Below the pieces are notes generated by a model. The model was not told the DNA's origin and searched no databases. It saw only the letters and a program-made list of their open reading frames with translations. A stretch of 64,000 nt of DNA, taken from positions 32,001 to 96,000 of IMG/VR virus record IMGVR_UViG_3300032245_000936; one strand, written 5' to 3'. The translations under genes and the position numbers were made by a program. The DNA is from a virus. This document shows positions 1 through 64,000 of the stretch, one piece after another (position 1 is the first letter of the stretch; every line of letters starts with the position of its first letter).

Positions 1-243
1 TCGCCAAATATCAGTATCGGCGATCTAGTACTCACTGCACAAATTGTTCAGTTGGGTGCATCACGTGGTATTTTTAAACCTGAAGAATTCGCACAAATAG
101 GCGATTTTTATACTCGCCTGGTAGGCTTTTTAGAAGCCTCAGGTGCCGTCCAACGAGCACCTACACAAACCGAAGCCGCGGCCGAAGAGCCTGCCGCTCA
201 ATCCAAGGAGAAAGCAAATGCTAAAACACGTCGGAAAGCATAA
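1..243 (+). CDS. conserved phage hypothetical protein (5'-truncated by window edge)
   Basis: Frame 1 is open from base 1 (SPNISIGDLVLTAQIVQLGASRGIFKPEEF...) to TAA at 243, so the track start at 52 is probably internal. Confidence 0.7.
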   Translation, partial: SPNISIGDLVLTAQIVQLGASRGIFKPEEFAQIGDFYTRLVGFLEASGAVQRAPTQTEAAAEEPAAQSKEKANAKTRRKA

Positions 244-877
244 CGACCGCAAGACTGTGGTATTGTACCGTCAGGTACCAAACGAGGATCATATGTGCTT
301 GGTAGTATACAGTGATCTATTACCGCGTCTAGTGCATGACGATATCATGCGAGTACTAGAAAGCCCAAGTGGCCAAGCCGCGGAGAATCTTGCTGATGCA
401 CTATTCCGTAACATTATGCCAGATGGTCGTAATACCTTGGAAGTGTTGCATCGGGAAAGTTTTATCAAGAAGGTTGCAACCAATCAGGTTATCATGACCC
501 CAACTACCAAGAGCAATGTTCGCTTGGATGAACTGAACAGCATTCTAAACGAAATGTCTCAAGGTGAGCAAGCAATCAAACGATTAGCTGAGCTTGATGC
601 AGATGCTGGTATGAGTGGTAAGACACGTCGAAACAACGACGTTAAAGAAGTTGGAGCACCACGTAACTCACGTTCTACTCCTGCTGTTGTTCCATCTGGT
701 GAAGCATTGACTGACGAGCTACTGGCCGAACAACGTATCGACCAAGCTGAAAAAATGAAGTTGTCTGCACAGCAATTACTTGCTGAAGCAGAACGTCTAA
801 TGGCTGAGGCTGCTAGTCTTAACCCTACTGTGAAAGTCAAGTCCAATGCCAAGAAAAAAGTCGTCAAAGCGAATTAA
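218..877 (+). CDS. conserved jumbo-phage hypothetical protein with C-terminal coiled coil
   Basis: ATG at 218 preceded by AAGGAG (205-210), in frame with track ORF 143..877; begins MLKHVGKHNDRK. Confidence 0.8.
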   Translation: MLKHVGKHNDRKTVVLYRQVPNEDHMCLVVYSDLLPRLVHDDIMRVLESPSGQAAENLADALFRNIMPDGRNTLEVLHRESFIKKVATNQVIMTPTTKSNVRLDELNSILNEMSQGEQAIKRLAELDADAGMSGKTRRNNDVKEVGAPRNSRSTPAVVPSGEALTDELLAEQRIDQAEKMKLSAQQLLAEAERLMAEAASLNPTVKVKSNAKKKVVKAN

Positions 878-1169
878 CATTGATACTAGAGAGCGTTGGA
901 AAAGTATTTTGAAAACTGTTAGCAAAGACGAAGTTCCTGTTGAATTGCTACAAACAGTAACCGTTAACCTAGTTGACGGAACAAGAGTTGATATTGACAT
1001 TATTCAATTACTAGCAGAAGGCCATGAACCAGACGATGTGAAGTATATGCTAAACACTCGTCTGGATAAATTAGATTCAATTATTAAAGATGTAGATTTT
1101 TACATCAACGTTGATTCTGTAGCCAAGACTGTCCAACCCGTCACTGACGAGATTCTCAAGCATTTATGA
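846..1169 (+). CDS. hypothetical protein
   Basis: 107-aa ORF overlapping both neighbours (ATGA overlap with DHFR). Confidence 0.75.
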   Translation: MPRKKSSKRINIDTRERWKSILKTVSKDEVPVELLQTVTVNLVDGTRVDIDIIQLLAEGHEPDDVKYMLNTRLDKLDSIIKDVDFYINVDSVAKTVQPVTDEILKHL

Positions 1170-1687
1170 TAGCCGCTATATTTTCAATAGACCAAGTCGG
1201 GGGAATGGGTACCAATGGTACCCTTCCTTGGGCACATCACCAAGAAGACATGACATGGTTCAAAGAACTAACAGAAGGTCATGTTGTTATTATGGGTCGC
1301 AAGACCTGGGATGATCCAAAAATGCCCAAACCTCTTCCTAACAGAATCAATTACATTATCACCACACGACCCAGGCAAATTACCAATGCGTTTACACTAG
1401 GGGACGATTGGTTATCGCAAATTCCTAAGATACAAGCAAGGCATCCAGGAAAAAAGATTTTTATAATCGGCGGTAGCAACGTACTAGAGTCCAGTAGATC
1501 CTTGATAGACTTTGCCTATGTTACACATCGTAAAGGCAATCATAGATGCGATGTTCGGTTGAATTGGAGTGATTATACCGTGGGGCTAAGAGCTCTAAGT
1601 GCTAGACCTAGCACAGATAAAGTGTTAAACTTTATGGTATACAGAGATATAGAAAGTGATATTCCATTACATGAAGGCTTACATTGA
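1166..1687 (+). CDS. folA: dihydrofolate reductase
   Basis: Motifs G..G.LPW...EDM..FK..T, VIMGRKTW, KPLPNR.N, IFIIGG; adjacent to thymidylate synthase. Confidence 0.95.
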   Translation: MIAAIFSIDQVGGMGTNGTLPWAHHQEDMTWFKELTEGHVVIMGRKTWDDPKMPKPLPNRINYIITTRPRQITNAFTLGDDWLSQIPKIQARHPGKKIFIIGGSNVLESSRSLIDFAYVTHRKGNHRCDVRLNWSDYTVGLRALSARPSTDKVLNFMVYRDIESDIPLHEGLH

Positions 1688-2582
1688 TGCTCTCAAAACT
1701 ATACTATCAAACGGGGCCGAACGTAGCGACCGCACTGGCACTGGTACTATCAGTGTATTTGGTATGCAACAACGTTATAACCTGGGCGATGGATTTCCTG
1801 CTATAACTGAAAAGAAGTTAGCATGGCGAGCAGTTGTATCTGAGTTGCTGTGGTTCATTGAAGGTTCAGGGGACGAAAAGCGGCTGCGAGAGATATTACA
1901 TGGTAGCGCCGATTCTAGCAAGAAGACCATCTGGACTGACAATGCCACAGCATCATACTGGGCACCCAAGGCCAAGTACCCAGGTGACCTAGGTCGCGTA
2001 TACGGTGTGCAATGGCGCAAGTGGCGCACACCAGAAGTAGTAGAAGGTGGTAGCTTTACCAATGACTTTGGGCACTCATTCAGCCTAGAAGGTGGAGTTA
2101 CTATTAGGGAAGTTGATCAACTTATAGAACTGATCAACGGAATCAAAGCAGATCCGTACGGACGAAGACATATATTATCAGCATGGAACCCAGGCGAATT
2201 ATCAAGCATGGCGCTCCCACCGTGTCACTGCTTTGCCCAATTCTATGTTGCAGATGGCAAACTATCATGTCAGATGTATCAAAGAAGTTGCGACATGTTT
2301 CTTGGAGTCCCCTTTAACATCGCAAGCTACAGCCTGCTAACGGCCATGATAGCTCAAGTGTGCGGCCTTCGGGTCGGGGAGTTCGTTCACGTACTCGGCG
2401 ATGCACACATCTACTTGAATCATGTGGACCAGGTAAAAGAACTAATTTCACGTGAGCCATTACCTGCGCCAACTCTTTGGTTAAATCCTGATGTCATGGA
2501 TATCACCAAGTTTACCATGGATGATATTCAACTGGAAAACTACCAATGTCACGACGCCATTGCAGCCCCAATGGCCGTATGA
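1671..2582 (+). CDS. thyA: thymidylate synthase (ThyA type)
   Basis: DRTGTGT, ELLWF, GDLGRVYGVQWR, catalytic MALPPCH, YQRSCD..LGVPFNIASY, GDAHIY. ATG at 1671 preferred to the track GTG at 1656. Confidence 0.97.
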   Translation: MKAYIDALKTILSNGAERSDRTGTGTISVFGMQQRYNLGDGFPAITEKKLAWRAVVSELLWFIEGSGDEKRLREILHGSADSSKKTIWTDNATASYWAPKAKYPGDLGRVYGVQWRKWRTPEVVEGGSFTNDFGHSFSLEGGVTIREVDQLIELINGIKADPYGRRHILSAWNPGELSSMALPPCHCFAQFYVADGKLSCQMYQRSCDMFLGVPFNIASYSLLTAMIAQVCGLRVGEFVHVLGDAHIYLNHVDQVKELISREPLPAPTLWLNPDVMDITKFTMDDIQLENYQCHDAIAAPMAV

Positions 2583-2821
2583 TCTTATTCAAAGAACTGC
2601 GACTGGGTGACTGTGAAGATCCTCAGTTGTATGCCGCTGTTCCTATCATGGAATGGGAAAAGAGTGAGGAAGGTAACTGGGTTATGAATCACGCCACTGA
2701 TATCCCAGAATGGCGTATTACTACAGATCCAACAAGTTATGGATTCAAGGTTCAGATCTGGGGTAGCTTAAAAGAAGCAGACGAAATCATTTATCGTCTG
2801 AAGTTTGGATTCCAAAAGTAA
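2579..2821 (+). CDS. hypothetical phage protein
   Basis: ATGA overlap with the thyA stop gives a start at 2579 within track ORF 2546..2821. Confidence 0.7.
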   Translation: MILFKELRLGDCEDPQLYAAVPIMEWEKSEEGNWVMNHATDIPEWRITTDPTSYGFKVQIWGSLKEADEIIYRLKFGFQK

Positions 2822-3005
2822 TTTTATTCCATACACGCTCGTGTATGTAGTATGCAATAGTATTCACCACTATCTGCACTGCGGCAATGGTGCTGGCAAT
2901 AAACCAATTACCACTTATTAAAAAAGATATTACAAAGGTAAGCGAGGTGCCTAGTATACGCCAGCTGATTGTTTTAACAAGAGTACGTTTACGCAGTTCA
3001 CTCAA
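2787..3005 (-). CDS. DUF2061-like small membrane protein
   Basis: R.lvKtiSWR...T and YYIHERvW motifs with two hydrophobic helices. Likely TTG start at 3005 overlapping the cysC stop. Confidence 0.8.
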   Translation of the reverse strand: MSELRKRTLVKTISWRILGTSLTFVISFLISGNWFIASTIAAVQIVVNTIAYYIHERVWNKITFGIQTSDDK

Positions 3006-3789
3006 GGCCCATCTCTTTGCGAATTTTTGTAGCACTGATGCTGGTTATTGTTTCGTCAAAGCTCTCTTGTTCTATTTTGTATCCAACATCTCTACCGTAG
3101 GTGATGTTTACAATGTTAGGTACTAGCATAACTGTAAACTGTCCTTGATACAGTGGCTCAAGATCTCGTTTGATTGCATTAACTACTTGAGCAAAAGTAA
3201 AAGGATTTGTGCCTTGCCAGCCTTGGCAATCACGTACTTGTATAATGACCTGACCAGTCTTGGCAATAGCACGTTCAAACAGCGCACGGTGCCCGGGATG
3301 CCATGGTTGCCAACGTCCTAGCATCTGCACAGTCTCTTTACGATTATCCCATTGGGGGCGGCGACGATTGTCAATAATATGATCTGCAATGAAGTCAGCC
3401 CAGATTTTAGCATCCTGTTTGTTTATGCGGAAATCGTAAATTTCTGGTTCAATGAACATCTTGTTAGTGTCGGCGTATCGACCTTCACTGATAGTATCCA
3501 TCCATACAGTCCAATCAGCTTTGAAGTTATTACGCATCTCTGCCAGTGGTGCTACAAAGTCACATAGTGCGTAGTCAGTGTTACAGGTAGCAGCCAACTC
3601 GTACATACGTTTACTTTGACGTATGCGACCAGCTTCGCTAAAATCCCAATCGTTAAATTGTTTGCGAACTTCGTCAGCATTAAACCATGTTACAGTTTTA
3701 CCACAATCCTCTAAGAGTTTTTTTAGTTCGTCTGCCTGAGTTGTTTTCCCGGAGCCAGGCAAGCCCATGATTAGAATACGCTGTGTCAT
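2998..3789 (-). CDS. cysC: adenylyl-sulfate (APS) kinase-like protein fused to an HxGH nucleotidyltransferase domain
   Basis: N-terminal P-loop GLPGSGKTT, naD.VR, DFS..GR, F..P...D; C-terminal GRWQPWHPGH and SISATKIR. Confidence 0.8.
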   Translation of the reverse strand: MTQRILIMGLPGSGKTTQADELKKLLEDCGKTVTWFNADEVRKQFNDWDFSEAGRIRQSKRMYELAATCNTDYALCDFVAPLAEMRNNFKADWTVWMDTISEGRYADTNKMFIEPEIYDFRINKQDAKIWADFIADHIIDNRRRPQWDNRKETVQMLGRWQPWHPGHRALFERAIAKTGQVIIQVRDCQGWQGTNPFTFAQVVNAIKRDLEPLYQGQFTVMLVPNIVNITYGRDVGYKIEQESFDETITSISATKIRKEMGLE

Positions 3790-3792
3790 GAT

Positions 3793-4119
3793 TTAAACCG
3801 CAAAACTTGATCCGCAACCGCATGTGGTTGATGCGTTGGGATTCTCAATGCTGAACGCGGCGCCCATGATATCGTCTTTGAAATCAATCGTGGCACCAGC
3901 AAGATATTGATAGCTCATGCTGTCTACTAGCACAGTTACCTTGTCTTTGACAATTTCAAAATCATCGTCTGCTGTGGGATTTTCTTCTAGGGTGAATCCG
4001 TAGCTGAATCCAGAACATCCACCACCTTGAACAAAAACACGTAGCCTGGCGTCTGTATTTTCTTCTAGCAGTATCTCGTGTATACGTTCTGCCGCACTGT
4101 CTGTTATTGTGATATCCAT
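3793..4119 (-). CDS. erpA: A-type Fe-S cluster carrier (ErpA/IscA/HesB family)
   Basis: [44 protein letters not shown]; SD GGAG upstream. Confidence 0.92.
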
Positions 4120-4128
4120 ACTGTCTCC

Positions 4129-4839
4129 TTAGAATTTGTACTGGTATTGTTCAATCATGCGATTAGCTGATGTAGCTACCCATTGTTGCATTTCATGTGT
4201 ATAAAAAGTTCTGTAGTCAACCAAGCGACCTGTGTTCACTGGTGCTAGTGCATCAATTTTATTTGCTACTGTGTCTGTTAGATCGCCAACTGATTGTAGC
4301 ATACATTTGAGGTCATATGCTAGTGTTTCGGTCTTGCCCACTTGATGTGCTTTTGCAGTATAGACATCAACCGCAAGTTGAAACATTCCTTCAGCTGATT
4401 CTTGCCACATATTAAATAACTCATATGTATGATTGCCAGATATTTGTTCTGCAACCAAAGATTGTTTATTTGCAAACTTTAGTTTCATCATCATTTCTAA
4501 CTTGTCTACCACAAGCATTTTCTTTTTAAACTCAGTGGTAGGATGAGTAATATTAAAAAGGAATTCTTCAAACGAAGGTTCACGTGTTGAAAATGCTCCT
4601 AATAAATGGCTTCCTTCACTTAGATAGTTGTATAGGCTAACATGCCATGCCCACGGATTGCGTACAAATACAAAAACTTTTCTGTCCAATAATTCAGTTG
4701 GAATAGACAAACGATGGTCAGCATCTGCAGACCCTGCTCGTGCAAGTTTTGCATTCTCGTCGGATTCGATCGCACGGCGTACCCATATTCCGCCAGTCTT
4801 GGGAATGTGTAGGAACACGGCGTTATTTGAAACTATCAT
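4129..4839 (-). CDS. sulfotransferase-family protein
   Basis: 5'-PSB-like FLHIPKTGG and 3'-PB-like FVFVRNPW..vS.Y motifs. Confidence 0.75.
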   Translation of the reverse strand: MIVSNNAVFLHIPKTGGIWVRRAIESDENAKLARAGSADADHRLSIPTELLDRKVFVFVRNPWAWHVSLYNYLSEGSHLLGAFSTREPSFEEFLFNITHPTTEFKKKMLVVDKLEMMMKLKFANKQSLVAEQISGNHTYELFNMWQESAEGMFQLAVDVYTAKAHQVGKTETLAYDLKCMLQSVGDLTDTVANKIDALAPVNTGRLVDYRTFYTHEMQQWVATSANRMIEQYQYKF

Positions 4840-4847
4840 AATGCAAT

Positions 4848-4863
4848 TATTTATAGGTAAATA
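4848..4863. promoter_or_regulatory. back-to-back T4-like late promoter motifs: TATAAATA (-, 4848-4855) and TAAATA (+, 4858-4863)
   Basis: Both motifs sit in the 29-bp divergent intergenic gap, each just upstream of a start codon. Confidence 0.7.
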
Positions 4864-4868
4864 TCAGC

Positions 4869-5450
4869 ATGAAGCCGGTTTTAATGATACATGAAATTCG
4901 GGAAGAGATGTTTGATCTTCCACTGGAAGATTACATTCTAACCTTCGATGACGGTCTATACAGTCAGTACTATTATTACCCACGGTTTCGTGACATAAAC
5001 ACTGAAAAAATCTACTTTATCTCCTCAAATATTGTATGTTCAGGCCCTCAAAGCACAGAGTTTCCTACGTGTAGGGTAGCACATACAAAAGCGCGACAAG
5101 GCGTATTTGAAGACTACATGACCCTGGCACAGATCAAAGAGCTTGCAAAAGATCCATTGGTAACCATTGGAGGCCACGGACACAATCATGTGGATCTATC
5201 TGAAACAGATAAACTAATTGATCGAGTAAAAATTGTCAGCAATGATCTACGCAGTATGATGGCTTGGTTTGCGTTTCATCTAGGACGAATTCCTGATTCA
5301 TTTTGCTATCCATATAACAACGATCTACAAGGAATGTATAGGGCACTTTTGATTAGAAACGGATTTTCTAAATTCTATGGTAGCGAACGAGTGGCAATTG
5401 AAAGTTTGTTGCCATTGCATTCACCATCACCAAGTACCACGGTCATGTGA
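4869..5450 (+). CDS. polysaccharide deacetylase (NodB/CE4 family)
   Basis: VLMIH, LTFDDG, HgH.H metal motif, FCYPY. Confidence 0.85.
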   Translation: MKPVLMIHEIREEMFDLPLEDYILTFDDGLYSQYYYYPRFRDINTEKIYFISSNIVCSGPQSTEFPTCRVAHTKARQGVFEDYMTLAQIKELAKDPLVTIGGHGHNHVDLSETDKLIDRVKIVSNDLRSMMAWFAFHLGRIPDSFCYPYNNDLQGMYRALLIRNGFSKFYGSERVAIESLLPLHSPSPSTTVM

Positions 5451-6080
5451 ATACACTAATTGAAATGCTTCTGCAAACACGCAACCTATTTGAGCTCCAC
5501 GGCGCATGGCCTGTGCTTCCATGCTTATCACAGATCTAGCGTCTGGAAATTCATACGTTTCTGTATGGTACATGGACAACACCTGTTTCTTTACTGCAAT
5601 GTATTCACTTACATCAATGAATGTGTTGGGATTGAACTGCGGAGATATTGTACCAAAACTCCAGTCTGGGCCAATCTCACACATGAACAACGAATTAACA
5701 TTACAGTCTGGTTTGGGTCTAGCCGCTACCAAACACGCCTCGGCTGCGGTTCTATGATCTTTGTGCAGGTCTGACATACAGTGAGTGTACACTATGTCAA
5801 TATCAAACTCTTTTATTTTAGATTCAATCTCAGACACTGCATAATGATAGTCTAGATGCACATCGTTGCCTGTACCAAGCATACCAGTGGCGCCAAGTAG
5901 ATTGCACACATTAAAAAACGCTTCTTGGCGATCGTTCATCACATGTTCTGCGCCAGGACGATTGCCGCGGCATAGACTTAGAATCCAAACATTGTGTCCT
6001 AGGTCCACAAGTTTTTTAATTGTGCCAGCTGGGCCGTAGGCTTCATCGTCGGGGTGTGCAAAAGCAAACAGTATGTTCAT
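5427..6080 (-). CDS. PIG-L/LmbE-family N-acetyl-sugar deacetylase
   Basis: AHPDDE, H...D.HKDH, PN.FIDVS...K, AEAF. Confidence 0.92.
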   Translation of the reverse strand: MNILFAFAHPDDEAYGPAGTIKKLVDLGHNVWILSLCRGNRPGAEHVMNDRQEAFFNVCNLLGATGMLGTGNDVHLDYHYAVSEIESKIKEFDIDIVYTHCMSDLHKDHRTAAEACLVAARPKPDCNVNSLFMCEIGPDWSFGTISPQFNPNTFIDVSEYIAVKKQVLSMYHTETYEFPDARSVISMEAQAMRRGAQIGCVFAEAFQLVYSHDRGTW

Positions 6081-6961
6081 AGCAGGTCCTGAATAATATT
6101 GTCAAGACCATATTGATTTACATAGCCAGTGAATCGTTGATTCTTGCTGAGATCTGGCACTCTGTGATTGATATCTTCAAAGGGTATGTCAACATAACGA
6201 ATCCTAGAACTTGACCCACTTAGTGTTATCACACGCTCTGCTAGTTCACTTATGGTTACTGGTTCATTGTTACCAATGTTGAAAATTTCATTGTTTGCTT
6301 GTTCAACTAACAATAGCTGTTCTACTGCATCATGCACATGACAGAAGCTACGTATTTGTTTGCCACCATACACCACAAGATCTTGTCCTTGCTTTGCTGC
6401 CTGTACAAAACGTGGCAATACCATGCCATAGTCAGGCAGTTGTCCTGGGCCAACTACATTAAAGAATCTCACTATCACATAAGGAAAGTCGCCGGTTGTG
6501 ATCATGAATTCTGTTGTTAGCTTGGCACTGGCATAGCTCCAGCGTAGCTCTTTGGGGTTGCCAATGTTCAATGCACTGTGTTCAACAAATGGCCCTTCAC
6601 CGTACACTTCACTGGTACTGCTGAACACTACTTTTTTCTTGTGCTTGTTAAACACTGGCCCAAGATGTTGCATGAGCTGTACATTGTTCATTAGTGTTTG
6701 ATGCGGGTGATCCATGACATTTTGTACTCCTACACTACCAGCCAGGTAGTACACAACATCTGCGTTTTTAACATACAAATCTAGATCTATATTTTGTATA
6801 TTGTCTTGAACAAAAAGTTTAATGTTATTGAGTTTGCTCGGAGGAGACGAAGTTGTGCATGAATCAATTATTGTGACTTCATGAGCATCTAGACTCAAGC
6901 GTTGAGCCAGATGCTTGCCAATGAATCCAGCACCCCCAAGCAAAAGATATTTCATGGTCAT
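6077..6961 (-). CDS. NAD-dependent nucleotide-sugar epimerase/dehydratase
   Basis: GGAGFIG, SSTSEVYG, YASAK, RFFNVVGPGQ, RSFCHV.D. Confidence 0.93.
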   Translation of the reverse strand: MTMKYLLLGGAGFIGKHLAQRLSLDAHEVTIIDSCTTSSPPSKLNNIKLFVQDNIQNIDLDLYVKNADVVYYLAGSVGVQNVMDHPHQTLMNNVQLMQHLGPVFNKHKKKVVFSSTSEVYGEGPFVEHSALNIGNPKELRWSYASAKLTTEFMITTGDFPYVIVRFFNVVGPGQLPDYGMVLPRFVQAAKQGQDLVVYGGKQIRSFCHVHDAVEQLLLVEQANNEIFNIGNNEPVTISELAERVITLSGSSSRIRYVDIPFEDINHRVPDLSKNQRFTGYVNQYGLDNIIQDLL

Positions 6962-7776
6962 TCATTTGCTACGATCGGAACCAATGTGTTGCCCAGGCTT
7001 ACGATTGTATGGTTAAGTATATCAACAATTGGACTTTCCTGAGTCAGCTGGAAATAATAAACAGTGCCTGGTTCAGTTGGTTCTTGAAATAGGAATCCTC
7101 GACCACGAACTGCAATGCAATCATTAGGCGCCCAACGCAGTGGATCTGTCCAATAAACTTCCCCATTCTTTTCGTAGAAACAGTTGTGTTGTGTAGTGAA
7201 AGGAACTGTGTAGTCTGTCTTGAACATCTCAGCTAGTTTTTTTAGTATTGGTTTTGAAAAACCATAACGGCTGGTAATCAAATTTGTTCCTACATCTTCA
7301 AATTGATAAAAATGCGGAGTCTCAGCAACAAATTTTGGCATACCCATTGGAGCTCGATCAATCATAGCTCGTACATCAGCTAGTGATTCTATCAATGGAT
7401 AGTATCCATTGAACCCACGAATAATTTCTGCAACTCTATTATAGTGTCCGGTCATTTCACCACTTGCTATGTCTTCAGCGCGAATTTGTTTTCTATCGTT
7501 AATTTGTACTTCTAGATATGGTTTGTAATAATAGATATAGCCAGCCTGTGCAAAAAACTGATCCTGGGCGCCCCAGTAAAGTTCTGGGCTTACAAAACTG
7601 TTGAACTCTGCTTCAAAGGCCAGGATAGTATCATTACGTCTGCAACCAGCGGCACCATCGCCGCAGGCTCCATCGTGTGAGCACAAACGATATGGAGTGC
7701 CACGACTGGATTTTGAGGACGGACGAATTGCTGTGCCCAACTCAAGTTCTTCTTTTGTAAAAATAGTATCGCTCAT
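6958..7776 (-). CDS. hypothetical protein, paralog of 9467..10144; possibly divergent kinase-like fold
   Basis: Shares YYyKP.LE, AP.GMPKFV.ET.HF..FE and G.VYWT...RW with 9467..10144. Confidence 0.7.
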   Translation of the reverse strand: MSDTIFTKEELELGTAIRPSSKSSRGTPYRLCSHDGACGDGAAGCRRNDTILAFEAEFNSFVSPELYWGAQDQFFAQAGYIYYYKPYLEVQINDRKQIRAEDIASGEMTGHYNRVAEIIRGFNGYYPLIESLADVRAMIDRAPMGMPKFVAETPHFYQFEDVGTNLITSRYGFSKPILKKLAEMFKTDYTVPFTTQHNCFYEKNGEVYWTDPLRWAPNDCIAVRGRGFLFQEPTEPGTVYYFQLTQESPIVDILNHTIVSLGNTLVPIVANE

Positions 7777-7784
7777 GATTATTC

Positions 7785-8423
7785 CTATAGGTTGTATATT
7801 ATAGCAGAATCTACTGGATAGTCAACACGCAGATGCTCAAACACTGCCATGCAGTTGGATTCATTGTCTAGATATAAGCTATTTATGTTGTTTTCTTTGT
7901 TGTAAAAGTACACAAAAAATGGCAAGGATTTGGCTTCAAAGTGTTTAAGGTCCACTAGTTTCAGTTGGTCTGCACGTACTAGATTATAGGTCATGCTATT
8001 GGTAAAAGGTGTGTGGCTTAGTTTATTGTGTTGTTCTTTGATCCAAAAAAATTCTTCCGCTGTGATATCTGTAGCTGGAGTGCCTTGTACATATTCGTAG
8101 ACCAAAAATTTATCATTGGATTCTATCAAGGGCGGAAATAGCTCACTGGTTGTGGTTTCTAAAAATTCAATTACATCAATTGGATTGATTTCTTTTACCA
8201 GTGGACAACAATCTGGTTCACGCTCATGCGAGTATGTGTCTGCGTTGGTGTACACAAATCTCAGTGCATCTTTGTGTACATATTTTTTTCCCCGGTGCTC
8301 AAAAAAGTAGAAGAAGTTTTTTCTGGTCCAAGGCAAATGCTCGATTCCAGATATTTCTTTAAAGTCTTTGCAAGCCCTGCGTATCCACTGGGCTTTGGAA
8401 TTAGTAATATATGTATTGGTCAT
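7785..8423 (-). CDS. hypothetical protein, possibly divergent kinase-like (APH/Kdo-kinase-type) fold
   Basis: yvhK, fPpLiesndkFLVYEYvqG and LKLVDL patterns echo PKL subdomains, but no clear HxD catalytic loop. Confidence 0.6.
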   Translation of the reverse strand: MTNTYITNSKAQWIRRACKDFKEISGIEHLPWTRKNFFYFFEHRGKKYVHKDALRFVYTNADTYSHEREPDCCPLVKEINPIDVIEFLETTTSELFPPLIESNDKFLVYEYVQGTPATDITAEEFFWIKEQHNKLSHTPFTNSMTYNLVRADQLKLVDLKHFEAKSLPFFVYFYNKENNINSLYLDNESNCMAVFEHLRVDYPVDSAIIYNL

Positions 8424-9474
8424 CTCTAACTAGATCCAGTGTGGAGCAGTGTATGCCACCCGCAAAGATTTCGCCATGTTCTAGAGTGACTTCAATAACA
8501 TCAAACCCATTTTTATCTAATATGTCTTTGACTCCGTGTGCGCGGTTAGTACACATAACAGTGTTTTCATCTAGACTGAGCACGTTCACATCCATGCCAC
8601 GCGAGCTTGCAAGTCTAATATCAATGTCAGTCATGCCAGTTACATCAATGTTTGCCGTTAGGTCTTGAGGATACAGATAAGTCCAGTTGCGGAACTTGGC
8701 AGGCAAGAGATCACGTATGTTTGGGTACAATGGGTTGACCAAAAACACGCCAGGTTTTAGGCATATTAAACAACCATCAATATGATTGTCTGCAACATGT
8801 AGCACATGAAAGTCTGTGTCTGGAAAAAAGCTCTTGACCCATTCATACCCCAAATACTGATTATAGCTGTTAATGTTTACAATGCAATCTCTGCCTATGC
8901 GTAGGAATTGTGCGCCATCCACTGCCATTACAAAATTATCTGGAATGTTGTTGTAGTCGCGAGTGTCGCCCCAATGTCCTAGATCAATGGTGCGTTCAGT
9001 TAGTTCAGTATGCGGTGCTTTAATCCACTGACCTCCACGACCTCTGTCCCATGCACTGCTGTACACATCGTGTAGCAGTGTGTTTTCATAATAACGATTG
9101 CGAACAAATGTAGGAGTTTCAATCAGCTTGTTACCGTATACCAGTGTTAGATCACGTACATTACTAGCACTGCTTAGTTCACTTTTGAAACTAGGTGTGT
9201 TAAAAGGAACAATCTTGTCTAGTACCGCAGGTCGATGCACCACAACACCACGTGACTCTAGTGTGCTAGCCAAATTGTCCAACTGTTGATTTCGTTGCTC
9301 AATCAACGCCATGCTAACTTGATAACTGTCAAATGGCGATTCATATATTCTTTCGTCTAGAGCTTCGCGGTAAAACTGTTTAAATGTAATGTCACTGATG
9401 CGTTTGGCCAGTTGTAGTTCGCGGCCCACAACAATTTCTTTTAGCTTGCCAAAACTCGTGTTACTGTTAATCAT
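8401..9474 (-). CDS. L-arginine-dependent amidinotransferase (AGAT/StrB1 family)
   Basis: L.EIVVGR, vRD, DGA, NHID, and C-terminal catalytic GGIHCSTLDL.R. Confidence 0.9.
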   Translation of the reverse strand: MINSNTSFGKLKEIVVGRELQLAKRISDITFKQFYREALDERIYESPFDSYQVSMALIEQRNQQLDNLASTLESRGVVVHRPAVLDKIVPFNTPSFKSELSSASNVRDLTLVYGNKLIETPTFVRNRYYENTLLHDVYSSAWDRGRGGQWIKAPHTELTERTIDLGHWGDTRDYNNIPDNFVMAVDGAQFLRIGRDCIVNINSYNQYLGYEWVKSFFPDTDFHVLHVADNHIDGCLICLKPGVFLVNPLYPNIRDLLPAKFRNWTYLYPQDLTANIDVTGMTDIDIRLASSRGMDVNVLSLDENTVMCTNRAHGVKDILDKNGFDVIEVTLEHGEIFAGGIHCSTLDLVRDDQYIYY

Positions 9475-10144
9475 GTATTGTCAACGGCTTGTTGCCGTAC
9501 TCCCAGATACTCAACCATTGCACTTGTTTGCGATGCAGTTCGTCCAGTACCATGTGCGGGAAGAAATTTACATGCGTGTCAGTTTCATGTTCTATGAATA
9601 TACCCAGCTTGTAGTTCAATGGACGAGCTCTGTTGTAGTGTACCCAGCGATTCAGCAAAGTCCAATATACCTGGCCAGTTTCATCAATGTATAGACCTTT
9701 TGCCATGTTGTTGTAGTACGGACCAAAATCAAAATCAAAACTGTTTTCAATTTGACTCAGAAGTTCTACGGTGATATCACCTATGCCAATGGACCTGCGG
9801 GTTGGAAATTCAAAAACAAAAAAGTGTTTGGTCTCTTCGACAAACTTAGGCATGCCCTTGGGTGCGCCAGAGATCACTCTGCGTATCTGGGCCAGACTCT
9901 GTTGTCCACATGGACTACCTTGCCAACCTGGAATATCCACGGCCATAGCTTTTATCAATTCTTTACGTTCTGGCTTTTTCATTTCAGCCATGATCTCTTT
10001 GACATCACCTAATACACTTAGTTCTAGTGCAGGCTTATGATAGTAAATGTTGTCATTGTGCCAAAAGAAATAGTCTAACGCACCCCATTCAAGTTTGTCA
10101 GGCAAATCAATATCAAAATCTTGTTTAAAGTCTGTGTGGATCAT
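9467..10144 (-). CDS. hypothetical protein, paralog of 6958..7776
   Basis: Shared motifs as above; ATGA overlap with the upstream desaturase. Confidence 0.7.
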   Translation of the reverse strand: MIHTDFKQDFDIDLPDKLEWGALDYFFWHNDNIYYHKPALELSVLGDVKEIMAEMKKPERKELIKAMAVDIPGWQGSPCGQQSLAQIRRVISGAPKGMPKFVEETKHFFVFEFPTRRSIGIGDITVELLSQIENSFDFDFGPYYNNMAKGLYIDETGQVYWTLLNRWVHYNRARPLNYKLGIFIEHETDTHVNFFPHMVLDELHRKQVQWLSIWEYGNKPLTIHD

Positions 10145-10896
10145 TTTTTAATCAATCTAATAACCCAGCTCGGAGGATCAAATTCCCACCACTTTTCGCC
10201 CTGACACCACTGGTATGGTTTAGCATGATGATTGTTATGCCAACCCTCACCTAGCGATAGCAGATGTGTGATCCAACTGTTACGAGCTTGATCGTGTTTG
10301 AGTTCATATGTCTTGTATCCATGATAGTGTGCAATCACAATCACAGCACTAGTAGTAAACAGACTCAAACAAGCAGGAATAGCAAACACAAACACAACCA
10401 ACAATGGATTGATCAGTGCCAGTATCAACACATAGATTGCAATAATTTCAATGTAATAATTGTGCAAGAATTTTTGAAACTTGCTACGGCGCATGTCGCG
10501 AACCAACTTGAGATCTAGTATAGCATAGTTCCAAAACCCCACCCAGGCATTGAACTTGCCCAGCACATAAGGGCTATGCGGATCTCGATTGGTTTCTGCC
10601 GCACGATGGTGCTGTCTGTGTACTGCGGTCCAGGCCATTGGGCTACCAATAATGGTCAGCACTCCCAGCACCGACAATAGATATTCAATGGGTTTGTGTG
10701 TTTCAAAACTACGATGGCTCAGCAGTCTATGGTAGCCAATATTAACACCCAGCATACACACAAACACATAGGTAAAAAAACTAACTGTTAGCCAGTGATA
10801 TTGTTCAGTGGCAAAAACATAATAAAGTCCAAATAATAAAACTAGGTGGTTGACAACTTGCAACCCTCTTACAAATTGGTTGTGTGTGATGCTCAT
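10141..10896 (-). CDS. membrane fatty-acid desaturase (delta-9/DesC-like)
   Basis: His boxes GYHRLLSHRSF, HRQHH..aet..DPHSP, GEGWHNNHH; hydrophobic segments. Confidence 0.93.
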   Translation of the reverse strand: MSITHNQFVRGLQVVNHLVLLFGLYYVFATEQYHWLTVSFFTYVFVCMLGVNIGYHRLLSHRSFETHKPIEYLLSVLGVLTIIGSPMAWTAVHRQHHRAAETNRDPHSPYVLGKFNAWVGFWNYAILDLKLVRDMRRSKFQKFLHNYYIEIIAIYVLILALINPLLVVFVFAIPACLSLFTTSAVIVIAHYHGYKTYELKHDQARNSWITHLLSLGEGWHNNHHAKPYQWCQGEKWWEFDPPSWVIRLIKK

Positions 10897-10924
10897 AATG
10901 GGAGTCCTGTTAAAAGTACATACA

Positions 10925-10945
10925 TATTTATTGCCTAGTTAAATA
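10925..10945. promoter_or_regulatory. back-to-back late-promoter-like TAAATA motifs (-, 10925-10930; +, 10940-10945)
   Basis: Located in the 53-bp gap between the divergent desaturases. Confidence 0.6.
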
Positions 10946-10949
10946 CAAA

Positions 10950-11657
10950 ATGAAATATTCAAAAACTTTGATTTCCTGGATGTTTTACCTGTTCCTGTTG
11001 ACCGTTCCACTGTGGGCAATTGGTGCCAGCTGGACTCAATTTGTCGCATGTTATCTCATGTTCTATTTGTTGTTAAATGGCATTCAGAGTTTGTTTTTGC
11101 ATCGCTGGGCCGCACACGGATCCTGGAATCCACCTGTATGGCTGCAGAACATCTTGGCTACCATTGGTGTGGCTGCATTACTAGGCACACCTATTTCATG
11201 GGCCGCATGGCATAGAACACACCATGCACACAACGACACAGAAAAAGATCCTCATAGTCCTGCCCACAAAAGTTGGTTTTACATTGTGTTTAGGCATCAC
11301 TATCACAGTGCAGAACTCAGACGAGGTATTGATCGTGCGGCTAACAAATATTTCAGATGGCTAGGCAAACACGAAATTGATATTGCTATTGGTGTGTCTT
11401 TAGTACTGTTGGTGCTACTAGGGCCAGTCTGGTTTGCAACACTCTGGGCTGTGCCTGTGGCACTTACTACATTTTGCACTAACTTAGGTGTGAATGTTCT
11501 ATGCCATACGCATGGCAAAGTTAAGAATTATCCACTGCTGTGGCCTGTGGTGTTTGACGAGTGTATGCACAAAGATCATCACGACAATCCTTCGTTGGTA
11601 AACACACCTGTTGATATTATGGCCAAAAGTGTTGTTGCACTAGGTTTGGGCAAATAA
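10950..11657 (+). CDS. membrane fatty-acid desaturase (second, divergent copy)
   Basis: His boxes HRWAAH, HRTHH.h.DtekDPHSP, HKDHH. Confidence 0.88.
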   Translation: MKYSKTLISWMFYLFLLTVPLWAIGASWTQFVACYLMFYLLLNGIQSLFLHRWAAHGSWNPPVWLQNILATIGVAALLGTPISWAAWHRTHHAHNDTEKDPHSPAHKSWFYIVFRHHYHSAELRRGIDRAANKYFRWLGKHEIDIAIGVSLVLLVLLGPVWFATLWAVPVALTTFCTNLGVNVLCHTHGKVKNYPLLWPVVFDECMHKDHHDNPSLVNTPVDIMAKSVVALGLGK

Positions 11658-11665
11658 ATATTATC

Positions 11666-12196
11666 ATGAGCCAACAACAATTCATTGACAATCTAGTAAA
11701 CAATGTAGACCAGCTGATTGAGGAATATCAGCACAACAAAGCGCAGGGTAGGAAAACATTTGCACTACCCGACTGGAGTCCAGAAAGTGTACCTGTACAA
11801 GAATGGCAGGCTGTTGCGCTCTGGTGGAAATACAAGCCCTGGGCTGTTTATCAAAAGTGGTATCCGTTTACCACTTCATTGGTCAAAGATGGTCCCACAC
11901 ACCGTGCAACAGGTCACTTGATTCTTAAACCGCAGTCCAAGACTCCTAAGCACCGGCACCTAGACTGGGGCAACAAGATTATCCTACACATTCCACTGAT
12001 CATTCCCAAAGGTGATGTTGGATTCTGGATTGATGGTAAAATACATCGATGGAAAGTAGGCGAAGCCTTCGCCTTTGACATTACCAAGGAACACTATGGT
12101 TTCAACAACACTGATCAAGAACGTGTGTTGTTGGTTATGGAATTTGATGCAGAGCTATGGGGCGATACTCTTAGGCAGTACCAGACTCTAGATTGA
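11666..12196 (+). CDS. aspartyl/asparaginyl beta-hydroxylase-like Fe(II)/2OG dioxygenase
   Basis: L.P.s..pkH, LHIPLIIP, W..GE.F.FD.t..H...N....RV.L..; TAAATA at 11655-11660. Confidence 0.85.
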   Translation: MSQQQFIDNLVNNVDQLIEEYQHNKAQGRKTFALPDWSPESVPVQEWQAVALWWKYKPWAVYQKWYPFTTSLVKDGPTHRATGHLILKPQSKTPKHRHLDWGNKIILHIPLIIPKGDVGFWIDGKIHRWKVGEAFAFDITKEHYGFNNTDQERVLLVMEFDAELWGDTLRQYQTLD

Positions 12197-13016
12197 TTTT
12201 TCGCATACGATTAAAGTATTCAACTTTTTCACGTATTTTGTTGTACTTAGGGTCGCTGATCAAGTGCTCGTGCCAGAAGTAAACATTCTTTAATTCATCA
12301 TCAGTAAACTTGGCAACAGGCGTGTACCATTCACCAATTTGATATTTTTGTACAGGGCGAATAGCACCAGTATCCTCGTGGTAGATTTTGTCTACAATAT
12401 ATTCTTCTAGATAGTATTCGCCTGTTTGCGCTCGCACAGCCAACCAATCTGGATCATGTGCTCCGTTTAGAATCTCTGCAACACCTTTCCACCAGCGTTG
12501 ATAAAATCCACTGTCTTTGCGGGTGATCATGAATCCTGTGTCAAACGGATTGTCCCAACCAGGTTCCAGTGTGCGTTGTTGTTTTGTACAGTAATCATCA
12601 TATTGACCGCAAACTGTTTGTCCACAGTTTACCAACGCCTCGGGCAATGGCTGAATAAGATTCATGTCTAGATCAATCTTAATAAGAACATCAACATCCA
12701 ATCGTTGTTCAAACAACATGCCCACGTAGGGAATGTTTAAAAAACCACTGGTAAAAGTTTCAGTGACAGGATGATATTCTTCAATGTATTCTACATTTAT
12801 TGCTTTGAGTTGATCAATGGTATCTTGACTAATAGTGTTGTGTGTTGGGCACAGAACATATATTGGAATGTCTTTTAACCATCCACCATTTTTGCGCCAG
12901 GCCTCAAAACACAAAATAGCTTCGTCTTCGAACTTTCTTTCAAACTGTACAATGTTCAATTGATTATTCAAGTTCCTGTTGTTGCCTTCAATGGCTGCTA
13001 CCAGTGCATACTTCAT
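12171..13016 (-). CDS. putative GT-A fold glycosyltransferase
   Basis: DxD motif (kIDLDm), fdTGFM, and an N-terminal R..GG.L.D.PI segment. ATG at 13016 overlaps the upstream stop (ATGA). Confidence 0.6.
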   Translation of the reverse strand: MKYALVAAIEGNNRNLNNQLNIVQFERKFEDEAILCFEAWRKNGGWLKDIPIYVLCPTHNTISQDTIDQLKAINVEYIEEYHPVTETFTSGFLNIPYVGMLFEQRLDVDVLIKIDLDMNLIQPLPEALVNCGQTVCGQYDDYCTKQQRTLEPGWDNPFDTGFMITRKDSGFYQRWWKGVAEILNGAHDPDWLAVRAQTGEYYLEEYIVDKIYHEDTGAIRPVQKYQIGEWYTPVAKFTDDELKNVYFWHEHLISDPKYNKIREKVEYFNRMRKINLESGTA

Positions 13017-13627
13017 ATAGAGTACTCCTTGAGACAAGGAATATCTCTGGCATCAGGGTATGCTTGCCATGCCCCAATCTTGTAGTCCTGCGTTAGCTGA
13101 TTCAACAGTAATATACCTTTGGCTGCTTCGTCGGGGCTCATGTTCATATGATATCCTAGAGTGATATGCTCCATCTCACTGGCAACTCCTAGCGAGCTAT
13201 CTCTACCATCATGTCGCATACGCTTTAGTGCTTGGTACATTGTATGATCGTCAAGCAGTATTGCTCCACCTTTACCAATTGGCAAACTTTTCTTCTGCTG
13301 GAAACTCAAGCACTGAACTTCGCCAGCACGATACATATTGGGTCTAAACCCCACAGCGTAGTCATACACGTTGGTATTGCCAATTTGATAACTGCCAACC
13401 CATTCTTTATATTCTAACCACACATTGTAGCCATAGTTAATCAGTGTCATGGGAACACTGATGTATGTGTGTGCAGGCAATACTATTTTGGCTTTGCGTT
13501 TCTTTTGATATTCCAATGCCAACAGTATTGCATTGGTACAGCGATCCACTGCCACAGCATAAGGAGCCCCTGTGTACTCGCATAAACGTTGTTCAAATAG
13601 TTCAATAAAATCGTTGTTGTTTTTCAT
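13013..13627 (-). CDS. DegT/DnrJ/StrS-family PLP sugar aminotransferase, short form
   Basis: FE..L..Y.G..YAVAV..CT.A, lSFq.kK.L.iG.GGAIL, GY...M....AA.G. Only 204 aa. Confidence 0.85.
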   Translation of the reverse strand: MKNNNDFIELFEQRLCEYTGAPYAVAVDRCTNAILLALEYQKKRKAKIVLPAHTYISVPMTLINYGYNVWLEYKEWVGSYQIGNTNVYDYAVGFRPNMYRAGEVQCLSFQQKKSLPIGKGGAILLDDHTMYQALKRMRHDGRDSSLGVASEMEHITLGYHMNMSPDEAAKGILLLNQLTQDYKIGAWQAYPDARDIPCLKEYSI

Positions 13628-14535
13628 ATGATGTAACGTAGGTCCTTTTTGTTGCAGAGGTCAACTACTGCTCTATCACAATACTTACACACATCATACT
13701 GCATGTTCAAAATTTTATCATAGTCCCCGTCCCAGGGTTTACCCTTGCTGGCTTCTAAAAATAGATAGCATGGATACACCTTGCCATGAATGTCCACTTG
13801 TTGACTTTTGTTTTCCCAGCTCATGCAATAGGCTTTGCCTTTCACTGGACTAGCATACTTGGCTCGAGCAAATTTGTCCATTTGTTCGTAGTCTTGTAGT
13901 TTATGCGGGTTTGGGCGCAGACGTTCAATACCAGAAGTGTCCACGTAGTTGCTTTTGTCTTTGAGCAAAAAGGTTTCAGTCCAATACACATGACTAAACT
14001 CGCTTACCATTTGTTGAAACTCAGGTCCATCAAAATCATCACTGTTGTAATGAAAGCGAATACATTGTGCATAATCGTTTTTGTTTGCGCCACGGAACGC
14101 ACGAGCATTGTCAAGTATGTTTTTTAATTTGGTGTTCTTGCGATACACCTCATGCAGTTCTTGTGTGCTACCGCAGATGCTAAAGTAAACTCTATCATCA
14201 TCTCTCATAAGGGTTGAAAGTTCTGCCCACCATTCAGGCTTGTGCGTATCTCCATTGGTACAAATTTCAATTCGTACATTACGTGCCTTGATGTATCGTA
14301 CAAGCTCAAAAAAATGTTTATACAATGTTGGCTCGCTTATGGTGCCAACAAGCCTGACCCATACTAGATCTGGAAATGTTTCCAACTGTGCAATTACGTC
14401 AGCAATAGGACGCACCAGGTTGTCTGGATAATGCTCTTGGTATACAGTATAGTTTCTGTAACATAACTGACATTGTGCATTACAGAGAGTGGTGAGCTCT
14501 AACTCAATGTCTTCAACTCGAGGCATGGTCAGCAT
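13624..14535 (-). CDS. radical SAM enzyme, trio A, C-terminal twitch-like Cys motif
   Basis: CNAQCQLC; GtiSEPT; TNG; C..G.VYPC..CKYC. Confidence 0.9.
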   Translation of the reverse strand: MLTMPRVEDIELELTTLCNAQCQLCYRNYTVYQEHYPDNLVRPIADVIAQLETFPDLVWVRLVGTISEPTLYKHFFELVRYIKARNVRIEICTNGDTHKPEWWAELSTLMRDDDRVYFSICGSTQELHEVYRKNTKLKNILDNARAFRGANKNDYAQCIRFHYNSDDFDGPEFQQMVSEFSHVYWTETFLLKDKSNYVDTSGIERLRPNPHKLQDYEQMDKFARAKYASPVKGKAYCMSWENKSQQVDIHGKVYPCYLFLEASKGKPWDGDYDKILNMQYDVCKYCDRAVVDLCNKKDLRYII

Positions 14536-15443
14536 ACAAAATCCAGTCCCATTTTTTCTATAAAAGTGCGTGTTCGTTTTTCACACAAGAAACAGTCAGG
14601 AAACTTGAATTTCAAGATGTCGCTATAATCAAAGTCTTCTTCTGCAAAGTAATCTTGTTCAAACTCTGCATGTACATAACAAGCACTTACTTGTCCATAC
14701 TGGTTGATATACACTTTCTTTTGTTCTAGACTGCGGCACTGAATATCATAGGTGTTGCCATCGTCTGGTAGTGGACGATTTGCAAACAGTTGTTTAATAG
14801 TCTTATCTCGCACTGCCATTGGTTTTACATTGATAGGGAATTTCTTTTCATAGTCATTCTTACGTCGGACCCCTTCAGTTTCAACATACATTATGTTAGA
14901 GAACTCGTTGATTATTTGTTGCATTTCAGCTGACTTTAAGTCTTCGCTATTATACTCAAATCGTATATGTTGCATCCAGTCGTTACCTAGACCATTTTTA
15001 CGCACTGCTCTTGCATGTTCAATAATTTGTTGTAGATCACTGCCCACACGATATATTTCATGTAGCTGTTGTGTGCTACCACAGATGGTAAATGCTACCA
15101 TACATTTTTTAGGTATGCGTTTACCCAGTGCCTCCCACCATTTTGCATCGTGAGTGTTGCCGTTGGTAAACAACTCGTAGTAAATATCACGACTGTTCAG
15201 GTAATCAATGAACTCATCAAAGTATTTGTACATTGTGGGCTCGCTTACTGCACCTGCAATAAAGAAACGTTTGAGTCCTGTATATTGATCTAATTGTTTA
15301 ATTACTTCCTCAATTGGTCGTATATTCTTGCCAACTAGATGTTGTGCGTGTGAATAATTGCGAGTGCATAACGGACACTCTAAATTGCACAGACCAGTCA
15401 GGTCCATTTCAATTTCTTCAATCTCAGACTTCTTAACTATCAT
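14529..15443 (-). CDS. radical SAM enzyme, trio A
   Basis: CNLECPLC; GavSEPT; TNGNTH; C..GQVSAC..CFLC. Start 15443 inferred from ATGA overlap. Confidence 0.9.
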   Translation of the reverse strand: MIVKKSEIEEIEMDLTGLCNLECPLCTRNYSHAQHLVGKNIRPIEEVIKQLDQYTGLKRFFIAGAVSEPTMYKYFDEFIDYLNSRDIYYELFTNGNTHDAKWWEALGKRIPKKCMVAFTICGSTQQLHEIYRVGSDLQQIIEHARAVRKNGLGNDWMQHIRFEYNSEDLKSAEMQQIINEFSNIMYVETEGVRRKNDYEKKFPINVKPMAVRDKTIKQLFANRPLPDDGNTYDIQCRSLEQKKVYINQYGQVSACYVHAEFEQDYFAEEDFDYSDILKFKFPDCFLCEKRTRTFIEKMGLDFVC

Positions 15444-16354
15444 ACCATTCGCTCCATACCGTTGCGTTCTAGTATACTGGTTGTCATGCTTTCGCACTCG
15501 TAACAGAAGTCAAATTCAAACTTGTGAATCTCAGAGTAGTCATTGTGATCAAACGGGGTCTTCTTGTACACCCGATACAAGAAGCAAGGAAACTCTTCTC
15601 CAAATTGGTTTATGCTCAAAAACTTTGTTTCGTAACTTTTGCAACGCATCTTACAACTTGCACCATTGGCATGTCTTTTTAAGATGCTGTTTTTTATTGT
15701 GTTATATTTTTCGCCGAGCTTGCCGTGCATCTTGATTGCTGTGTCTTCTTTGATAATTCCAAACCGCTCTTGGTATGGACTAGAATCAATCAACCATGGA
15801 TTGCTAAACTCTGCGATAATTGCCTTCATTGCATCAGACTCAAGATCTTTTGCATTATATTCAAATCGTATATGCTGGCACCAATCATTACACTTGCCGC
15901 TTTGACGAAATGCTGTTGCATGATCACGTATCTGTTGCAGACTACTGTTAACACGATATACTTCATGTAGCTCTTGTGTGCTACCACAGATAGTAAAGTA
16001 AACTCTATCTGTTGCCGCAAAGATATCACCCAATGCTTTCCACCACTCTGGCTTGTGCGTATTACCGTTTGTATACAGTTCAATTTTAATACCTCGGCCC
16101 ACTAGATATTTTACCAGTGGAACAAAGTCTTTGTACATGGTAGGTTCGCTAACGCTGCCGGCCATGCAAACAAATTTCAGGTTAGGAAATGTGTCAAGTT
16201 GGGTTATCCATTCATCAACAGGTCTGATATTCTTCTGCACTAGATGTTGTGCATTTTCATATGATCGTAGACAGAGAGGGCAGTCTAGGTTACAGGTGCC
16301 TGTAAGCTCTAGCTCAACTTCAAGTATTTCTGCTCTGTCTAATCCTAGTTTCAT
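15440..16354 (-). CDS. radical SAM enzyme, trio A
   Basis: CNLDCPLC; GsvSEPT; TNGNTH; C..GEEFPC..CYEC. Confidence 0.9.
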   Translation of the reverse strand: MKLGLDRAEILEVELELTGTCNLDCPLCLRSYENAQHLVQKNIRPVDEWITQLDTFPNLKFVCMAGSVSEPTMYKDFVPLVKYLVGRGIKIELYTNGNTHKPEWWKALGDIFAATDRVYFTICGSTQELHEVYRVNSSLQQIRDHATAFRQSGKCNDWCQHIRFEYNAKDLESDAMKAIIAEFSNPWLIDSSPYQERFGIIKEDTAIKMHGKLGEKYNTIKNSILKRHANGASCKMRCKSYETKFLSINQFGEEFPCFLYRVYKKTPFDHNDYSEIHKFEFDFCYECESMTTSILERNGMERMV

Positions 16355-16965
16355 AGATAAATTATGCTGTTAAAATCTTTTTCTTTAAAAACACGCTTGA
16401 TTGAGTCTGGCGTCATGCGTTTATGATACATGGTCAACATGCGATGCTTGTTACTATTACTTAACGTCGGACCTGATATACCCAATGGCATTGTAGCGGC
16501 AACCAAATTGAACTGTATGTCAGGGTACTTATCCAAAAATGTGCCCAAACGATCAAAGTTTAAATCTGTGACAATCAGTAGGTACTGCAAATTTATAGTA
16601 GCATCAATGATAATATCGTCATCTAAATTGATGTCTTCACTGCAATGATATAGTATGGTATCAAAACGAGGCAGTAAATCGCGATAGCGTTTGATAAACA
16701 ATCCGTTGGTATTGATACTAGGGCGGCAACCTTTTGCCTCCAATGCGTCTAGTATGTAAACAATGTCCTCACGTTTCATTGTACCAACTTCGCCACCGCT
16801 GAGTGTTACATTATAGCCAGGTATTATTTTATCTATTTTTTCTTTAACCTGATCCATGCCAAGTTTAGGACGATTGTGTGTGTCCACACAGCAATAGTTA
16901 CAATGCCATTGGCATACCCATGTAACCACAAGTTCAATTTCTTTTTCTTTTGCTTGTATTGCCAT
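16351..16965 (-). CDS. short radical SAM enzyme, trio B
   Basis: CQWHCNYC; SGGE; NTNG; YHCSE. Start 16965 inferred from TGATG overlap. Confidence 0.88.
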   Translation of the reverse strand: MAIQAKEKEIELVVTWVCQWHCNYCCVDTHNRPKLGMDQVKEKIDKIIPGYNVTLSGGEVGTMKREDIVYILDALEAKGCRPSINTNGLFIKRYRDLLPRFDTILYHCSEDINLDDDIIIDATINLQYLLIVTDLNFDRLGTFLDKYPDIQFNLVAATMPLGISGPTLSNSNKHRMLTMYHKRMTPDSIKRVFKEKDFNSIIYL

Positions 16966-17546
16966 CAGTGCCACCTTGCCACAACTGTAACAAACTCATC
17001 CAGGCTATATGGATGAACCTTGTGCCCGTGTTGGTTGAAGAAGTCCATCATTAGATTCAAACTAATCTTGCGTTGACTACGTACATCAGGCAACAACAAG
17101 AACTTGATATGAGGATACTTCTCTATCATTTTATGTATGCTTCCATCCAGGAAGTTTGTATTGGTTACTACCAATGCGTAGAACACATGATCTAATTCTA
17201 AATTAGGAAACTCTATGTCGTCGGGCAGATACTCCACGCAATGATAATGTATCTTTCCAAACTCATGTACCAATGGCATGTGTTGCCTGAAGAACAACCC
17301 GTTTGTCAACAGGTCAATTATACAGTTCTTGTCCTTGAGCAGTTTTATTATCAACTCCAACTGCTCACGTTTCAGTAACCCAGGCTCTCCTCCGCCAAAC
17401 GTGACCTCTGTGTCGGGTTCAATGGCCTTTACCCTGCGTAGTACTTCTTCAAAAGGCAGCTCTGGTTGGTTGTGTATATCTGCAACACAATAGTCACAGT
17501 GCCAGTTGCACTTGTTGGTTAAAGGCAATTCAATTTCTTTTTTCAT
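16965..17546 (-). CDS. short radical SAM enzyme, trio B
   Basis: CNWHCDYC; GGGEPG; LTNG; YHCVE. Start 17546 inferred from ATGA overlap. Confidence 0.88.
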   Translation of the reverse strand: MKKEIELPLTNKCNWHCDYCVADIHNQPELPFEEVLRRVKAIEPDTEVTFGGGEPGLLKREQLELIIKLLKDKNCIIDLLTNGLFFRQHMPLVHEFGKIHYHCVEYLPDDIEFPNLELDHVFYALVVTNTNFLDGSIHKMIEKYPHIKFLLLPDVRSQRKISLNLMMDFFNQHGHKVHPYSLDEFVTVVARWH

Positions 17547-18217
17547 CTCAATGCCTTTAACTTGCGGATATTGTTTACTTCCCAGCAACTGGTAATCAAA
17601 TGTAGATAGCTGTCAGGTGCAATACGATCTTTATACTGATTATATACTTTGAATCCATTGGCTCTGCTCAATCCTTTGCCAATTACATTATCTGCTCCAA
17701 ATACTAAAAATCTGATATCCGGATATTGATTGATATAAAAGTCCAAACGGTGCATGGTATCATCTGTGATTACCAATTGAAAATCAATTTTGGATATATC
17801 AACGTGCTCAGGAATCCAAATGTCATCATTGTCTAAATGTTCACTACAGTGATATAAAAAACTGTCTGGGATATGGCATAGATTTTTGTGTTTTTTAAAA
17901 AATGTTCCATTGGTGTTTACATTAACAAAGCATCCTTTATTCTTTAACTCTGTTAACACCCATTCCATAACAGCATGATCAATGAGCCCTGGCTCGCCAC
18001 CAGTTAATGCAACATCACTGTTTCCTGGTATTGCTTCAACTTTTTGTTTTATGTCATGATAGGTTACATCAGCTCTGTTGTGTGTGTCCTCAGAGCAGTA
18101 GTCGCAGAACCAATTACACTTATAGGTTAGGTACAAGGTATAACTGTTAGCTCCATCAAGTCCTCCTTGAAAGAATTCATAGTTGTCGTGCTTTACTCTT
18201 GGCAATTGATTGCTCAT
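17543..18217 (-). CDS. short radical SAM enzyme, trio B
   Basis: CNWFCDYC; TGGEPG; NTNG; YHCSE. Confidence 0.88.
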   Translation of the reverse strand: MSNQLPRVKHDNYEFFQGGLDGANSYTLYLTYKCNWFCDYCSEDTHNRADVTYHDIKQKVEAIPGNSDVALTGGEPGLIDHAVMEWVLTELKNKGCFVNVNTNGTFFKKHKNLCHIPDSFLYHCSEHLDNDDIWIPEHVDISKIDFQLVITDDTMHRLDFYINQYPDIRFLVFGADNVIGKGLSRANGFKVYNQYKDRIAPDSYLHLITSCWEVNNIRKLKALR

Positions 18218-19266
18218 TTGTAAAACCCTTTTCTATAAAAATTTACCTGTGTGATTTTTTCACCCGGAGCCGGAGTCAGTACCACATCTTTGATCTGTTT
18301 CTCAACACCATCACAGATGTAATAATGTTTACACTCTAAGCAGTCCTTGGTTTTATAGTATGTGCGGTTGCGTTTGAATGCGGCTGCATCATACATGGCC
18401 TTGAGTGGATCAGCGCGATATGTTTCAGGATCGATGTCACCATTGTATACCGCAATATTCCAATCATATACATCATAGATATGTTGATAATAATTGCAAA
18501 CGTATTGTTCATAGCCTGTCATGAAGCAATAAGGTGTGTACCTTACGTTGATTTTTTTAACTTGATCTTTTAACAAATCAATGGCCTGATGTACATAAGG
18601 TGTAACTTCAGCGTAGTTGATAGTGTCTTGTTTGCCAGCATCGTCCCAATAGTTGAGAGTGAGAAAGTTCACTTCAAAGGGTTGTAGTTCTTGCATCAGT
18701 GCCACAAACTTTGTGGGCAAGGATTTGTAGTTCCGGTGAGTCACTGTGCAATTAACACGAACCAAAATGCCTAACTCATGTGCATTGTGTATGGCCTGGA
18801 CAATATTTTCAAAGCCCTTGCGATGACCTACTAATATGTTGTGAGACTCTTTGTCATAACCATGTACACTAAATAGGATTTCTTCTAGTCCGTGTTCTTT
18901 TGATTTTGCTAAGAATTCTTTATTGGCAAATTTGTACCCATTGCTCAGTGTACTGATTTTCAATCCATGCCCGCGGCAGTAGTCTAGTATATCAAACCAT
19001 TGCTTGTGAATACTGCTTTCTCCACCACTAAGGTCTACTTCTTTAATTCCACAAGCAATCAAATAATCAATGCGTTCTTTTATTTTTTCAAACTCAGTTA
19101 CTTCATCAAGCTGTGTTTTGTAATAGCAGAACTCACAACGATAGTTGCAATGTGTGCCAGTGTCTAGTTTGGCACGATTGCACATAGGCTCGTTACTATC
19201 AATCTGTAACTTATTGCTCAGCTCGTTGTATAGTCTCACGTTCAATCTCTTGGTATTGTTGGTCAA
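18214..19266 (-). CDS. radical SAM enzyme with C-terminal PYC...CxxCxxxxxCdG cluster motif (start uncertain)
   Basis: CNYRCEFC; SGGES; SNG; FSVHG....H; CLECKHYYICDG. Confidence 0.9.
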   Translation of the reverse strand: MTNNTKRLNVRLYNELSNKLQIDSNEPMCNRAKLDTGTHCNYRCEFCYYKTQLDEVTEFEKIKERIDYLIACGIKEVDLSGGESSIHKQWFDILDYCRGHGLKISTLSNGYKFANKEFLAKSKEHGLEEILFSVHGYDKESHNILVGHRKGFENIVQAIHNAHELGILVRVNCTVTHRNYKSLPTKFVALMQELQPFEVNFLTLNYWDDAGKQDTINYAEVTPYVHQAIDLLKDQVKKINVRYTPYCFMTGYEQYVCNYYQHIYDVYDWNIAVYNGDIDPETYRADPLKAMYDAAAFKRNRTYYKTKDCLECKHYYICDGVEKQIKDVVLTPAPGEKITQVNFYRKGFYK

Positions 19267-20056
19267 TTGGCTCTGGATCAGCCTGATATTTCTTTTTACT
19301 TGCCACCATCAATTTAAATGATGACACCGATTCTTTATAACAAGTCCTACTAAAACTACTGCAATGATTTAAACATATACTTTGGCTATCAAAGAACTTG
19401 TATCTAATAGGGTGCTCTAATGCTTCCTTTAGTGACACTGTGTTTAGATTTGCAAAGGCCAACTTATCATTATAAGGAACATTGTCTTTTACGAACTTAC
19501 AAAACATCACATCACCATTGGCCAATATCTTGGGCATACTGTGAAAATGGCATTTGAGTTTAGAGTTGAATTCTTCGTTTATTTTTGTGCCGGTGTAATT
19601 GAAAACATAGTTTCGATCGCGGCGCTCTAGGTTGTAACGTATACCGGCTGCATCAAGTTCATCAATTCGACGATGCACAATATCAAATAAATTTTTATCC
19701 ATGCCGGTTAGCTCTTTGAACTTTTCTGGAGTGTCACCATAATAACTGATACAGAATTTAATATTGGTCATACCAATTTTTTTCAGCTTCTCTACATTCA
19801 CTGCGGTTACATTGGTAAACACAATGGTGTATTTCATATGCGTGTTTACAAAATCAAGCATTTCATAAATGTCAGGATGCAGGAATGGTTCGCCTTTTGC
19901 AGGAATCAAATCAACTTCTGTTATGCCCATTGCCTTTGCTTCTAAAATAATTCTTTTGAATAATTCTAGATCCATATACTGCGGCTCGGTGATATCTTTG
20001 GCTTTGCAAAAATAGCATTTGAAATTGCAATACTCAATGATTTCTACCACTATCAT
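19211..20056 (-). CDS. radical SAM enzyme with twitch/SPASM-like C-terminus
   Basis: CNFKCYFC; kGEPFLHP; C......I.aNGDV.FC...anL...sL.E...CLNHC. Confidence 0.88.
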   Translation of the reverse strand: MIVVEIIEYCNFKCYFCKAKDITEPQYMDLELFKRIILEAKAMGITEVDLIPAKGEPFLHPDIYEMLDFVNTHMKYTIVFTNVTAVNVEKLKKIGMTNIKFCISYYGDTPEKFKELTGMDKNLFDIVHRRIDELDAAGIRYNLERRDRNYVFNYTGTKINEEFNSKLKCHFHSMPKILANGDVMFCKFVKDNVPYNDKLAFANLNTVSLKEALEHPIRYKFFDSQSICLNHCSSFSRTCYKESVSSFKLMVASKKKYQADPEPIDQQYQEIERETIQRAEQ

Positions 20057-20946
20057 ATTATGCCTTTAAGGATGTCCACTATCTCATCATTGGGCTTTAG
20101 ATGGATGCTGTCAAACTTATAGTCAATATCCCAGCGTCTCCAATACAGTCCTAGATCTTCTGCCCAGTAATCTATATCATGATAAATTACCTCTTTGCTG
20201 TAGTATTTACATTCGGCTATGAAACGAGGCGAACAATCCCACTTTCTTTCAACTGGAGTGTACACATACGTGGTAAACTGTTCAAACAGATTGTCTACTG
20301 GTGGAAGTATAAACGTAATTCCAGTCACTGGAGTTGGTTGATTTTCTGCATTGGTAATTGCAACAATAGGTTTATTGTATCTTGCAAAGTCTGCCCAATC
20401 TTTTATATTGCGGCAGTTTTTGGTGGCATACAGCAATATTTGATTTTTGCTTTCGCCAATGGTTTTTAGTCGACTAAAGAGTATTTTCTTTTTATAGTTG
20501 ATTCCGTTGGTTTTGACAGGATCATACACACGGTCGTCTTGTAAGATGTAGACGTTGTGTTTATCATTGTCTTTGATCTCTTTGTTTCCGCAAGCAAAGA
20601 AGATGATGTTGTCAAATAACAGCGTGTACTCTTGTGCATTTACAATACCTCCGTCTGTAAATAAAATATTACGGCCACGTAACAAACTAGGGCGATTGCC
20701 GAACACAGTATGTGCGCGAATATCGGCAATTTCATGATCTGTAAAATCATACTTGTTTCTAATACTTCTCTCAACGGTTTGCCAATCAATATCTTCTCCT
20801 AAAAAAATTCCCACTTTAAAATGATCTTTGAGTACGTGATAGTAGTCAAATACTTCAAAGGTATGTCCACACACGCCGTGATTGTTGTTGCTCCAGGTAT
20901 AGCTGAGCCAGAGATCGTACGAAGGATCTAATTGTATTATTTTCAT
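20053..20946 (-). CDS. hypothetical protein, possible GT-B glycosyltransferase-like; paralog of 20943..21731
   Basis: N-terminal G...f..f.Y and C-terminal D.spR.i.Ec.YY.K.V, which resembles the GT-B E...g.pV motif. Confidence 0.55.
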   Translation of the reverse strand: MKIIQLDPSYDLWLSYTWSNNNHGVCGHTFEVFDYYHVLKDHFKVGIFLGEDIDWQTVERSIRNKYDFTDHEIADIRAHTVFGNRPSLLRGRNILFTDGGIVNAQEYTLLFDNIIFFACGNKEIKDNDKHNVYILQDDRVYDPVKTNGINYKKKILFSRLKTIGESKNQILLYATKNCRNIKDWADFARYNKPIVAITNAENQPTPVTGITFILPPVDNLFEQFTTYVYTPVERKWDCSPRFIAECKYYSKEVIYHDIDYWAEDLGLYWRRWDIDYKFDSIHLKPNDEIVDILKGII

Positions 20947-21731
20947 CTGAGCATTGCCTTTACCATTACATCATCTTGTGTCAGTGTGTAATTAGTCAGT
21001 CCGTTTTGTTTGATATCATTGTAGCGTAGCATGATTGAATCTACACCTGTATAGACTTCTTCTACTGTGACTTGTTTATTGTAATAAAATCCCTCAGGGA
21101 TGATTCGATTGTTGCTGTCTCGTACCACATGTATATAATGCACTGCATCAATCAATTCAAACAAGTTGCCTACTCCAGTGTGTTGCTTCTTTAGTATAAT
21201 TGGTCGATTGAACTGTTTCTTTAATCGTTCATATTCAAATCGAATAAACTGTGGGTCCAGACAACTCACAAACACGCCAGGTGCTGAAGTTGTTAGCTGT
21301 GGGAATATTTCAAAGTTTAATTTTAGATAGCAGAACACATCGTAGTATTGAAAATCATAGCTTCCGTAGTAGGTTACAGATCTTTGATTGCGGTAGCGGA
21401 ACCATTCGTGTTCTTCGTTGCTAAAACAATGTACTTCGTTGGTGAAAAACTCTCGGCATTGACGAAATGTATCAACATCCAGTACCAGAGTTCTGTCTAG
21501 ATCAAGTTGATAGAGTTCGGTGAGTTTGATTGGAACAATGCCGTCTGTGAAAATTTGATATTTTTGAGAAAGTATGTTTGCGACGAGGCGAAGATCGCCT
21601 TCTGTTATGCCTATAACATAAAATTGAACATCAGTATATTTTTGTAAAAACTTAAAATATTCAAAGCAGTAAAACAGAGTTCCGTTGATCTTGTTATGTG
21701 GTTTGTGTTTGTACACCACTCCAAGTTTCAT
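20943..21731 (-). CDS. hypothetical protein, possible GT-B glycosyltransferase-like; paralog of 20053..20946
   Basis: NGTLFYCFEY and DSNNRIIPEGFYYNKQV align with the paralog. Confidence 0.55.
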   Translation of the reverse strand: MKLGVVYKHKPHNKINGTLFYCFEYFKFLQKYTDVQFYVIGITEGDLRLVANILSQKYQIFTDGIVPIKLTELYQLDLDRTLVLDVDTFRQCREFFTNEVHCFSNEEHEWFRYRNQRSVTYYGSYDFQYYDVFCYLKLNFEIFPQLTTSAPGVFVSCLDPQFIRFEYERLKKQFNRPIILKKQHTGVGNLFELIDAVHYIHVVRDSNNRIIPEGFYYNKQVTVEEVYTGVDSIMLRYNDIKQNGLTNYTLTQDDVMVKAMLR

Positions 21732-21732
21732 A

Positions 21733-22347
21733 TTAAAATCTTGCGTAGAAGTCTTCTAAAAAGTTTTGTTCTATTGTTTTAACTTCTTCTTGTGTGTTAG
21801 ACAATTTAATTGCAGTGCGGAATGCACTGAACTTTCTTTCTAGCTGTGCCACAGATTCAATTTCATCTTTGTAGTTTAGATAATCTTCTAACTTGGTAAT
21901 CAGTTTCTCGTCGCCGGTTTCAAGTATTTCCAAATACTTTTCTTCACGGTTGTCATTGGTGATGAAATATCCAGCATTGGCTAGATCGTTGTTGAGCATG
22001 ATAAATCCATACATGGTCAGCCCAGCAATCTTGGAAAGCTCTGGTGTAATCAACATGCGAATTTTTATCATGGCTGCATTTCTTGCTTCCTGGAGAGGGT
22101 CTGTTTCCATAAGGTCAATGACCTCAAACTCCCCGGGCAATACTTCCGTGGTTCTGAGAGTTTTACTGATATGAATAGTTTTGTTTTCAACCACTGCTTT
22201 TTTCATCATCTCAGCACTCATGTAACTGAGTTTGAGATATTTTTCTTGGTGGTCCGCCGGGGCATCTAATGTGTTGTTGACCACATTAGTTACCCGGTAG
22301 TAAGTGCCGCAGTCAATGACGTGGGCCAGATCGTAAAGCATTGTCAT
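21733..22347 (-). CDS. hypothetical protein, possible fibre assembly chaperone
   Basis: ATG at 22347 with GAGGA SD. Directly follows the fibre-like gene; helical C-terminus (aIkls.tqEEvk.I) recalls tail-fibre-associated chaperones. Confidence 0.5.
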   Translation of the reverse strand: MTMLYDLAHVIDCGTYYRVTNVVNNTLDAPADHQEKYLKLSYMSAEMMKKAVVENKTIHISKTLRTTEVLPGEFEVIDLMETDPLQEARNAAMIKIRMLITPELSKIAGLTMYGFIMLNNDLANAGYFITNDNREEKYLEILETGDEKLITKLEDYLNYKDEIESVAQLERKFSAFRTAIKLSNTQEEVKTIEQNFLEDFYARF

Positions 22348-22373
22348 AATTGATTCCTCATTGTATACCAAAT

Positions 22374-23042
22374 TCAGATTGGTAAGAGTTTATAGTTCAC
22401 CATGTAAAATCCGCGAGCATCCTTCTTTAATGCTTGTTCATGTTTGGTTCCAACTAGTTCTTGAGCAATAACGCCAACATACTCTGTGGCTTTGTCCCAG
22501 ATATATGTCCAAGAATAGATATTCAGACCATTGCGTGTTTCAATGAACTTGATGTTTTCTTTGAGACGTTGATCACTGTAGTTACAACCGCAGTCGTTGT
22601 GACAACTACAAACGTTGTTACAGGAGCAGTCTGAATTACAAATACAATCTTGGCGAATTACATCGTAACGTGCTTTGAGCTCCGTCCAATGAGTAATCTG
22701 TACCTTTGTGCCTGCGGCCAGCGAAGCCGGAACTGTGGTCAGATATGCTACCATAGTACGAAGATTGTTGTATTGTCCTGACGTGGCTGTGGTTGCGCCC
22801 GGTGAAAATGCAGTTCCCTCATACAATGTGTATGGGCCGTAATCGCCATGAGAATCATAACGAGCAATCTCGTCACGAATACTGCTACGTAATAAATTTA
22901 TATCTGCGGCTGTTACCTTACCACCTTGAGCCCATTCATTACTCATGGTAATGGCTCTGTTAGTAGAGCAGCCAGGACGGTGATTTGAACAGGATGATGT
23001 GCCTGTTCCGTGGTCAGTGCAGTGTGAACCAGAGCATGCCAT
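22374..23042 (-). CDS. Cys-rich fibre-like protein with C-terminal peptidase S74 intramolecular chaperone; candidate radical-SAM substrate
   Basis: N-terminal 4-Cys/His segment; CICNSD-CSCNNV-CSCHND-CGCNY repeat; then SDQRLKENI...GVIAQEL...VNY, the S74 signature. Confidence 0.85.
   Translation of the reverse strand: MACSGSHCTDHGTGTSSCSNHRPGCSTNRAITMSNEWAQGGKVTAADINLLRSSIRDEIARYDSHGDYGPYTLYEGTAFSPGATTATSGQYNNLRTMVAYLTTVPASLAAGTKVQITHWTELKARYDVIRQDCICNSDCSCNNVCSCHNDCGCNYSDQRLKENIKFIETRNGLNIYSWTYIWDKATEYVGVIAQELVGTKHEQALKKDARGFYMVNYKLLPI
22578..22646 (-). repeat. (CxCxxx)4 coding repeat, residues 133-155
   Basis: Eight Cys with 6-residue periodicity, ending immediately before the Ser-Asp of the S74 cleavage motif. 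Confidence 0.9.
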
Positions 23043-23046
23043 TTGG

Positions 23047-24222
23047 TTAAGTTCCTTCCATTTCTAATTGTTTTGCTTTTTCAGTAACAACTTGTAATTC
23101 GTTGTCAAGGTAGGATTGAACGGTTCTATCAATTTCACCAAATGCCTTAAAAAAGCCACACATGTTGTTTACCCAACGATCAGTCCAACGATCGAAGTAA
23201 TCTTCTTTTTTGCTATTGTCTAAACTGGACACTGGGCAAATCATACAAGTCGTAGCAACACAGCCTTTGCAAATATCTGAAACTGTACGAATTGGAATGC
23301 TGTATGTTTCACTCATCTTGGCTACGTCGTCAACAAAACTGTCTTGGTCAATACTACTGCCTCTCATGAGTTCTTTGTTTGGACTGTACAAAGATCCATG
23401 GCAAGCATAGCTTTGTCCATCAACGTCAATGGCGTGCATGTTGGCACCAGACGCACAGTGTACTTTTGTGTCGCCGCCGTCAAACCATGACATCAAATGA
23501 TGATTGTGCTCACGATAGAATTTGATTTCTTCTCGCGCAACCATTAACATTTCTTTTCTAAAATCTTCAATCATCTTAGGCAAGTCGCCAGATGGAATCT
23601 CATTCACATAATCAATTGTAGGAGCATAGGTCACTGTGATATTTCTACCAATGCTGTTTAGACGTTGGTGTAAATCACGGAAGTCTAACCAAGTCTTGTA
23701 AAGACCAGTCATGCTCTTGAGAGGAATGGTGCTTTTCAATGAGATGTTAATACCTTTACGTGCAAAGTATTCAATGTTCTCTACCACTGTGGAGCTGGTT
23801 GGTTTACCAGTGTGAGTTAAACGGAATTTGTCATTGATGTCTTTTCCGTCGTAACTGATTTGAATCTGTAGTTTGCTAGTATCTACTGCATCAAAAATAT
23901 CTTCTAGGCGCTTGCGGTTATAACCATTGGTGTAGATATGAAATTCAATCTCAGGATACTCATTGAATTCATTCATTACATCAATAATCATTTTACCATT
24001 TAGTGTTGGCTCACCACCCCAGAAGCTGATGTTCAAGCTGTCATATTTGTTGCGGAACCAAGGTGACTTTCTTAGTTCGTGAATACGCTGTTTAACTAGA
24101 TCTAGTTTGTCGTCTAGACGTTGTTTGTTGGTCTTCACACCCTCAAAGCAATAGGTGCAACCCAAGTTGCACAAAGCAGTGGTGGTGATTTCGATAGTAA
24201 ATTGTCCTAAACGTTCATTCAT
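23047..24222 (-). CDS. radical SAM/SPASM maturase (anSME/peptide-maturase-like)
   Basis: CNLGCTYC; FWGGEPTL; YTNG; ISYDG; SPASM CASG...DG..YAC...CKGC....CMICP...C. Confidence 0.93.
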   Translation of the reverse strand: MNERLGQFTIEITTTALCNLGCTYCFEGVKTNKQRLDDKLDLVKQRIHELRKSPWFRNKYDSLNISFWGGEPTLNGKMIIDVMNEFNEYPEIEFHIYTNGYNRKRLEDIFDAVDTSKLQIQISYDGKDINDKFRLTHTGKPTSSTVVENIEYFARKGINISLKSTIPLKSMTGLYKTWLDFRDLHQRLNSIGRNITVTYAPTIDYVNEIPSGDLPKMIEDFRKEMLMVAREEIKFYREHNHHLMSWFDGGDTKVHCASGANMHAIDVDGQSYACHGSLYSPNKELMRGSSIDQDSFVDDVAKMSETYSIPIRTVSDICKGCVATTCMICPVSSLDNSKKEDYFDRWTDRWVNNMCGFFKAFGEIDRTVQSYLDNELQVVTEKAKQLEMEGT

Positions 24223-24452
24223 TGTGTGTCTTTCCCCATGGTCATAATTTCATCTAAAATGCTCATCATACGATCATCTGAAACTTTTTCTTCTTCAGGT
24301 TGAATAATCAACGCCATTTCAGCTGCCATGTGTAAAAGTTTATCGGATTCGTCCTGAAATTCTTGCACATTTGACAAGTGTTTGGATGCTTCCAGTAGAT
24401 GATTGCTGGCATAAAACAGCGCCTTGTTCATCTTTTTAATGCTAGTTGACAT
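24219..24452 (-). CDS. small helical hypothetical protein between the two SPASM enzymes
   Basis: 77 aa from ATG at 24452; overlaps both neighbours. Confidence 0.7.
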   Translation of the reverse strand: MSTSIKKMNKALFYASNHLLEASKHLSNVQEFQDESDKLLHMAAEMALIIQPEEEKVSDDRMMSILDEIMTMGKDTQ

Positions 24453-25449
24453 TCTCAATTTCCTCTTTAAGTTGTTGTATAAAGTACGGATTGCTACCTA
24501 GCTCTTGTGACATCCTACTTACTTGCCTGTAAGTGTATTTATATATGCTACAGAGCTCCACGATAGGACCTTTGTTTTTGATTTGCTCAAATAAACAGCC
24601 TTTTTCGCAGTAGTTTTTTACTTCGCAGGATTGACACTCGGGCATTTGTGCATATTTGGGTATTTCTGCAATCAGCTCGGGTGCTTTGGTAAAACGTGTG
24701 CAGGGCACAATCTTGTTGTCGCTGAACATGAATATGTCTGTTCCTGCGCCGCAGTTGTGTTTTTCTAATCCTTTAACTTTGTAATTTAAAAAATGGCGAA
24801 GATAAAATGTGATGAAAAACGGCATCTGCTCATGCGGATTTGCGATGTACCAATCAAACAGTTCTTCGATACCTGCTTTGAGTTTTTCCACACTAGCAGA
24901 ATCCCATACATCAACGTCACGTACCAGCGTAAGCTCTGGATTCACTCCAAAGTGCTTTTTTATAAACAAATGATTTTCCAATAGGTTATAGCAACCCTTG
25001 TAAATCATTGTGTGCATACGTAGGTTGGGTATCTGTTTGAATAGATCTGCTTTTTCTAAAAATCTATGTGAGGTTTTGCGACCGTTTAACTGTAGCCTAT
25101 ATTTGTCTTGCCACAGTCCGTCAAAACTCACAGATGTTTCAATTTGTTCTTTAACTAGGTACTCCAGTATTTCATCTGTTAACAACAACCCATTCGTGGG
25201 CATGAATAATTTTACATTGCCATCTTCACGTACACCATCTACTATACGCTGAATCAAATCAAATTGCAACAGGGGCTCACCCCCAAAAAAATCAATCTTG
25301 ATACGTTCAGTCGGGTGTTGTTCCCGCATCTTTCGAAACTCATCAAGATACATGTCTACATCAATGGCTTTTTTGCTCCATTTATCCACGTCACAGTAGG
25401 TGCAATTTAGATTGCACTTTTCTGAAAGGACCACAAGCAAGGTTTTCAT
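24442..25449 (-). CDS. radical SAM/SPASM maturase (anSME/peptide-maturase-like)
   Basis: CNLNCTYC; FFGGEPLL; TNGLLL; VSFDG; SPASM CGAG...VPC...CQSC....CEKGC...LC. Confidence 0.93.
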   Translation of the reverse strand: MKTLLVVLSEKCNLNCTYCDVDKWSKKAIDVDMYLDEFRKMREQHPTERIKIDFFGGEPLLQFDLIQRIVDGVREDGNVKLFMPTNGLLLTDEILEYLVKEQIETSVSFDGLWQDKYRLQLNGRKTSHRFLEKADLFKQIPNLRMHTMIYKGCYNLLENHLFIKKHFGVNPELTLVRDVDVWDSASVEKLKAGIEELFDWYIANPHEQMPFFITFYLRHFLNYKVKGLEKHNCGAGTDIFMFSDNKIVPCTRFTKAPELIAEIPKYAQMPECQSCEVKNYCEKGCLFEQIKNKGPIVELCSIYKYTYRQVSRMSQELGSNPYFIQQLKEEIENVN

Positions 25450-26183
25450 TTTCTATAGATCTCGTTTAATTTTAATACAGTATTTAAGAGCTCTATGTCA
25501 AACATATCTGCTAGTGCTTTTGTATCTTTAGGCAAGCACGGGCCACCAAAGCCTCGCTGGCCATCTGGGCCCGGAACTTGAAAATGATGTGTGCCCATCC
25601 ATGGCTGCATTTTTAACACATCAACGATACTGTTGTAGTCAGCGCCCAGCTCATTGGCAACATCATATATGGCATTCATGTATGTTACTTTGAGTGCATA
25701 AAAACTGTTCATTGTGTATTTGGCCAATGCCGCAGTTTTTATGTCTGTGAATTTTACTGTGCTCATGTTCACATCAGAGTATTTGCGATACAGATCTGCC
25801 ACACGCTGAGTTTTGTCTGTGTCACCACCTAGTAGTACAAAAGGCGGGTTAATAAAATCATCTGCGGCTGTTGCACGGCTTAAAAACTCGGGGTTGTAAA
25901 CAATGTCGTATTGTTCTAGCACATGTGGAAGTGCTGTGCTTTTTACAACAACAATTCCTTGGTAATTGGTACTTTTAATACGTTCCAATGTTTCACGTAG
26001 TATTTGATAGTTGCTATGATCAGTAGGAGTAGGCACACATACAAAAACAGCGTCAGGATTTTCCCCACACATATATTCTATGCTGAGATCGTTGTATGCA
26101 GGGTCAGAGAGCATCACTGCGGTTTTACTAAACCCAGTTGCCACCGCCTTGCCAACCATTCCGTAACCAATTATTCCGATCAT
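25446..26183 (-). CDS. ugd: UDP-glucose/GDP-mannose 6-dehydrogenase family, short form
   Basis: IGIIGYGMVG, FVCVPTP, KST, NPEFL, K...N...a.Kv, GFGGPCLPKD. Lacks the C-terminal domain. Confidence 0.88.
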   Translation of the reverse strand: MIGIIGYGMVGKAVATGFSKTAVMLSDPAYNDLSIEYMCGENPDAVFVCVPTPTDHSNYQILRETLERIKSTNYQGIVVVKSTALPHVLEQYDIVYNPEFLSRATAADDFINPPFVLLGGDTDKTQRVADLYRKYSDVNMSTVKFTDIKTAALAKYTMNSFYALKVTYMNAIYDVANELGADYNSIVDVLKMQPWMGTHHFQVPGPDGQRGFGGPCLPKDTKALADMFDIELLNTVLKLNEIYRK

Positions 26184-26199
26184 GAGTTCTTTCGTAGAA

Positions 26200-26238
26200 A
26201 CAGGTGTTATTGTAGCAAAACAACAACACCTGTGTCAA
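26200..26238 (-). promoter_or_regulatory. sigma70-type promoter (TTGACA-N18-TACAAT with extended TG) overlapped by an inverted repeat
   Basis: Minus strand: TTGACA 26238-26233, TGc then TACAAT 26214-26209. IR arms ACAGGTGTT 26200-26208 and AACACCTGT 26225-26233. Confidence 0.75.
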
Positions 26239-26251
26239 GTACTATTTTAGA

Positions 26252-28315
26252 TTATCGAATTGTAACAGCGGCTTCAACTAGTTCTTCGCCTGATGTTACT
26301 TTTTCTTGCAGAGTACGTCCAATTACATTAAATGCTGTGGCTTCACCGGGTTTGGCAGCACGGGCCACTCCATTTCCTGCACTTACCAAACGGCCATTGC
26401 GTTCTACTGGGCCAACCACACGCACAGGAACTCGTCCTGCTAGTGCAACTGGAAGACCATCTGAACCTGCATTCAGCACATGTCCTGGATTGGTAGAAAT
26501 TACGCCAAACACATTTTCACTTGCATCGTCGTTCTCTTGAGTAATTTCAGCTGAGCCGCCAATTCTTACTAGTGTACCTGGTGCGTAGTCTATGTCACTT
26601 GCATAACGTTCTGCCAAGTCAGCGTATCTTGCTTGAATTGACACACCGTAGATGTTGTTCCACCATGCGCCTGAGCTACCTAGGTTAACTGCGGCATTAC
26701 CAGCTGGCAATGGAGCAGAAACAAATGTTGCTGTACCGCCAACTGTCAATGTGGTTAACTGTGCTCCACTGGCATAAATTACACCAAAACGACTTGTGGA
26801 TTGACCAATGTCGCCTGACAGGTTAGCACCAAAGTGTGGAAGGCTAGTAACAGTCACCGCACCAGAGTAGATGTTGGCAAAAGTACGCAATGGAGTTCCA
26901 AGTTCGTACTGGTTATCTGTAGATGGCTTGAGCGTACCTGTTAGGTCCAATGAGCCATCTCTGTTTAACTTGTTTGCAGTATGGTTACTGACTTCACCTT
27001 GTAGAGCATATACGTTAGAGAACATACTGCCAGCTGGACCTGGTACTGCACCAGCACCTGGTTGTCCAAGGTTACTTAGTACGTTGGCATGAATTGCAGA
27101 AACGTTTGCCCATAAAGTCAAAAGGTTTCCTGCAAATGTATCGTTGGTTGTGAAACGTGCGTATGCGTTTGCGGTATATCCGCCTTGAGCAATCGCTAAC
27201 AACGTTGGGTTATTAAAGCCCAACTGTGATTGTAACAAACGAACGTTACCATACATGGCTGTGTATGAACCAGTTGTGGTCAATACGTTAGCAACAATAG
27301 TACCAATACTGGTATTCAATGTGTTAACGTTTGATGCCAAGTAGGTTTGTAATGTGCTTGCTAGGTTGTCAACATAGTTCTTGGTTGCAACACCTAGACC
27401 AGTTTGTGGGTCGGCCAACACTGTGATCAAACCAGATGATTTGTCAACTGTTAATACGTTAACTGTGGCACCAGCCGCGTTGTCAGGTTTGGATTGAATT
27501 ACTAAACCGTTACCACGTACACGACTGAATAGGTTAACGTTTTGACCAGCGACTGTGATTGTGAAGTCTGTCACTGTACCGCCAAGTTCTTGAATGGCCA
27601 AACCGTCTGGTGTTTGAATAACCAATTGGTTATTCAAAACTGCATTGGTCTTGGTTAAGAACTGGTTAGCTGGGACTCCGCCTAGATAAGCAGAGTTGTT
27701 GGCATTTTCATAATACAACAACGATGGAACGTTGTCAGAATTTAGGTTAAAGCCCGGCTTAACAGTTGCAAAGCCTGGCAATGTTGTTTGTGGTGTAAAT
27801 GCAGAGTCTTTTGACAAGATAGCAACCAAACGGTTCTGCACATAGAACTTGACAACCACGTGCGGAAATAGTGTGGTATCAATGATTGTGTCAGCAACCG
27901 CACCAGATGTACCAGTGGTTGTGGTAAAGCTAGGGCCAATAATAACCCAGGCTGCACCAGAGTATACTTTTAACTGCTGATTAACTGAGTCAAACCACAA
28001 GTCACCAGCAACTGCATTGGTTGGTTGATCTGCTAGACTCTGGGCACCAGAAATTGACTTCCACGTACCATATGTGTCGTAGACTTGTAACACTCGTGTG
28101 TCTGATTTCCACCATAATTGTCCTACTAGCGGATATAATGGTGCGCTTCTGTTAGAGAAGTTTTCTAGCAGTTTTACAAAATTCTCGTTCAGGAACGTGC
28201 CATAACCAGCATAGTTCTTTCCGATCAGTGTTAGACTGGTAGTGATGTTATTGGTCTGACCGTCTGCGACCACTGTCAACGGCGTTCCGTCTGATTTTAC
28301 TATGTTATAGCTCAT
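26252..28315 (-). CDS. tail fibre/baseplate-attached structural protein
   Basis: N-terminus shared with 28355..31126 (LTLiGkNYaGYG.F.NeNFVkLlENF..PLVGQLW); ATKNYVD; C-terminal YADLAE...GVIST.P...vALaGRVPV.V domain. Confidence 0.8.
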   Translation of the reverse strand: MSYNIVKSDGTPLTVVADGQTNNITTSLTLIGKNYAGYGTFLNENFVKLLENFSNRSAPLYPLVGQLWWKSDTRVLQVYDTYGTWKSISGAQSLADQPTNAVAGDLWFDSVNQQLKVYSGAAWVIIGPSFTTTTGTSGAVADTIIDTTLFPHVVVKFYVQNRLVAILSKDSAFTPQTTLPGFATVKPGFNLNSDNVPSLLYYENANNSAYLGGVPANQFLTKTNAVLNNQLVIQTPDGLAIQELGGTVTDFTITVAGQNVNLFSRVRGNGLVIQSKPDNAAGATVNVLTVDKSSGLITVLADPQTGLGVATKNYVDNLASTLQTYLASNVNTLNTSIGTIVANVLTTTGSYTAMYGNVRLLQSQLGFNNPTLLAIAQGGYTANAYARFTTNDTFAGNLLTLWANVSAIHANVLSNLGQPGAGAVPGPAGSMFSNVYALQGEVSNHTANKLNRDGSLDLTGTLKPSTDNQYELGTPLRTFANIYSGAVTVTSLPHFGANLSGDIGQSTSRFGVIYASGAQLTTLTVGGTATFVSAPLPAGNAAVNLGSSGAWWNNIYGVSIQARYADLAERYASDIDYAPGTLVRIGGSAEITQENDDASENVFGVISTNPGHVLNAGSDGLPVALAGRVPVRVVGPVERNGRLVSAGNGVARAAKPGEATAFNVIGRTLQEKVTSGEELVEAAVTIR

Positions 28316-28339
28316 GTGCCTTAAACTCCAAGTTAAAGT

Positions 28340-28345
28340 TATTTA
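28340..28345 (-). promoter_or_regulatory. late-promoter-like TAAATA
   Basis: Upstream of 28315, followed by a GGAG SD. Confidence 0.55.
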
Positions 28346-28354
28346 TTTTCATAA

Positions 28355-31126
28355 TTACGGTAGGTATTGGAACCATATATCGTTGTCTGCTCCGTCGCCA
28401 GATCCAGGTGCGGCTGTAGAAATGTATTTTCTGCTACCACTCCAATATGGCACGCTTGCATAGGTTGTTGCCCAGGTTTGTACCCATCCAGTACTAGCTG
28501 CCTTAGCAGTGTTATCAGTAGCAGGCGCGGTATTACCCAGTGTCACTATCCCTGTAAATGTTGGATTGTTAATTGGTGATTTTGTGTTAGCAACAGTCAT
28601 AACAAATGCTGTGCTGGCAATCTGCAGGTTTGCTGTGCCTGCAGGCGCTGTTGGGACTGCAGGAACTCCACTAAATGCTGGACTTGCAATTGGTGCGGCG
28701 CCAGTGATATCTCCAACAACCAGAGCTACATTGCCTATTTTGCCTGCTACACTCAGTACAGGTGATGATGTTTTAACAAACTGTGTTGTGGCAATCATTG
28801 AGTTAGATGTTGTACTTGGTGCTGTGGGTGCCTCTGGTACACCAGTTAAAGTTGGACTTGCCAAGTTAGCCTTGATGCTCATCAAATTGTCGGTAACCGA
28901 CAGCATCAATACATTTGCCGCTGTTACTTTATTGTGAACATACTGGGTCGTGGCAATCATTGTACTAACATTACTGTCAGTTGGTGTCACTGATTGCGGA
29001 ACGCCAGTTAGTACAGGGCTTGCAAGCGGAGCTTTTAGTGCTAACTGTTGATCTGTATAGTCTCTGAGAGTTGTTACTAGGTTACCAACAAACCAAGTAT
29101 GTGCAATTTGCAGAGTGCGTGTTGCGTCACCGCTGGCTGGACTTGGTACTGTTGGAATACCAGTGAACTCTGGGCTGGCAATGTTGGCTCTTAATAAGAT
29201 CTGAGCATCTTGTGTTAGTGCATTGGCAGTGAATTTGTTGTCTAGATCATCTAGTCCGGTTGTAACAAACTCTGTTGTTGCCAATAGTGTTGAGCTGTCG
29301 CCTTGATTTGCAGTTGGTGCTCTTGGGAATCCAGTAAATGTTGGATCAGCAATGTACGCTTTGAGATCAACATCTACTCGCAGAGCATCGGCAGTGGCAA
29401 TAATTGTATTGGCCAATGCACTTATGTTGCTAAAACTTCGTCTGTTAACAGGTGCGCTTGGACCAATCAGTGTGTTTACATTGTTTTCAAGATTAAGTGT
29501 TACCGCTGCGTTTGCTTGGTCAACATAATTTTTAGTAGCAACGCCCAATGATGATGTTGGATCCATACGAACTTCAACATTACCGTAGCCGCCATTGATG
29601 TATAAACTGCGTACACGATTTCCAGCAAGTGTAAAAGTCTCGCCTAGTCCAATGTTAGCAGGACTGCTTAAAAGAATTTGACTATTGCCGCTGAATATAT
29701 CTGCTACAACAATTCTATCTTGTGCGCTGACATTTCCGCTAACAATAATATCGCCAACGAATACATTACCTGTACTCTGCACTGAGATCAAATTTGATAA
29801 CACTGCCCCAATAGAAGCTGTGGCACTACGAGGTGTTGTTGTGGCAACACTGGTATAGACGCTGATATCGTGCCCGAAGCCATTGCTATCAATTTGAATA
29901 TCGCCACCAGCTGGCGGTGCTTTGATGCTAAAGTTGTTGTCTGCACCAACATACAAGTTGCCAGTGGCCAGACTTACATCTCCTAAGAATGTTTCATCTC
30001 TGTCTCGACGTGCATAGTTGTCAGGAGTAACATTGTTTAATTTTAGTGCATTTGACACTGTGCCATTGAACATGTAATCTTTGTCGACGCCACCTTGTAA
30101 TTCTACCAGCTCGCCTGTTGCAACTGCTGTAGTTGTGTTAATAGTTACAGTTGAATTTGCTGAATCAATTGACCCAACTGTGATTCCTGATGAAAACGCT
30201 ACATTGCCACTGATAAAATAATCGCCAATTCTTATATTTTCAGTGCTGGATAGTTGTATTGTGGTCTCACCTGATGAACCTTGTGCTGTTGCTGTAACTG
30301 TTTTGACCACTCTGCCTGCGGTAGTACTGTGTAATGTTATACCTGGGCCAATGATTCTGAATCCTTCGATTGCAGAAGCAACTGCTAGAGTAAATTCTGC
30401 GTCCTTGCTGGTAACGCCAAGTACCTTGCCGTTGGTATAAATTAAACCAATGGTATGAACAATTCCGTTTGTGTCTGTTACTGTGCGTGGAGATATGCTG
30501 GTATTGCGTTGTGATCGTGTCCAACTTGGTCCAACTATGTACCACCCGGATCCATTGACAAATGTAACTGTCTCACCGTATCCAATGGTATAAGGATTAG
30601 TAATGCGAACGGTTGTTCCACTGGTAATTTGCTCAACTACTGCAAAGTCAACAGGTCCAATATTAGCGTGTTGTACTATGTCACCTACTTGAATACCGGT
30701 TGTGGTGTTTACTGTTACCACATTGCCAGTGCTAGGCAATGTTGAAGTCAATACGTTTGTGGTTTGACCAGACCAAACTTTCATTTGATACTCAGTAGTG
30801 TCCCACCATAGGTCGCCTATACGAGCACCTGCTGTTGCTGGTGTGCTACCGGAACTGATTAAAAATGCCAGTGGTTTCCAGTTTGTGCCTTCCCATGCGC
30901 TTAGTAACTTGGTTGTGGTGTTCATCCACAGTTGGCCAACCAATGGTAAAATTGGTGCCGCGCTGTTGGCAAAATTTTCCATCAAGTGGACAAAGTTGTC
31001 GTTGATGAATACGCCGTAACCAGAATAATTTCTACCAACTAGCGTAATACCGTAATCAGTATTAAGCTGGGTATCTGGTACTGGAACCAGTGTGTCACCG
31101 TTTGTTTTAATTATTGTATATGACAT
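28355..31126 (-). CDS. tail fibre protein with six aSP.fTG.P..Pt.......iAtT.fV repeats
   Basis: Paralogous N-terminus, classic fibre repeats in the C-terminal third, terminal DIWFQY. Confidence 0.85.
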   Translation of the reverse strand: MSYTIIKTNGDTLVPVPDTQLNTDYGITLVGRNYSGYGVFINDNFVHLMENFANSAAPILPLVGQLWMNTTTKLLSAWEGTNWKPLAFLISSGSTPATAGARIGDLWWDTTEYQMKVWSGQTTNVLTSTLPSTGNVVTVNTTTGIQVGDIVQHANIGPVDFAVVEQITSGTTVRITNPYTIGYGETVTFVNGSGWYIVGPSWTRSQRNTSISPRTVTDTNGIVHTIGLIYTNGKVLGVTSKDAEFTLAVASAIEGFRIIGPGITLHSTTAGRVVKTVTATAQGSSGETTIQLSSTENIRIGDYFISGNVAFSSGITVGSIDSANSTVTINTTTAVATGELVELQGGVDKDYMFNGTVSNALKLNNVTPDNYARRDRDETFLGDVSLATGNLYVGADNNFSIKAPPAGGDIQIDSNGFGHDISVYTSVATTTPRSATASIGAVLSNLISVQSTGNVFVGDIIVSGNVSAQDRIVVADIFSGNSQILLSSPANIGLGETFTLAGNRVRSLYINGGYGNVEVRMDPTSSLGVATKNYVDQANAAVTLNLENNVNTLIGPSAPVNRRSFSNISALANTIIATADALRVDVDLKAYIADPTFTGFPRAPTANQGDSSTLLATTEFVTTGLDDLDNKFTANALTQDAQILLRANIASPEFTGIPTVPSPASGDATRTLQIAHTWFVGNLVTTLRDYTDQQLALKAPLASPVLTGVPQSVTPTDSNVSTMIATTQYVHNKVTAANVLMLSVTDNLMSIKANLASPTLTGVPEAPTAPSTTSNSMIATTQFVKTSSPVLSVAGKIGNVALVVGDITGAAPIASPAFSGVPAVPTAPAGTANLQIASTAFVMTVANTKSPINNPTFTGIVTLGNTAPATDNTAKAASTGWVQTWATTYASVPYWSGSRKYISTAAPGSGDGADNDIWFQYLP

Positions 31127-31132
31127 AATTTA

Positions 31133-31804
31133 TTATCCTATCGAGCTCAGGTTTGTCAAGGTTTGTATACGCACTGTGTAATCAACCTGTACCAGTCTGT
31201 TCAATGATTTTTGAACAGGGTGAAAGATCACGTGTGTTAGCAGTTTTCCGGCGCCAAGAACACCATCAGGTGATCTTGCCTTGATACCCAGTTCGTCGAA
31301 AGTAAATGCGTCATTTAATGTTGAGCTGTTGTCGAAAACACTTTGAGTAGCTGGCTCACCGTAGTCTAGCAGGCAGGTTATTTTGATATCAGTAAAAGCA
31401 TTTCCTGGTATGTGGCGTACCTCCATTTTATTATGGAAAGGATCAGGATTGTTTGCTGTGTCTGTATCGTCAATTACCTTGAAATATGTTGGGTTGTACA
31501 AATTAGCGTTTTGGCTGTTGGTATTAGGAATCAAATAAGTGATAACTCCAGTGGAATCCACTGCACTGCCCCCGTTGCCAAAGTGCATTTCGTACATGAA
31601 TAGCTGATCACGGTGGCTTAAACTGTAGGCCAATGCTTCACTCATGTTTTCGTAGTGAATTGCATTTGGCTTGTCTACGTACACTTCGCCAGATTCTGGA
31701 TCGTGAATTTTAATATGCCCGCGAACATACACTCCTCCCACGTCGTTTGGACGTTGTGACTGAGTTACGGGCTGTTCCTGTGGATTGTCTGTATTTTGAT
31801 TCAT
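31133..31804 (-). CDS. conserved virion structural protein (baseplate/tail associated)
   Basis: G.ikI.D....v.vdK.NAIH, m.FGNGG, FDElG, LLTHVIFHPVQKSLNR..YT.RI. ATG at 31804 lies 5 nt after TAAATA. Confidence 0.7.
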   Translation of the reverse strand: MNQNTDNPQEQPVTQSQRPNDVGGVYVRGHIKIHDPESGEVYVDKPNAIHYENMSEALAYSLSHRDQLFMYEMHFGNGGSAVDSTGVITYLIPNTNSQNANLYNPTYFKVIDDTDTANNPDPFHNKMEVRHIPGNAFTDIKITCLLDYGEPATQSVFDNSSTLNDAFTFDELGIKARSPDGVLGAGKLLTHVIFHPVQKSLNRLVQVDYTVRIQTLTNLSSIG

Positions 31805-31830
31805 ATCCTTATTTAGCATGTTGCATTATC

Positions 31831-32976
31831 CTAAGATGTAAGAGTACGTATACCCAGGCTGGTAATTAAGTTTCCTGCTGTGATATTGCCTGAAATTGTG
31901 GCGCTGGGTGTATCGCAAAAACTTCTGGTAAGCCCGGTTAGAGTACTATTTGACTCCCAGGCTTTTTCGTATAAAATAACTTCTTCTCTAACCCTAACAG
32001 ACCCTTTGATATCATAGGGCGTAAAGTGCAGAACTGCTCCCGACGTTATTGTTAAATTACTGCGTATTGGGTTCAAGCGAATTGTATTGTTATTGGTAAA
32101 AATCCTATCAACAATGGTGTTGCTACTGGTCGGAATAACATCTGTGTCTGCTCTAGCACCAATTGTAATGCCCAACACTGTGGTCACTGGCACAATCAAT
32201 ACATTAGATACCAGCAGATTTGCTGTGACCGTGGCATTTGCGTAAACTTCGCTGGGAGAAGGAAACAATGCAATATTGCTCACAGTGATTTCTGCATTTG
32301 CTCCTGCTATTAAATTTGCTGTGATTGTGTCGTGTTTGGGCAATCTTGGATCAAGCCCAATGTCGTATGCCAGACTCTCGCGCAAAAATTGCGCTGGTTT
32401 GCTGGCTGCGGCCCAAAGGCCGTTGCCTTGAACTAGTGTTTGAAACTGCAAAGTATCACCAATGGTGAGTGCAGGAATATTGCCTGATACAGTAATTGGG
32501 GTTGTATAAGTTTGCGCCCAGGCCACTACATTTGACGACCCTTCTACAATACTAGAATCTCTAATTACCACATTGCCGCCTGTGTAATATCCTGATCCAC
32601 CAGATGTTACTGCCACTGCACGTACCTGCGATGATGATACAAAAACTTGTCCAAATGTAGCAGGCACTTGTGCATTACCCGATTCGTCACGCACTGAAAT
32701 AGTCAAAATATTTTGTATACTGTTAACCTGTGTGAACGAACCAATTATAGCAACGTTGCTATTTGCGTAAGAATAAATTGGTTTAACAGGATTAACTCCA
32801 GACACCTTGGCTGCTGTGCCTCGGGTACCACCTCTAGTAGTGTCCAAAATCAAGTGTCCACTTTCAACAAGTGATTGGTCTTGTATCCATAACACCGACG
32901 AGAACACGGTGTTTTCGGCACTACCATATGAAGTAGTTGAAGCAAAATTAAGTAAGGTTGTGTTGGCTACAATCAT
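31831..32976 (-). CDS. putative structural protein (beta-rich)
   Basis: T/S/V/N-rich with a GGSGY motif and an E.I.Y..Ltgl.R motif, both also in the giant protein; located in the structural operon. Confidence 0.65.
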   Translation of the reverse strand: MIVANTTLLNFASTTSYGSAENTVFSSVLWIQDQSLVESGHLILDTTRGGTRGTAAKVSGVNPVKPIYSYANSNVAIIGSFTQVNSIQNILTISVRDESGNAQVPATFGQVFVSSSQVRAVAVTSGGSGYYTGGNVVIRDSSIVEGSSNVVAWAQTYTTPITVSGNIPALTIGDTLQFQTLVQGNGLWAAASKPAQFLRESLAYDIGLDPRLPKHDTITANLIAGANAEITVSNIALFPSPSEVYANATVTANLLVSNVLIVPVTTVLGITIGARADTDVIPTSSNTIVDRIFTNNNTIRLNPIRSNLTITSGAVLHFTPYDIKGSVRVREEVILYEKAWESNSTLTGLTRSFCDTPSATISGNITAGNLITSLGIRTLTS

Positions 32977-32977
32977 G

Positions 32978-35900
32978 TTATTGTCCTAAGTCCAGCCATA
33001 TACTACCCTGTGGTACATGTGTGGTTGTTGCTACTCGATACACAGCAGTATTTTGGATGCTTGCATTACCAATATTGTTGTACACAGAGTAATCATTTGA
33101 GATTGTGAGTACTGTATCAGTTTCAAACTGTTGTACTGGGCTTGCATCAGTAATTATGCTTCCGGCCACATGCACCAAAGGAATACTTGTTCGTTGTGCT
33201 CCACGACGTATGTCTGTTAGCACCCCACGGTTAAGGTCAATTCCAAAATAGTTAATCTTTTCGCCATTGACCCAAATACTGCCTGGCTGATTGATAGCTG
33301 CCGCTGGTGCTGGCAATCTAGCAATGTCAGCTACTGAAATCTCAGTGTCTTCATAGGATAGGTTGGCAGTCAACACTGTGGTATTTGCATCTGGCAATCT
33401 GTAATAGACCGTTGACAGTTTATAATCAGTGAAGATCTTGAAGGCTGTTACATTACCATAGTCAATGTTGCCATTGGTTACATTTGCAGTAAACACATTC
33501 ATTTGTAAACTGTCAATCACCTGACCAGGTACCAGCTCTTCAGGAGCATGACTACTATACTTGTCAATAAATTTACCGCCGTCAACAATGATATCTTCAG
33601 GACGAATACCTAATAGGTTATCAGTGTATTCACTGCTGATAATAGTATCTAAACTCAATGGATCAGTATTGGTTTGTAAAAACTCCTGCCCTTTTACCAA
33701 GCCGCCTGGATAACTTGCACCCGGAATCTTATCAGGAATATCTCTATACAAATGATCTAGTACGCCAGCAATGTTGTATTGGGCAGTACTCACAATTTTT
33801 GTTCCAGACTGTATACCAAACACAGTGTCAGGGGACAACACATAATCAATTTTTAGACCGTCTGTGGTCTCAAATATCAATGTGGTTGTGTTATTACGCA
33901 CATCCTGTGTTGTTGTTTTTTGTATTTTTGTACCTGTTGCATCAAAGAATGTCAATGATGTTCCGGCCGGAATAGCAACACTGGTGTCAGTTGACGGTTT
34001 ATTTGGCAGAGACAACGGCTTGTTCAACTGCAATGTTGTTTTGTTTACAACAATTGATTCGTAGTTGATGTTGTTGTCGCGTCCAGATCCACGTGCAAAC
34101 TTCCAGGTGAACTTGGCAAAACGTCCAATTCCGTTAACCGTTGCAGCAAGAGGAATACCAGTTCCGCTGATAGACCAGTTAGCAGTTACCTTTTCGTATC
34201 CATTTACATATACCACTGAGTCGCCTTTAGCGGCTGTGCGACTCACTGTTAGAGTTTTGGTTGTTGCTGTGTCAATGTCTGTAAATGTCAATACTGTGCC
34301 TACTGGAATTTCTGCAGTAAACAAATACTCTGCAATAAAAGATCCTAGCACTGTGGTTGTAATATTTGCAGAAGCAAAACTAATTGTGATGTTCCAACTG
34401 CCAGCAATTAACTCAACGTTTGTAATAATGGAATCAGTTGGTAACCCAGCACCGTTGAGAGTCATACCTCTAATAGGTGCGCCAATTACATCAGTTACTG
34501 GTATAGAAATTATCAGCGAAGTTAATCCAGTACCACCGGTCCAGTGTGCAGATGAATTTCTAGTGTACGCATACCTATTAGGATTTATATTGCCTAGCTC
34601 AATGTATACTTCGTCATTGTATCCTGGGTAGCCCCAGATCACAGTAGATTTATTACCTACTACAATAAACTTTTCGCCGTCCCAGCTAATGTCAGTGAAA
34701 TCGTACTTGCGTACATTTTCTGCGCTCAGCGGAAGAACAAAGTTATCAGAATCAAATTCACGGAAGTTTTTAAACACATTGATACCGTAGTTCATCACAA
34801 CCTTACCAATGGTATCTGCACCTGTGTCTGCATTGCCTAGTTGAACCTGTAGCGGACTATCTAGTTTGTTCCAGATCAAAGTGCCACCGGATCCAATTGC
34901 AATAATCCACTGTCCTACATCATCACTGATCGCAATGGCATTGATTTGCTCTCCACTATAACCATCGCTGTCGCCAGCAACAGACTTAGGCACATTCATT
35001 GGAATCCATGGGTAGTTAAAATCAGTGCCTTTGCCGCTATCATAGTTATAGCTTAGTTTGTATCCTTGTTGTAGATCATCAAGTCTGTTATAACTGGTGA
35101 TGTACATGTTTCCATTTATGCCGCCAATTACCACAAAACCAACTTGCATTGGTTTCCCAAACCCATTTAGTGTAAAACTACCAGAACCTTCAAGATTTGC
35201 GTTATAGTATGCAAAATGTACCATTTGTGCCGGACGTGTTGTACCCACTGTGCCAGCTGCCGCAATCGCAGTATTTTCCGTAAAGCCCAACTGTATCACA
35301 GTGGTGCCTGGTGTTGTTGAACTATCAACGTTGATCACGCCGTGATTTGTTGGCACGTACGGACTGATCATTGTCATACCAAATTCAATAGTACCAGAAA
35401 TATCCGCAGTTGGAATTCTTACAATCAACGTGCTACCAGTCACTGCTGCCCAGGTTGCTGATGCGCGAAGTGTTTTAGCGCGAATAAACAAAGACAAATC
35501 GCCAAAACTTCTAGAGTCCACTGCTAAGAAATTAGCCGGAGTATTGTATACCTTAGGCTGTGCTTTGGCTGCGTACCAAGTGTTTTCAAACGGCGCACTG
35601 GCATTAGTATCTGTTGGGTTCAACAGAATAGTATCACTGTTACCCACAGTTAAAATATAACTGCCTTGTGTGCTAGTAAATGCTGTGACGCCAGTTAAGT
35701 CAACTGCTTGTGCGGCTTCGTTCAGTACCAAACCATTCACAGCATCTAGCGAAGGACTGTATCTAAATGTTATAATTTGATCAATGTTCCAATTAACAGC
35801 ATCCAAGCTGGTTAGAACATATCCACGGTTACCAATAGCCACCCATGTTGTGCCGTTATAATACACCACGTCTCGCAAGTTCACTGCTTGATCATTCAAT

Positions 35901-38900
35901 GGCACGTTGGTCCAGTTAACACCGTCTTGACTGTAGCTTAATAGTCCTCGCTGACCAACTGATATGTATTGGTATTCGTTTGCGGCAGGAATGACTCCAG
36001 AGAATGCTGTTCTTGCCCACTGGTTACCTGTAGAACTTGCATCGTTGTTATTTGATGCAGGTGTTAGACGCACAGTATCAGGTGAGTTAAACAGTACCGC
36101 AACATCGGGTGTTCCTGGTTTATGGAACGCGGCCAGTCTGTCTACTGCGTTGTCAACATCCGAGCCTGACAGTTTTTGCACAACTGCATCATTTTGGAAA
36201 ATGTTCAAATCCAAAGTAACAGTGCCAAGAATTGTCTTTAACACTCTATAAGGTGTACTAAAGGACGGAACTGCCTGGTCAGGCAAATTGTAAAATACCG
36301 ATGTCTTAACGTCTGGAACCACAACAATGTCGCCCACGTGATAGGTTGTGTAGGGCTTCCATGTGCGAACACTGGACGAGTATGTTATTCTATCAAAATT
36401 CAATATTGTGGTAATTGTACGCACAGTTTTGCTAGAATTATCAACGGTAGTGTTACCAGTCAATGACACCAACTCTGCATAGGCTTTAGCACCAGACCCA
36501 CCGCCGCCAACAAATGTAATTGTTGGAGCACTGGTAAAATACTGACCTGGCGAAGTAATTGTTACAGAAACAACTTTTCCATCAGTATCTAGTACCGCTC
36601 GTGCGCTGGCACTAACACCACCGCCACCAGATATTCTAACCAATGGGCGTTGCTTGTAGCCTGATCCTGAATCAGTTACTACGATGCGCTGAATTGAATA
36701 ACGGTAGTTCTGGTACCAGTTCTTCCACACACCGGCATTGACAATCGCTAAATCTGTGGCTTTTGTTGGGTTCAATGATCTTGTTGTTCCTCGTACAGGA
36801 TCGTAGTAAGCAGGAAAATCAAAGTCAGCAATAGCGTTATAACTTTCATCAAGCCCTTCGTAGTCAAGTAGATAGTCTCTGAGTTGAGTTCTATATGGTT
36901 TGACTTCGTTGATATAGCTTTGATAGTAGTCTTGTTGATCCTTGATATAACTAGCAAATTGTTCGAGTTTACGAATCTTTTGTACCACAGTAATAAAGCT
37001 GGTCTTGAACAACCAATCGGCATTTTGTTGCTCACTGAGAATATAGTTTACTAGTGCAAAGAATACTTTGTTTAATTGCACACGGTTGTCACCAATGAAG
37101 ATGTAATTAAAAATACCATTGATAATATTTCTAGCTTCAATGGCCAAGCTCTTGGAGAATCCGGTAGTATCAAAACCTGGATTGTCAAAGCCCACTAAGC
37201 TCTTGGTGTTGTCATACAAGCTGGAATTCAGTTGTATAGTTCCGTTTTCTGCGCCAACCAATGTTGGAGTGATTATTCCGGCTGAGTCTACTGCCAACTG
37301 ATATAATTCAAAATTACCACCAAAGTTTGTTACTTTTAGGATATCGCCATCGACAACTTTTTCTTTTAGTGTTTCTATATCGTTGTAACTATTGATAATA
37401 TGATTAACTTGAATATTATCATTAAATGTGTCATTGATATACCAGTTTGCATAATTCCAATAGCGTGTGCTATCGTAGGACTGAATACGTTCTAGTGTAA
37501 ATGTTTTGTCTTTTGCTGTGTAAAAATAGATGGTCCAGAAACCACTATAGTCTGCGTCGGTTTCCACTAGCACACGGAATCCATCAAACAGGTCAGCTGG
37601 AGTAAAGTATGCCAACGCATCTTTAGTAGTTACTCTACTATCGTAGAATCCTAGGTTTTCCTGAGGAATTGCCTCAGCTAATTTTAGCTGTGTTAGATCG
37701 TACTCTTTGGCTATTAGATACTGCTTGAAGAATTTGTTTACAAACTGTACCAACACGCGAGTGCCAGCGGCCTGATCTTTAAGCATACTCTGACGAGGAC
37801 GAAGAGAAATACCCAGTCTGTCAACTTCTCGAAGTTTTAGATCGGGTACCACGTCACCAGTTAGGTTCTCACCTGCTAGGCTATCAATCAACTTGTTGAT
37901 TAGTTTTGTTGGAATAGCACTTAAAGGATTTCCTTGCTGTACCAGTTCATACTCACTGTGTGCAATGTTGTTATTCAACACCTGAGCATACTCAATACGT
38001 AGTATCGAGTCTTTGCCCGAGATAAACGGCTTGCTGTTGTATACCGCAAAAGTATTGGTACTCAATGCCGCAATATATGGCAATTCTTGTTTGATTGGAT
38101 TCTGAATAATATCCGAAATAGCAGAAATGCTATTGATACGTTTTGTCTTGGCGGTGTCTACAGATACTTTATCCGTTACCCAGTAATAGTATTTGGTCTT
38201 GACCAATCCAGACTGAGTGTCAATGTAGGCTACTTCAACATAGGCAGAGTCGTTAGGATACTTAGGAACTCCGTCGCCGCCATTGGCCACATAATCGCTT
38301 GGTAGGTATTGACTTTCGACCCACTCTAGGATTTCAATGGTACTACCTGGGAACAATCCGCCCCATTGGCTAATACGATAGGTAAGCTCACCCTGTTCGT
38401 AAGTTATGTAGCGGCAAGCGTCTAGGTTCCACCAAACTCTTCCAATCTGTACATCATTCCAATAACTAGTAGCATCAATGTTTACTGTGGTATCTGTGCC
38501 TTTGTTATAAAATGCTGGGTCATAGCTGGTCTTGTAATCAATGTCTTGATCTGCAATACCCAATATTTTTCCCTTGGCTGGATCATAATAGTCAAACGTA
38601 CTCAGTGCTACTTGTGTCTTTTTATTGTATGCTGATACTTTGTTGATATAATCAATATCAACCAGTTCAGATCGTGAACGCAACTTGCTCCAGCCTTTCT
38701 TGGAAGTTGGGTTGATAAACAAGTGCATCAAACCTGCTTGAGTGCTGTAGTAACTGCTATTAAAAGCACCAACCATAATTCTACCATTGTTGATGTCAAC
38801 GGAGCTACCAAAATTATCGTTGAATTTAATTTTACTATTCTGTAGCACTTGGTTAAACAAGAACTTACCTGGATTTTGTAAAGTCTCTCCGGGCACAGGT

Positions 38901-41900
38901 AGGTAATCGTAAACATACACCGCGCCAGAATTCTTTAGGGAATCAATAAAACGTGTGGTATCTCTGTCAAATATTGTGCCCTTGGCGTCAAATGTAACTG
39001 ACGCCAGTGTAGCTGCCCCGTCGCTGGATATAACCAATGTTTCACCAGTCTGTCCATCACAACGAATGACGTAGCCAAATTTTTCTGGTTGATCAAGTCT
39101 TGGGTGTTCAATCACCTGGGTCAGAGCATATACTTTAATTCCAGTATCTTTTAATCCAGTACCAACACCAGGCAAGATGTCTAGTCGTTTAATTGCCTGG
39201 GTACTAGTAACTTCAATACGCAATGGGCTACCATCATTGATAGCAATCGCACTGGCTTGGGTTGTGCGAGCACCAGTGATTGTAACTTTAGGCAAAGATG
39301 TGTACCCGGATCCATTCTCAATGATGTCATATGATTTGATTGCGCCATTACCACCAAAAATCTGAATATTCCCAACCAGTGCTTGTGTGCCAGTTATTAA
39401 ATCTGGTGGCGCAACAGTAATAGCAACATTGGTACTAAAATACCCTGCGCCTCTGTTATTAAATTCAATTCCTGATATACCTTCCACGCTGGACGTAACA
39501 CCAATGATGTTCTGTGCAGAAATATCATTTAACACCTTTAAACTACTACCATTACCAGTGGCTGTGTCAATTGATCCAGATAATAACACATCAACATCAT
39601 TGATACGTATTGTATCACCTAGTGTTGTAACTGGGTACAACTGTGTTGTCAAGGTTGATCCATAGAACAAACCTTGATTAACAAAACGATACACTCGTCC
39701 ATTGTAATAGTTTACATCGCGATATCCAGGAGCACCAATGAATATGCCTTGATTGTCTGGTGCCATCGCAACAGATTTACCAAAGAAGCCCTGGTACACA
39801 GGATCTACACTAGGAATATTCTGAATCAGGTTAAACTTGTTAATGTCAATCTTGATACGCTGACCAGATTTTGGAGCTTCAAAAAAGCGCACGGTGAACC
39901 CAGAAGCAGTATAGTCAATGCCTTCACGTACTTCAAAGTCATCAAGGGTGACACGGTTTACCACGCCCAATGCCAGAGACGTTGTGAATAGTGTTTGGCC
40001 GCTACCTGTGCCTGTGTACACTTGATATGCTCTATCAAATACATATGATTTACCAGCTTTGGCTATAACTGTACCGCCTGATGGTTGTTCAATTCCTGTG
40101 TCAATTGATACCTCAGGAGCCCCGACAACAACCTGGTAACCAAGGTTGGTACATGCTACCGCTTGCCCAAATTTTGAAATTCTAGACACTAATAAATTTT
40201 CAGTGCCAATTACAATATACTGATCTGCCAGATAGATGTAAATTTCGTACTGACTATACGTACCTAATTCTGCCACGTAGTTCATTACCTTGGCCAGTGT
40301 ACCATTGGCAAGATTTGCGTCTACCATTTCACTATAGGTAGTATATGTATTGTTAATAGATCTAGTTTGTGCTTCAAGATCGTGAATTGTTTGTACCAAT
40401 GTTATCACCGAGGCATCATCATACAATGCTTTTAGTTCATCCTTGGTCTTCCAGGTAATACGATCATCTGGTTCCAATACCGCTGCCTCAACATAATAAG
40501 GATCCAATGGTGATACTGTAATAGACGCTTCGTTGATAAATTCTTGAGTCAAGAAAATAATAGTTGAGCCAATTACAGTAAATTCTCGACTTGGTACATA
40601 CAAGCGTCCACTGGAACCTACTACAGAAATTGTTTCAACACCATTTGGTCGTTGTACCAATGGATAAATTGTTTGGTACAAGTCATTTGCATCCTTTAAC
40701 GGAATAATAGTAGTTGGCTGCGCCTGGCGTGTTACATAAACAGCAACTTCGCCTTCGATGGCATCAAATGGGTCAACACTACCTGTAGGAGGAATGAAGG
40801 TTAAAATACCACCTGAGATTGAGTAGTCAAAAGCCGCCAAGAATACCCGTCCACTGGTGCCAACTACTTTAAGCACAGCAGGATTGGTTACATCAACAAA
40901 GTTTGTGACATAACTGTAGACTCGACGTTCTGCATCAATGTTAATCTTTAACTGACCAGTGCCTGGTGATTTACGTGCATACACATACACTTTGTTTGCA
41001 CCTGGGGCGCCAACATACAACCACTTTTCGTCACGGCTACATGCTAGGCTTTCACCAAATCTTGCATTAGGTTCTAGATCAACAGGACTCAATACTTGTT
41101 TGTTGAGCCAGTTTGTTTTGAAATATTCTGATACTTGCACGGCGCCTCTGGCAGTGAAGCTACCTGGTGCGCTGGCAAATGTATAAGTGTAACCAATATC
41201 CACTGCGTGACCAAACTCAATTGCATCAACAGAGAACGGACGCAGGGTATTGATTGCTTCTAGGTCCAATGTGCCCACTGCACCTGGGCGAGTAAATGCT
41301 TTTACTGCACCTGTTGTAAAAATTGTTTCTAGCACTGCACCGGAACCTGTTCCATCAGGATCGTATACTGTTGCAACAGGCGCTTTGGCATAACCAGTAC
41401 CAGGTAATAACGGATAGATTGTTACAGAGGCAATAGAATTGTCTGTTACACCCACCGTGCCAGTTGCTCCAACGCCAGTATCACCTGAATAGGCCTGTAT
41501 TAAAAGTTTTGGTTCTTTGTAGCTTTGTCCTGGTTGTGATACAATCAAATCTTTGATTGGTACAGGAGATAATCTAGAACGTAGAATTACTGGAGTTGGA
41601 TTGGTAGTAATTAGATTAACAATTGGTGGTTCTGTATAACCAGCACCACCTGTTGCAACTGCAATGGCTGTAATAGTACCAGAACTAATAGTCACTGCAC
41701 CAGCTGTTGCTCCGCTGCCACCACCACCAATGATTTCAACTGACGGCACAGATGTAAATCCGCTACCGCCGTCAATTACGTCAATGAAAGTAACATTGGT
41801 TGGGCTCAGTCGAGCGTTAATAATTCCGCCGGTACCACGTGTGAAATTTACAGCAATTCCAGTATTTGCACTCAGTGTTCCACTTACTCTAACTTTGTTA

Positions 41901-44900
41901 TTGTTAGAGAAAATCTGTTGAACGGTGATACCATCAGACACAAAAATATTGCTATATCCATACTGTCCAGCTGTTAAGCTAATAGAGTCGCCAACATACA
42001 CATTTGCCACGTTGCCAAATGTCATTACATCACTGAGTAGTGTATTAGATATTAGTGTGTGCGTGGTCCCATCAACTATGGTAATATTTGGTTGCAATTG
42101 GTAGTTTAGACCAATTGCAGTTAGTTGTGCATTGATTAGCGTTCCGCTTGAAATTCTAACGTTGGTGACAGGAGCATAGCCCCCTGCTACATCTGGGGTA
42201 CTAATGAACACTTTGGTCAGAGGACCGTATCCGCTACCTGGGTTTAGTACACGCAAACCTGAGATTGTTCCTTGACTGTAGCCTGGAGTTCCAGCTACAT
42301 ATAATCTGTTGTCAACGCTTATTCTTGCTGATGCACCGTAGCGTTCACCAGAAGAAAAATCGCCATCGCGGATTGGCATCAATTGGTTGAAGTTCCACTG
42401 TGATGATTTTTCAAACACTGCCCAGACACCATTGCTTATGTCATTGTCTACCCAGACTCTGTCATTTTCTCGCCAGCCGTGTATTGGGGTAAACTTGGTG
42501 ATATCACTGACCTGATTATAACGAACACTATCCATGACAAAGAATATGCCTTTGCCTTCGATTGTCTGCTGTTTTCTTAATCTCTGTAGATTTCTGTAAC
42601 CTGGTACAATAACTGTAAACTGATCGGTAACTGTGGTAACTCTGTAGAATCCATTGAAGTCAGGATCGAATGATTTAAGCACAAACAAGTTGTTTACTTC
42701 AAGCCCGTGCGGAAGATCAAATGATATTTGAATTGTGTCTGCAACACCAATTCTTATTTCTGTGATTGTGATATCTGTTTCTGTAGCACGATATACATTC
42801 CAGTCTTTGTTAAAGTCTTTAGCTACCCAAAGTTTGTATCCTGCACCAATCTGTTCAACTAACTGATAGTAAGATGCAAAGTCAGAAATGTCATATACTG
42901 TGTAGTCTACATCGTCCAAGCGTGGATAACCCGCTGTCAAGTTATCGCTGATACGAGGAGTTACATCGGTACGTGCTCGCACAATCTGTGGATTGTATGT
43001 GTCTTCAGTGAATCTATAAACTGTTTCCGGAGTAACATTTACTGCATTATTTACTGGTGTTTCTCCGCGAGCCAATAGTACCACTGCGGTAGGATCATTA
43101 ACAAATGTGCTTTCATCCAGCACAATTTCAATTGCCTGGTCTGAACCCAATGCGCCGTAATCACCAACGCGGAATCCCCACTCTTCGTAAAGGCTAATGT
43201 TGCTACCTAGATTATTAAAGTTACCGCGAGTCAAGGTAGTCACTGAACTTAGCGTACCTTTTTGTTTGATAAACCCGTGATAGAATTTTACTTGACTTGT
43301 TTGATCCAAATCAAAATCTTGGAAGTAGTTACGTGCGCGATACCCAACTAGTCCTTGACTAAATTGATCAAGTGTTGAGTCTGCAGGGTGATTATCTAGG
43401 TCGTAGATGTTGTTAAACTTCTGTGCGTTTAATGCAAAGTTTGGTAGCAGTCCAGTTTTAATACGTGACTTTTCAATTGGGGTCCATTTAGAGAAATCAA
43501 ACTCTGCGGCTGCATTGACTTCTACACTTGCATAGTAATAGTTGTCTTTGAAATTGACTAGGCTACCACGTCGATACTGTGTGCCCACTTGCCATATATC
43601 AACTTTATCGTTGTTATAGATAAACCCAGCTGGGTTTAGTTGCCCGGTCCAACTTCCGGTTTTGTTGCCAATTAGTTTTAATCGATACTGACGACTGCCT
43701 AGTTCTGGCACATAGATTACATCATTGAACACTGTGGTGTTGTCAAACACAACCACGTGTTCGTACTGTACTAGGTTAAGGTCTACTAGACCAAACGTCT
43801 GACCAAATATACTTTCCAGGGTGAATGTATTGTCTTCACGAGTGACTGTGAATTGGTTGTTCTTGATAATTGTGAAGTTCTGGTCTAGAACTTTGCTGCC
43901 GTTGAGTACATTTTCAACATGGTCAACAACACCATTTTTGTTTGTTACTTTGATAGCGTTGAAGGCCGGGCTTAGTACCAACACATTGCCGGCTTTCCAG
44001 CCTTGTTGGCTCCAAACCAGGAACTCTCTAGCACTTAATACCCAATCTTGCTTGATAGTTAGATCAATATTGTATTCATCAAATACAAAACCTTGTCCAA
44101 TCAAGAATCGACCGTAGCTTACCAAGAAGTCAACAATTTCTTGTCGTGTGGTAAATTCGTAACCATATGGTACTGTGATGCGAGTGCGTTGGAAGTCTCG
44201 ATAAACTACCGCAGTTTCGTTTAGTTCACTGATCTTATAAGCATTATTATTTGATGAACTTGGAATAATTGTAAAGTATGGCGTAATTGTATCGTAGCCA
44301 GTTACTGTGTATCTGCCAGCTGATTTTTCAATTATCACTGCGCTATAGATTAGTCTGTTTAGCGGAGTGCCCTTGTTCAAGAAAATTTTGTAGTTTTCTT
44401 GAGGAATTACCACGCTAGAAGAATTACTGCTTGGCGAACTTTGATCGGCCAGGATCGTTAGGAACTTGCTGTCTGCAAAACCTGCCATTTTGTATCCTAA
44501 TTTTAATTTAAAATTAGTGATATAATTTCTAAGTGTTTGGCTAGCTGGTAGTCCTTTGCTAACCAAGTAGTCTCTAATCCAGTTCACATACCCAGCTGTG
44601 AATGTTGTTGTTTCGTTTATACCAATGCCATCGCTAGGAATATCAAAAGACGTCTGTGTTACACGCTGTTTTGTAGTGGTCAACAACAACTGATCAATAT
44701 CTCTGTCGCGGTAGTAGTTGTTGGTGTTAAACATACTACCAAAGTAGAATGCAGGTTTTGCCAATGCTAGTGCAATTTGCACTGCATACGGAAACGCACT
44801 ACTACGGCGCCATGCGGTTTCAACTGGCCCTTGATCTCCAATGGACCAACTGGCTCCTGTGCGGGTACCATCAAAATTACTGACCACTAGTTTCTCAGGA

Positions 44901-47900
44901 CTGAGCAATAGGCCAATATCATCTACTGGAATATATTTGTTTAGGCCTGGGCGAGCAAAACGTGTATCAACTCCTGCACGAGTACCCCGGGCAATACGTC
45001 CAGCTTCTAAGTCGTCCCATAGCAGTTTGTTTGCACCAGTATACGGAGCTGGGCCGTACACTTCTGTCCACCATGTTGGCTGTTCACTAAAACCTAGCAT
45101 CTCCCATGGTGCAGTATTAGGACGGTCGGTGTCATAGTAATGTTGATATACTGCTCTCCAGAATCCTGGCAAGAATTCTCCGTCGGCATCTTTGAGATAA
45201 TGATAGTTCCATGACCATGAATTATTGGCTGCAAAGGTATCATTGCGTGTGTAGTTTAATTGATTATTACCTACCCAATTTAAGAAATTGCGTGTTAACA
45301 ATCTATTAAATTCTGCAAGAGTGTATTCAGTATTGCGGAACTTGCCGGGCAAGTAATCATATATGTCTAAGATATTGGCTTGGTAGTCAACTTTGATGTT
45401 GTTGTAGATTCGAAGTTCTAGCTCCATCAACAAACGATCACGTATGTCATTGAACACAGGAGTTAGCGATCCGTCGTGTCCTTGGATCACCATCACTGGT
45501 ACTTGATATGTAGTATCCTCAAACATTGTTGGAACATAACGTGGATATAAACCTAGCTTGGTAGGTGTTTCAGGAACATAACTACCAATAGTGCTTGGTC
45601 TTTCAACCACTAGCAATGTTTGTGTATAGGTTAGTTGTACGTGGTCAGCTAGATCAATGGCCGGCAAGGTTTGATTAAATTCAAAATCAATTCCTTTAAT
45701 CAATTGTTGATTAAGTCCAATAGAGTCATCGCGAAGATATACCAATATGCTACGACGACTTAACTCCATGTCTTTGTAGATGTTTGGAATTTCGTAACGA
45801 CGACGCTGTGTATTGATTATTTTTATTGGAGTATTAACTACTGCGCCACCCCATGGCACCATGTCACTGTCATACCATGGACTGGTTGAGTTCTTGCCTA
45901 CCATGACAGAAGTCATTACAACTTCAAACGCATCAGCAATGTTTGATGGTAAATCTTGTTTCAAGCATTGATCTAGGAATCGTTGCTTGAACCTAGTATA
46001 TTCTTTTTGTGCATATTCTGCGGCTTCAACAAATCCCAATCCCTTGCTTATATTACTGCTAGTAGCCGACGAGTTTGCTTCTAGACTGCTAGTAGCAGAA
46101 TCACCAAGCATGATTGCGGCATAGGTTCCAGGACTTGCATGTTGTACAATCGAGCCTTGCCAATCTTTAATATACAAATCTCTAGAATTATTTTTTCCTG
46201 CAACTGTTCCAGATAATCCTAGATGATTCTCACTCATATGAGTAAAGTGGTTACGCATCTGTCCTAGGGTTAGTACAGTGAAATTAGAATTTTGTGCATT
46301 CACGTCAATGTTTGACGGAATCTCGTAATACCCCATGTTGCTCTTTGCTTTTGCATAGATAAAAATATCCACGTTACTTGCTGGTTTAACTTTCAACAAT
46401 GCCTGATCAACAACCACTGCATAACGGCCGCCGTATTTGCGTAGTGTATATTGATCACTGGAAATTTTGCTGTGATCAACATATACCTTGATATAAGGTA
46501 TAGCCGCACTTGGCAAGGGCAATATATCAATTTCAAAATAATTGGTACGTCCATCAAACTCATGATGTATAATTTGATACTGTTTGGTTTTTTCTTCGAG
46601 CTTGGTCCAAATATTTCTAAAAGCAAATGTTCCGTTGACTCGTGTTTTTAGAAAATAATTGTTTACATTGCGAGAAACTTCAACTGTATCCAAATTATAG
46701 CGGAATGTGTCAATATCAAAGTCATTGTTGAACTGTATATCTCCAACGTTTTGGAAACTGCGATAGCTCAACGGGAACCCTAGGAATTTGTCATTAGCTC
46801 CTGTTCCTACTTTGTATGAGTATACTTTTGTGCCTGCAAACTTGCTACCTGGATAGTAGTTTGAATCTCCGACAGAATTTCCATCTTTGTCAAAAATATC
46901 AAACAAAGGTGACTGATTATAATTGTTTTTCTGCTGACCAGGAATCCACTCTTGTCCAGTGTAGTAGTACTGATTAAACAATGTGATCACGCCAGTTTTT
47001 AACTGTGCTGTTGCAGTTGAACCTGCAGTGGGTTCTGTCAGTAATATTGTATCACCTGCTTCGTAGGTGTCTGGAGTGGTATCACCATCGCTAGCAATAA
47101 AATTGGTTGCAGAAGTAATTTCTGCAATGGCTTTTGCGGCATAGGTAAATGTTGCTTCAATGGTAACAAAAGGTTCTTGAGCAATATCTAGAATCACTCG
47201 ATACTGCTTTTCAGTTGCTGATAACTGTACTGTCTGTAAGTCAACTACCTTAGGAACATCTGCGCCAGTGGTTAATCCAATGCCATTGGCGTTGTAGTTA
47301 CTGGTCACTGTTGCGCCAATTTCAATACCATCATGATCTGGAACGATCAATACTGTACCACCAGCACAGTCAGTGAATTTGGTCACTGCTGGAATTTGTG
47401 GTGTTATAGTGATTCGAGGTGCAGATGTATATTCTGCGCCAGGGTCAGTGATGTCAATTCCAACAATCTTAGATGGAGCAAGTTTTGTAGTAACTACTGC
47501 ACTAGTAGAAAACTTCAACGGAATATTCTGTCCAAGAGTAATAACAGAATTAACATACACAATACTACTGTATTGATCAACGCTGGTCACGCGAAGATTG
47601 TCTGGCAACGATCCTGCAAGGTCTGTCACTGACATACCGGCTTGAATCCCCATAACAGTGTTCAAACGCAGGCCAGTCTCTGTAGCATTTTTACCTAACA
47701 ACACTTGATTTACAATGTAAGATGTTTTATCAGAGCCAATTGGCTGTGACGAAGCAAATTGTTCTTGTGTGAAGAAACGATTCTGTGCAGAGAATACAAC
47801 TTTGCTACCAGCTGGTAGATCAATTGGCTCGCCGTCAGCATCACGAGCATCAATGTCACCAGTTAACACAACCTGATTATCAGCCACCGCCAGTACTTTT

Positions 47901-50900
47901 AGAATATTCGCATTGGACAGATCCACGTCCATATAGAACTGATATGTGTCTGGATTTGGTCCTGTTACCTCAGTTTCAACATACGGAGTTCTAGAGAAGT
48001 CAGCATAGTAGAAACCACCAGTGGCATTTGGTACTACCAAGAAAGCCAACCAACCTGGTTTTATATATTGTACGTCTGTGTAGGAGTCAAAGGTTAAAAC
48101 TCTTGATCCGTAAGCAGAAGCTTCTCCGGTGGCAACTTCTACATTGTTAATCACTGTGGTGATAATGTCTGTGCCCAAGCGATATCCAGAACCCACAGAT
48201 TGAATTGTAAAGTATTCAATTGTGTTATTGTTCAGAATTGCTGTTGCAGTTGCTTGTGCAGTGAGAATTTCTGGATTTGACGGTGGTGGTGGTATAGTCA
48301 AACTTGGGGCGCTGGTATAACCAGATCCAGGGTCATTGATAATCACTGTGTAAATTCCGCTACCATCGCCGTTGGCGCTGCCTTTTGCAGGAACGCCTAA
48401 GAAAACTAATTCTGTGCCTTGTTTCAAACTCACTGATTTGCTAAGTTGCAGAGTGGTGCTATCAATAATTCTTATTACTCTCGTGTCGTAGGGCACAGTA
48501 TACCCCGAGGTGTATCCACCAGAAACATACTCAAAGTAACTACGACCGTCAACTGGATCAGTGAGTCCAACATCGCTGTACAAGTTAATTGTTAATGTGT
48601 CAACTACATCAACATAATAACTGTTGTTGTTTAACTGTGTGGTTCCGTTTACACCAATAATGGTCACTAGATCGCCATTGACAAACCCATGAGGATTGCC
48701 CGGACTTGTGGTAATAGTAATTGGTAATACCACCGCAGAAGTGGTATACAGGAAAATGTTTTGAATTGGAACAGGAGTTGATCCGCCCACAAGTATCATG
48801 TTACGCATGGTATATTGTGTGGTGTCAACTTTGATCTGAGTTTGGTATCTCACTGTCTCTGACACAATTGAAACATTTCCAACGTTGCTCTTGAATGTCA
48901 ATGGCACTGTGAGTGTGTTGGCATTAGGGCCTGGTTTAGCCTCATCAGCACCAAACAAACGCACAGGAATGCTGAGTGTGATATTTCCCGAGATTCCATT
49001 TACGGCAGAAACTTTTGTTCCACTAAGAATATTAGGTGCATATACAAACCAATTTTGTGCTAGCCCAGACGGCACTGCATCCAAAGTGATAGTATCTGAA
49101 GTCACAAGCCCGTTGGCAAATGCGCTAACAAAAGTATTTGCTTGAGCTGGATTTGGAGAGCTGAATATGACATCGATGTTTTGTGCTGAATACCCTGCGC
49201 CTTTGTCAGTGATACGAATATAATCAACATACTTGAATGCGTTGTAAACAGGAGTAATCACTGCCGGAGTATCGTATGTTGTTGAAATTGTTACTGTTGG
49301 TTCAGCAATGTAGTTTAGTCCAGAGAAATTTACATCAATCAAATTAACGCTGGTTGGTGCAGCCAGGGCCACGCCTTGTGCAGTACGAGTACCAATACCA
49401 GGAAAAGGTGAAGTAAATGTCACAGTTGGAACGGTGGCATAGGTTGGTGCTGTGGCATAATTTGTTCCGCCACTGATCAATTCAATTTGCCCAACATAGC
49501 CTGTGCCTGTTAGATGAGCCACTGCATTGGCTCCAATGCCTTTGCCTTTGTTTACAAAAACAATAGTAGGTGTTCCACGGTAACCTGCACCTGTATTACC
49601 AATGATAATATTAGTAACAGTTCCTGTAATAGGATCTATATTTGCTGTGGCAGTAGCAGGGTATATTGGATTACCTCCAATAACAGCAACCTGTGTGTCT
49701 TGGACCATGGTGGCGCCTGACACATAATAGCTTGGGGCTGTTTGTGTATTCTTGCTTACCAAATGAATCTGGGTCTGCTGACTAGTGGAAATAAAATCAA
49801 CTTGCCAAATTCTATTTCGTACATCTGGATCCAGATCATTGGCAAAAATAATACGTGTTCCACTGGTCAGCTGACGTGTGACGCCATTAGGAAGTCGCAC
49901 TATAAATTCTGTTTTACCTTCAACTTGGCTAAAGGCATCTGTAACTGTGTAGTCAATTATGTCAACTGGTGCTTTTGCACGACTACCATGGTTGAACAGC
50001 ATAATGTCTGCTTCAAATTCAATAATAGGGCGGCGAGCGCGAGTGTCTGCAAACTGCTCAAGTATGGTTGTATCGTTATTATACTTTGCGGTCAATGTCA
50101 GCAAGTCAGTGTGGAACCAGCGGTTACTGCGCGACCATGCGTTTAAATCTGAACTTGCACGATTGATAGTAACATAATCAGGTGTGGTTACTAATGGATT
50201 AACGTATTCCTCAGGTATAATCAAATTACCAACAGGAACCAATGTAATTGATCTACCAACACCTTCAACAATGTATAATCCATTAGAGTAGATAGCTGGA
50301 ACAACAGTTGAGTCAAATCTTATTTTTAGCCCATTAGTAAACTTAACGCCATTGGGACTGGTATAAACAGGTTTGCCAATAATATCTGTTTCAACATCAA
50401 GTTGTGCAAAGTCTGGTTCTACTAAACGAATAATTCCAGAGTACTTGCCGTCTACACCATCCTGGTAGTAAAGAGTATCTAATGTTGCAGTGATTGGACG
50501 AACCGGTTCCCACTTTTGTCTTGAATTCTTAAAGAATGTAACACCAGAGTTTGCTTTACCGGCTTTTACAAATACTTTTTGTCCAACATTAACCTGACGA
50601 ATAGGAACCAATTGAATTACAAAGCGGCCGCCACCAGTATCAAAAGTACTGATGCGGAAAATATCTTGTCTATTCTCTTGAGGAATGTATACTGGAGCAT
50701 CTTCACTGTCAAACGGACGGAAATCAAACACACCAGGATCAGTCCAGTCTTCGTTGTTGTCGCTAGGATTTAAAAAAATCAAAGTACGGTCGCGCAAACT
50801 TTCTGTTACGCCATCAATACCACCAGCGCGGACCAGATTTGAATTCAAATGATTTTGCAGTTGTGCAAAAGTCAAGGTAGTGGCCAAGTCAACATCGGCA

Positions 50901-51658
50901 ACTTTCTCAGCTGAGATGTATGCGTCTTGAGCATTGGTATTTGGTACACGGAATGTAATAAGTCCAGCGTCTATACCGTTGTTGTCAATTCCCAGGATGT
51001 CGCGGCTTAATGCTTCTGATTCAGTTGAGCGTGTGCCTGTTGCACCTAACTGAGTTTGAATCCAAAATGGATGCCCGGCTTGGCTGATGCTAAAGGTATA
51101 GGTAGTTCCTTTAACCAAAGTAAGAATAGGATTACTGTCAGTACCAAAACCAGTGAAATTATATCCATTGGCAACTCTGTTGTAGTTTACTTTGTAATCA
51201 AGTACTTGCACATCAGAGCTGGCTGACACAGCCACTTCAGGAGGGCCATCTGGTAACCAGTAGTATTGATTGAAGTTAACAAATTTATCAAAATCAATCA
51301 ATCCATTGAAGTTGTAACTTTCGCCTGCAAACAAACGGCTATGGTCATTGACCAAACCACCGTAGTAAGCAATTTTTTGCAACAAGTCTGTGTAGCTGTT
51401 AAAGAATGCAACATTTTTATTTGCATCTTCAACTACCATACTGGCTTCAAGTTGATAATTCTGACGTTCTGCGGTTGGCTCTGGTATATAACTGTCTCCA
51501 GACACAAACGTAGGCGCGACTTGTCTTCCGATATAACCATTGATTTTTCTAAAATCTGGTTCTGATATCAGCTGATCCATAGTAGCAGAAACAAACTTAT
51601 TGTTTGTTTTGCTCCTAAAGATCTCAGGCAAAAAATTGATACTTTTACGTACAGCCAT
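32978..51658 (-). CDS. giant 6226-aa virion structural protein (baseplate wedge/fibre-like, multidomain)
   Basis: 18.7-kb uninterrupted ORF with many GsGYt.aP.v.i repeats, FG-GAP-like (FG.sva...vGAPg) propeller repeats and Asp-box-like S.DgvnW motifs; follows the gp6-like gene. Confidence 0.85.
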   Translation of the reverse strand: MAVRKSINFLPEIFRSKTNNKFVSATMDQLISEPDFRKINGYIGRQVAPTFVSGDSYIPEPTAERQNYQLEASMVVEDANKNVAFFNSYTDLLQKIAYYGGLVNDHSRLFAGESYNFNGLIDFDKFVNFNQYYWLPDGPPEVAVSASSDVQVLDYKVNYNRVANGYNFTGFGTDSNPILTLVKGTTYTFSISQAGHPFWIQTQLGATGTRSTESEALSRDILGIDNNGIDAGLITFRVPNTNAQDAYISAEKVADVDLATTLTFAQLQNHLNSNLVRAGGIDGVTESLRDRTLIFLNPSDNNEDWTDPGVFDFRPFDSEDAPVYIPQENRQDIFRISTFDTGGGRFVIQLVPIRQVNVGQKVFVKAGKANSGVTFFKNSRQKWEPVRPITATLDTLYYQDGVDGKYSGIIRLVEPDFAQLDVETDIIGKPVYTSPNGVKFTNGLKIRFDSTVVPAIYSNGLYIVEGVGRSITLVPVGNLIIPEEYVNPLVTTPDYVTINRASSDLNAWSRSNRWFHTDLLTLTAKYNNDTTILEQFADTRARRPIIEFEADIMLFNHGSRAKAPVDIIDYTVTDAFSQVEGKTEFIVRLPNGVTRQLTSGTRIIFANDLDPDVRNRIWQVDFISTSQQTQIHLVSKNTQTAPSYYVSGATMVQDTQVAVIGGNPIYPATATANIDPITGTVTNIIIGNTGAGYRGTPTIVFVNKGKGIGANAVAHLTGTGYVGQIELISGGTNYATAPTYATVPTVTFTSPFPGIGTRTAQGVALAAPTSVNLIDVNFSGLNYIAEPTVTISTTYDTPAVITPVYNAFKYVDYIRITDKGAGYSAQNIDVIFSSPNPAQANTFVSAFANGLVTSDTITLDAVPSGLAQNWFVYAPNILSGTKVSAVNGISGNITLSIPVRLFGADEAKPGPNANTLTVPLTFKSNVGNVSIVSETVRYQTQIKVDTTQYTMRNMILVGGSTPVPIQNIFLYTTSAVVLPITITTSPGNPHGFVNGDLVTIIGVNGTTQLNNNSYYVDVVDTLTINLYSDVGLTDPVDGRSYFEYVSGGYTSGYTVPYDTRVIRIIDSTTLQLSKSVSLKQGTELVFLGVPAKGSANGDGSGIYTVIINDPGSGYTSAPSLTIPPPPSNPEILTAQATATAILNNNTIEYFTIQSVGSGYRLGTDIITTVINNVEVATGEASAYGSRVLTFDSYTDVQYIKPGWLAFLVVPNATGGFYYADFSRTPYVETEVTGPNPDTYQFYMDVDLSNANILKVLAVADNQVVLTGDIDARDADGEPIDLPAGSKVVFSAQNRFFTQEQFASSQPIGSDKTSYIVNQVLLGKNATETGLRLNTVMGIQAGMSVTDLAGSLPDNLRVTSVDQYSSIVYVNSVITLGQNIPLKFSTSAVVTTKLAPSKIVGIDITDPGAEYTSAPRITITPQIPAVTKFTDCAGGTVLIVPDHDGIEIGATVTSNYNANGIGLTTGADVPKVVDLQTVQLSATEKQYRVILDIAQEPFVTIEATFTYAAKAIAEITSATNFIASDGDTTPDTYEAGDTILLTEPTAGSTATAQLKTGVITLFNQYYYTGQEWIPGQQKNNYNQSPLFDIFDKDGNSVGDSNYYPGSKFAGTKVYSYKVGTGANDKFLGFPLSYRSFQNVGDIQFNNDFDIDTFRYNLDTVEVSRNVNNYFLKTRVNGTFAFRNIWTKLEEKTKQYQIIHHEFDGRTNYFEIDILPLPSAAIPYIKVYVDHSKISSDQYTLRKYGGRYAVVVDQALLKVKPASNVDIFIYAKAKSNMGYYEIPSNIDVNAQNSNFTVLTLGQMRNHFTHMSENHLGLSGTVAGKNNSRDLYIKDWQGSIVQHASPGTYAAIMLGDSATSSLEANSSATSSNISKGLGFVEAAEYAQKEYTRFKQRFLDQCLKQDLPSNIADAFEVVMTSVMVGKNSTSPWYDSDMVPWGGAVVNTPIKIINTQRRRYEIPNIYKDMELSRRSILVYLRDDSIGLNQQLIKGIDFEFNQTLPAIDLADHVQLTYTQTLLVVERPSTIGSYVPETPTKLGLYPRYVPTMFEDTTYQVPVMVIQGHDGSLTPVFNDIRDRLLMELELRIYNNIKVDYQANILDIYDYLPGKFRNTEYTLAEFNRLLTRNFLNWVGNNQLNYTRNDTFAANNSWSWNYHYLKDADGEFLPGFWRAVYQHYYDTDRPNTAPWEMLGFSEQPTWWTEVYGPAPYTGANKLLWDDLEAGRIARGTRAGVDTRFARPGLNKYIPVDDIGLLLSPEKLVVSNFDGTRTGASWSIGDQGPVETAWRRSSAFPYAVQIALALAKPAFYFGSMFNTNNYYRDRDIDQLLLTTTKQRVTQTSFDIPSDGIGINETTTFTAGYVNWIRDYLVSKGLPASQTLRNYITNFKLKLGYKMAGFADSKFLTILADQSSPSSNSSSVVIPQENYKIFLNKGTPLNRLIYSAVIIEKSAGRYTVTGYDTITPYFTIIPSSSNNNAYKISELNETAVVYRDFQRTRITVPYGYEFTTRQEIVDFLVSYGRFLIGQGFVFDEYNIDLTIKQDWVLSAREFLVWSQQGWKAGNVLVLSPAFNAIKVTNKNGVVDHVENVLNGSKVLDQNFTIIKNNQFTVTREDNTFTLESIFGQTFGLVDLNLVQYEHVVVFDNTTVFNDVIYVPELGSRQYRLKLIGNKTGSWTGQLNPAGFIYNNDKVDIWQVGTQYRRGSLVNFKDNYYYASVEVNAAAEFDFSKWTPIEKSRIKTGLLPNFALNAQKFNNIYDLDNHPADSTLDQFSQGLVGYRARNYFQDFDLDQTSQVKFYHGFIKQKGTLSSVTTLTRGNFNNLGSNISLYEEWGFRVGDYGALGSDQAIEIVLDESTFVNDPTAVVLLARGETPVNNAVNVTPETVYRFTEDTYNPQIVRARTDVTPRISDNLTAGYPRLDDVDYTVYDISDFASYYQLVEQIGAGYKLWVAKDFNKDWNVYRATETDITITEIRIGVADTIQISFDLPHGLEVNNLFVLKSFDPDFNGFYRVTTVTDQFTVIVPGYRNLQRLRKQQTIEGKGIFFVMDSVRYNQVSDITKFTPIHGWRENDRVWVDNDISNGVWAVFEKSSQWNFNQLMPIRDGDFSSGERYGASARISVDNRLYVAGTPGYSQGTISGLRVLNPGSGYGPLTKVFISTPDVAGGYAPVTNVRISSGTLINAQLTAIGLNYQLQPNITIVDGTTHTLISNTLLSDVMTFGNVANVYVGDSISLTAGQYGYSNIFVSDGITVQQIFSNNNKVRVSGTLSANTGIAVNFTRGTGGIINARLSPTNVTFIDVIDGGSGFTSVPSVEIIGGGGSGATAGAVTISSGTITAIAVATGGAGYTEPPIVNLITTNPTPVILRSRLSPVPIKDLIVSQPGQSYKEPKLLIQAYSGDTGVGATGTVGVTDNSIASVTIYPLLPGTGYAKAPVATVYDPDGTGSGAVLETIFTTGAVKAFTRPGAVGTLDLEAINTLRPFSVDAIEFGHAVDIGYTYTFASAPGSFTARGAVQVSEYFKTNWLNKQVLSPVDLEPNARFGESLACSRDEKWLYVGAPGANKVYVYARKSPGTGQLKINIDAERRVYSYVTNFVDVTNPAVLKVVGTSGRVFLAAFDYSISGGILTFIPPTGSVDPFDAIEGEVAVYVTRQAQPTTIIPLKDANDLYQTIYPLVQRPNGVETISVVGSSGRLYVPSREFTVIGSTIIFLTQEFINEASITVSPLDPYYVEAAVLEPDDRITWKTKDELKALYDDASVITLVQTIHDLEAQTRSINNTYTTYSEMVDANLANGTLAKVMNYVAELGTYSQYEIYIYLADQYIVIGTENLLVSRISKFGQAVACTNLGYQVVVGAPEVSIDTGIEQPSGGTVIAKAGKSYVFDRAYQVYTGTGSGQTLFTTSLALGVVNRVTLDDFEVREGIDYTASGFTVRFFEAPKSGQRIKIDINKFNLIQNIPSVDPVYQGFFGKSVAMAPDNQGIFIGAPGYRDVNYYNGRVYRFVNQGLFYGSTLTTQLYPVTTLGDTIRINDVDVLLSGSIDTATGNGSSLKVLNDISAQNIIGVTSSVEGISGIEFNNRGAGYFSTNVAITVAPPDLITGTQALVGNIQIFGGNGAIKSYDIIENGSGYTSLPKVTITGARTTQASAIAINDGSPLRIEVTSTQAIKRLDILPGVGTGLKDTGIKVYALTQVIEHPRLDQPEKFGYVIRCDGQTGETLVISSDGAATLASVTFDAKGTIFDRDTTRFIDSLKNSGAVYVYDYLPVPGETLQNPGKFLFNQVLQNSKIKFNDNFGSSVDINNGRIMVGAFNSSYYSTQAGLMHLFINPTSKKGWSKLRSRSELVDIDYINKVSAYNKKTQVALSTFDYYDPAKGKILGIADQDIDYKTSYDPAFYNKGTDTTVNIDATSYWNDVQIGRVWWNLDACRYITYEQGELTYRISQWGGLFPGSTIEILEWVESQYLPSDYVANGGDGVPKYPNDSAYVEVAYIDTQSGLVKTKYYYWVTDKVSVDTAKTKRINSISAISDIIQNPIKQELPYIAALSTNTFAVYNSKPFISGKDSILRIEYAQVLNNNIAHSEYELVQQGNPLSAIPTKLINKLIDSLAGENLTGDVVPDLKLREVDRLGISLRPRQSMLKDQAAGTRVLVQFVNKFFKQYLIAKEYDLTQLKLAEAIPQENLGFYDSRVTTKDALAYFTPADLFDGFRVLVETDADYSGFWTIYFYTAKDKTFTLERIQSYDSTRYWNYANWYINDTFNDNIQVNHIINSYNDIETLKEKVVDGDILKVTNFGGNFELYQLAVDSAGIITPTLVGAENGTIQLNSSLYDNTKSLVGFDNPGFDTTGFSKSLAIEARNIINGIFNYIFIGDNRVQLNKVFFALVNYILSEQQNADWLFKTSFITVVQKIRKLEQFASYIKDQQDYYQSYINEVKPYRTQLRDYLLDYEGLDESYNAIADFDFPAYYDPVRGTTRSLNPTKATDLAIVNAGVWKNWYQNYRYSIQRIVVTDSGSGYKQRPLVRISGGGGVSASARAVLDTDGKVVSVTITSPGQYFTSAPTITFVGGGGSGAKAYAELVSLTGNTTVDNSSKTVRTITTILNFDRITYSSSVRTWKPYTTYHVGDIVVVPDVKTSVFYNLPDQAVPSFSTPYRVLKTILGTVTLDLNIFQNDAVVQKLSGSDVDNAVDRLAAFHKPGTPDVAVLFNSPDTVRLTPASNNNDASSTGNQWARTAFSGVIPAANEYQYISVGQRGLLSYSQDGVNWTNVPLNDQAVNLRDVVYYNGTTWVAIGNRGYVLTSLDAVNWNIDQIITFRYSPSLDAVNGLVLNEAAQAVDLTGVTAFTSTQGSYILTVGNSDTILLNPTDTNASAPFENTWYAAKAQPKVYNTPANFLAVDSRSFGDLSLFIRAKTLRASATWAAVTGSTLIVRIPTADISGTIEFGMTMISPYVPTNHGVINVDSSTTPGTTVIQLGFTENTAIAAAGTVGTTRPAQMVHFAYYNANLEGSGSFTLNGFGKPMQVGFVVIGGINGNMYITSYNRLDDLQQGYKLSYNYDSGKGTDFNYPWIPMNVPKSVAGDSDGYSGEQINAIAISDDVGQWIIAIGSGGTLIWNKLDSPLQVQLGNADTGADTIGKVVMNYGINVFKNFREFDSDNFVLPLSAENVRKYDFTDISWDGEKFIVVGNKSTVIWGYPGYNDEVYIELGNINPNRYAYTRNSSAHWTGGTGLTSLIISIPVTDVIGAPIRGMTLNGAGLPTDSIITNVELIAGSWNITISFASANITTTVLGSFIAEYLFTAEIPVGTVLTFTDIDTATTKTLTVSRTAAKGDSVVYVNGYEKVTANWSISGTGIPLAATVNGIGRFAKFTWKFARGSGRDNNINYESIVVNKTTLQLNKPLSLPNKPSTDTSVAIPAGTSLTFFDATGTKIQKTTTQDVRNNTTTLIFETTDGLKIDYVLSPDTVFGIQSGTKIVSTAQYNIAGVLDHLYRDIPDKIPGASYPGGLVKGQEFLQTNTDPLSLDTIISSEYTDNLLGIRPEDIIVDGGKFIDKYSSHAPEELVPGQVIDSLQMNVFTANVTNGNIDYGNVTAFKIFTDYKLSTVYYRLPDANTTVLTANLSYEDTEISVADIARLPAPAAAINQPGSIWVNGEKINYFGIDLNRGVLTDIRRGAQRTSIPLVHVAGSIITDASPVQQFETDTVLTISNDYSVYNNIGNASIQNTAVYRVATTTHVPQGSIWLDLGQ

Positions 51659-51689
51659 AATTTTTTTGTGTTCTCTCTAAACTATCTAG

Positions 51690-51695
51690 TATTTA
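51690..51695 (-). promoter_or_regulatory. late-promoter-like (GG)TAAATA
   Basis: In the gap upstream of the giant gene; the same motif recurs at 31810-31815, 55237-55242, 55664-55671 (TATAAATA) and 63438-63443. Confidence 0.6.
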
Positions 51696-51706
51696 CCGGA
51701 TAAAAA

Positions 51707-54700
51707 TCACTGTAATTGTGAGGCAGTAATATCTGTAATAATCTGAACGTTGTCTACTGTTGCGGCGCTGATTACAATTTCACTTGGCTCTGCATTGATT
51801 TGATATAGGTTACCAAATGCGCTTCCGGTACTGGTTGGTACAATAATAATACTGGAAATCCTTGGCGCCAGAGTCTGATGCAAATATGCACTAAGCTCTG
51901 AGAAGTAGAACGGTTCACCAAAGTCCCAGTTGTTGATATCAAAGTATTTGTTAATAGCAGACACCACAGCTACCTTAATGTCATTGTCGCTGACAATAAC
52001 AGAAGGATTTTTAATCACTTTAAATGTAGCCTGTAGTGCAGGATCGGCTTTTTTACCAAACAACGGTTTGAACTTAGCCGAGTTATAGATCAAAGTATCA
52101 CTAATTGTTTTAAAGTTATCCAGCTCGCTGTATTGCAATTCTAAATCGTCTGCTGTGTCAGGAGTAGGTTGTGTCACTGTGCCAGTGGTATCCTGTACCC
52201 AGTTCTGGTATGAACTAGCATACTGCTTGGTTAAGATATACAAGTCCACAATGTTATTTGGACTAGGATCAATTCGTCGATTGGCAGGTGCGGCATGGCG
52301 GTATTGGAAATACAAGTCCTGACGACCTCGTAACAAGATGTACTGTTCACCAGGAGCACTGGCAGTTAAACTCTTACCACCGGTCACTGAATCAATGTTT
52401 AGTACATAGAATGTGTTTTCTGCGGTTGCATAGAATACCTGTCCTGCGGTGTTGTACAAACTGAATGTTTTTACAATATCGCCCTGTGATGCAAAGCCTG
52501 TTTCCACAGCACCTGTATCAAGAACCTGATATTGAATATAGTTATTGGAGTTGTAGATCTTTTGAAAGAACACCAACTTGCTAATTGGATTGGTACTTGG
52601 AGCTACCACTTCTGTAAACAAATCTGGATTGTCAGGTACCCCGTCACGGTTGCTATCAGGGTATTTGACTAAAATTTTGTTTACATTTTCATAACCATCT
52701 TGATCTACAATCATTTTGTAGATAAAGAATGTTTTGTCATCATATAAACTACCAGTGCTGTCTGGAGCTGAATTGGACCGCAACACTTTGACGTTGTCGT
52801 TGATAACGGTTGCAGTCTTGGAGTCGTATACACGCACACGAGAATCATAGTAGAACTTGGTTTCTCGTTTGCTTTCAAACACATAGTTAACCTGGCGATA
52901 GAAAACAGTATAACCGTAGCGCCCGGATACAAACGCAAATACCCAACTGCTGTCTAAACTTGCTGACGCGGTGCTACCGGCACCAATATCACTCCACTCA
53001 CTGTTGATTCCGTTGTTGCTTAAAATGCTTGAAGTATTTTGAGACAGTTTCAAATCTTGTGGTTGTACCAATGCCCACTTTTGTGCAACCTGGTCAAAGC
53101 GTAGACCAAAGTTTTTCTTACCATTGACCAAGTTGGTTGCCGCTGTTAGCACAGTGGTTGGAATCTGATTATAGATCTTAGGAACAATCTGATCCACGTA
53201 TGCACCTGTGGGAATAAAGCTACTGAGTGTCAGTGGACCTTCAGTACCACTAACCAATAAACCTCCGGCTGTTCCGTCATCCACAACCTTGACTACAGTA
53301 GCGTACACATAGATACGGTCACCGGCCTTGGTTGGAGTTCCTTCTTGGATATTGTTGTTAGAATCAAAGTATGCTGGATATGCCGCTATCAGTGGGCTAG
53401 CACGAAAACGAATAATTGCACCTGGCTTGAGATATTTGAACACACTGGAGCTGGCTGCACCAACTTTCAATGGTATTGCAAAAATATTATTGGCCTGGGC
53501 TGTTGTCCAGTTTGCCTCAGTGGCAAAAAACCCTGTACTCTGATTGGTACTGATTGTCATCTGTGTCCATACTGCATTAAAAACTGCGGAGTTGATATCA
53601 ATGTCAGATGTTGTAAAGCGTCTAAATTTTTCATAGAACAACTGTGTAAATGGCACATAGTTATCAACCAATAGTTTGTTGTTCAATGTGTCGTTCAAGC
53701 TACCCACAATATCACCGTTGGTGGCAGGAATAAAGTCTTGCGCTTCAATTGTTTCTGTTCTGTACAAGATACCATCTTCACCAAACACGTTGGTAGAGGA
53801 GTACTTGCCGGTAATATCCAATGTATCTAAATATCGACTAACGCCTGAACTACTGCGATTGGTACTTTTGATTTTAAGAATACTGGAGAACTTGGTAAAT
53901 GGCAGGATGTTATAGTCCTCGCCGGTAATCATGCGATTTTGTGTGTAGTACTGTTGTGGTGCCTTGGCTTTGATCTCTTCCAGCGTTTCGCGAGTGTTTG
54001 CATTGTTCACTGTGTAGTGCAAGCTGGCCTTGACTGTTAGAGTCTCTGCGCGACCAGTTCTGCTCACATAGGTTATAGGAACAACCACGTTTTGCATTTC
54101 CTCAGGAGTGATCTTGTAGCTGAGTGCGTTGCCTGTACGATAGAACACTCGGAATGTGCCAATTGGAATGTCAGCAAATGCTCCGTCGCCAAACACAATG
54201 TCAATTTGATCGTTGGCGCGAGTATTGATTTGATAAATCTTACGCTCAACGCTGGTGTTATAGATAACGTTAAATCCTGCCACGTTAGGAACTTCTGTCC
54301 ACTTCTCACTGAGGTTTCCGTTGGCATCTAATTTATACACCCACACATCAGTGTTGTTGATGTTGTCAATGTTCACACTGACCACACGATTTGGCAGACT
54401 TTCATTGAGGTTAAAATCAATGTTGTTCAATTGACCTTGTTTGAAATAAACAAACCAACCAGTGTTGTTACTGTTATTGCCTAGATTGTCATTGCGATAC
54501 AGTGCATTAAAGATTCTGCTTGGTGCAGGATCTTTTTCGTATAGGTAAGTTTTGCCCGTGGAAGTTGCACTTACAATTTCAAATGTCATTTGTGCGCCTT
54601 GTACACTAGACTGAATTTTAAATGCAGGAATAATGTTAGGCAGTAGATTAAAGCTGTATTCTTCTGTACGAATACCGCCAAGGTTTTGTGTGTTACCAGG

Positions 54701-55216
54701 CTTTCCAACCACTTGACTATTGATCATTGCGGCGTTGAGTACCACAGCAAATTGCTCTTGCCAGTTTTCATTGCCCGGGTCATTCCAGCTGATAGGAATA
54801 TTGCTTAGATTTAAACCTTGACTGTCAATGAGTCCTTCTGTGCTGGACACACTATCAATACGCAATAGACCAGAACTAGGAATGTTACGTTTGGGACTGT
54901 AGCTGATAAGTCGGGCTAGTTTTAGTACACTGTCGCGTCTTTCTGCTGTGTCAATAAAGTTTTCGCGAGCATTAAGATCCGCACGGAAAGCAAGTGATTG
55001 TCCTAAGAATGCAATTAGGTCAATTAGTGCCACATACTCTGAACTTTCCAGGAAGTCGTTAAAGTCTTCTGGATAGTAAGTACGCAGATAGTCAATCATT
55101 GACTTGCGTAGTGTTTCAAAGTCGTAGCTGGAAAAGTCAGCATTTTGGAAGCTCTGATAGATCTTCTTCCAATCTTGCTGTACTAAGAGATTTTGTTGTC
55201 GTGTATTGGCCGCCAT
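51707..55216 (-). CDS. baseplate wedge protein, T4 gp6-like
   Basis: DFetLr..midYLr...dFnDf.esS....LidliA, E.FidTA.rR.Sv..lA....Y.P, Etle.Ik..AP..y..QnR.iT.eDY. Confidence 0.88.
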   Translation of the reverse strand: MAANTRQQNLLVQQDWKKIYQSFQNADFSSYDFETLRKSMIDYLRTYYPEDFNDFLESSEYVALIDLIAFLGQSLAFRADLNARENFIDTAERRDSVLKLARLISYSPKRNIPSSGLLRIDSVSSTEGLIDSQGLNLSNIPISWNDPGNENWQEQFAVVLNAAMINSQVVGKPGNTQNLGGIRTEEYSFNLLPNIIPAFKIQSSVQGAQMTFEIVSATSTGKTYLYEKDPAPSRIFNALYRNDNLGNNSNNTGWFVYFKQGQLNNIDFNLNESLPNRVVSVNIDNINNTDVWVYKLDANGNLSEKWTEVPNVAGFNVIYNTSVERKIYQINTRANDQIDIVFGDGAFADIPIGTFRVFYRTGNALSYKITPEEMQNVVVPITYVSRTGRAETLTVKASLHYTVNNANTRETLEEIKAKAPQQYYTQNRMITGEDYNILPFTKFSSILKIKSTNRSSSGVSRYLDTLDITGKYSSTNVFGEDGILYRTETIEAQDFIPATNGDIVGSLNDTLNNKLLVDNYVPFTQLFYEKFRRFTTSDIDINSAVFNAVWTQMTISTNQSTGFFATEANWTTAQANNIFAIPLKVGAASSSVFKYLKPGAIIRFRASPLIAAYPAYFDSNNNIQEGTPTKAGDRIYVYATVVKVVDDGTAGGLLVSGTEGPLTLSSFIPTGAYVDQIVPKIYNQIPTTVLTAATNLVNGKKNFGLRFDQVAQKWALVQPQDLKLSQNTSSILSNNGINSEWSDIGAGSTASASLDSSWVFAFVSGRYGYTVFYRQVNYVFESKRETKFYYDSRVRVYDSKTATVINDNVKVLRSNSAPDSTGSLYDDKTFFIYKMIVDQDGYENVNKILVKYPDSNRDGVPDNPDLFTEVVAPSTNPISKLVFFQKIYNSNNYIQYQVLDTGAVETGFASQGDIVKTFSLYNTAGQVFYATAENTFYVLNIDSVTGGKSLTASAPGEQYILLRGRQDLYFQYRHAAPANRRIDPSPNNIVDLYILTKQYASSYQNWVQDTTGTVTQPTPDTADDLELQYSELDNFKTISDTLIYNSAKFKPLFGKKADPALQATFKVIKNPSVIVSDNDIKVAVVSAINKYFDINNWDFGEPFYFSELSAYLHQTLAPRISSIIIVPTSTGSAFGNLYQINAEPSEIVISAATVDNVQIITDITASQLQ

Positions 55217-55265
55217 ATATGTCCACCCGTTTTACATATTTACCTAGCGGCAATATATGGTATTT

Positions 55266-55658
55266 TTAAGACATATCGCCAAATTTGCCCTTGGATACCC
55301 TTGGGTTGTCGCGGTCAAACATCATGCTGAGTGTTTGCGTTTTATTCTCAGGCAAATAAGTTATGGTCAGAGCCACTTGAAGTCCGCGTTCAAATTCAGT
55401 TAATTCAATGCTGTCAGTGGCAATGCGTGGGTCATAGCCTACTATTGATTTAACATCATCTAAGATAACTTTTTCAACTTCTGGAGTTAACGGTTCAAAT
55501 ATCAACCCCCAAATCACAGTTCCAAAATTTGGATTCATTAGCTTTTCGCCTCGACGTATGTTGAAGTGATTGAACAAATTTTGTTTAACCAAGTCAAAGT
55601 CAGATAGCTGAAACTTTTTGTTTCTGTTGTATGTGCTGAATCCGTTGTATAGTGACAT
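55266..55658 (-). CDS. baseplate wedge protein, T4 gp25-like
   Basis: vKq.l.n.f..r.GEklmnPnFGt.iw.liFEP...yDPRi; TATAAATA upstream. Confidence 0.9.
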   Translation of the reverse strand: MSLYNGFSTYNRNKKFQLSDFDLVKQNLFNHFNIRRGEKLMNPNFGTVIWGLIFEPLTPEVEKVILDDVKSIVGYDPRIATDSIELTEFERGLQVALTITYLPENKTQTLSMMFDRDNPRVSKGKFGDMS

Positions 55659-55666
55659 AATGATAT

Positions 55667-57925
55667 TTATACGTTAGTTGGAGCGGCCAGTACGTCAATT
55701 GCATACTTACCCACTGCAAAATACAGTCCGCCGGTTACTCCATTGGCATCCTGTCCTGCCGCGCTTGAGCGCCAGCCCTTGGCCCCTGGTGCTTTTTCTG
55801 TACCAGTATTAGGGCCCAGTAGCTGTGCCACGCACATCATGCCTGCTATAGTACACAGGTTATCTGCTTCTTTGATTGCACCATTACTGACCATGCGCTT
55901 GTAGTTTGCATTTAACAGTTTAAAAAACGCTTTTTCTTGTATAGCTGGAGCATTAAAAAAATCTTCAAGACTCTTGATGCCATCTTCTCCGGTCCATGCA
56001 CCCGCCTGTTTAACCGCAGAATTCTTGTATTGCTTGTAAAAGTCTAACTTGATATAGCCCAGGTCTGTCAATGCGGCTGCACCAAATTGGTATTTGCCCA
56101 CATAATTAAGTTGATTGATTGCTTTGTAGTTAAATGCGCTTTCGCAATAGCCCATGGCCACACAAAGTGCTTTAACATGTAGCTGGCTTAGAGGCCCAAT
56201 ACCGCCGGGTGGGTTTGGTGTTTCTTCACGCGACATATAGCTCTTTGGTGCCAATTTGGACTTAGGCAAATTCTGTCTGTATCCACTTGCAGGACCCGGA
56301 TCCAGTTTTTCTTCGCCACTGGTAACGTAACCACCACTGCCACTTTTAACTGGGTTACCGTTGCTGTCTTTGACTACATTGCTCGGTACACAATCTGTTG
56401 GTGTTGGTCCGGTCTCAGGAGCAGGTGCATCGTTGATAGCTGTCTTACCAGTGGTTGCGCCGCCTGCGTTTGCGGCTTGTCCTGCTGTGATATCTTTTTG
56501 GCTTACGCCGCTGAATCTTGTGTACGGCTCGTGTGTTGGAGCAATGTTTACGATGCTGGCCAGTGCGTTTGGATTTATGGTCCATGTGCCGGTGCCACTG
56601 TTGTATGCTGTTTCGTCCAGAGTAAAAATTGGAATAGTATTAGGTTTGCCTACTGTAGGGCCAGCGCCGGAGTTCAAAAGAATTTTGTCCCCAGTGACGT
56701 TGAATGCGCCAGAACTGTTCCAGCTAGTTGATCCACCAGCACTTACATTAACTGCACCACTAGCACCAAGTTCAATCTTGCCACCATACATCACTGTACG
56801 ATCGTTGGTAACAGTGCTTAATATGTTGGTGTTGATATCAACTGTTTGCCCGCCAACCATTTTTAATCCATTGGCCGCGTAGATTTTTATATCCTTGTCA
56901 CTGTGCATGTTGATATCACCTTGGCTGCGTAGATTCAAACCACCAGAGGAGAAAACGTGCATCTGCCCAGATCCTGCTAGTTCTACCCAACAGCTACCTT
57001 CGCTGTTGATGATATACAATGTCTTGTTACTGTCATCCATTAAAATTTGATGGCCGTATGCTGTGCGTAATCGTACCAGCTGACTGCCACCGTAGAAGTC
57101 GCCGTCATCCATAACAAAGCTGTGTCCGCCTTTGCGAACAGTAAACTCTACATCAGTCGGAGTAATGCTGCCATCTTCAATTTTAGATCGAATAGCATCG
57201 TCATCAGCAGGATCTTTAGACAGCGGGCGACCCGGTGTGCTGATACCAAACACTGCGCTTGGTGAATTACGCTGTGAGCTAGAACTTACTGCTCCACGTA
57301 TTCTATCTTTGTCTAGACCTTGTTTGATATAACGTTTGGTTTGCCACTCATGAGGCGCACGTTTTTTAGAAAGAAAATTACCTTCAACGTTTTTACCATC
57401 TGCTTCATTGATTTCAGTCATTGGCCAGTTACTGTCGTTGGTCAATGCTTTTTTGAGTTCGGCACTTTCAATTGCATTTGAATCAAATTTAGTTTGATCG
57501 CCACCTGCCAGCCCCGGAATCATATTATGATCTAGCTTGTTTACCACACAGGCAAACCAGTATCCACGCTGTGGATCCCCGTTTACAAAAGTAACCAGTA
57601 CCATGTTTCCAATATCAGGAGGTACTGCAAAAAACCCATAGGTGTTCTGCGCTTGGCTGTATAGATTTTCTTTAGGAGGATTTTCTGATGGTTGGTAGGT
57701 CATTCCAGCAAAAGGACTAGCATAGCTCACTGTTATCCAATTGTGTGCATCGTTTTGATCGCCGGCACCCATGTCTGGAATCCAGACCTGTAGTCTACCA
57801 GATCTGGTACTGTCAATTACATTTTTCACAATCGCTTCAAACGGGCCGGGGTTTAGGTTAACCCCAGGCATTTCCGCTTTGGTGTTGGATGGTGTGTGTC
57901 TACCTAGTCTTTTATCTACTGCCAT
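55667..57925 (-). CDS. baseplate hub spike, T4 gp5/VgrG-like, with C-terminal lysozyme-like domain
   Basis: OB-fold GRLQVWIP and PPDIG..VLV.F..GD; beta-helix GH...mDD repeats; C-terminal ES..NY.a.N...y.GkYQFG. Confidence 0.85.
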   Translation of the reverse strand: MAVDKRLGRHTPSNTKAEMPGVNLNPGPFEAIVKNVIDSTRSGRLQVWIPDMGAGDQNDAHNWITVSYASPFAGMTYQPSENPPKENLYSQAQNTYGFFAVPPDIGNMVLVTFVNGDPQRGYWFACVVNKLDHNMIPGLAGGDQTKFDSNAIESAELKKALTNDSNWPMTEINEADGKNVEGNFLSKKRAPHEWQTKRYIKQGLDKDRIRGAVSSSSQRNSPSAVFGISTPGRPLSKDPADDDAIRSKIEDGSITPTDVEFTVRKGGHSFVMDDGDFYGGSQLVRLRTAYGHQILMDDSNKTLYIINSEGSCWVELAGSGQMHVFSSGGLNLRSQGDINMHSDKDIKIYAANGLKMVGGQTVDINTNILSTVTNDRTVMYGGKIELGASGAVNVSAGGSTSWNSSGAFNVTGDKILLNSGAGPTVGKPNTIPIFTLDETAYNSGTGTWTINPNALASIVNIAPTHEPYTRFSGVSQKDITAGQAANAGGATTGKTAINDAPAPETGPTPTDCVPSNVVKDSNGNPVKSGSGGYVTSGEEKLDPGPASGYRQNLPKSKLAPKSYMSREETPNPPGGIGPLSQLHVKALCVAMGYCESAFNYKAINQLNYVGKYQFGAAALTDLGYIKLDFYKQYKNSAVKQAGAWTGEDGIKSLEDFFNAPAIQEKAFFKLLNANYKRMVSNGAIKEADNLCTIAGMMCVAQLLGPNTGTEKAPGAKGWRSSAAGQDANGVTGGLYFAVGKYAIDVLAAPTNV

Positions 57926-57957
57926 GTTTTTCTACCTTGAAATTATATTATGCTCTT

Positions 57958-60900
57958 TTACTTCAGTGCTGCCTCGGCTGCTTTGGCGGCATCAAATTCT
58001 TTCTTAATTGCTGTGAGCTTTTGATTTTCTTCATTAAATGCTAACCTGGCGGCTTCTACTGATCCTGTTCTTGACAATTCTGCTTTCTGAGCCTCAGTGC
58101 CGTTTTGATAAGCAGGGGATGCCGCAACTGCTTTTAGGTTAGCAATACGTTCATCATTCTTCTGTTTAACCACTAGATATTGCGCTTCCCACTTTGCATC
58201 CAATTCTGCTACCTTAGCCGCTGCCGCCTCGCGCTGTTTTTGCTTGTCAGCTGTTGCATCCGGCGGGGTGTCTCCACTGCTTTTAACTGGGTTTTCATTG
58301 TCCTGATTTTTAGCATCGTCAATGTCCCTATTTTCAATTTTGTTATCTCCTGCTACATCTGCAAGTTCATCAGCGTTTGGATCCTCTTCTCCATTTGTGT
58401 CGTCTGTGTCATCACGGTTGTAGTCATTGTCAGCATCTTGATCTGTATCGTAGGTTCGTCCAAATATGCCTCGCTTCATGTCTTCAACACTGTTTCCTTG
58501 TGACAGATTACCATTAGCATCAGACACAGTTGAATCCAATGGAAACTCAAAAAACTCTTCTCCGTTTTGTCCTTGCAGTGTTGGTACCTTATCGTTACGA
58601 TTGGTGTTGTTTTGTTTTTGCACGGCGGCAGGATTGTATCTTGGATCTTGCGGTTGATCTTGCAATCGTATCATTTCTAGAGTTTGTTCAAACTTACCAC
58701 CCGCAAACTGATTACTTACCGACAACACGCGGTATATACCACTAAATGCTGTGTTCATTGTATCTTCTTTGAAATCAGCAAGTCCTGTGCTGTCATTCAT
58801 GTCTACAGGAGTTCTAAATCTAACGTATGCGTGTACTTCGCCACCATCAGTGCCAATATTGATTCTTTCAGCGTCTAGGTATGTGTCGCTATAACGGCGC
58901 TGATTGAAACGTTTGTTTGCTGGTGTGTAATATAGGTCATCTTGTTTAATAAACTGAGGATCGCCAATTACTCTTAGTTGTACACTCAACATGTCACCTT
59001 TTGCGTCAGCATACACGCTTTCTTGCACACTGGCCACGCTCTGAGCCACGCTGTCTCTATTTTGATTGCCTGTACTGCTGGCCCCTAACTGTCCTTCAAC
59101 GTTTTGAATTTGCGGTGGGTTTGGACCAACGTTTACTGTGGTGTTGTAGTTGTTTACTTTTGTGTCTTGCTTGAGGTTGTCTTCTTGATTCTGGCTGTTT
59201 TGTGGGCCGGCGGCGGCTTGTGTTTTTCCTCGGTTGATAGTTACCTTGGTATAGAACATTGAATCAAAGTTAAGCTGAAAATCAATTATGTCGTGATTCT
59301 GTCCTGTGTAGATATACTGATATTCTTTATGCCACCCGGTGGGTAGGCTTTTAGCGGCATTAGGATGCACACGATTATACACTGTGTACGGGATCACGTG
59401 AAACGTTACTCTGTAGTTCCATTTGGCATTTTTAATATCATACTTTTTAAGTTGTATGCTTGGAACAATCTTCCACCAGCTGAGATCTTTCTTTAGCTTT
59501 TCAGCATTTTGTTCTGCACCAATAGTAGGATCAACCATTTGACTACGAATATAGTCACTGTTTTGCATCATTAAATTGATCAGCTCTGTTACCTGTGTGC
59601 CTGCGTTTACTGGCCATTTGCCCACAGTGAAGTCGGGCTGAGCAGTGGCCTTGCCTGCGTTAGAACGTATGGCGTCTCTTTGAGCATTTGCATCCTTGGG
59701 ATTTTTTTCAGCAACCTGTCTACTACTTTGTACTTGAGGCTGAACAATGATTCCGCCCTTGCTATTGTTTGCTTCAAGAATTAGTTTATCAAACTCAACA
59801 AGAATCTCGTTATAATCTGTTTGGTACTTGAGATCTACCAGTGCCTTTTGCCAAGTATTGTAAGCACTAACATAGCTCTTAACAGAGTATGCGTTGCCTT
59901 CACCTTGACCTGTGACTGCCGCACGTTTTTCGTCTGCATTTTTTTCAGAATCTGCTTTACGAACATCATCTGATTTAACGCCTTCGTTGCTCTTGGCAGC
60001 GGCATTGGCAGCTGACTCACGCTGATTCAATGTTTTAACCAGCGCACTTTCGTCTGTGTCTGGTTTAAAAAAATCTTGTAGTGTTTTGCCAGTGACTTCA
60101 AAGTTTGCAGGAGTTGTTCCAATGCTGTCTGTAAAACCTTGATGATGGTACGGAACGCCACGTACTGCATATTCAGCACCGCGACTGCTTACTTTAATTT
60201 TGCATTCTGTTAGTCGCATTGGAATATACTTGCGGTGTTCTAACAAATTAACCATACTACCATCATCACGATAACCATAGAAATCAATCTGCAATAGATA
60301 TGGTACTTGCATATAGTTGTATGCTTCAATACGCACAGCCGCTTGCATCAAGCGATCAACCAAAGTCATACCATAGGGTTCAATCAGTGTAAAACTAAAA
60401 TCAATTGCGTTACTACCACGACTGCCTGCATTTAATCCCACAATCGTGTCCATCTTGAAATTGTCAATGTAAAAATCTTCTTGGAACGACTCATCGCGCT
60501 CAAACCCAGATCCTTGTGGGCCACGCTTGCCAGCACTGGCAATAATGGTATGTGATGGTCTCCACGGGTCTGCACCCTCAGGATCTGTGGCCATTCTATT
60601 ATAATCTGTTTTGCTCAGCATGTGCCACGCAAGGCCGTATGTGTAACTAGCAAACTGATGCAACACATTTGGTTGTGTAACAATCTCAGTCTTTTTTACC
60701 TGATTATCTATTACATCTGTGGTCTTGGGCGCAAACAATCCTCGTTTTTTATCTTCAACAGAATCACCATAACTGGCTTCATTGTCGGCATCCTGTTGCG
60801 ATAATGGAAAGTCTTGACTGGCATCTTGATCAACATCTGAGTTTGCTTCATTGGCTATGCGATCAGCTTCGTCGTCATCTAGAGCGTCTTCTTCGTTTTC

Positions 60901-62178
60901 TAAATCATTTTCAATTGCCTGACCTTCAATTTCCTCATTGATAATGTCATTGTCAATTGTTTCGCTTTGCGAACGAGCATCGCTGGCTTCTGTGTATGCA
61001 GCCTGGGCTTCTTGATCTAATGCGGCAGCTTCTTCACTGCGCTGAGTTGCAATATCAGCTGACTCTGATGCTTGGTTTCTATACTGTGCCGCTGCCGCTG
61101 GATCGCCATTAGCTTCTGCTTCGTCTGCAAGTCTGTTGTATCTTTCTGCATCTCTGCGAGCTGTGTTTTCCTCTTGGCGCTTTTCTTCAGATGCGTTTAA
61201 TTTGTCTGTTGCTTCTTGATCTTTTGCATTGGCTTTTTCGTCGAGCTGATTTTTTTGTTCTTTGAGCTCGGACATTTTGACCTGAGACTCTAGTTTTCGA
61301 TCTTTTAACTCGTTGGTTCTTTCCAGTGACCGGCCAGATACGTTTACATCACGTGGAGCTTTTTCAACAATAGGCTTGTCGCTTTCGACCACTTCTGCGG
61401 CGGTGGTAGTTTTGTTTTCGCCCGGTGTGGTTGTGACGATTGGATTTGCCGGTGGGCGAGTCTTAGAATACTCTTGGCCCGGTTTGTCATAGCTTACTGT
61501 GCCTTCAAGGACTTCGCGGTTAAATGCACTAGCAACTTTAGGGAATTTTAATTCTGGGTGAGCTTCTTTATAGGCCGCATACGCAGCCGCACGATTTTCT
61601 GCTTCCTTTTGATTTGCCGCTTCCTGACCTTGTTGCCATTCAGCACTGGGTTGCGGAATAGTAATTGTTGTGCTTCCGCCACCTGTTACTGTTTCTGTGC
61701 TGGTAGACTCAACCTTGTAGTAGTCGCCGCCACCTTTCTTGACCGGAGTGATTTTAACATCGTTCTCCGACATGAATTTTTCCATGTCCTTTTTCTGTTG
61801 TTCTTTAAGGACATTTCCATTTTCTTGGGCAACCTGTGCTGTGCTTTTCTTTTTAAGATAGATATCTTTGCTCTGCTGAGAAAGTCTATCTAGTTGTGCT
61901 TGTTCATCTTGTGAAAAAGATGTTGAAGTTGAATTACCTGTTGCACTTTCCCTGTCAAAGCTCTGGGCCAGTGCCCGTCCATCGTCGCTGGCTTTTCTAT
62001 TTTGATTTTCTAATGCTCGCTGAGAATTTTCAAATGCTCTGATGTTTTCAGGCGTGGGATTTTTTTCAGCCTCGTCAGAAAGACGTAGCTGTTCTTTTAA
62101 CAGCCTGTCAGTAACGGCTTGATTTTTTTGATTCAGCTTGCGTAAAGCTTCATTCCTTGATTCAATATCGTCTGCCAT
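57958..62178 (-). CDS. baseplate hub protein (gp27/gpD-like) with long charged low-complexity extensions
   Basis: F.l.EPyG, l.vIGDP, and G.YrVl.V...F..GkFeQ.Le..R hub-type motifs; position between gp53-like and gp5-like genes. Confidence 0.7.
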   Translation of the reverse strand: MADDIESRNEALRKLNQKNQAVTDRLLKEQLRLSDEAEKNPTPENIRAFENSQRALENQNRKASDDGRALAQSFDRESATGNSTSTSFSQDEQAQLDRLSQQSKDIYLKKKSTAQVAQENGNVLKEQQKKDMEKFMSENDVKITPVKKGGGDYYKVESTSTETVTGGGSTTITIPQPSAEWQQGQEAANQKEAENRAAAYAAYKEAHPELKFPKVASAFNREVLEGTVSYDKPGQEYSKTRPPANPIVTTTPGENKTTTAAEVVESDKPIVEKAPRDVNVSGRSLERTNELKDRKLESQVKMSELKEQKNQLDEKANAKDQEATDKLNASEEKRQEENTARRDAERYNRLADEAEANGDPAAAAQYRNQASESADIATQRSEEAAALDQEAQAAYTEASDARSQSETIDNDIINEEIEGQAIENDLENEEDALDDDEADRIANEANSDVDQDASQDFPLSQQDADNEASYGDSVEDKKRGLFAPKTTDVIDNQVKKTEIVTQPNVLHQFASYTYGLAWHMLSKTDYNRMATDPEGADPWRPSHTIIASAGKRGPQGSGFERDESFQEDFYIDNFKMDTIVGLNAGSRGSNAIDFSFTLIEPYGMTLVDRLMQAAVRIEAYNYMQVPYLLQIDFYGYRDDGSMVNLLEHRKYIPMRLTECKIKVSSRGAEYAVRGVPYHHQGFTDSIGTTPANFEVTGKTLQDFFKPDTDESALVKTLNQRESAANAAAKSNEGVKSDDVRKADSEKNADEKRAAVTGQGEGNAYSVKSYVSAYNTWQKALVDLKYQTDYNEILVEFDKLILEANNSKGGIIVQPQVQSSRQVAEKNPKDANAQRDAIRSNAGKATAQPDFTVGKWPVNAGTQVTELINLMMQNSDYIRSQMVDPTIGAEQNAEKLKKDLSWWKIVPSIQLKKYDIKNAKWNYRVTFHVIPYTVYNRVHPNAAKSLPTGWHKEYQYIYTGQNHDIIDFQLNFDSMFYTKVTINRGKTQAAAGPQNSQNQEDNLKQDTKVNNYNTTVNVGPNPPQIQNVEGQLGASSTGNQNRDSVAQSVASVQESVYADAKGDMLSVQLRVIGDPQFIKQDDLYYTPANKRFNQRRYSDTYLDAERINIGTDGGEVHAYVRFRTPVDMNDSTGLADFKEDTMNTAFSGIYRVLSVSNQFAGGKFEQTLEMIRLQDQPQDPRYNPAAVQKQNNTNRNDKVPTLQGQNGEEFFEFPLDSTVSDANGNLSQGNSVEDMKRGIFGRTYDTDQDADNDYNRDDTDDTNGEEDPNADELADVAGDNKIENRDIDDAKNQDNENPVKSSGDTPPDATADKQKQREAAAAKVAELDAKWEAQYLVVKQKNDERIANLKAVAASPAYQNGTEAQKAELSRTGSVEAARLAFNEENQKLTAIKKEFDAAKAAEAALK

Positions 62179-62181
62179 TGA

Positions 62182-62487
62182 TTACAGCCCCAAAACAGTA
62201 ACAATATTATTTTTCTTAGGTATGCTGATAGTAACTCCGGGAATAAAATCTCCGAGAGGATCTTTTAGTGTGTTAGGATTACGAATCGCAAACACCCACC
62301 AAAGTGCGGCGTCGCCGTACAGGTCAAATGCCAATAGGTCTGGTCTGTGACGATATGCTTTGTCAATGGTGTACTGGACATCGTCGGGATATGCTGGTAT
62401 GGATCTTTTGGCCATTACATCCAGGAAGTTTCCAAATTTGTCAGTGCCAAAGTAAGGACTACTTTTGCTGTAGTTTGTTTCGGCCAT
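62182..62487 (-). CDS. baseplate wedge protein, gp53/LysM-like
   Basis: RPDLLA..LYG...LWWVfa..N....DP..df..G..i.iP. Confidence 0.85.
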   Translation of the reverse strand: MAETNYSKSSPYFGTDKFGNFLDVMAKRSIPAYPDDVQYTIDKAYRHRPDLLAFDLYGDAALWWVFAIRNPNTLKDPLGDFIPGVTISIPKKNNIVTVLGL

Positions 62488-63410
62488 TATAGGAATCCTC
62501 CATTGAGATAGTCAGCATGACCTTGATTACCGTATTCGCGGTGGTTGAACTTTGTGGCCTTGGTCCTACTCACAATTGGTTGTAGAGTCACGCTAACTGT
62601 ACTGGAACTAGGCACTCTTCCAAACCTACCTAGGTCAATGTAGTCTACTTCTGCAGGCATGGTGTGTTGAAAACTAGTGATCACACAAGTCACGTGCGGA
62701 AAGTAGTAGTCACCGTAGCCGTCAAGATAAACCAGGGTTGGCGGTTGCCCTGCATTTGGGTCATCACCAAAGAACATTTTGGTACATGCACGGAAAAAAT
62801 AGATAGAGGCCAATACGTACATTCCCTCGTCGAGATTCTGTGCAGTGAATTCTCCACTGATGTTAATAGCAGAAACATCACTGCCTTCATAAAAATAATT
62901 CTTGTAGTTGCTGTGTACCAACGCCTGCTCACTGTAGCGAGCATTGTGTGTAACACTGATTGTTGGAGTGTATGGAAAAATTACTCCATCTGTGCCATCT
63001 GAAGAGTTCAATGGGCGCAGTAACCAATCTGCATTTTCTACCATGGTGCTGTCTTGATACAATATTTGACTTTGTGACGGCAAACTAACACGCACACGCC
63101 AGTCAAATGCTGGTGACACAAGTCCGCGAACCTGTGCGGATTGATTTAATCCAATCACAGTCGGTTCACTGTTTTTTGACTTTGGACTATTAGCACCACC
63201 GCTAAATAATCCTGCAATCTTCATACGAGTTTTGCTTGGGTCTAGTAAGTCCAACCCTTTGTCAATGAAGGATCCTGCTTTGCCTTTAAACTCGTCCCAG
63301 GTCATGCTGGGCTTTGCTGGTGCTGCCGGTCCGTCGTTACTGCCCGTGGTAACAGGGGTACCAAACCTGTCGGTTACTGGGTTGCCCCATCTATCAGTTA
63401 AGTTGCCCAT
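62487..63410 (-). CDS. baseplate/tail-tube initiator protein (gp48/gp54-like)
   Basis: FPYTPtI...h.A.Y, i.isGeFtaq, G.PP....l..YG, vitsF...p.evDY; first gene of the baseplate operon. Confidence 0.65.
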   Translation of the reverse strand: MGNLTDRWGNPVTDRFGTPVTTGSNDGPAAPAKPSMTWDEFKGKAGSFIDKGLDLLDPSKTRMKIAGLFSGGANSPKSKNSEPTVIGLNQSAQVRGLVSPAFDWRVRVSLPSQSQILYQDSTMVENADWLLRPLNSSDGTDGVIFPYTPTISVTHNARYSEQALVHSNYKNYFYEGSDVSAINISGEFTAQNLDEGMYVLASIYFFRACTKMFFGDDPNAGQPPTLVYLDGYGDYYFPHVTCVITSFQHTMPAEVDYIDLGRFGRVPSSSTVSVTLQPIVSRTKATKFNHREYGNQGHADYLNGGFL

Positions 63411-63425
63411 AATTTAAGAATCCTC

Positions 63426-63457
63426 TTGCTTATTGTATATTTATTTGTTACAATAAG
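63426..63457 (+). promoter_or_regulatory. sigma70-like promoter (TTGCTT-N17-TACAAT, extended TG) with a 9-bp inverted repeat enclosing a divergent TAAATA
   Basis: TTGCTT 63426-63431, TACAAT 63449-63454; IR CTTATTGTA 63429-63437 / TACAATAAG 63449-63457. Confidence 0.55.
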
Positions 63458-63479
63458 TGGGTGTTTTAAAGGAAAAAGG

Positions 63480-64000
63480 ATGCGCCACAATTATTTAAAT
63501 AACAAAGATATACTTAAAGAGATTCACAAGAGCAAAACTACCTACTGCTGGTTTGCTACACCAGCCGACTCAGATTACGATATTATTTTATCTGTGGGCG
63601 AGAAAGGTAAGATTGCTAAAAAAGACGTTATGCAAGGGCGCCGCAATCGCGCTGAACGTCTAGCTAAACTAGCACACGAAGCTGCCACAGCGGACGGTAC
63701 CAAGCGTAAACTAGACGAATTTGAAGTCAAGCTCAAAGACGTTAAAGAAACAGATGTTGTGTTTCGTATCATGACCTGGACACATGTGCCAATTGATGAA
63801 TCCAAAACCAAGAAACAATTGGCATTGGAAGAAGAAGCATCAGTTGATACGGAATACGATGAAGGGGTTGAACCAGTAAAAGCGCCAACCAAATACATGA
63901 AGGTTAATTTTCCCCCATTCCAACATTGGAAACTCAATGAAGAAGGCGAATACTACACCGTGGGTATCAGCCATTGGAAGGGTGATCCAGAATCCGGAAA
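63480..64000 (+). CDS. putative late-transcription sigma factor (gp55-like), 3'-truncated; absent from ORF track
   Basis: ATG at 63480 after AAGGA; MRHNYLNNKDILKEIHKSK resembles the gp55-family N-terminal (H/N)Y(V/L)NNK motif; frame stays open to the window end. Confidence 0.65.
   Translation, partial: MRHNYLNNKDILKEIHKSKTTYCWFATPADSDYDIILSVGEKGKIAKKDVMQGRRNRAERLAKLAHEAATADGTKRKLDEFEVKLKDVKETDVVFRIMTWTHVPIDESKTKKQLALEEEASVDTEYDEGVEPVKAPTKYMKVNFPPFQHWKLNEEGEYYTVGISHWKGDPESG

Follow-up and report, generated by a model that had tools for sequence, protein, structure and literature searches.

Enzymes of the PapB/QhpD type join the Cys sulfur to Asp/Glu side-chain carbons; QhpC is the gamma subunit of quinohemoprotein amine dehydrogenase and freyrasin is the product of PapA. 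Cys stapling by SPASM enzymes is known for small peptides, and the whole-protein case dates only from 2026: in Methanococcus voltae, CrpC (SPASM, TIGR04463) puts ranthionine thioethers on the 28.8-kDa protein CrpA at C-X-X-Q/D motifs (PMC13692751). Among experimentally studied systems, this is the closest known to the locus described here. Peptidase_S74 domains, for their part, carry Ser/Lys pairs five residues apart (S911/K916 in endoNF, S587/K592 in MyRF) and cleave just before the Ser, in the trimer only (PMC8326128). In Campylobacter phages (Firehammervirus), the presence of 11–12 radical SAM genes was termed ‘highly unusual’ in 2010 (PMC2853527). A search of the literature for phages in combination with ranthipeptide/SPASM and tail fibre retrieved no description of a viral system such as the one presented below.

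The window, that is the whole stretch of 64,000 nucleotides analysed here, is part of a 112,657-base IMG/VR virus record with a CheckV completeness of 32%. The virus is a T4-like myovirus by its markers, namely a wedge protein resembling gp6 (phrog_10646, E 7e-287), a hub resembling gp5, gp25 and tail-fibre genes; the same virus record also holds a 6226-aa ORF. The gene under study occupies positions 22374 to 23042 on the minus strand, as do all the features located below, and encodes 222 aa plus stop from an ATG start. Its product opens with an N-terminal Cys/His box, MACSGSHCTDHGTGTSSCSNHRPGC (residues 1–30, 22953..23042, with C3, H7, C8, H11, C18, H21 and C25), and continues with a domain predicted by AlphaFold2 to form three helices in three loop-helix repeats (residues 31–132, 22647..22952). 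There follow a 23-residue core of the form (CxCNxx)3-CxCNY, which ends in Tyr155 (residues 133–155, 22578..22646), and a Peptidase_S74 (intramolecular chaperone auto-processing) domain (residues 156–222, 22377..22577) assigned by Pfam, by its predicted fold against BFVD and by dyad spacing. The core reads CICNSDCSCNNVCSCHNDCGCNY, with SDQRLKENI... directly after it. A preliminary description, made from the letters of the window, had placed a four-unit Cys core exactly against an S74 domain, and this was borne out, the core ending at Tyr155 and S74 beginning at Ser156. The N-terminal Cys/His cluster that it proposed is likewise present; C18, R22, C25 and N28 of this box are invariant in an alignment of 27 sequences and at least 90% conserved in one of 110. 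Translated in all six frames, the window contains the pattern C.C...C.C...C.C...C.C a single time, and 200 base shuffles did not produce it at all. The core is a putative modification or metal site.

We examined the genomic setting of the gene in related loci. A SPASM gene of the rSAM2 type lies immediately upstream of the Cys gene in 27/27 loci. In 22 related loci (18 IMG/VR contigs, the longest of 278 kb, plus four bacterial genomes, with identities of about 27–78%), rSAM2, the Cys gene and a gene for a 212-aa protein were always found together, and rSAM1 accompanied them in 21. In a sample of 301 Bdellovibrionota genomes, six carried the Cys protein (E<=1e-49) and the identical six carried an rSAM2 orthologue (E<=1e-156), at a distance of 20 to 53 bases from the Cys gene in each case. 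Because these six genomes may be close kin, we count their co-occurrence as one strong observation, not six. The cassette was also found in the chromosomes of Halobacteriovorax, Peredibacter and a Bdellovibrionales MAG. There, shikimate-pathway or cytochrome bc1 genes are the upstream neighbours, so that the chromosomal cassette is not obviously prophage on that side. Hence the link to SPASM enzymes suggested at the outset holds both as strict adjacency over the 27 loci and as co-occurrence in the same six of 301 genomes.

Since the Cys gene always stands beside radical SAM enzymes of the Cys-stapling type, the phage probably cross-links a protein of its own, and probably one of the particle. 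Our main reading, to which we give a probability of roughly 0.55, is that the Cys protein is the substrate of a multi-radical-SAM cassette common to T4-like giant phages and some Bdellovibrionota chromosomes. In the window, the cassette is placed directly downstream of baseplate and tail-fibre genes. A virion role cannot be general, given that the bacterial copies sit among housekeeping genes. The protein might also be thought of as an ordinary small S74 fibre-type protein, in which disulfides formed after lysis would brace a mini-domain and the radical SAM linkage would reflect shared regulation only. S74 domains are indeed common on phage fibres, as seen in PHROGs and BFVD matches, and insect antifreeze proteins provide examples of disulfide-braced beta-helices with 12-residue repeats. 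Such an explanation is nevertheless very improbable in our view: the linkage lasts across phage and bacteria at 27–78% identity and with different flanks, and is kept in members without any S74.

The genes of the cassette are co-directional, in the order Ugd, rSAM1, a 79-aa protein gene, rSAM2, the Cys gene, the 212-aa, 262-aa and 297-aa protein genes, rSAM3, rSAM4 and six further radical SAM genes. Ten radical SAM genes were counted in all with Pfam Radical_SAM and NCBIfam. rSAM2 (391 aa, 23047..24222), the putative maturase directly upstream, carries the CX3CX2C motif (C18/C22/C25) together with the seven SPASM Cys C256, C274, C318, C321, C326, C329 and C355, all invariant in 9 sequences. 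rSAM1 (335 aa, 24442..25449), identified as radical SAM/SPASM by NCBIfam and its Cys motif, shows in translation a C-terminal CX2CX5CX3C. Both enzymes have PapB (NF047865) as best NCBIfam match, over nearly their full length, with 101 bits for rSAM1 and 89 bits for rSAM2 at a cut-off of 340; HxsB comes next for rSAM1 (83 bits). QhpD (TIGR03906) scores 60–79 bits with the two enzymes (cut-off 453), and rSAM2 matches TIGR04463, the CrpC family, with 50 bits (cut-off 525). The SCIFF maturase and CXXX-repeat families were also among the matches of the two enzymes; like PapB, QhpD and TIGR04463, these are Cys-thioether maturases. The scores of rSAM1 and rSAM2 nevertheless fall short, by a wide margin, of the equivalog cut-off of any characterised maturase family in NCBIfam. 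Nor did we see a clear RiPP recognition element (PqqD-like): rSAM1 and rSAM2 open directly with the radical SAM motif, the 79-aa protein of the cassette resembles a helical hairpin, and the 212-aa protein has a small beta/alpha domain of unclear kinship. Both points weigh against the main reading.

Between rSAM1 and rSAM2, a conserved gene (24219..24458) encodes a helical protein of 79 aa found in 13/22 loci at 36–63% identity; it gave no family match, and only helical-hairpin leads, none of them above chance. The 212-aa partner (21733..22371), recognised by synteny, is the next conserved gene downstream of the Cys gene in 22/22 loci and directly adjoins it in most. Its model (pLDDT 84.6) combines a small beta/alpha domain with a helical bundle; no convincing fold relative was found, the weak rows resembling an Hsp70 substrate-binding domain having E>0.01. 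The rest of the cassette (13624..21731) comprises the 262-aa and 297-aa proteins, rSAM3, rSAM4, three radical SAM proteins of about 207–224 aa and three of about 300 aa. Glycosyltransferases were the sole lead for the 297-aa protein (feature similarity 0.90). As the cassette contains eight further radical SAM enzymes plus sugar enzymes, some or all of its radical SAM enzymes may target something else.

The conservation of the Cys protein was analysed in several searches. A word-indexed protein search returned 147 homologues with 40–62% identity, and an exhaustive profile search returned 82 cluster representatives at E<=1e-30. Among more than 200 homologues, the core is the best-conserved segment: the mean top-residue frequency is 0.87 in the core, 0.67 in S74 and 0.49 in the helical middle. 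Across the 110 aligned sequences, all core Cys but one are invariant, as are Y155, S156, D157, L160 and K161, and the remaining Cys of the eight is at least 90% conserved; the Cys repeat is thus kept in homologues, as the preliminary description required. The repeat number is constant at four, with the exception of one subclade (P0140, P0146) carrying CxCNCNY heptads. The residues at position +3 of the core Cys are N136, D138, N142, V144, H148, D150, N154 and S156, giving N or D for five of the eight; N136, D138, N142 and N154 are each shared by all or at least 90% of the sequences. Long proteins (at least 390 aa) carrying the core and S74 were not found by the word-based search, and the exhaustive search gave a single one, P0258, a family member of 749 aa in which the repeats are internal. 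No GenBank phage matched the region in megablast, and nothing meaningful resulted from the family profile against PDB sequences.

An AlphaFold2 monomer model was computed from the 110-sequence alignment (mean pLDDT 81.7). Helices 45–63, 88–99 and 116–131 of the middle domain are predicted with pLDDT of about 90 and the S74 residues 156–222 with pLDDT above 90; the N-terminal Cys/His box has low pLDDT, and residues 136–152 of the core fall below 50. The three G..v.....n.L motifs first noticed in the middle region are present, each at the start of a predicted helix, but the fibre nature ascribed to them is not supported, the model showing a helical bundle and no recognised fibre repeat. The three helices are predicted to form one domain, for which we found no structural relative that convinces. 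VIA-align of the middle domain yielded generic helical-bundle matches alone (best PDB Z 6.6), and Foldseek of the model against PDB gave zero matches at E<=0.001.

These properties of the core bear on a second explanation, in which it would be an unmodified metal or Fe-S site (Zn, Fe or Cu): the CxC pairs of associated chains would line a narrow core, much as HxH motifs bind iron in T4 gp37 and the P2/phi92 spike tips, and the radical SAM enzymes would have some other target, for instance a sugar or a different protein. The CxC spacing is metallothionein-like, the Cys hardly vary in place or number, as a defined site would need, and AlphaFold2 did not place the core as a monomer. Moreover, the operon of the Cys gene includes Ugd and aminotransferase-like genes, and CrpA is itself suspected of metal binding by its authors (PMC13692751). 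That the core is invariant, not variable, also fits a metal site and counts against our preferred reading. On the other hand, an unmodified metal site would leave unexplained why SPASM enzyme genes so strictly adjoin and accompany the Cys gene, thiolate ligation does not need the conserved Asn/Asp at Cys+3, and C141 or C133 is missing in some clades of the family. We rate this explanation as rather unlikely, and metal binding and stapling of the core could coexist.

The closest GenBank phage homologues of rSAM2 belong to the CP220 group of Campylobacter phages (27% identity over 93%). Four genes upstream of the rSAM2 homologue, in the baseplate module, CP220 encodes gp140, a protein with (CTCDCNY)x7 and six further CxC motifs. 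P0146, of the heptad subclade, matched gp140 with E 6e-14, including the helix ahead of the repeats; the whole family profile against the gp140-type protein reached an hhalign probability of 35%. The gp140 orthologue of phage IBB_35 has 534 aa and a mass of 60,317 Da, and the mass spectrometry table of purified IBB_35 virions includes a hypothetical protein, ‘gene 3-9’, of 60,318 Da with 2.6% coverage (PMC3322345). Given the agreement of the two masses, we matched the gp140 orthologue to this virion protein. At 2.6% coverage and in a distant relative, this detection is a hint, and the sole experimental one, of a virion location. As phages of the CP220 type can be grown in culture and their virions have yielded the Cys-repeat protein, the idea is directly testable.

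We then considered the S74 domain and its processing. Pfam Peptidase_S74 (PF13884) matches residues 156–196 with E 6.5e-7 and 30 bits, above the cut-off of 22 (32.5 bits in the genome search); this match had been named beforehand as a test of the proposal. The putative nucleophile Ser156 and the putative base Lys161 are intact, with S+5 spacing, in SDQRLK. Compared with BFVD, whose structures are themselves predictions and not solved ones, the S74 model resembles annotated ICA/endosialidase chaperone domains (rmsd 1.1–2.6 A over 65–75 residues, E down to 1e-5). The predicted cut falls at Tyr155|Ser156, between bases 22578 and 22577, and would release a C-terminal fragment of 67 aa, the size initially proposed. 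This S74 is a minimal form of 67 aa; beyond residue 147, the AlphaFold2 model contains no helix as long as four residues. It thus lacks the C-terminal triple coiled coil responsible for trimerisation in MyRF; the relatives L011, L034 and P0155 carry a coiled-coil-like extension. With a minimal S74 lacking this coiled coil, the initially proposed trimer of the Cys-repeat protein, with 24 Cys in an exposed tip, can only be inferred.

Natural variants of the C-terminus were found throughout the family. Among the 224 family proteins, a full S74 was assigned to 161, a 12-residue stub (SDxRLKxxIxYx*) closes the chain in 33, and 16 end three residues or fewer from the Tyr; a further 12 were placed under ‘other’, some of them also bearing S74. 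Truncated homologues (...CGC[N/H]Y*) occur on phage contigs as well as on chromosomes of predatory Bdellovibrionota; translation ends with ...CGCHY* in Halobacteriovorax and with ...CGCNY* in the viral contigs L035 and L037. In Peredibacter (L040) and the viral contig L036, the remainder of S74 is encoded after the stub by an ORF of its own, in a different frame; it scores 27 bits with Pfam and matches positions 6/16–64 of the S74 model. This ORF is preceded in L036 by AAGGAG, Shine-Dalgarno-like, 7 bases ahead of a GTG start, and in L040 by a purine-rich stretch ahead of a TTG start. Programmed frameshifting as the source of the stub forms is therefore less likely than a split gene, the remainder ORFs having starts of their own. 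On a tree of 218 proteins built on the pre-cleavage part, we counted 19–23 changes of S74 state in total, of which about 8 or more fall on well-supported branches. Such a series (full, split or no S74, with the same Tyr end) illustrates the ways in which gain, splitting or loss of a self-cleaving chaperone may come about.

Homologues that end at Tyr or have a split S74 thus indicate that S74 is an optional, removable C-terminal cap, and the truncation series that the functional product ends in ...CxC[N/H]Y. The notion of S74 as a built-in removable follower gains support from these homologues ending at or near Tyr or with a stub, together with the Ser/Lys spacing. For the Cys protein, then, the architecture, conservation, intact dyad, natural truncations and strict gene linkage are established.

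The same series invites comparison with a classical RiPP or cofactor precursor. Here, a 132-residue leader would precede a 23-residue core modified by many of the ten radical SAM enzymes and released as a small molecule in the manner of PQQ or mycofactocin, the free C-terminal Tyr being the reaction site. A leader-core-follower layout, an invariant core as in cofactor-type RiPPs, an invariant terminal Tyr exposed via a stop codon or S74, the many tailoring radical SAM enzymes and the bacterial chromosomal copies without virion context would all agree with it. Yet neither a peptidase nor a transporter was found among the cassette genes of the window with Pfam, NCBIfam and PHROGs, several of these genes being without family, and no leader cleavage motif is recognisable. 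Furthermore, the supposed leader is a conserved domain, confidently folded in the model, and the repeats are internal both to the 534-aa virion protein (CP220, IBB_35) and to the 749-aa P0258. We therefore regard a precursor of this type as improbable.

Returning to the Cys protein as a cross-linked substrate, a simple model can be outlined. rSAM1 and rSAM2 would act on the Cys-rich segments, the likeliest chemistry being a ranthionine-type thioether from Cys to Asn/Asp at +3. S74 would aid chain association and then self-cleave at Tyr155/Ser156 via Ser156/Lys161. What remains would be a protein of 155 residues ending in the stapled, possibly also metal-binding Cys core, and the mature end left by S74 removal would be the one that S74-less orthologues have by translation. 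In the phage, it would probably be a minor particle component of the baseplate/fibre apparatus. Cys-to-Asn/Asp stapling with S74 removal is rated likeliest because of the CrpA/CrpC precedent and of the N/D residues at Cys+3, and the exact chemistry carries less weight than the overall reading. In this scheme the modification and its chemistry, the sequence of the steps, the oligomeric state and the location of the protein are inferred. Only tentatively would we go as far as a radical SAM battery that, in phages and a few predatory bacteria, makes the Cys-repeat end of a small structural protein into a covalently stapled, possibly metal-loaded particle module with S74, or a split, trans-acting S74, as optional follower.

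If true, this would be the first RiPP-type case of a virion protein cross-linked by enzymes, with phages hardening or functionalising a protein of their own chemically by RiPP machinery, and would offer the first function for the 11–12 radical SAM genes of Campylobacter phages. Compared with known SPASM maturation of a Cys-repeat protein, the self-cleaving optional follower and the phage structural context would be unusual.

The S74 part shares with the endosialidase tailspike, the T5 L-shaped fibre and MyRF the HMM match, the SDxRLK motif, the Ser/Lys spacing and the predicted fold. Unlike these, the present protein is very small and has a Cys repeat before the cut instead of a known triple beta-helix; its S74 is a 67-aa minimal form without coiled coil, optional, and divided into a 12-residue stub and a separate gene in some relatives. 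With PapA/PapB (freyrasin) and QhpC/QhpD, the likeness lies in the enzymes, PapB being the best NCBIfam match of both and QhpD a further one. It differs from PapA/PapB in scores of 89–101 against 340 bits and in a CX2N/D motif, not CX3D, and from ranthipeptides in a 155-residue folded product and in a follower predicted to cleave itself instead of a separate protease.

The CP220 gp140/IBB_35 gene 3-9 protein resembles the present family by CxCxCNY heptads, the same as in P0140 and P0146, by the aligned preceding helix and by an rSAM2 homologue nearby. It differs by its length of 534 aa with seven heptads and six scattered CxC, without S74 or N-terminal box, and by a radical SAM gene four genes off, whereas in the present system the two genes adjoin. 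Finally, with CrpA/CrpC the present system has in common a SPASM enzyme gene beside a protein-sized substrate with C-terminal periodic Cys repeats, Cys+3 acceptors (C-X-X-Q/D in CrpA, C-X-X-N/D here) and, in addition, a small conserved partner protein, which is CrpB in M. voltae and the 212-aa protein in our cassette. The two substrates are without detectable sequence homology, CrpC has an N-terminal RRE where none is seen in rSAM1/rSAM2, and the repeats are 17 residues x10 in CrpA and 6 residues x4 here. The hosts differ as well, Methanococcus voltae for CrpA/CrpC and phage/Bdellovibrionota for the present system, where the chemistry is a presumed one. Beyond CrpA/CrpC, the present system adds a second SPASM enzyme, making two, up to eight more radical SAM enzymes and an S74 follower.

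The Peptidase_S74 domain that follows the Cys repeat is split in two related loci, one on a Peredibacter chromosome (L040:8001-8875) and one on a viral contig (L036:8001-8800). In both, the gene of the Cys-repeat protein stops 12 residues into the domain, ending in SDKRLKKEIQYC in L040 and SDKRLKKDIIYM in L036, and the truncated products retain the S74 Ser and Lys. The remainder of the domain forms an ORF of its own in a different frame, which in L036 has a GTG start with AAGGAG 7 bases ahead. A stop at the same 12-residue position was observed in 33 database homologues. The split S74 may represent a naturally trans-acting intramolecular chaperone.

The Peredibacter locus is one of four chromosomal loci of predatory bacteria (L038, L039, L040 and L041; Halobacteriovorax, Peredibacter and a Bdellovibrionales MAG) that carry the whole cassette, adjoining housekeeping genes. 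The bacterial cassette proteins share at most about 58% identity with those of phages. Since the cassette is rare on chromosomes (6 of 301 sampled Bdellovibrionota genomes), this suggests its transfer between these bacteria and giant phages.

Cys repeats were also observed in two 534 aa proteins of Campylobacter phages, CP220 gp140 (L013:2152-3756) and the product of IBB_35 gene 3-9 (L044:2100-3704). Both carry seven CTC[D/N]CNY heptads and six further CxC motifs; the heptads are annotated solely as a 21-bp ‘repetitive region x.1-x.6’. The mass computed for the IBB_35 protein, 60,317 Da, matches one of the proteins listed in the published proteome of the virion.

A 12-kb part of the window holds ten radical SAM genes, comprising rSAM1-4 of the cassette and two tandem triplets of paralogues (13624-18217) whose copy numbers differ among related loci. 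For genes of the first triplet (~300 aa) the top-scoring family is TIGR04317, a tungsten-cofactor oxidoreductase maturase; those of the second (207-224 aa) gave HxsC, NrdG and QueE-like matches, all weak. A 245 aa Ugd-like protein (25446-26183, minus strand), of a size kept across related viral loci, aligns with the nucleotide-sugar dehydrogenase model (413 positions) from position 75 to position 294, the usual ends being absent. Between a gp6-like baseplate wedge gene and tail-fibre genes, a single minus-strand ORF (32978-51658) encodes 6226 aa.

The gene invariably found after the Cys gene (21733-22371, minus strand) encodes a 212 aa protein. A 448 aa ORF with internal repeats lies between the two in one distant viral locus (L011:8387-9733), and rSAM4 occupies this slot in locus L012. 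Modelled as a small beta/alpha domain and a helical bundle, the 212 aa protein recurrently, if weakly (E>0.01), matched the Hsp70/DnaK substrate-binding domain. These matches are a lead that it could be a substrate-holding helper analogous to CrpB, the small conserved partner protein of the Methanococcus voltae CrpA/CrpC system.
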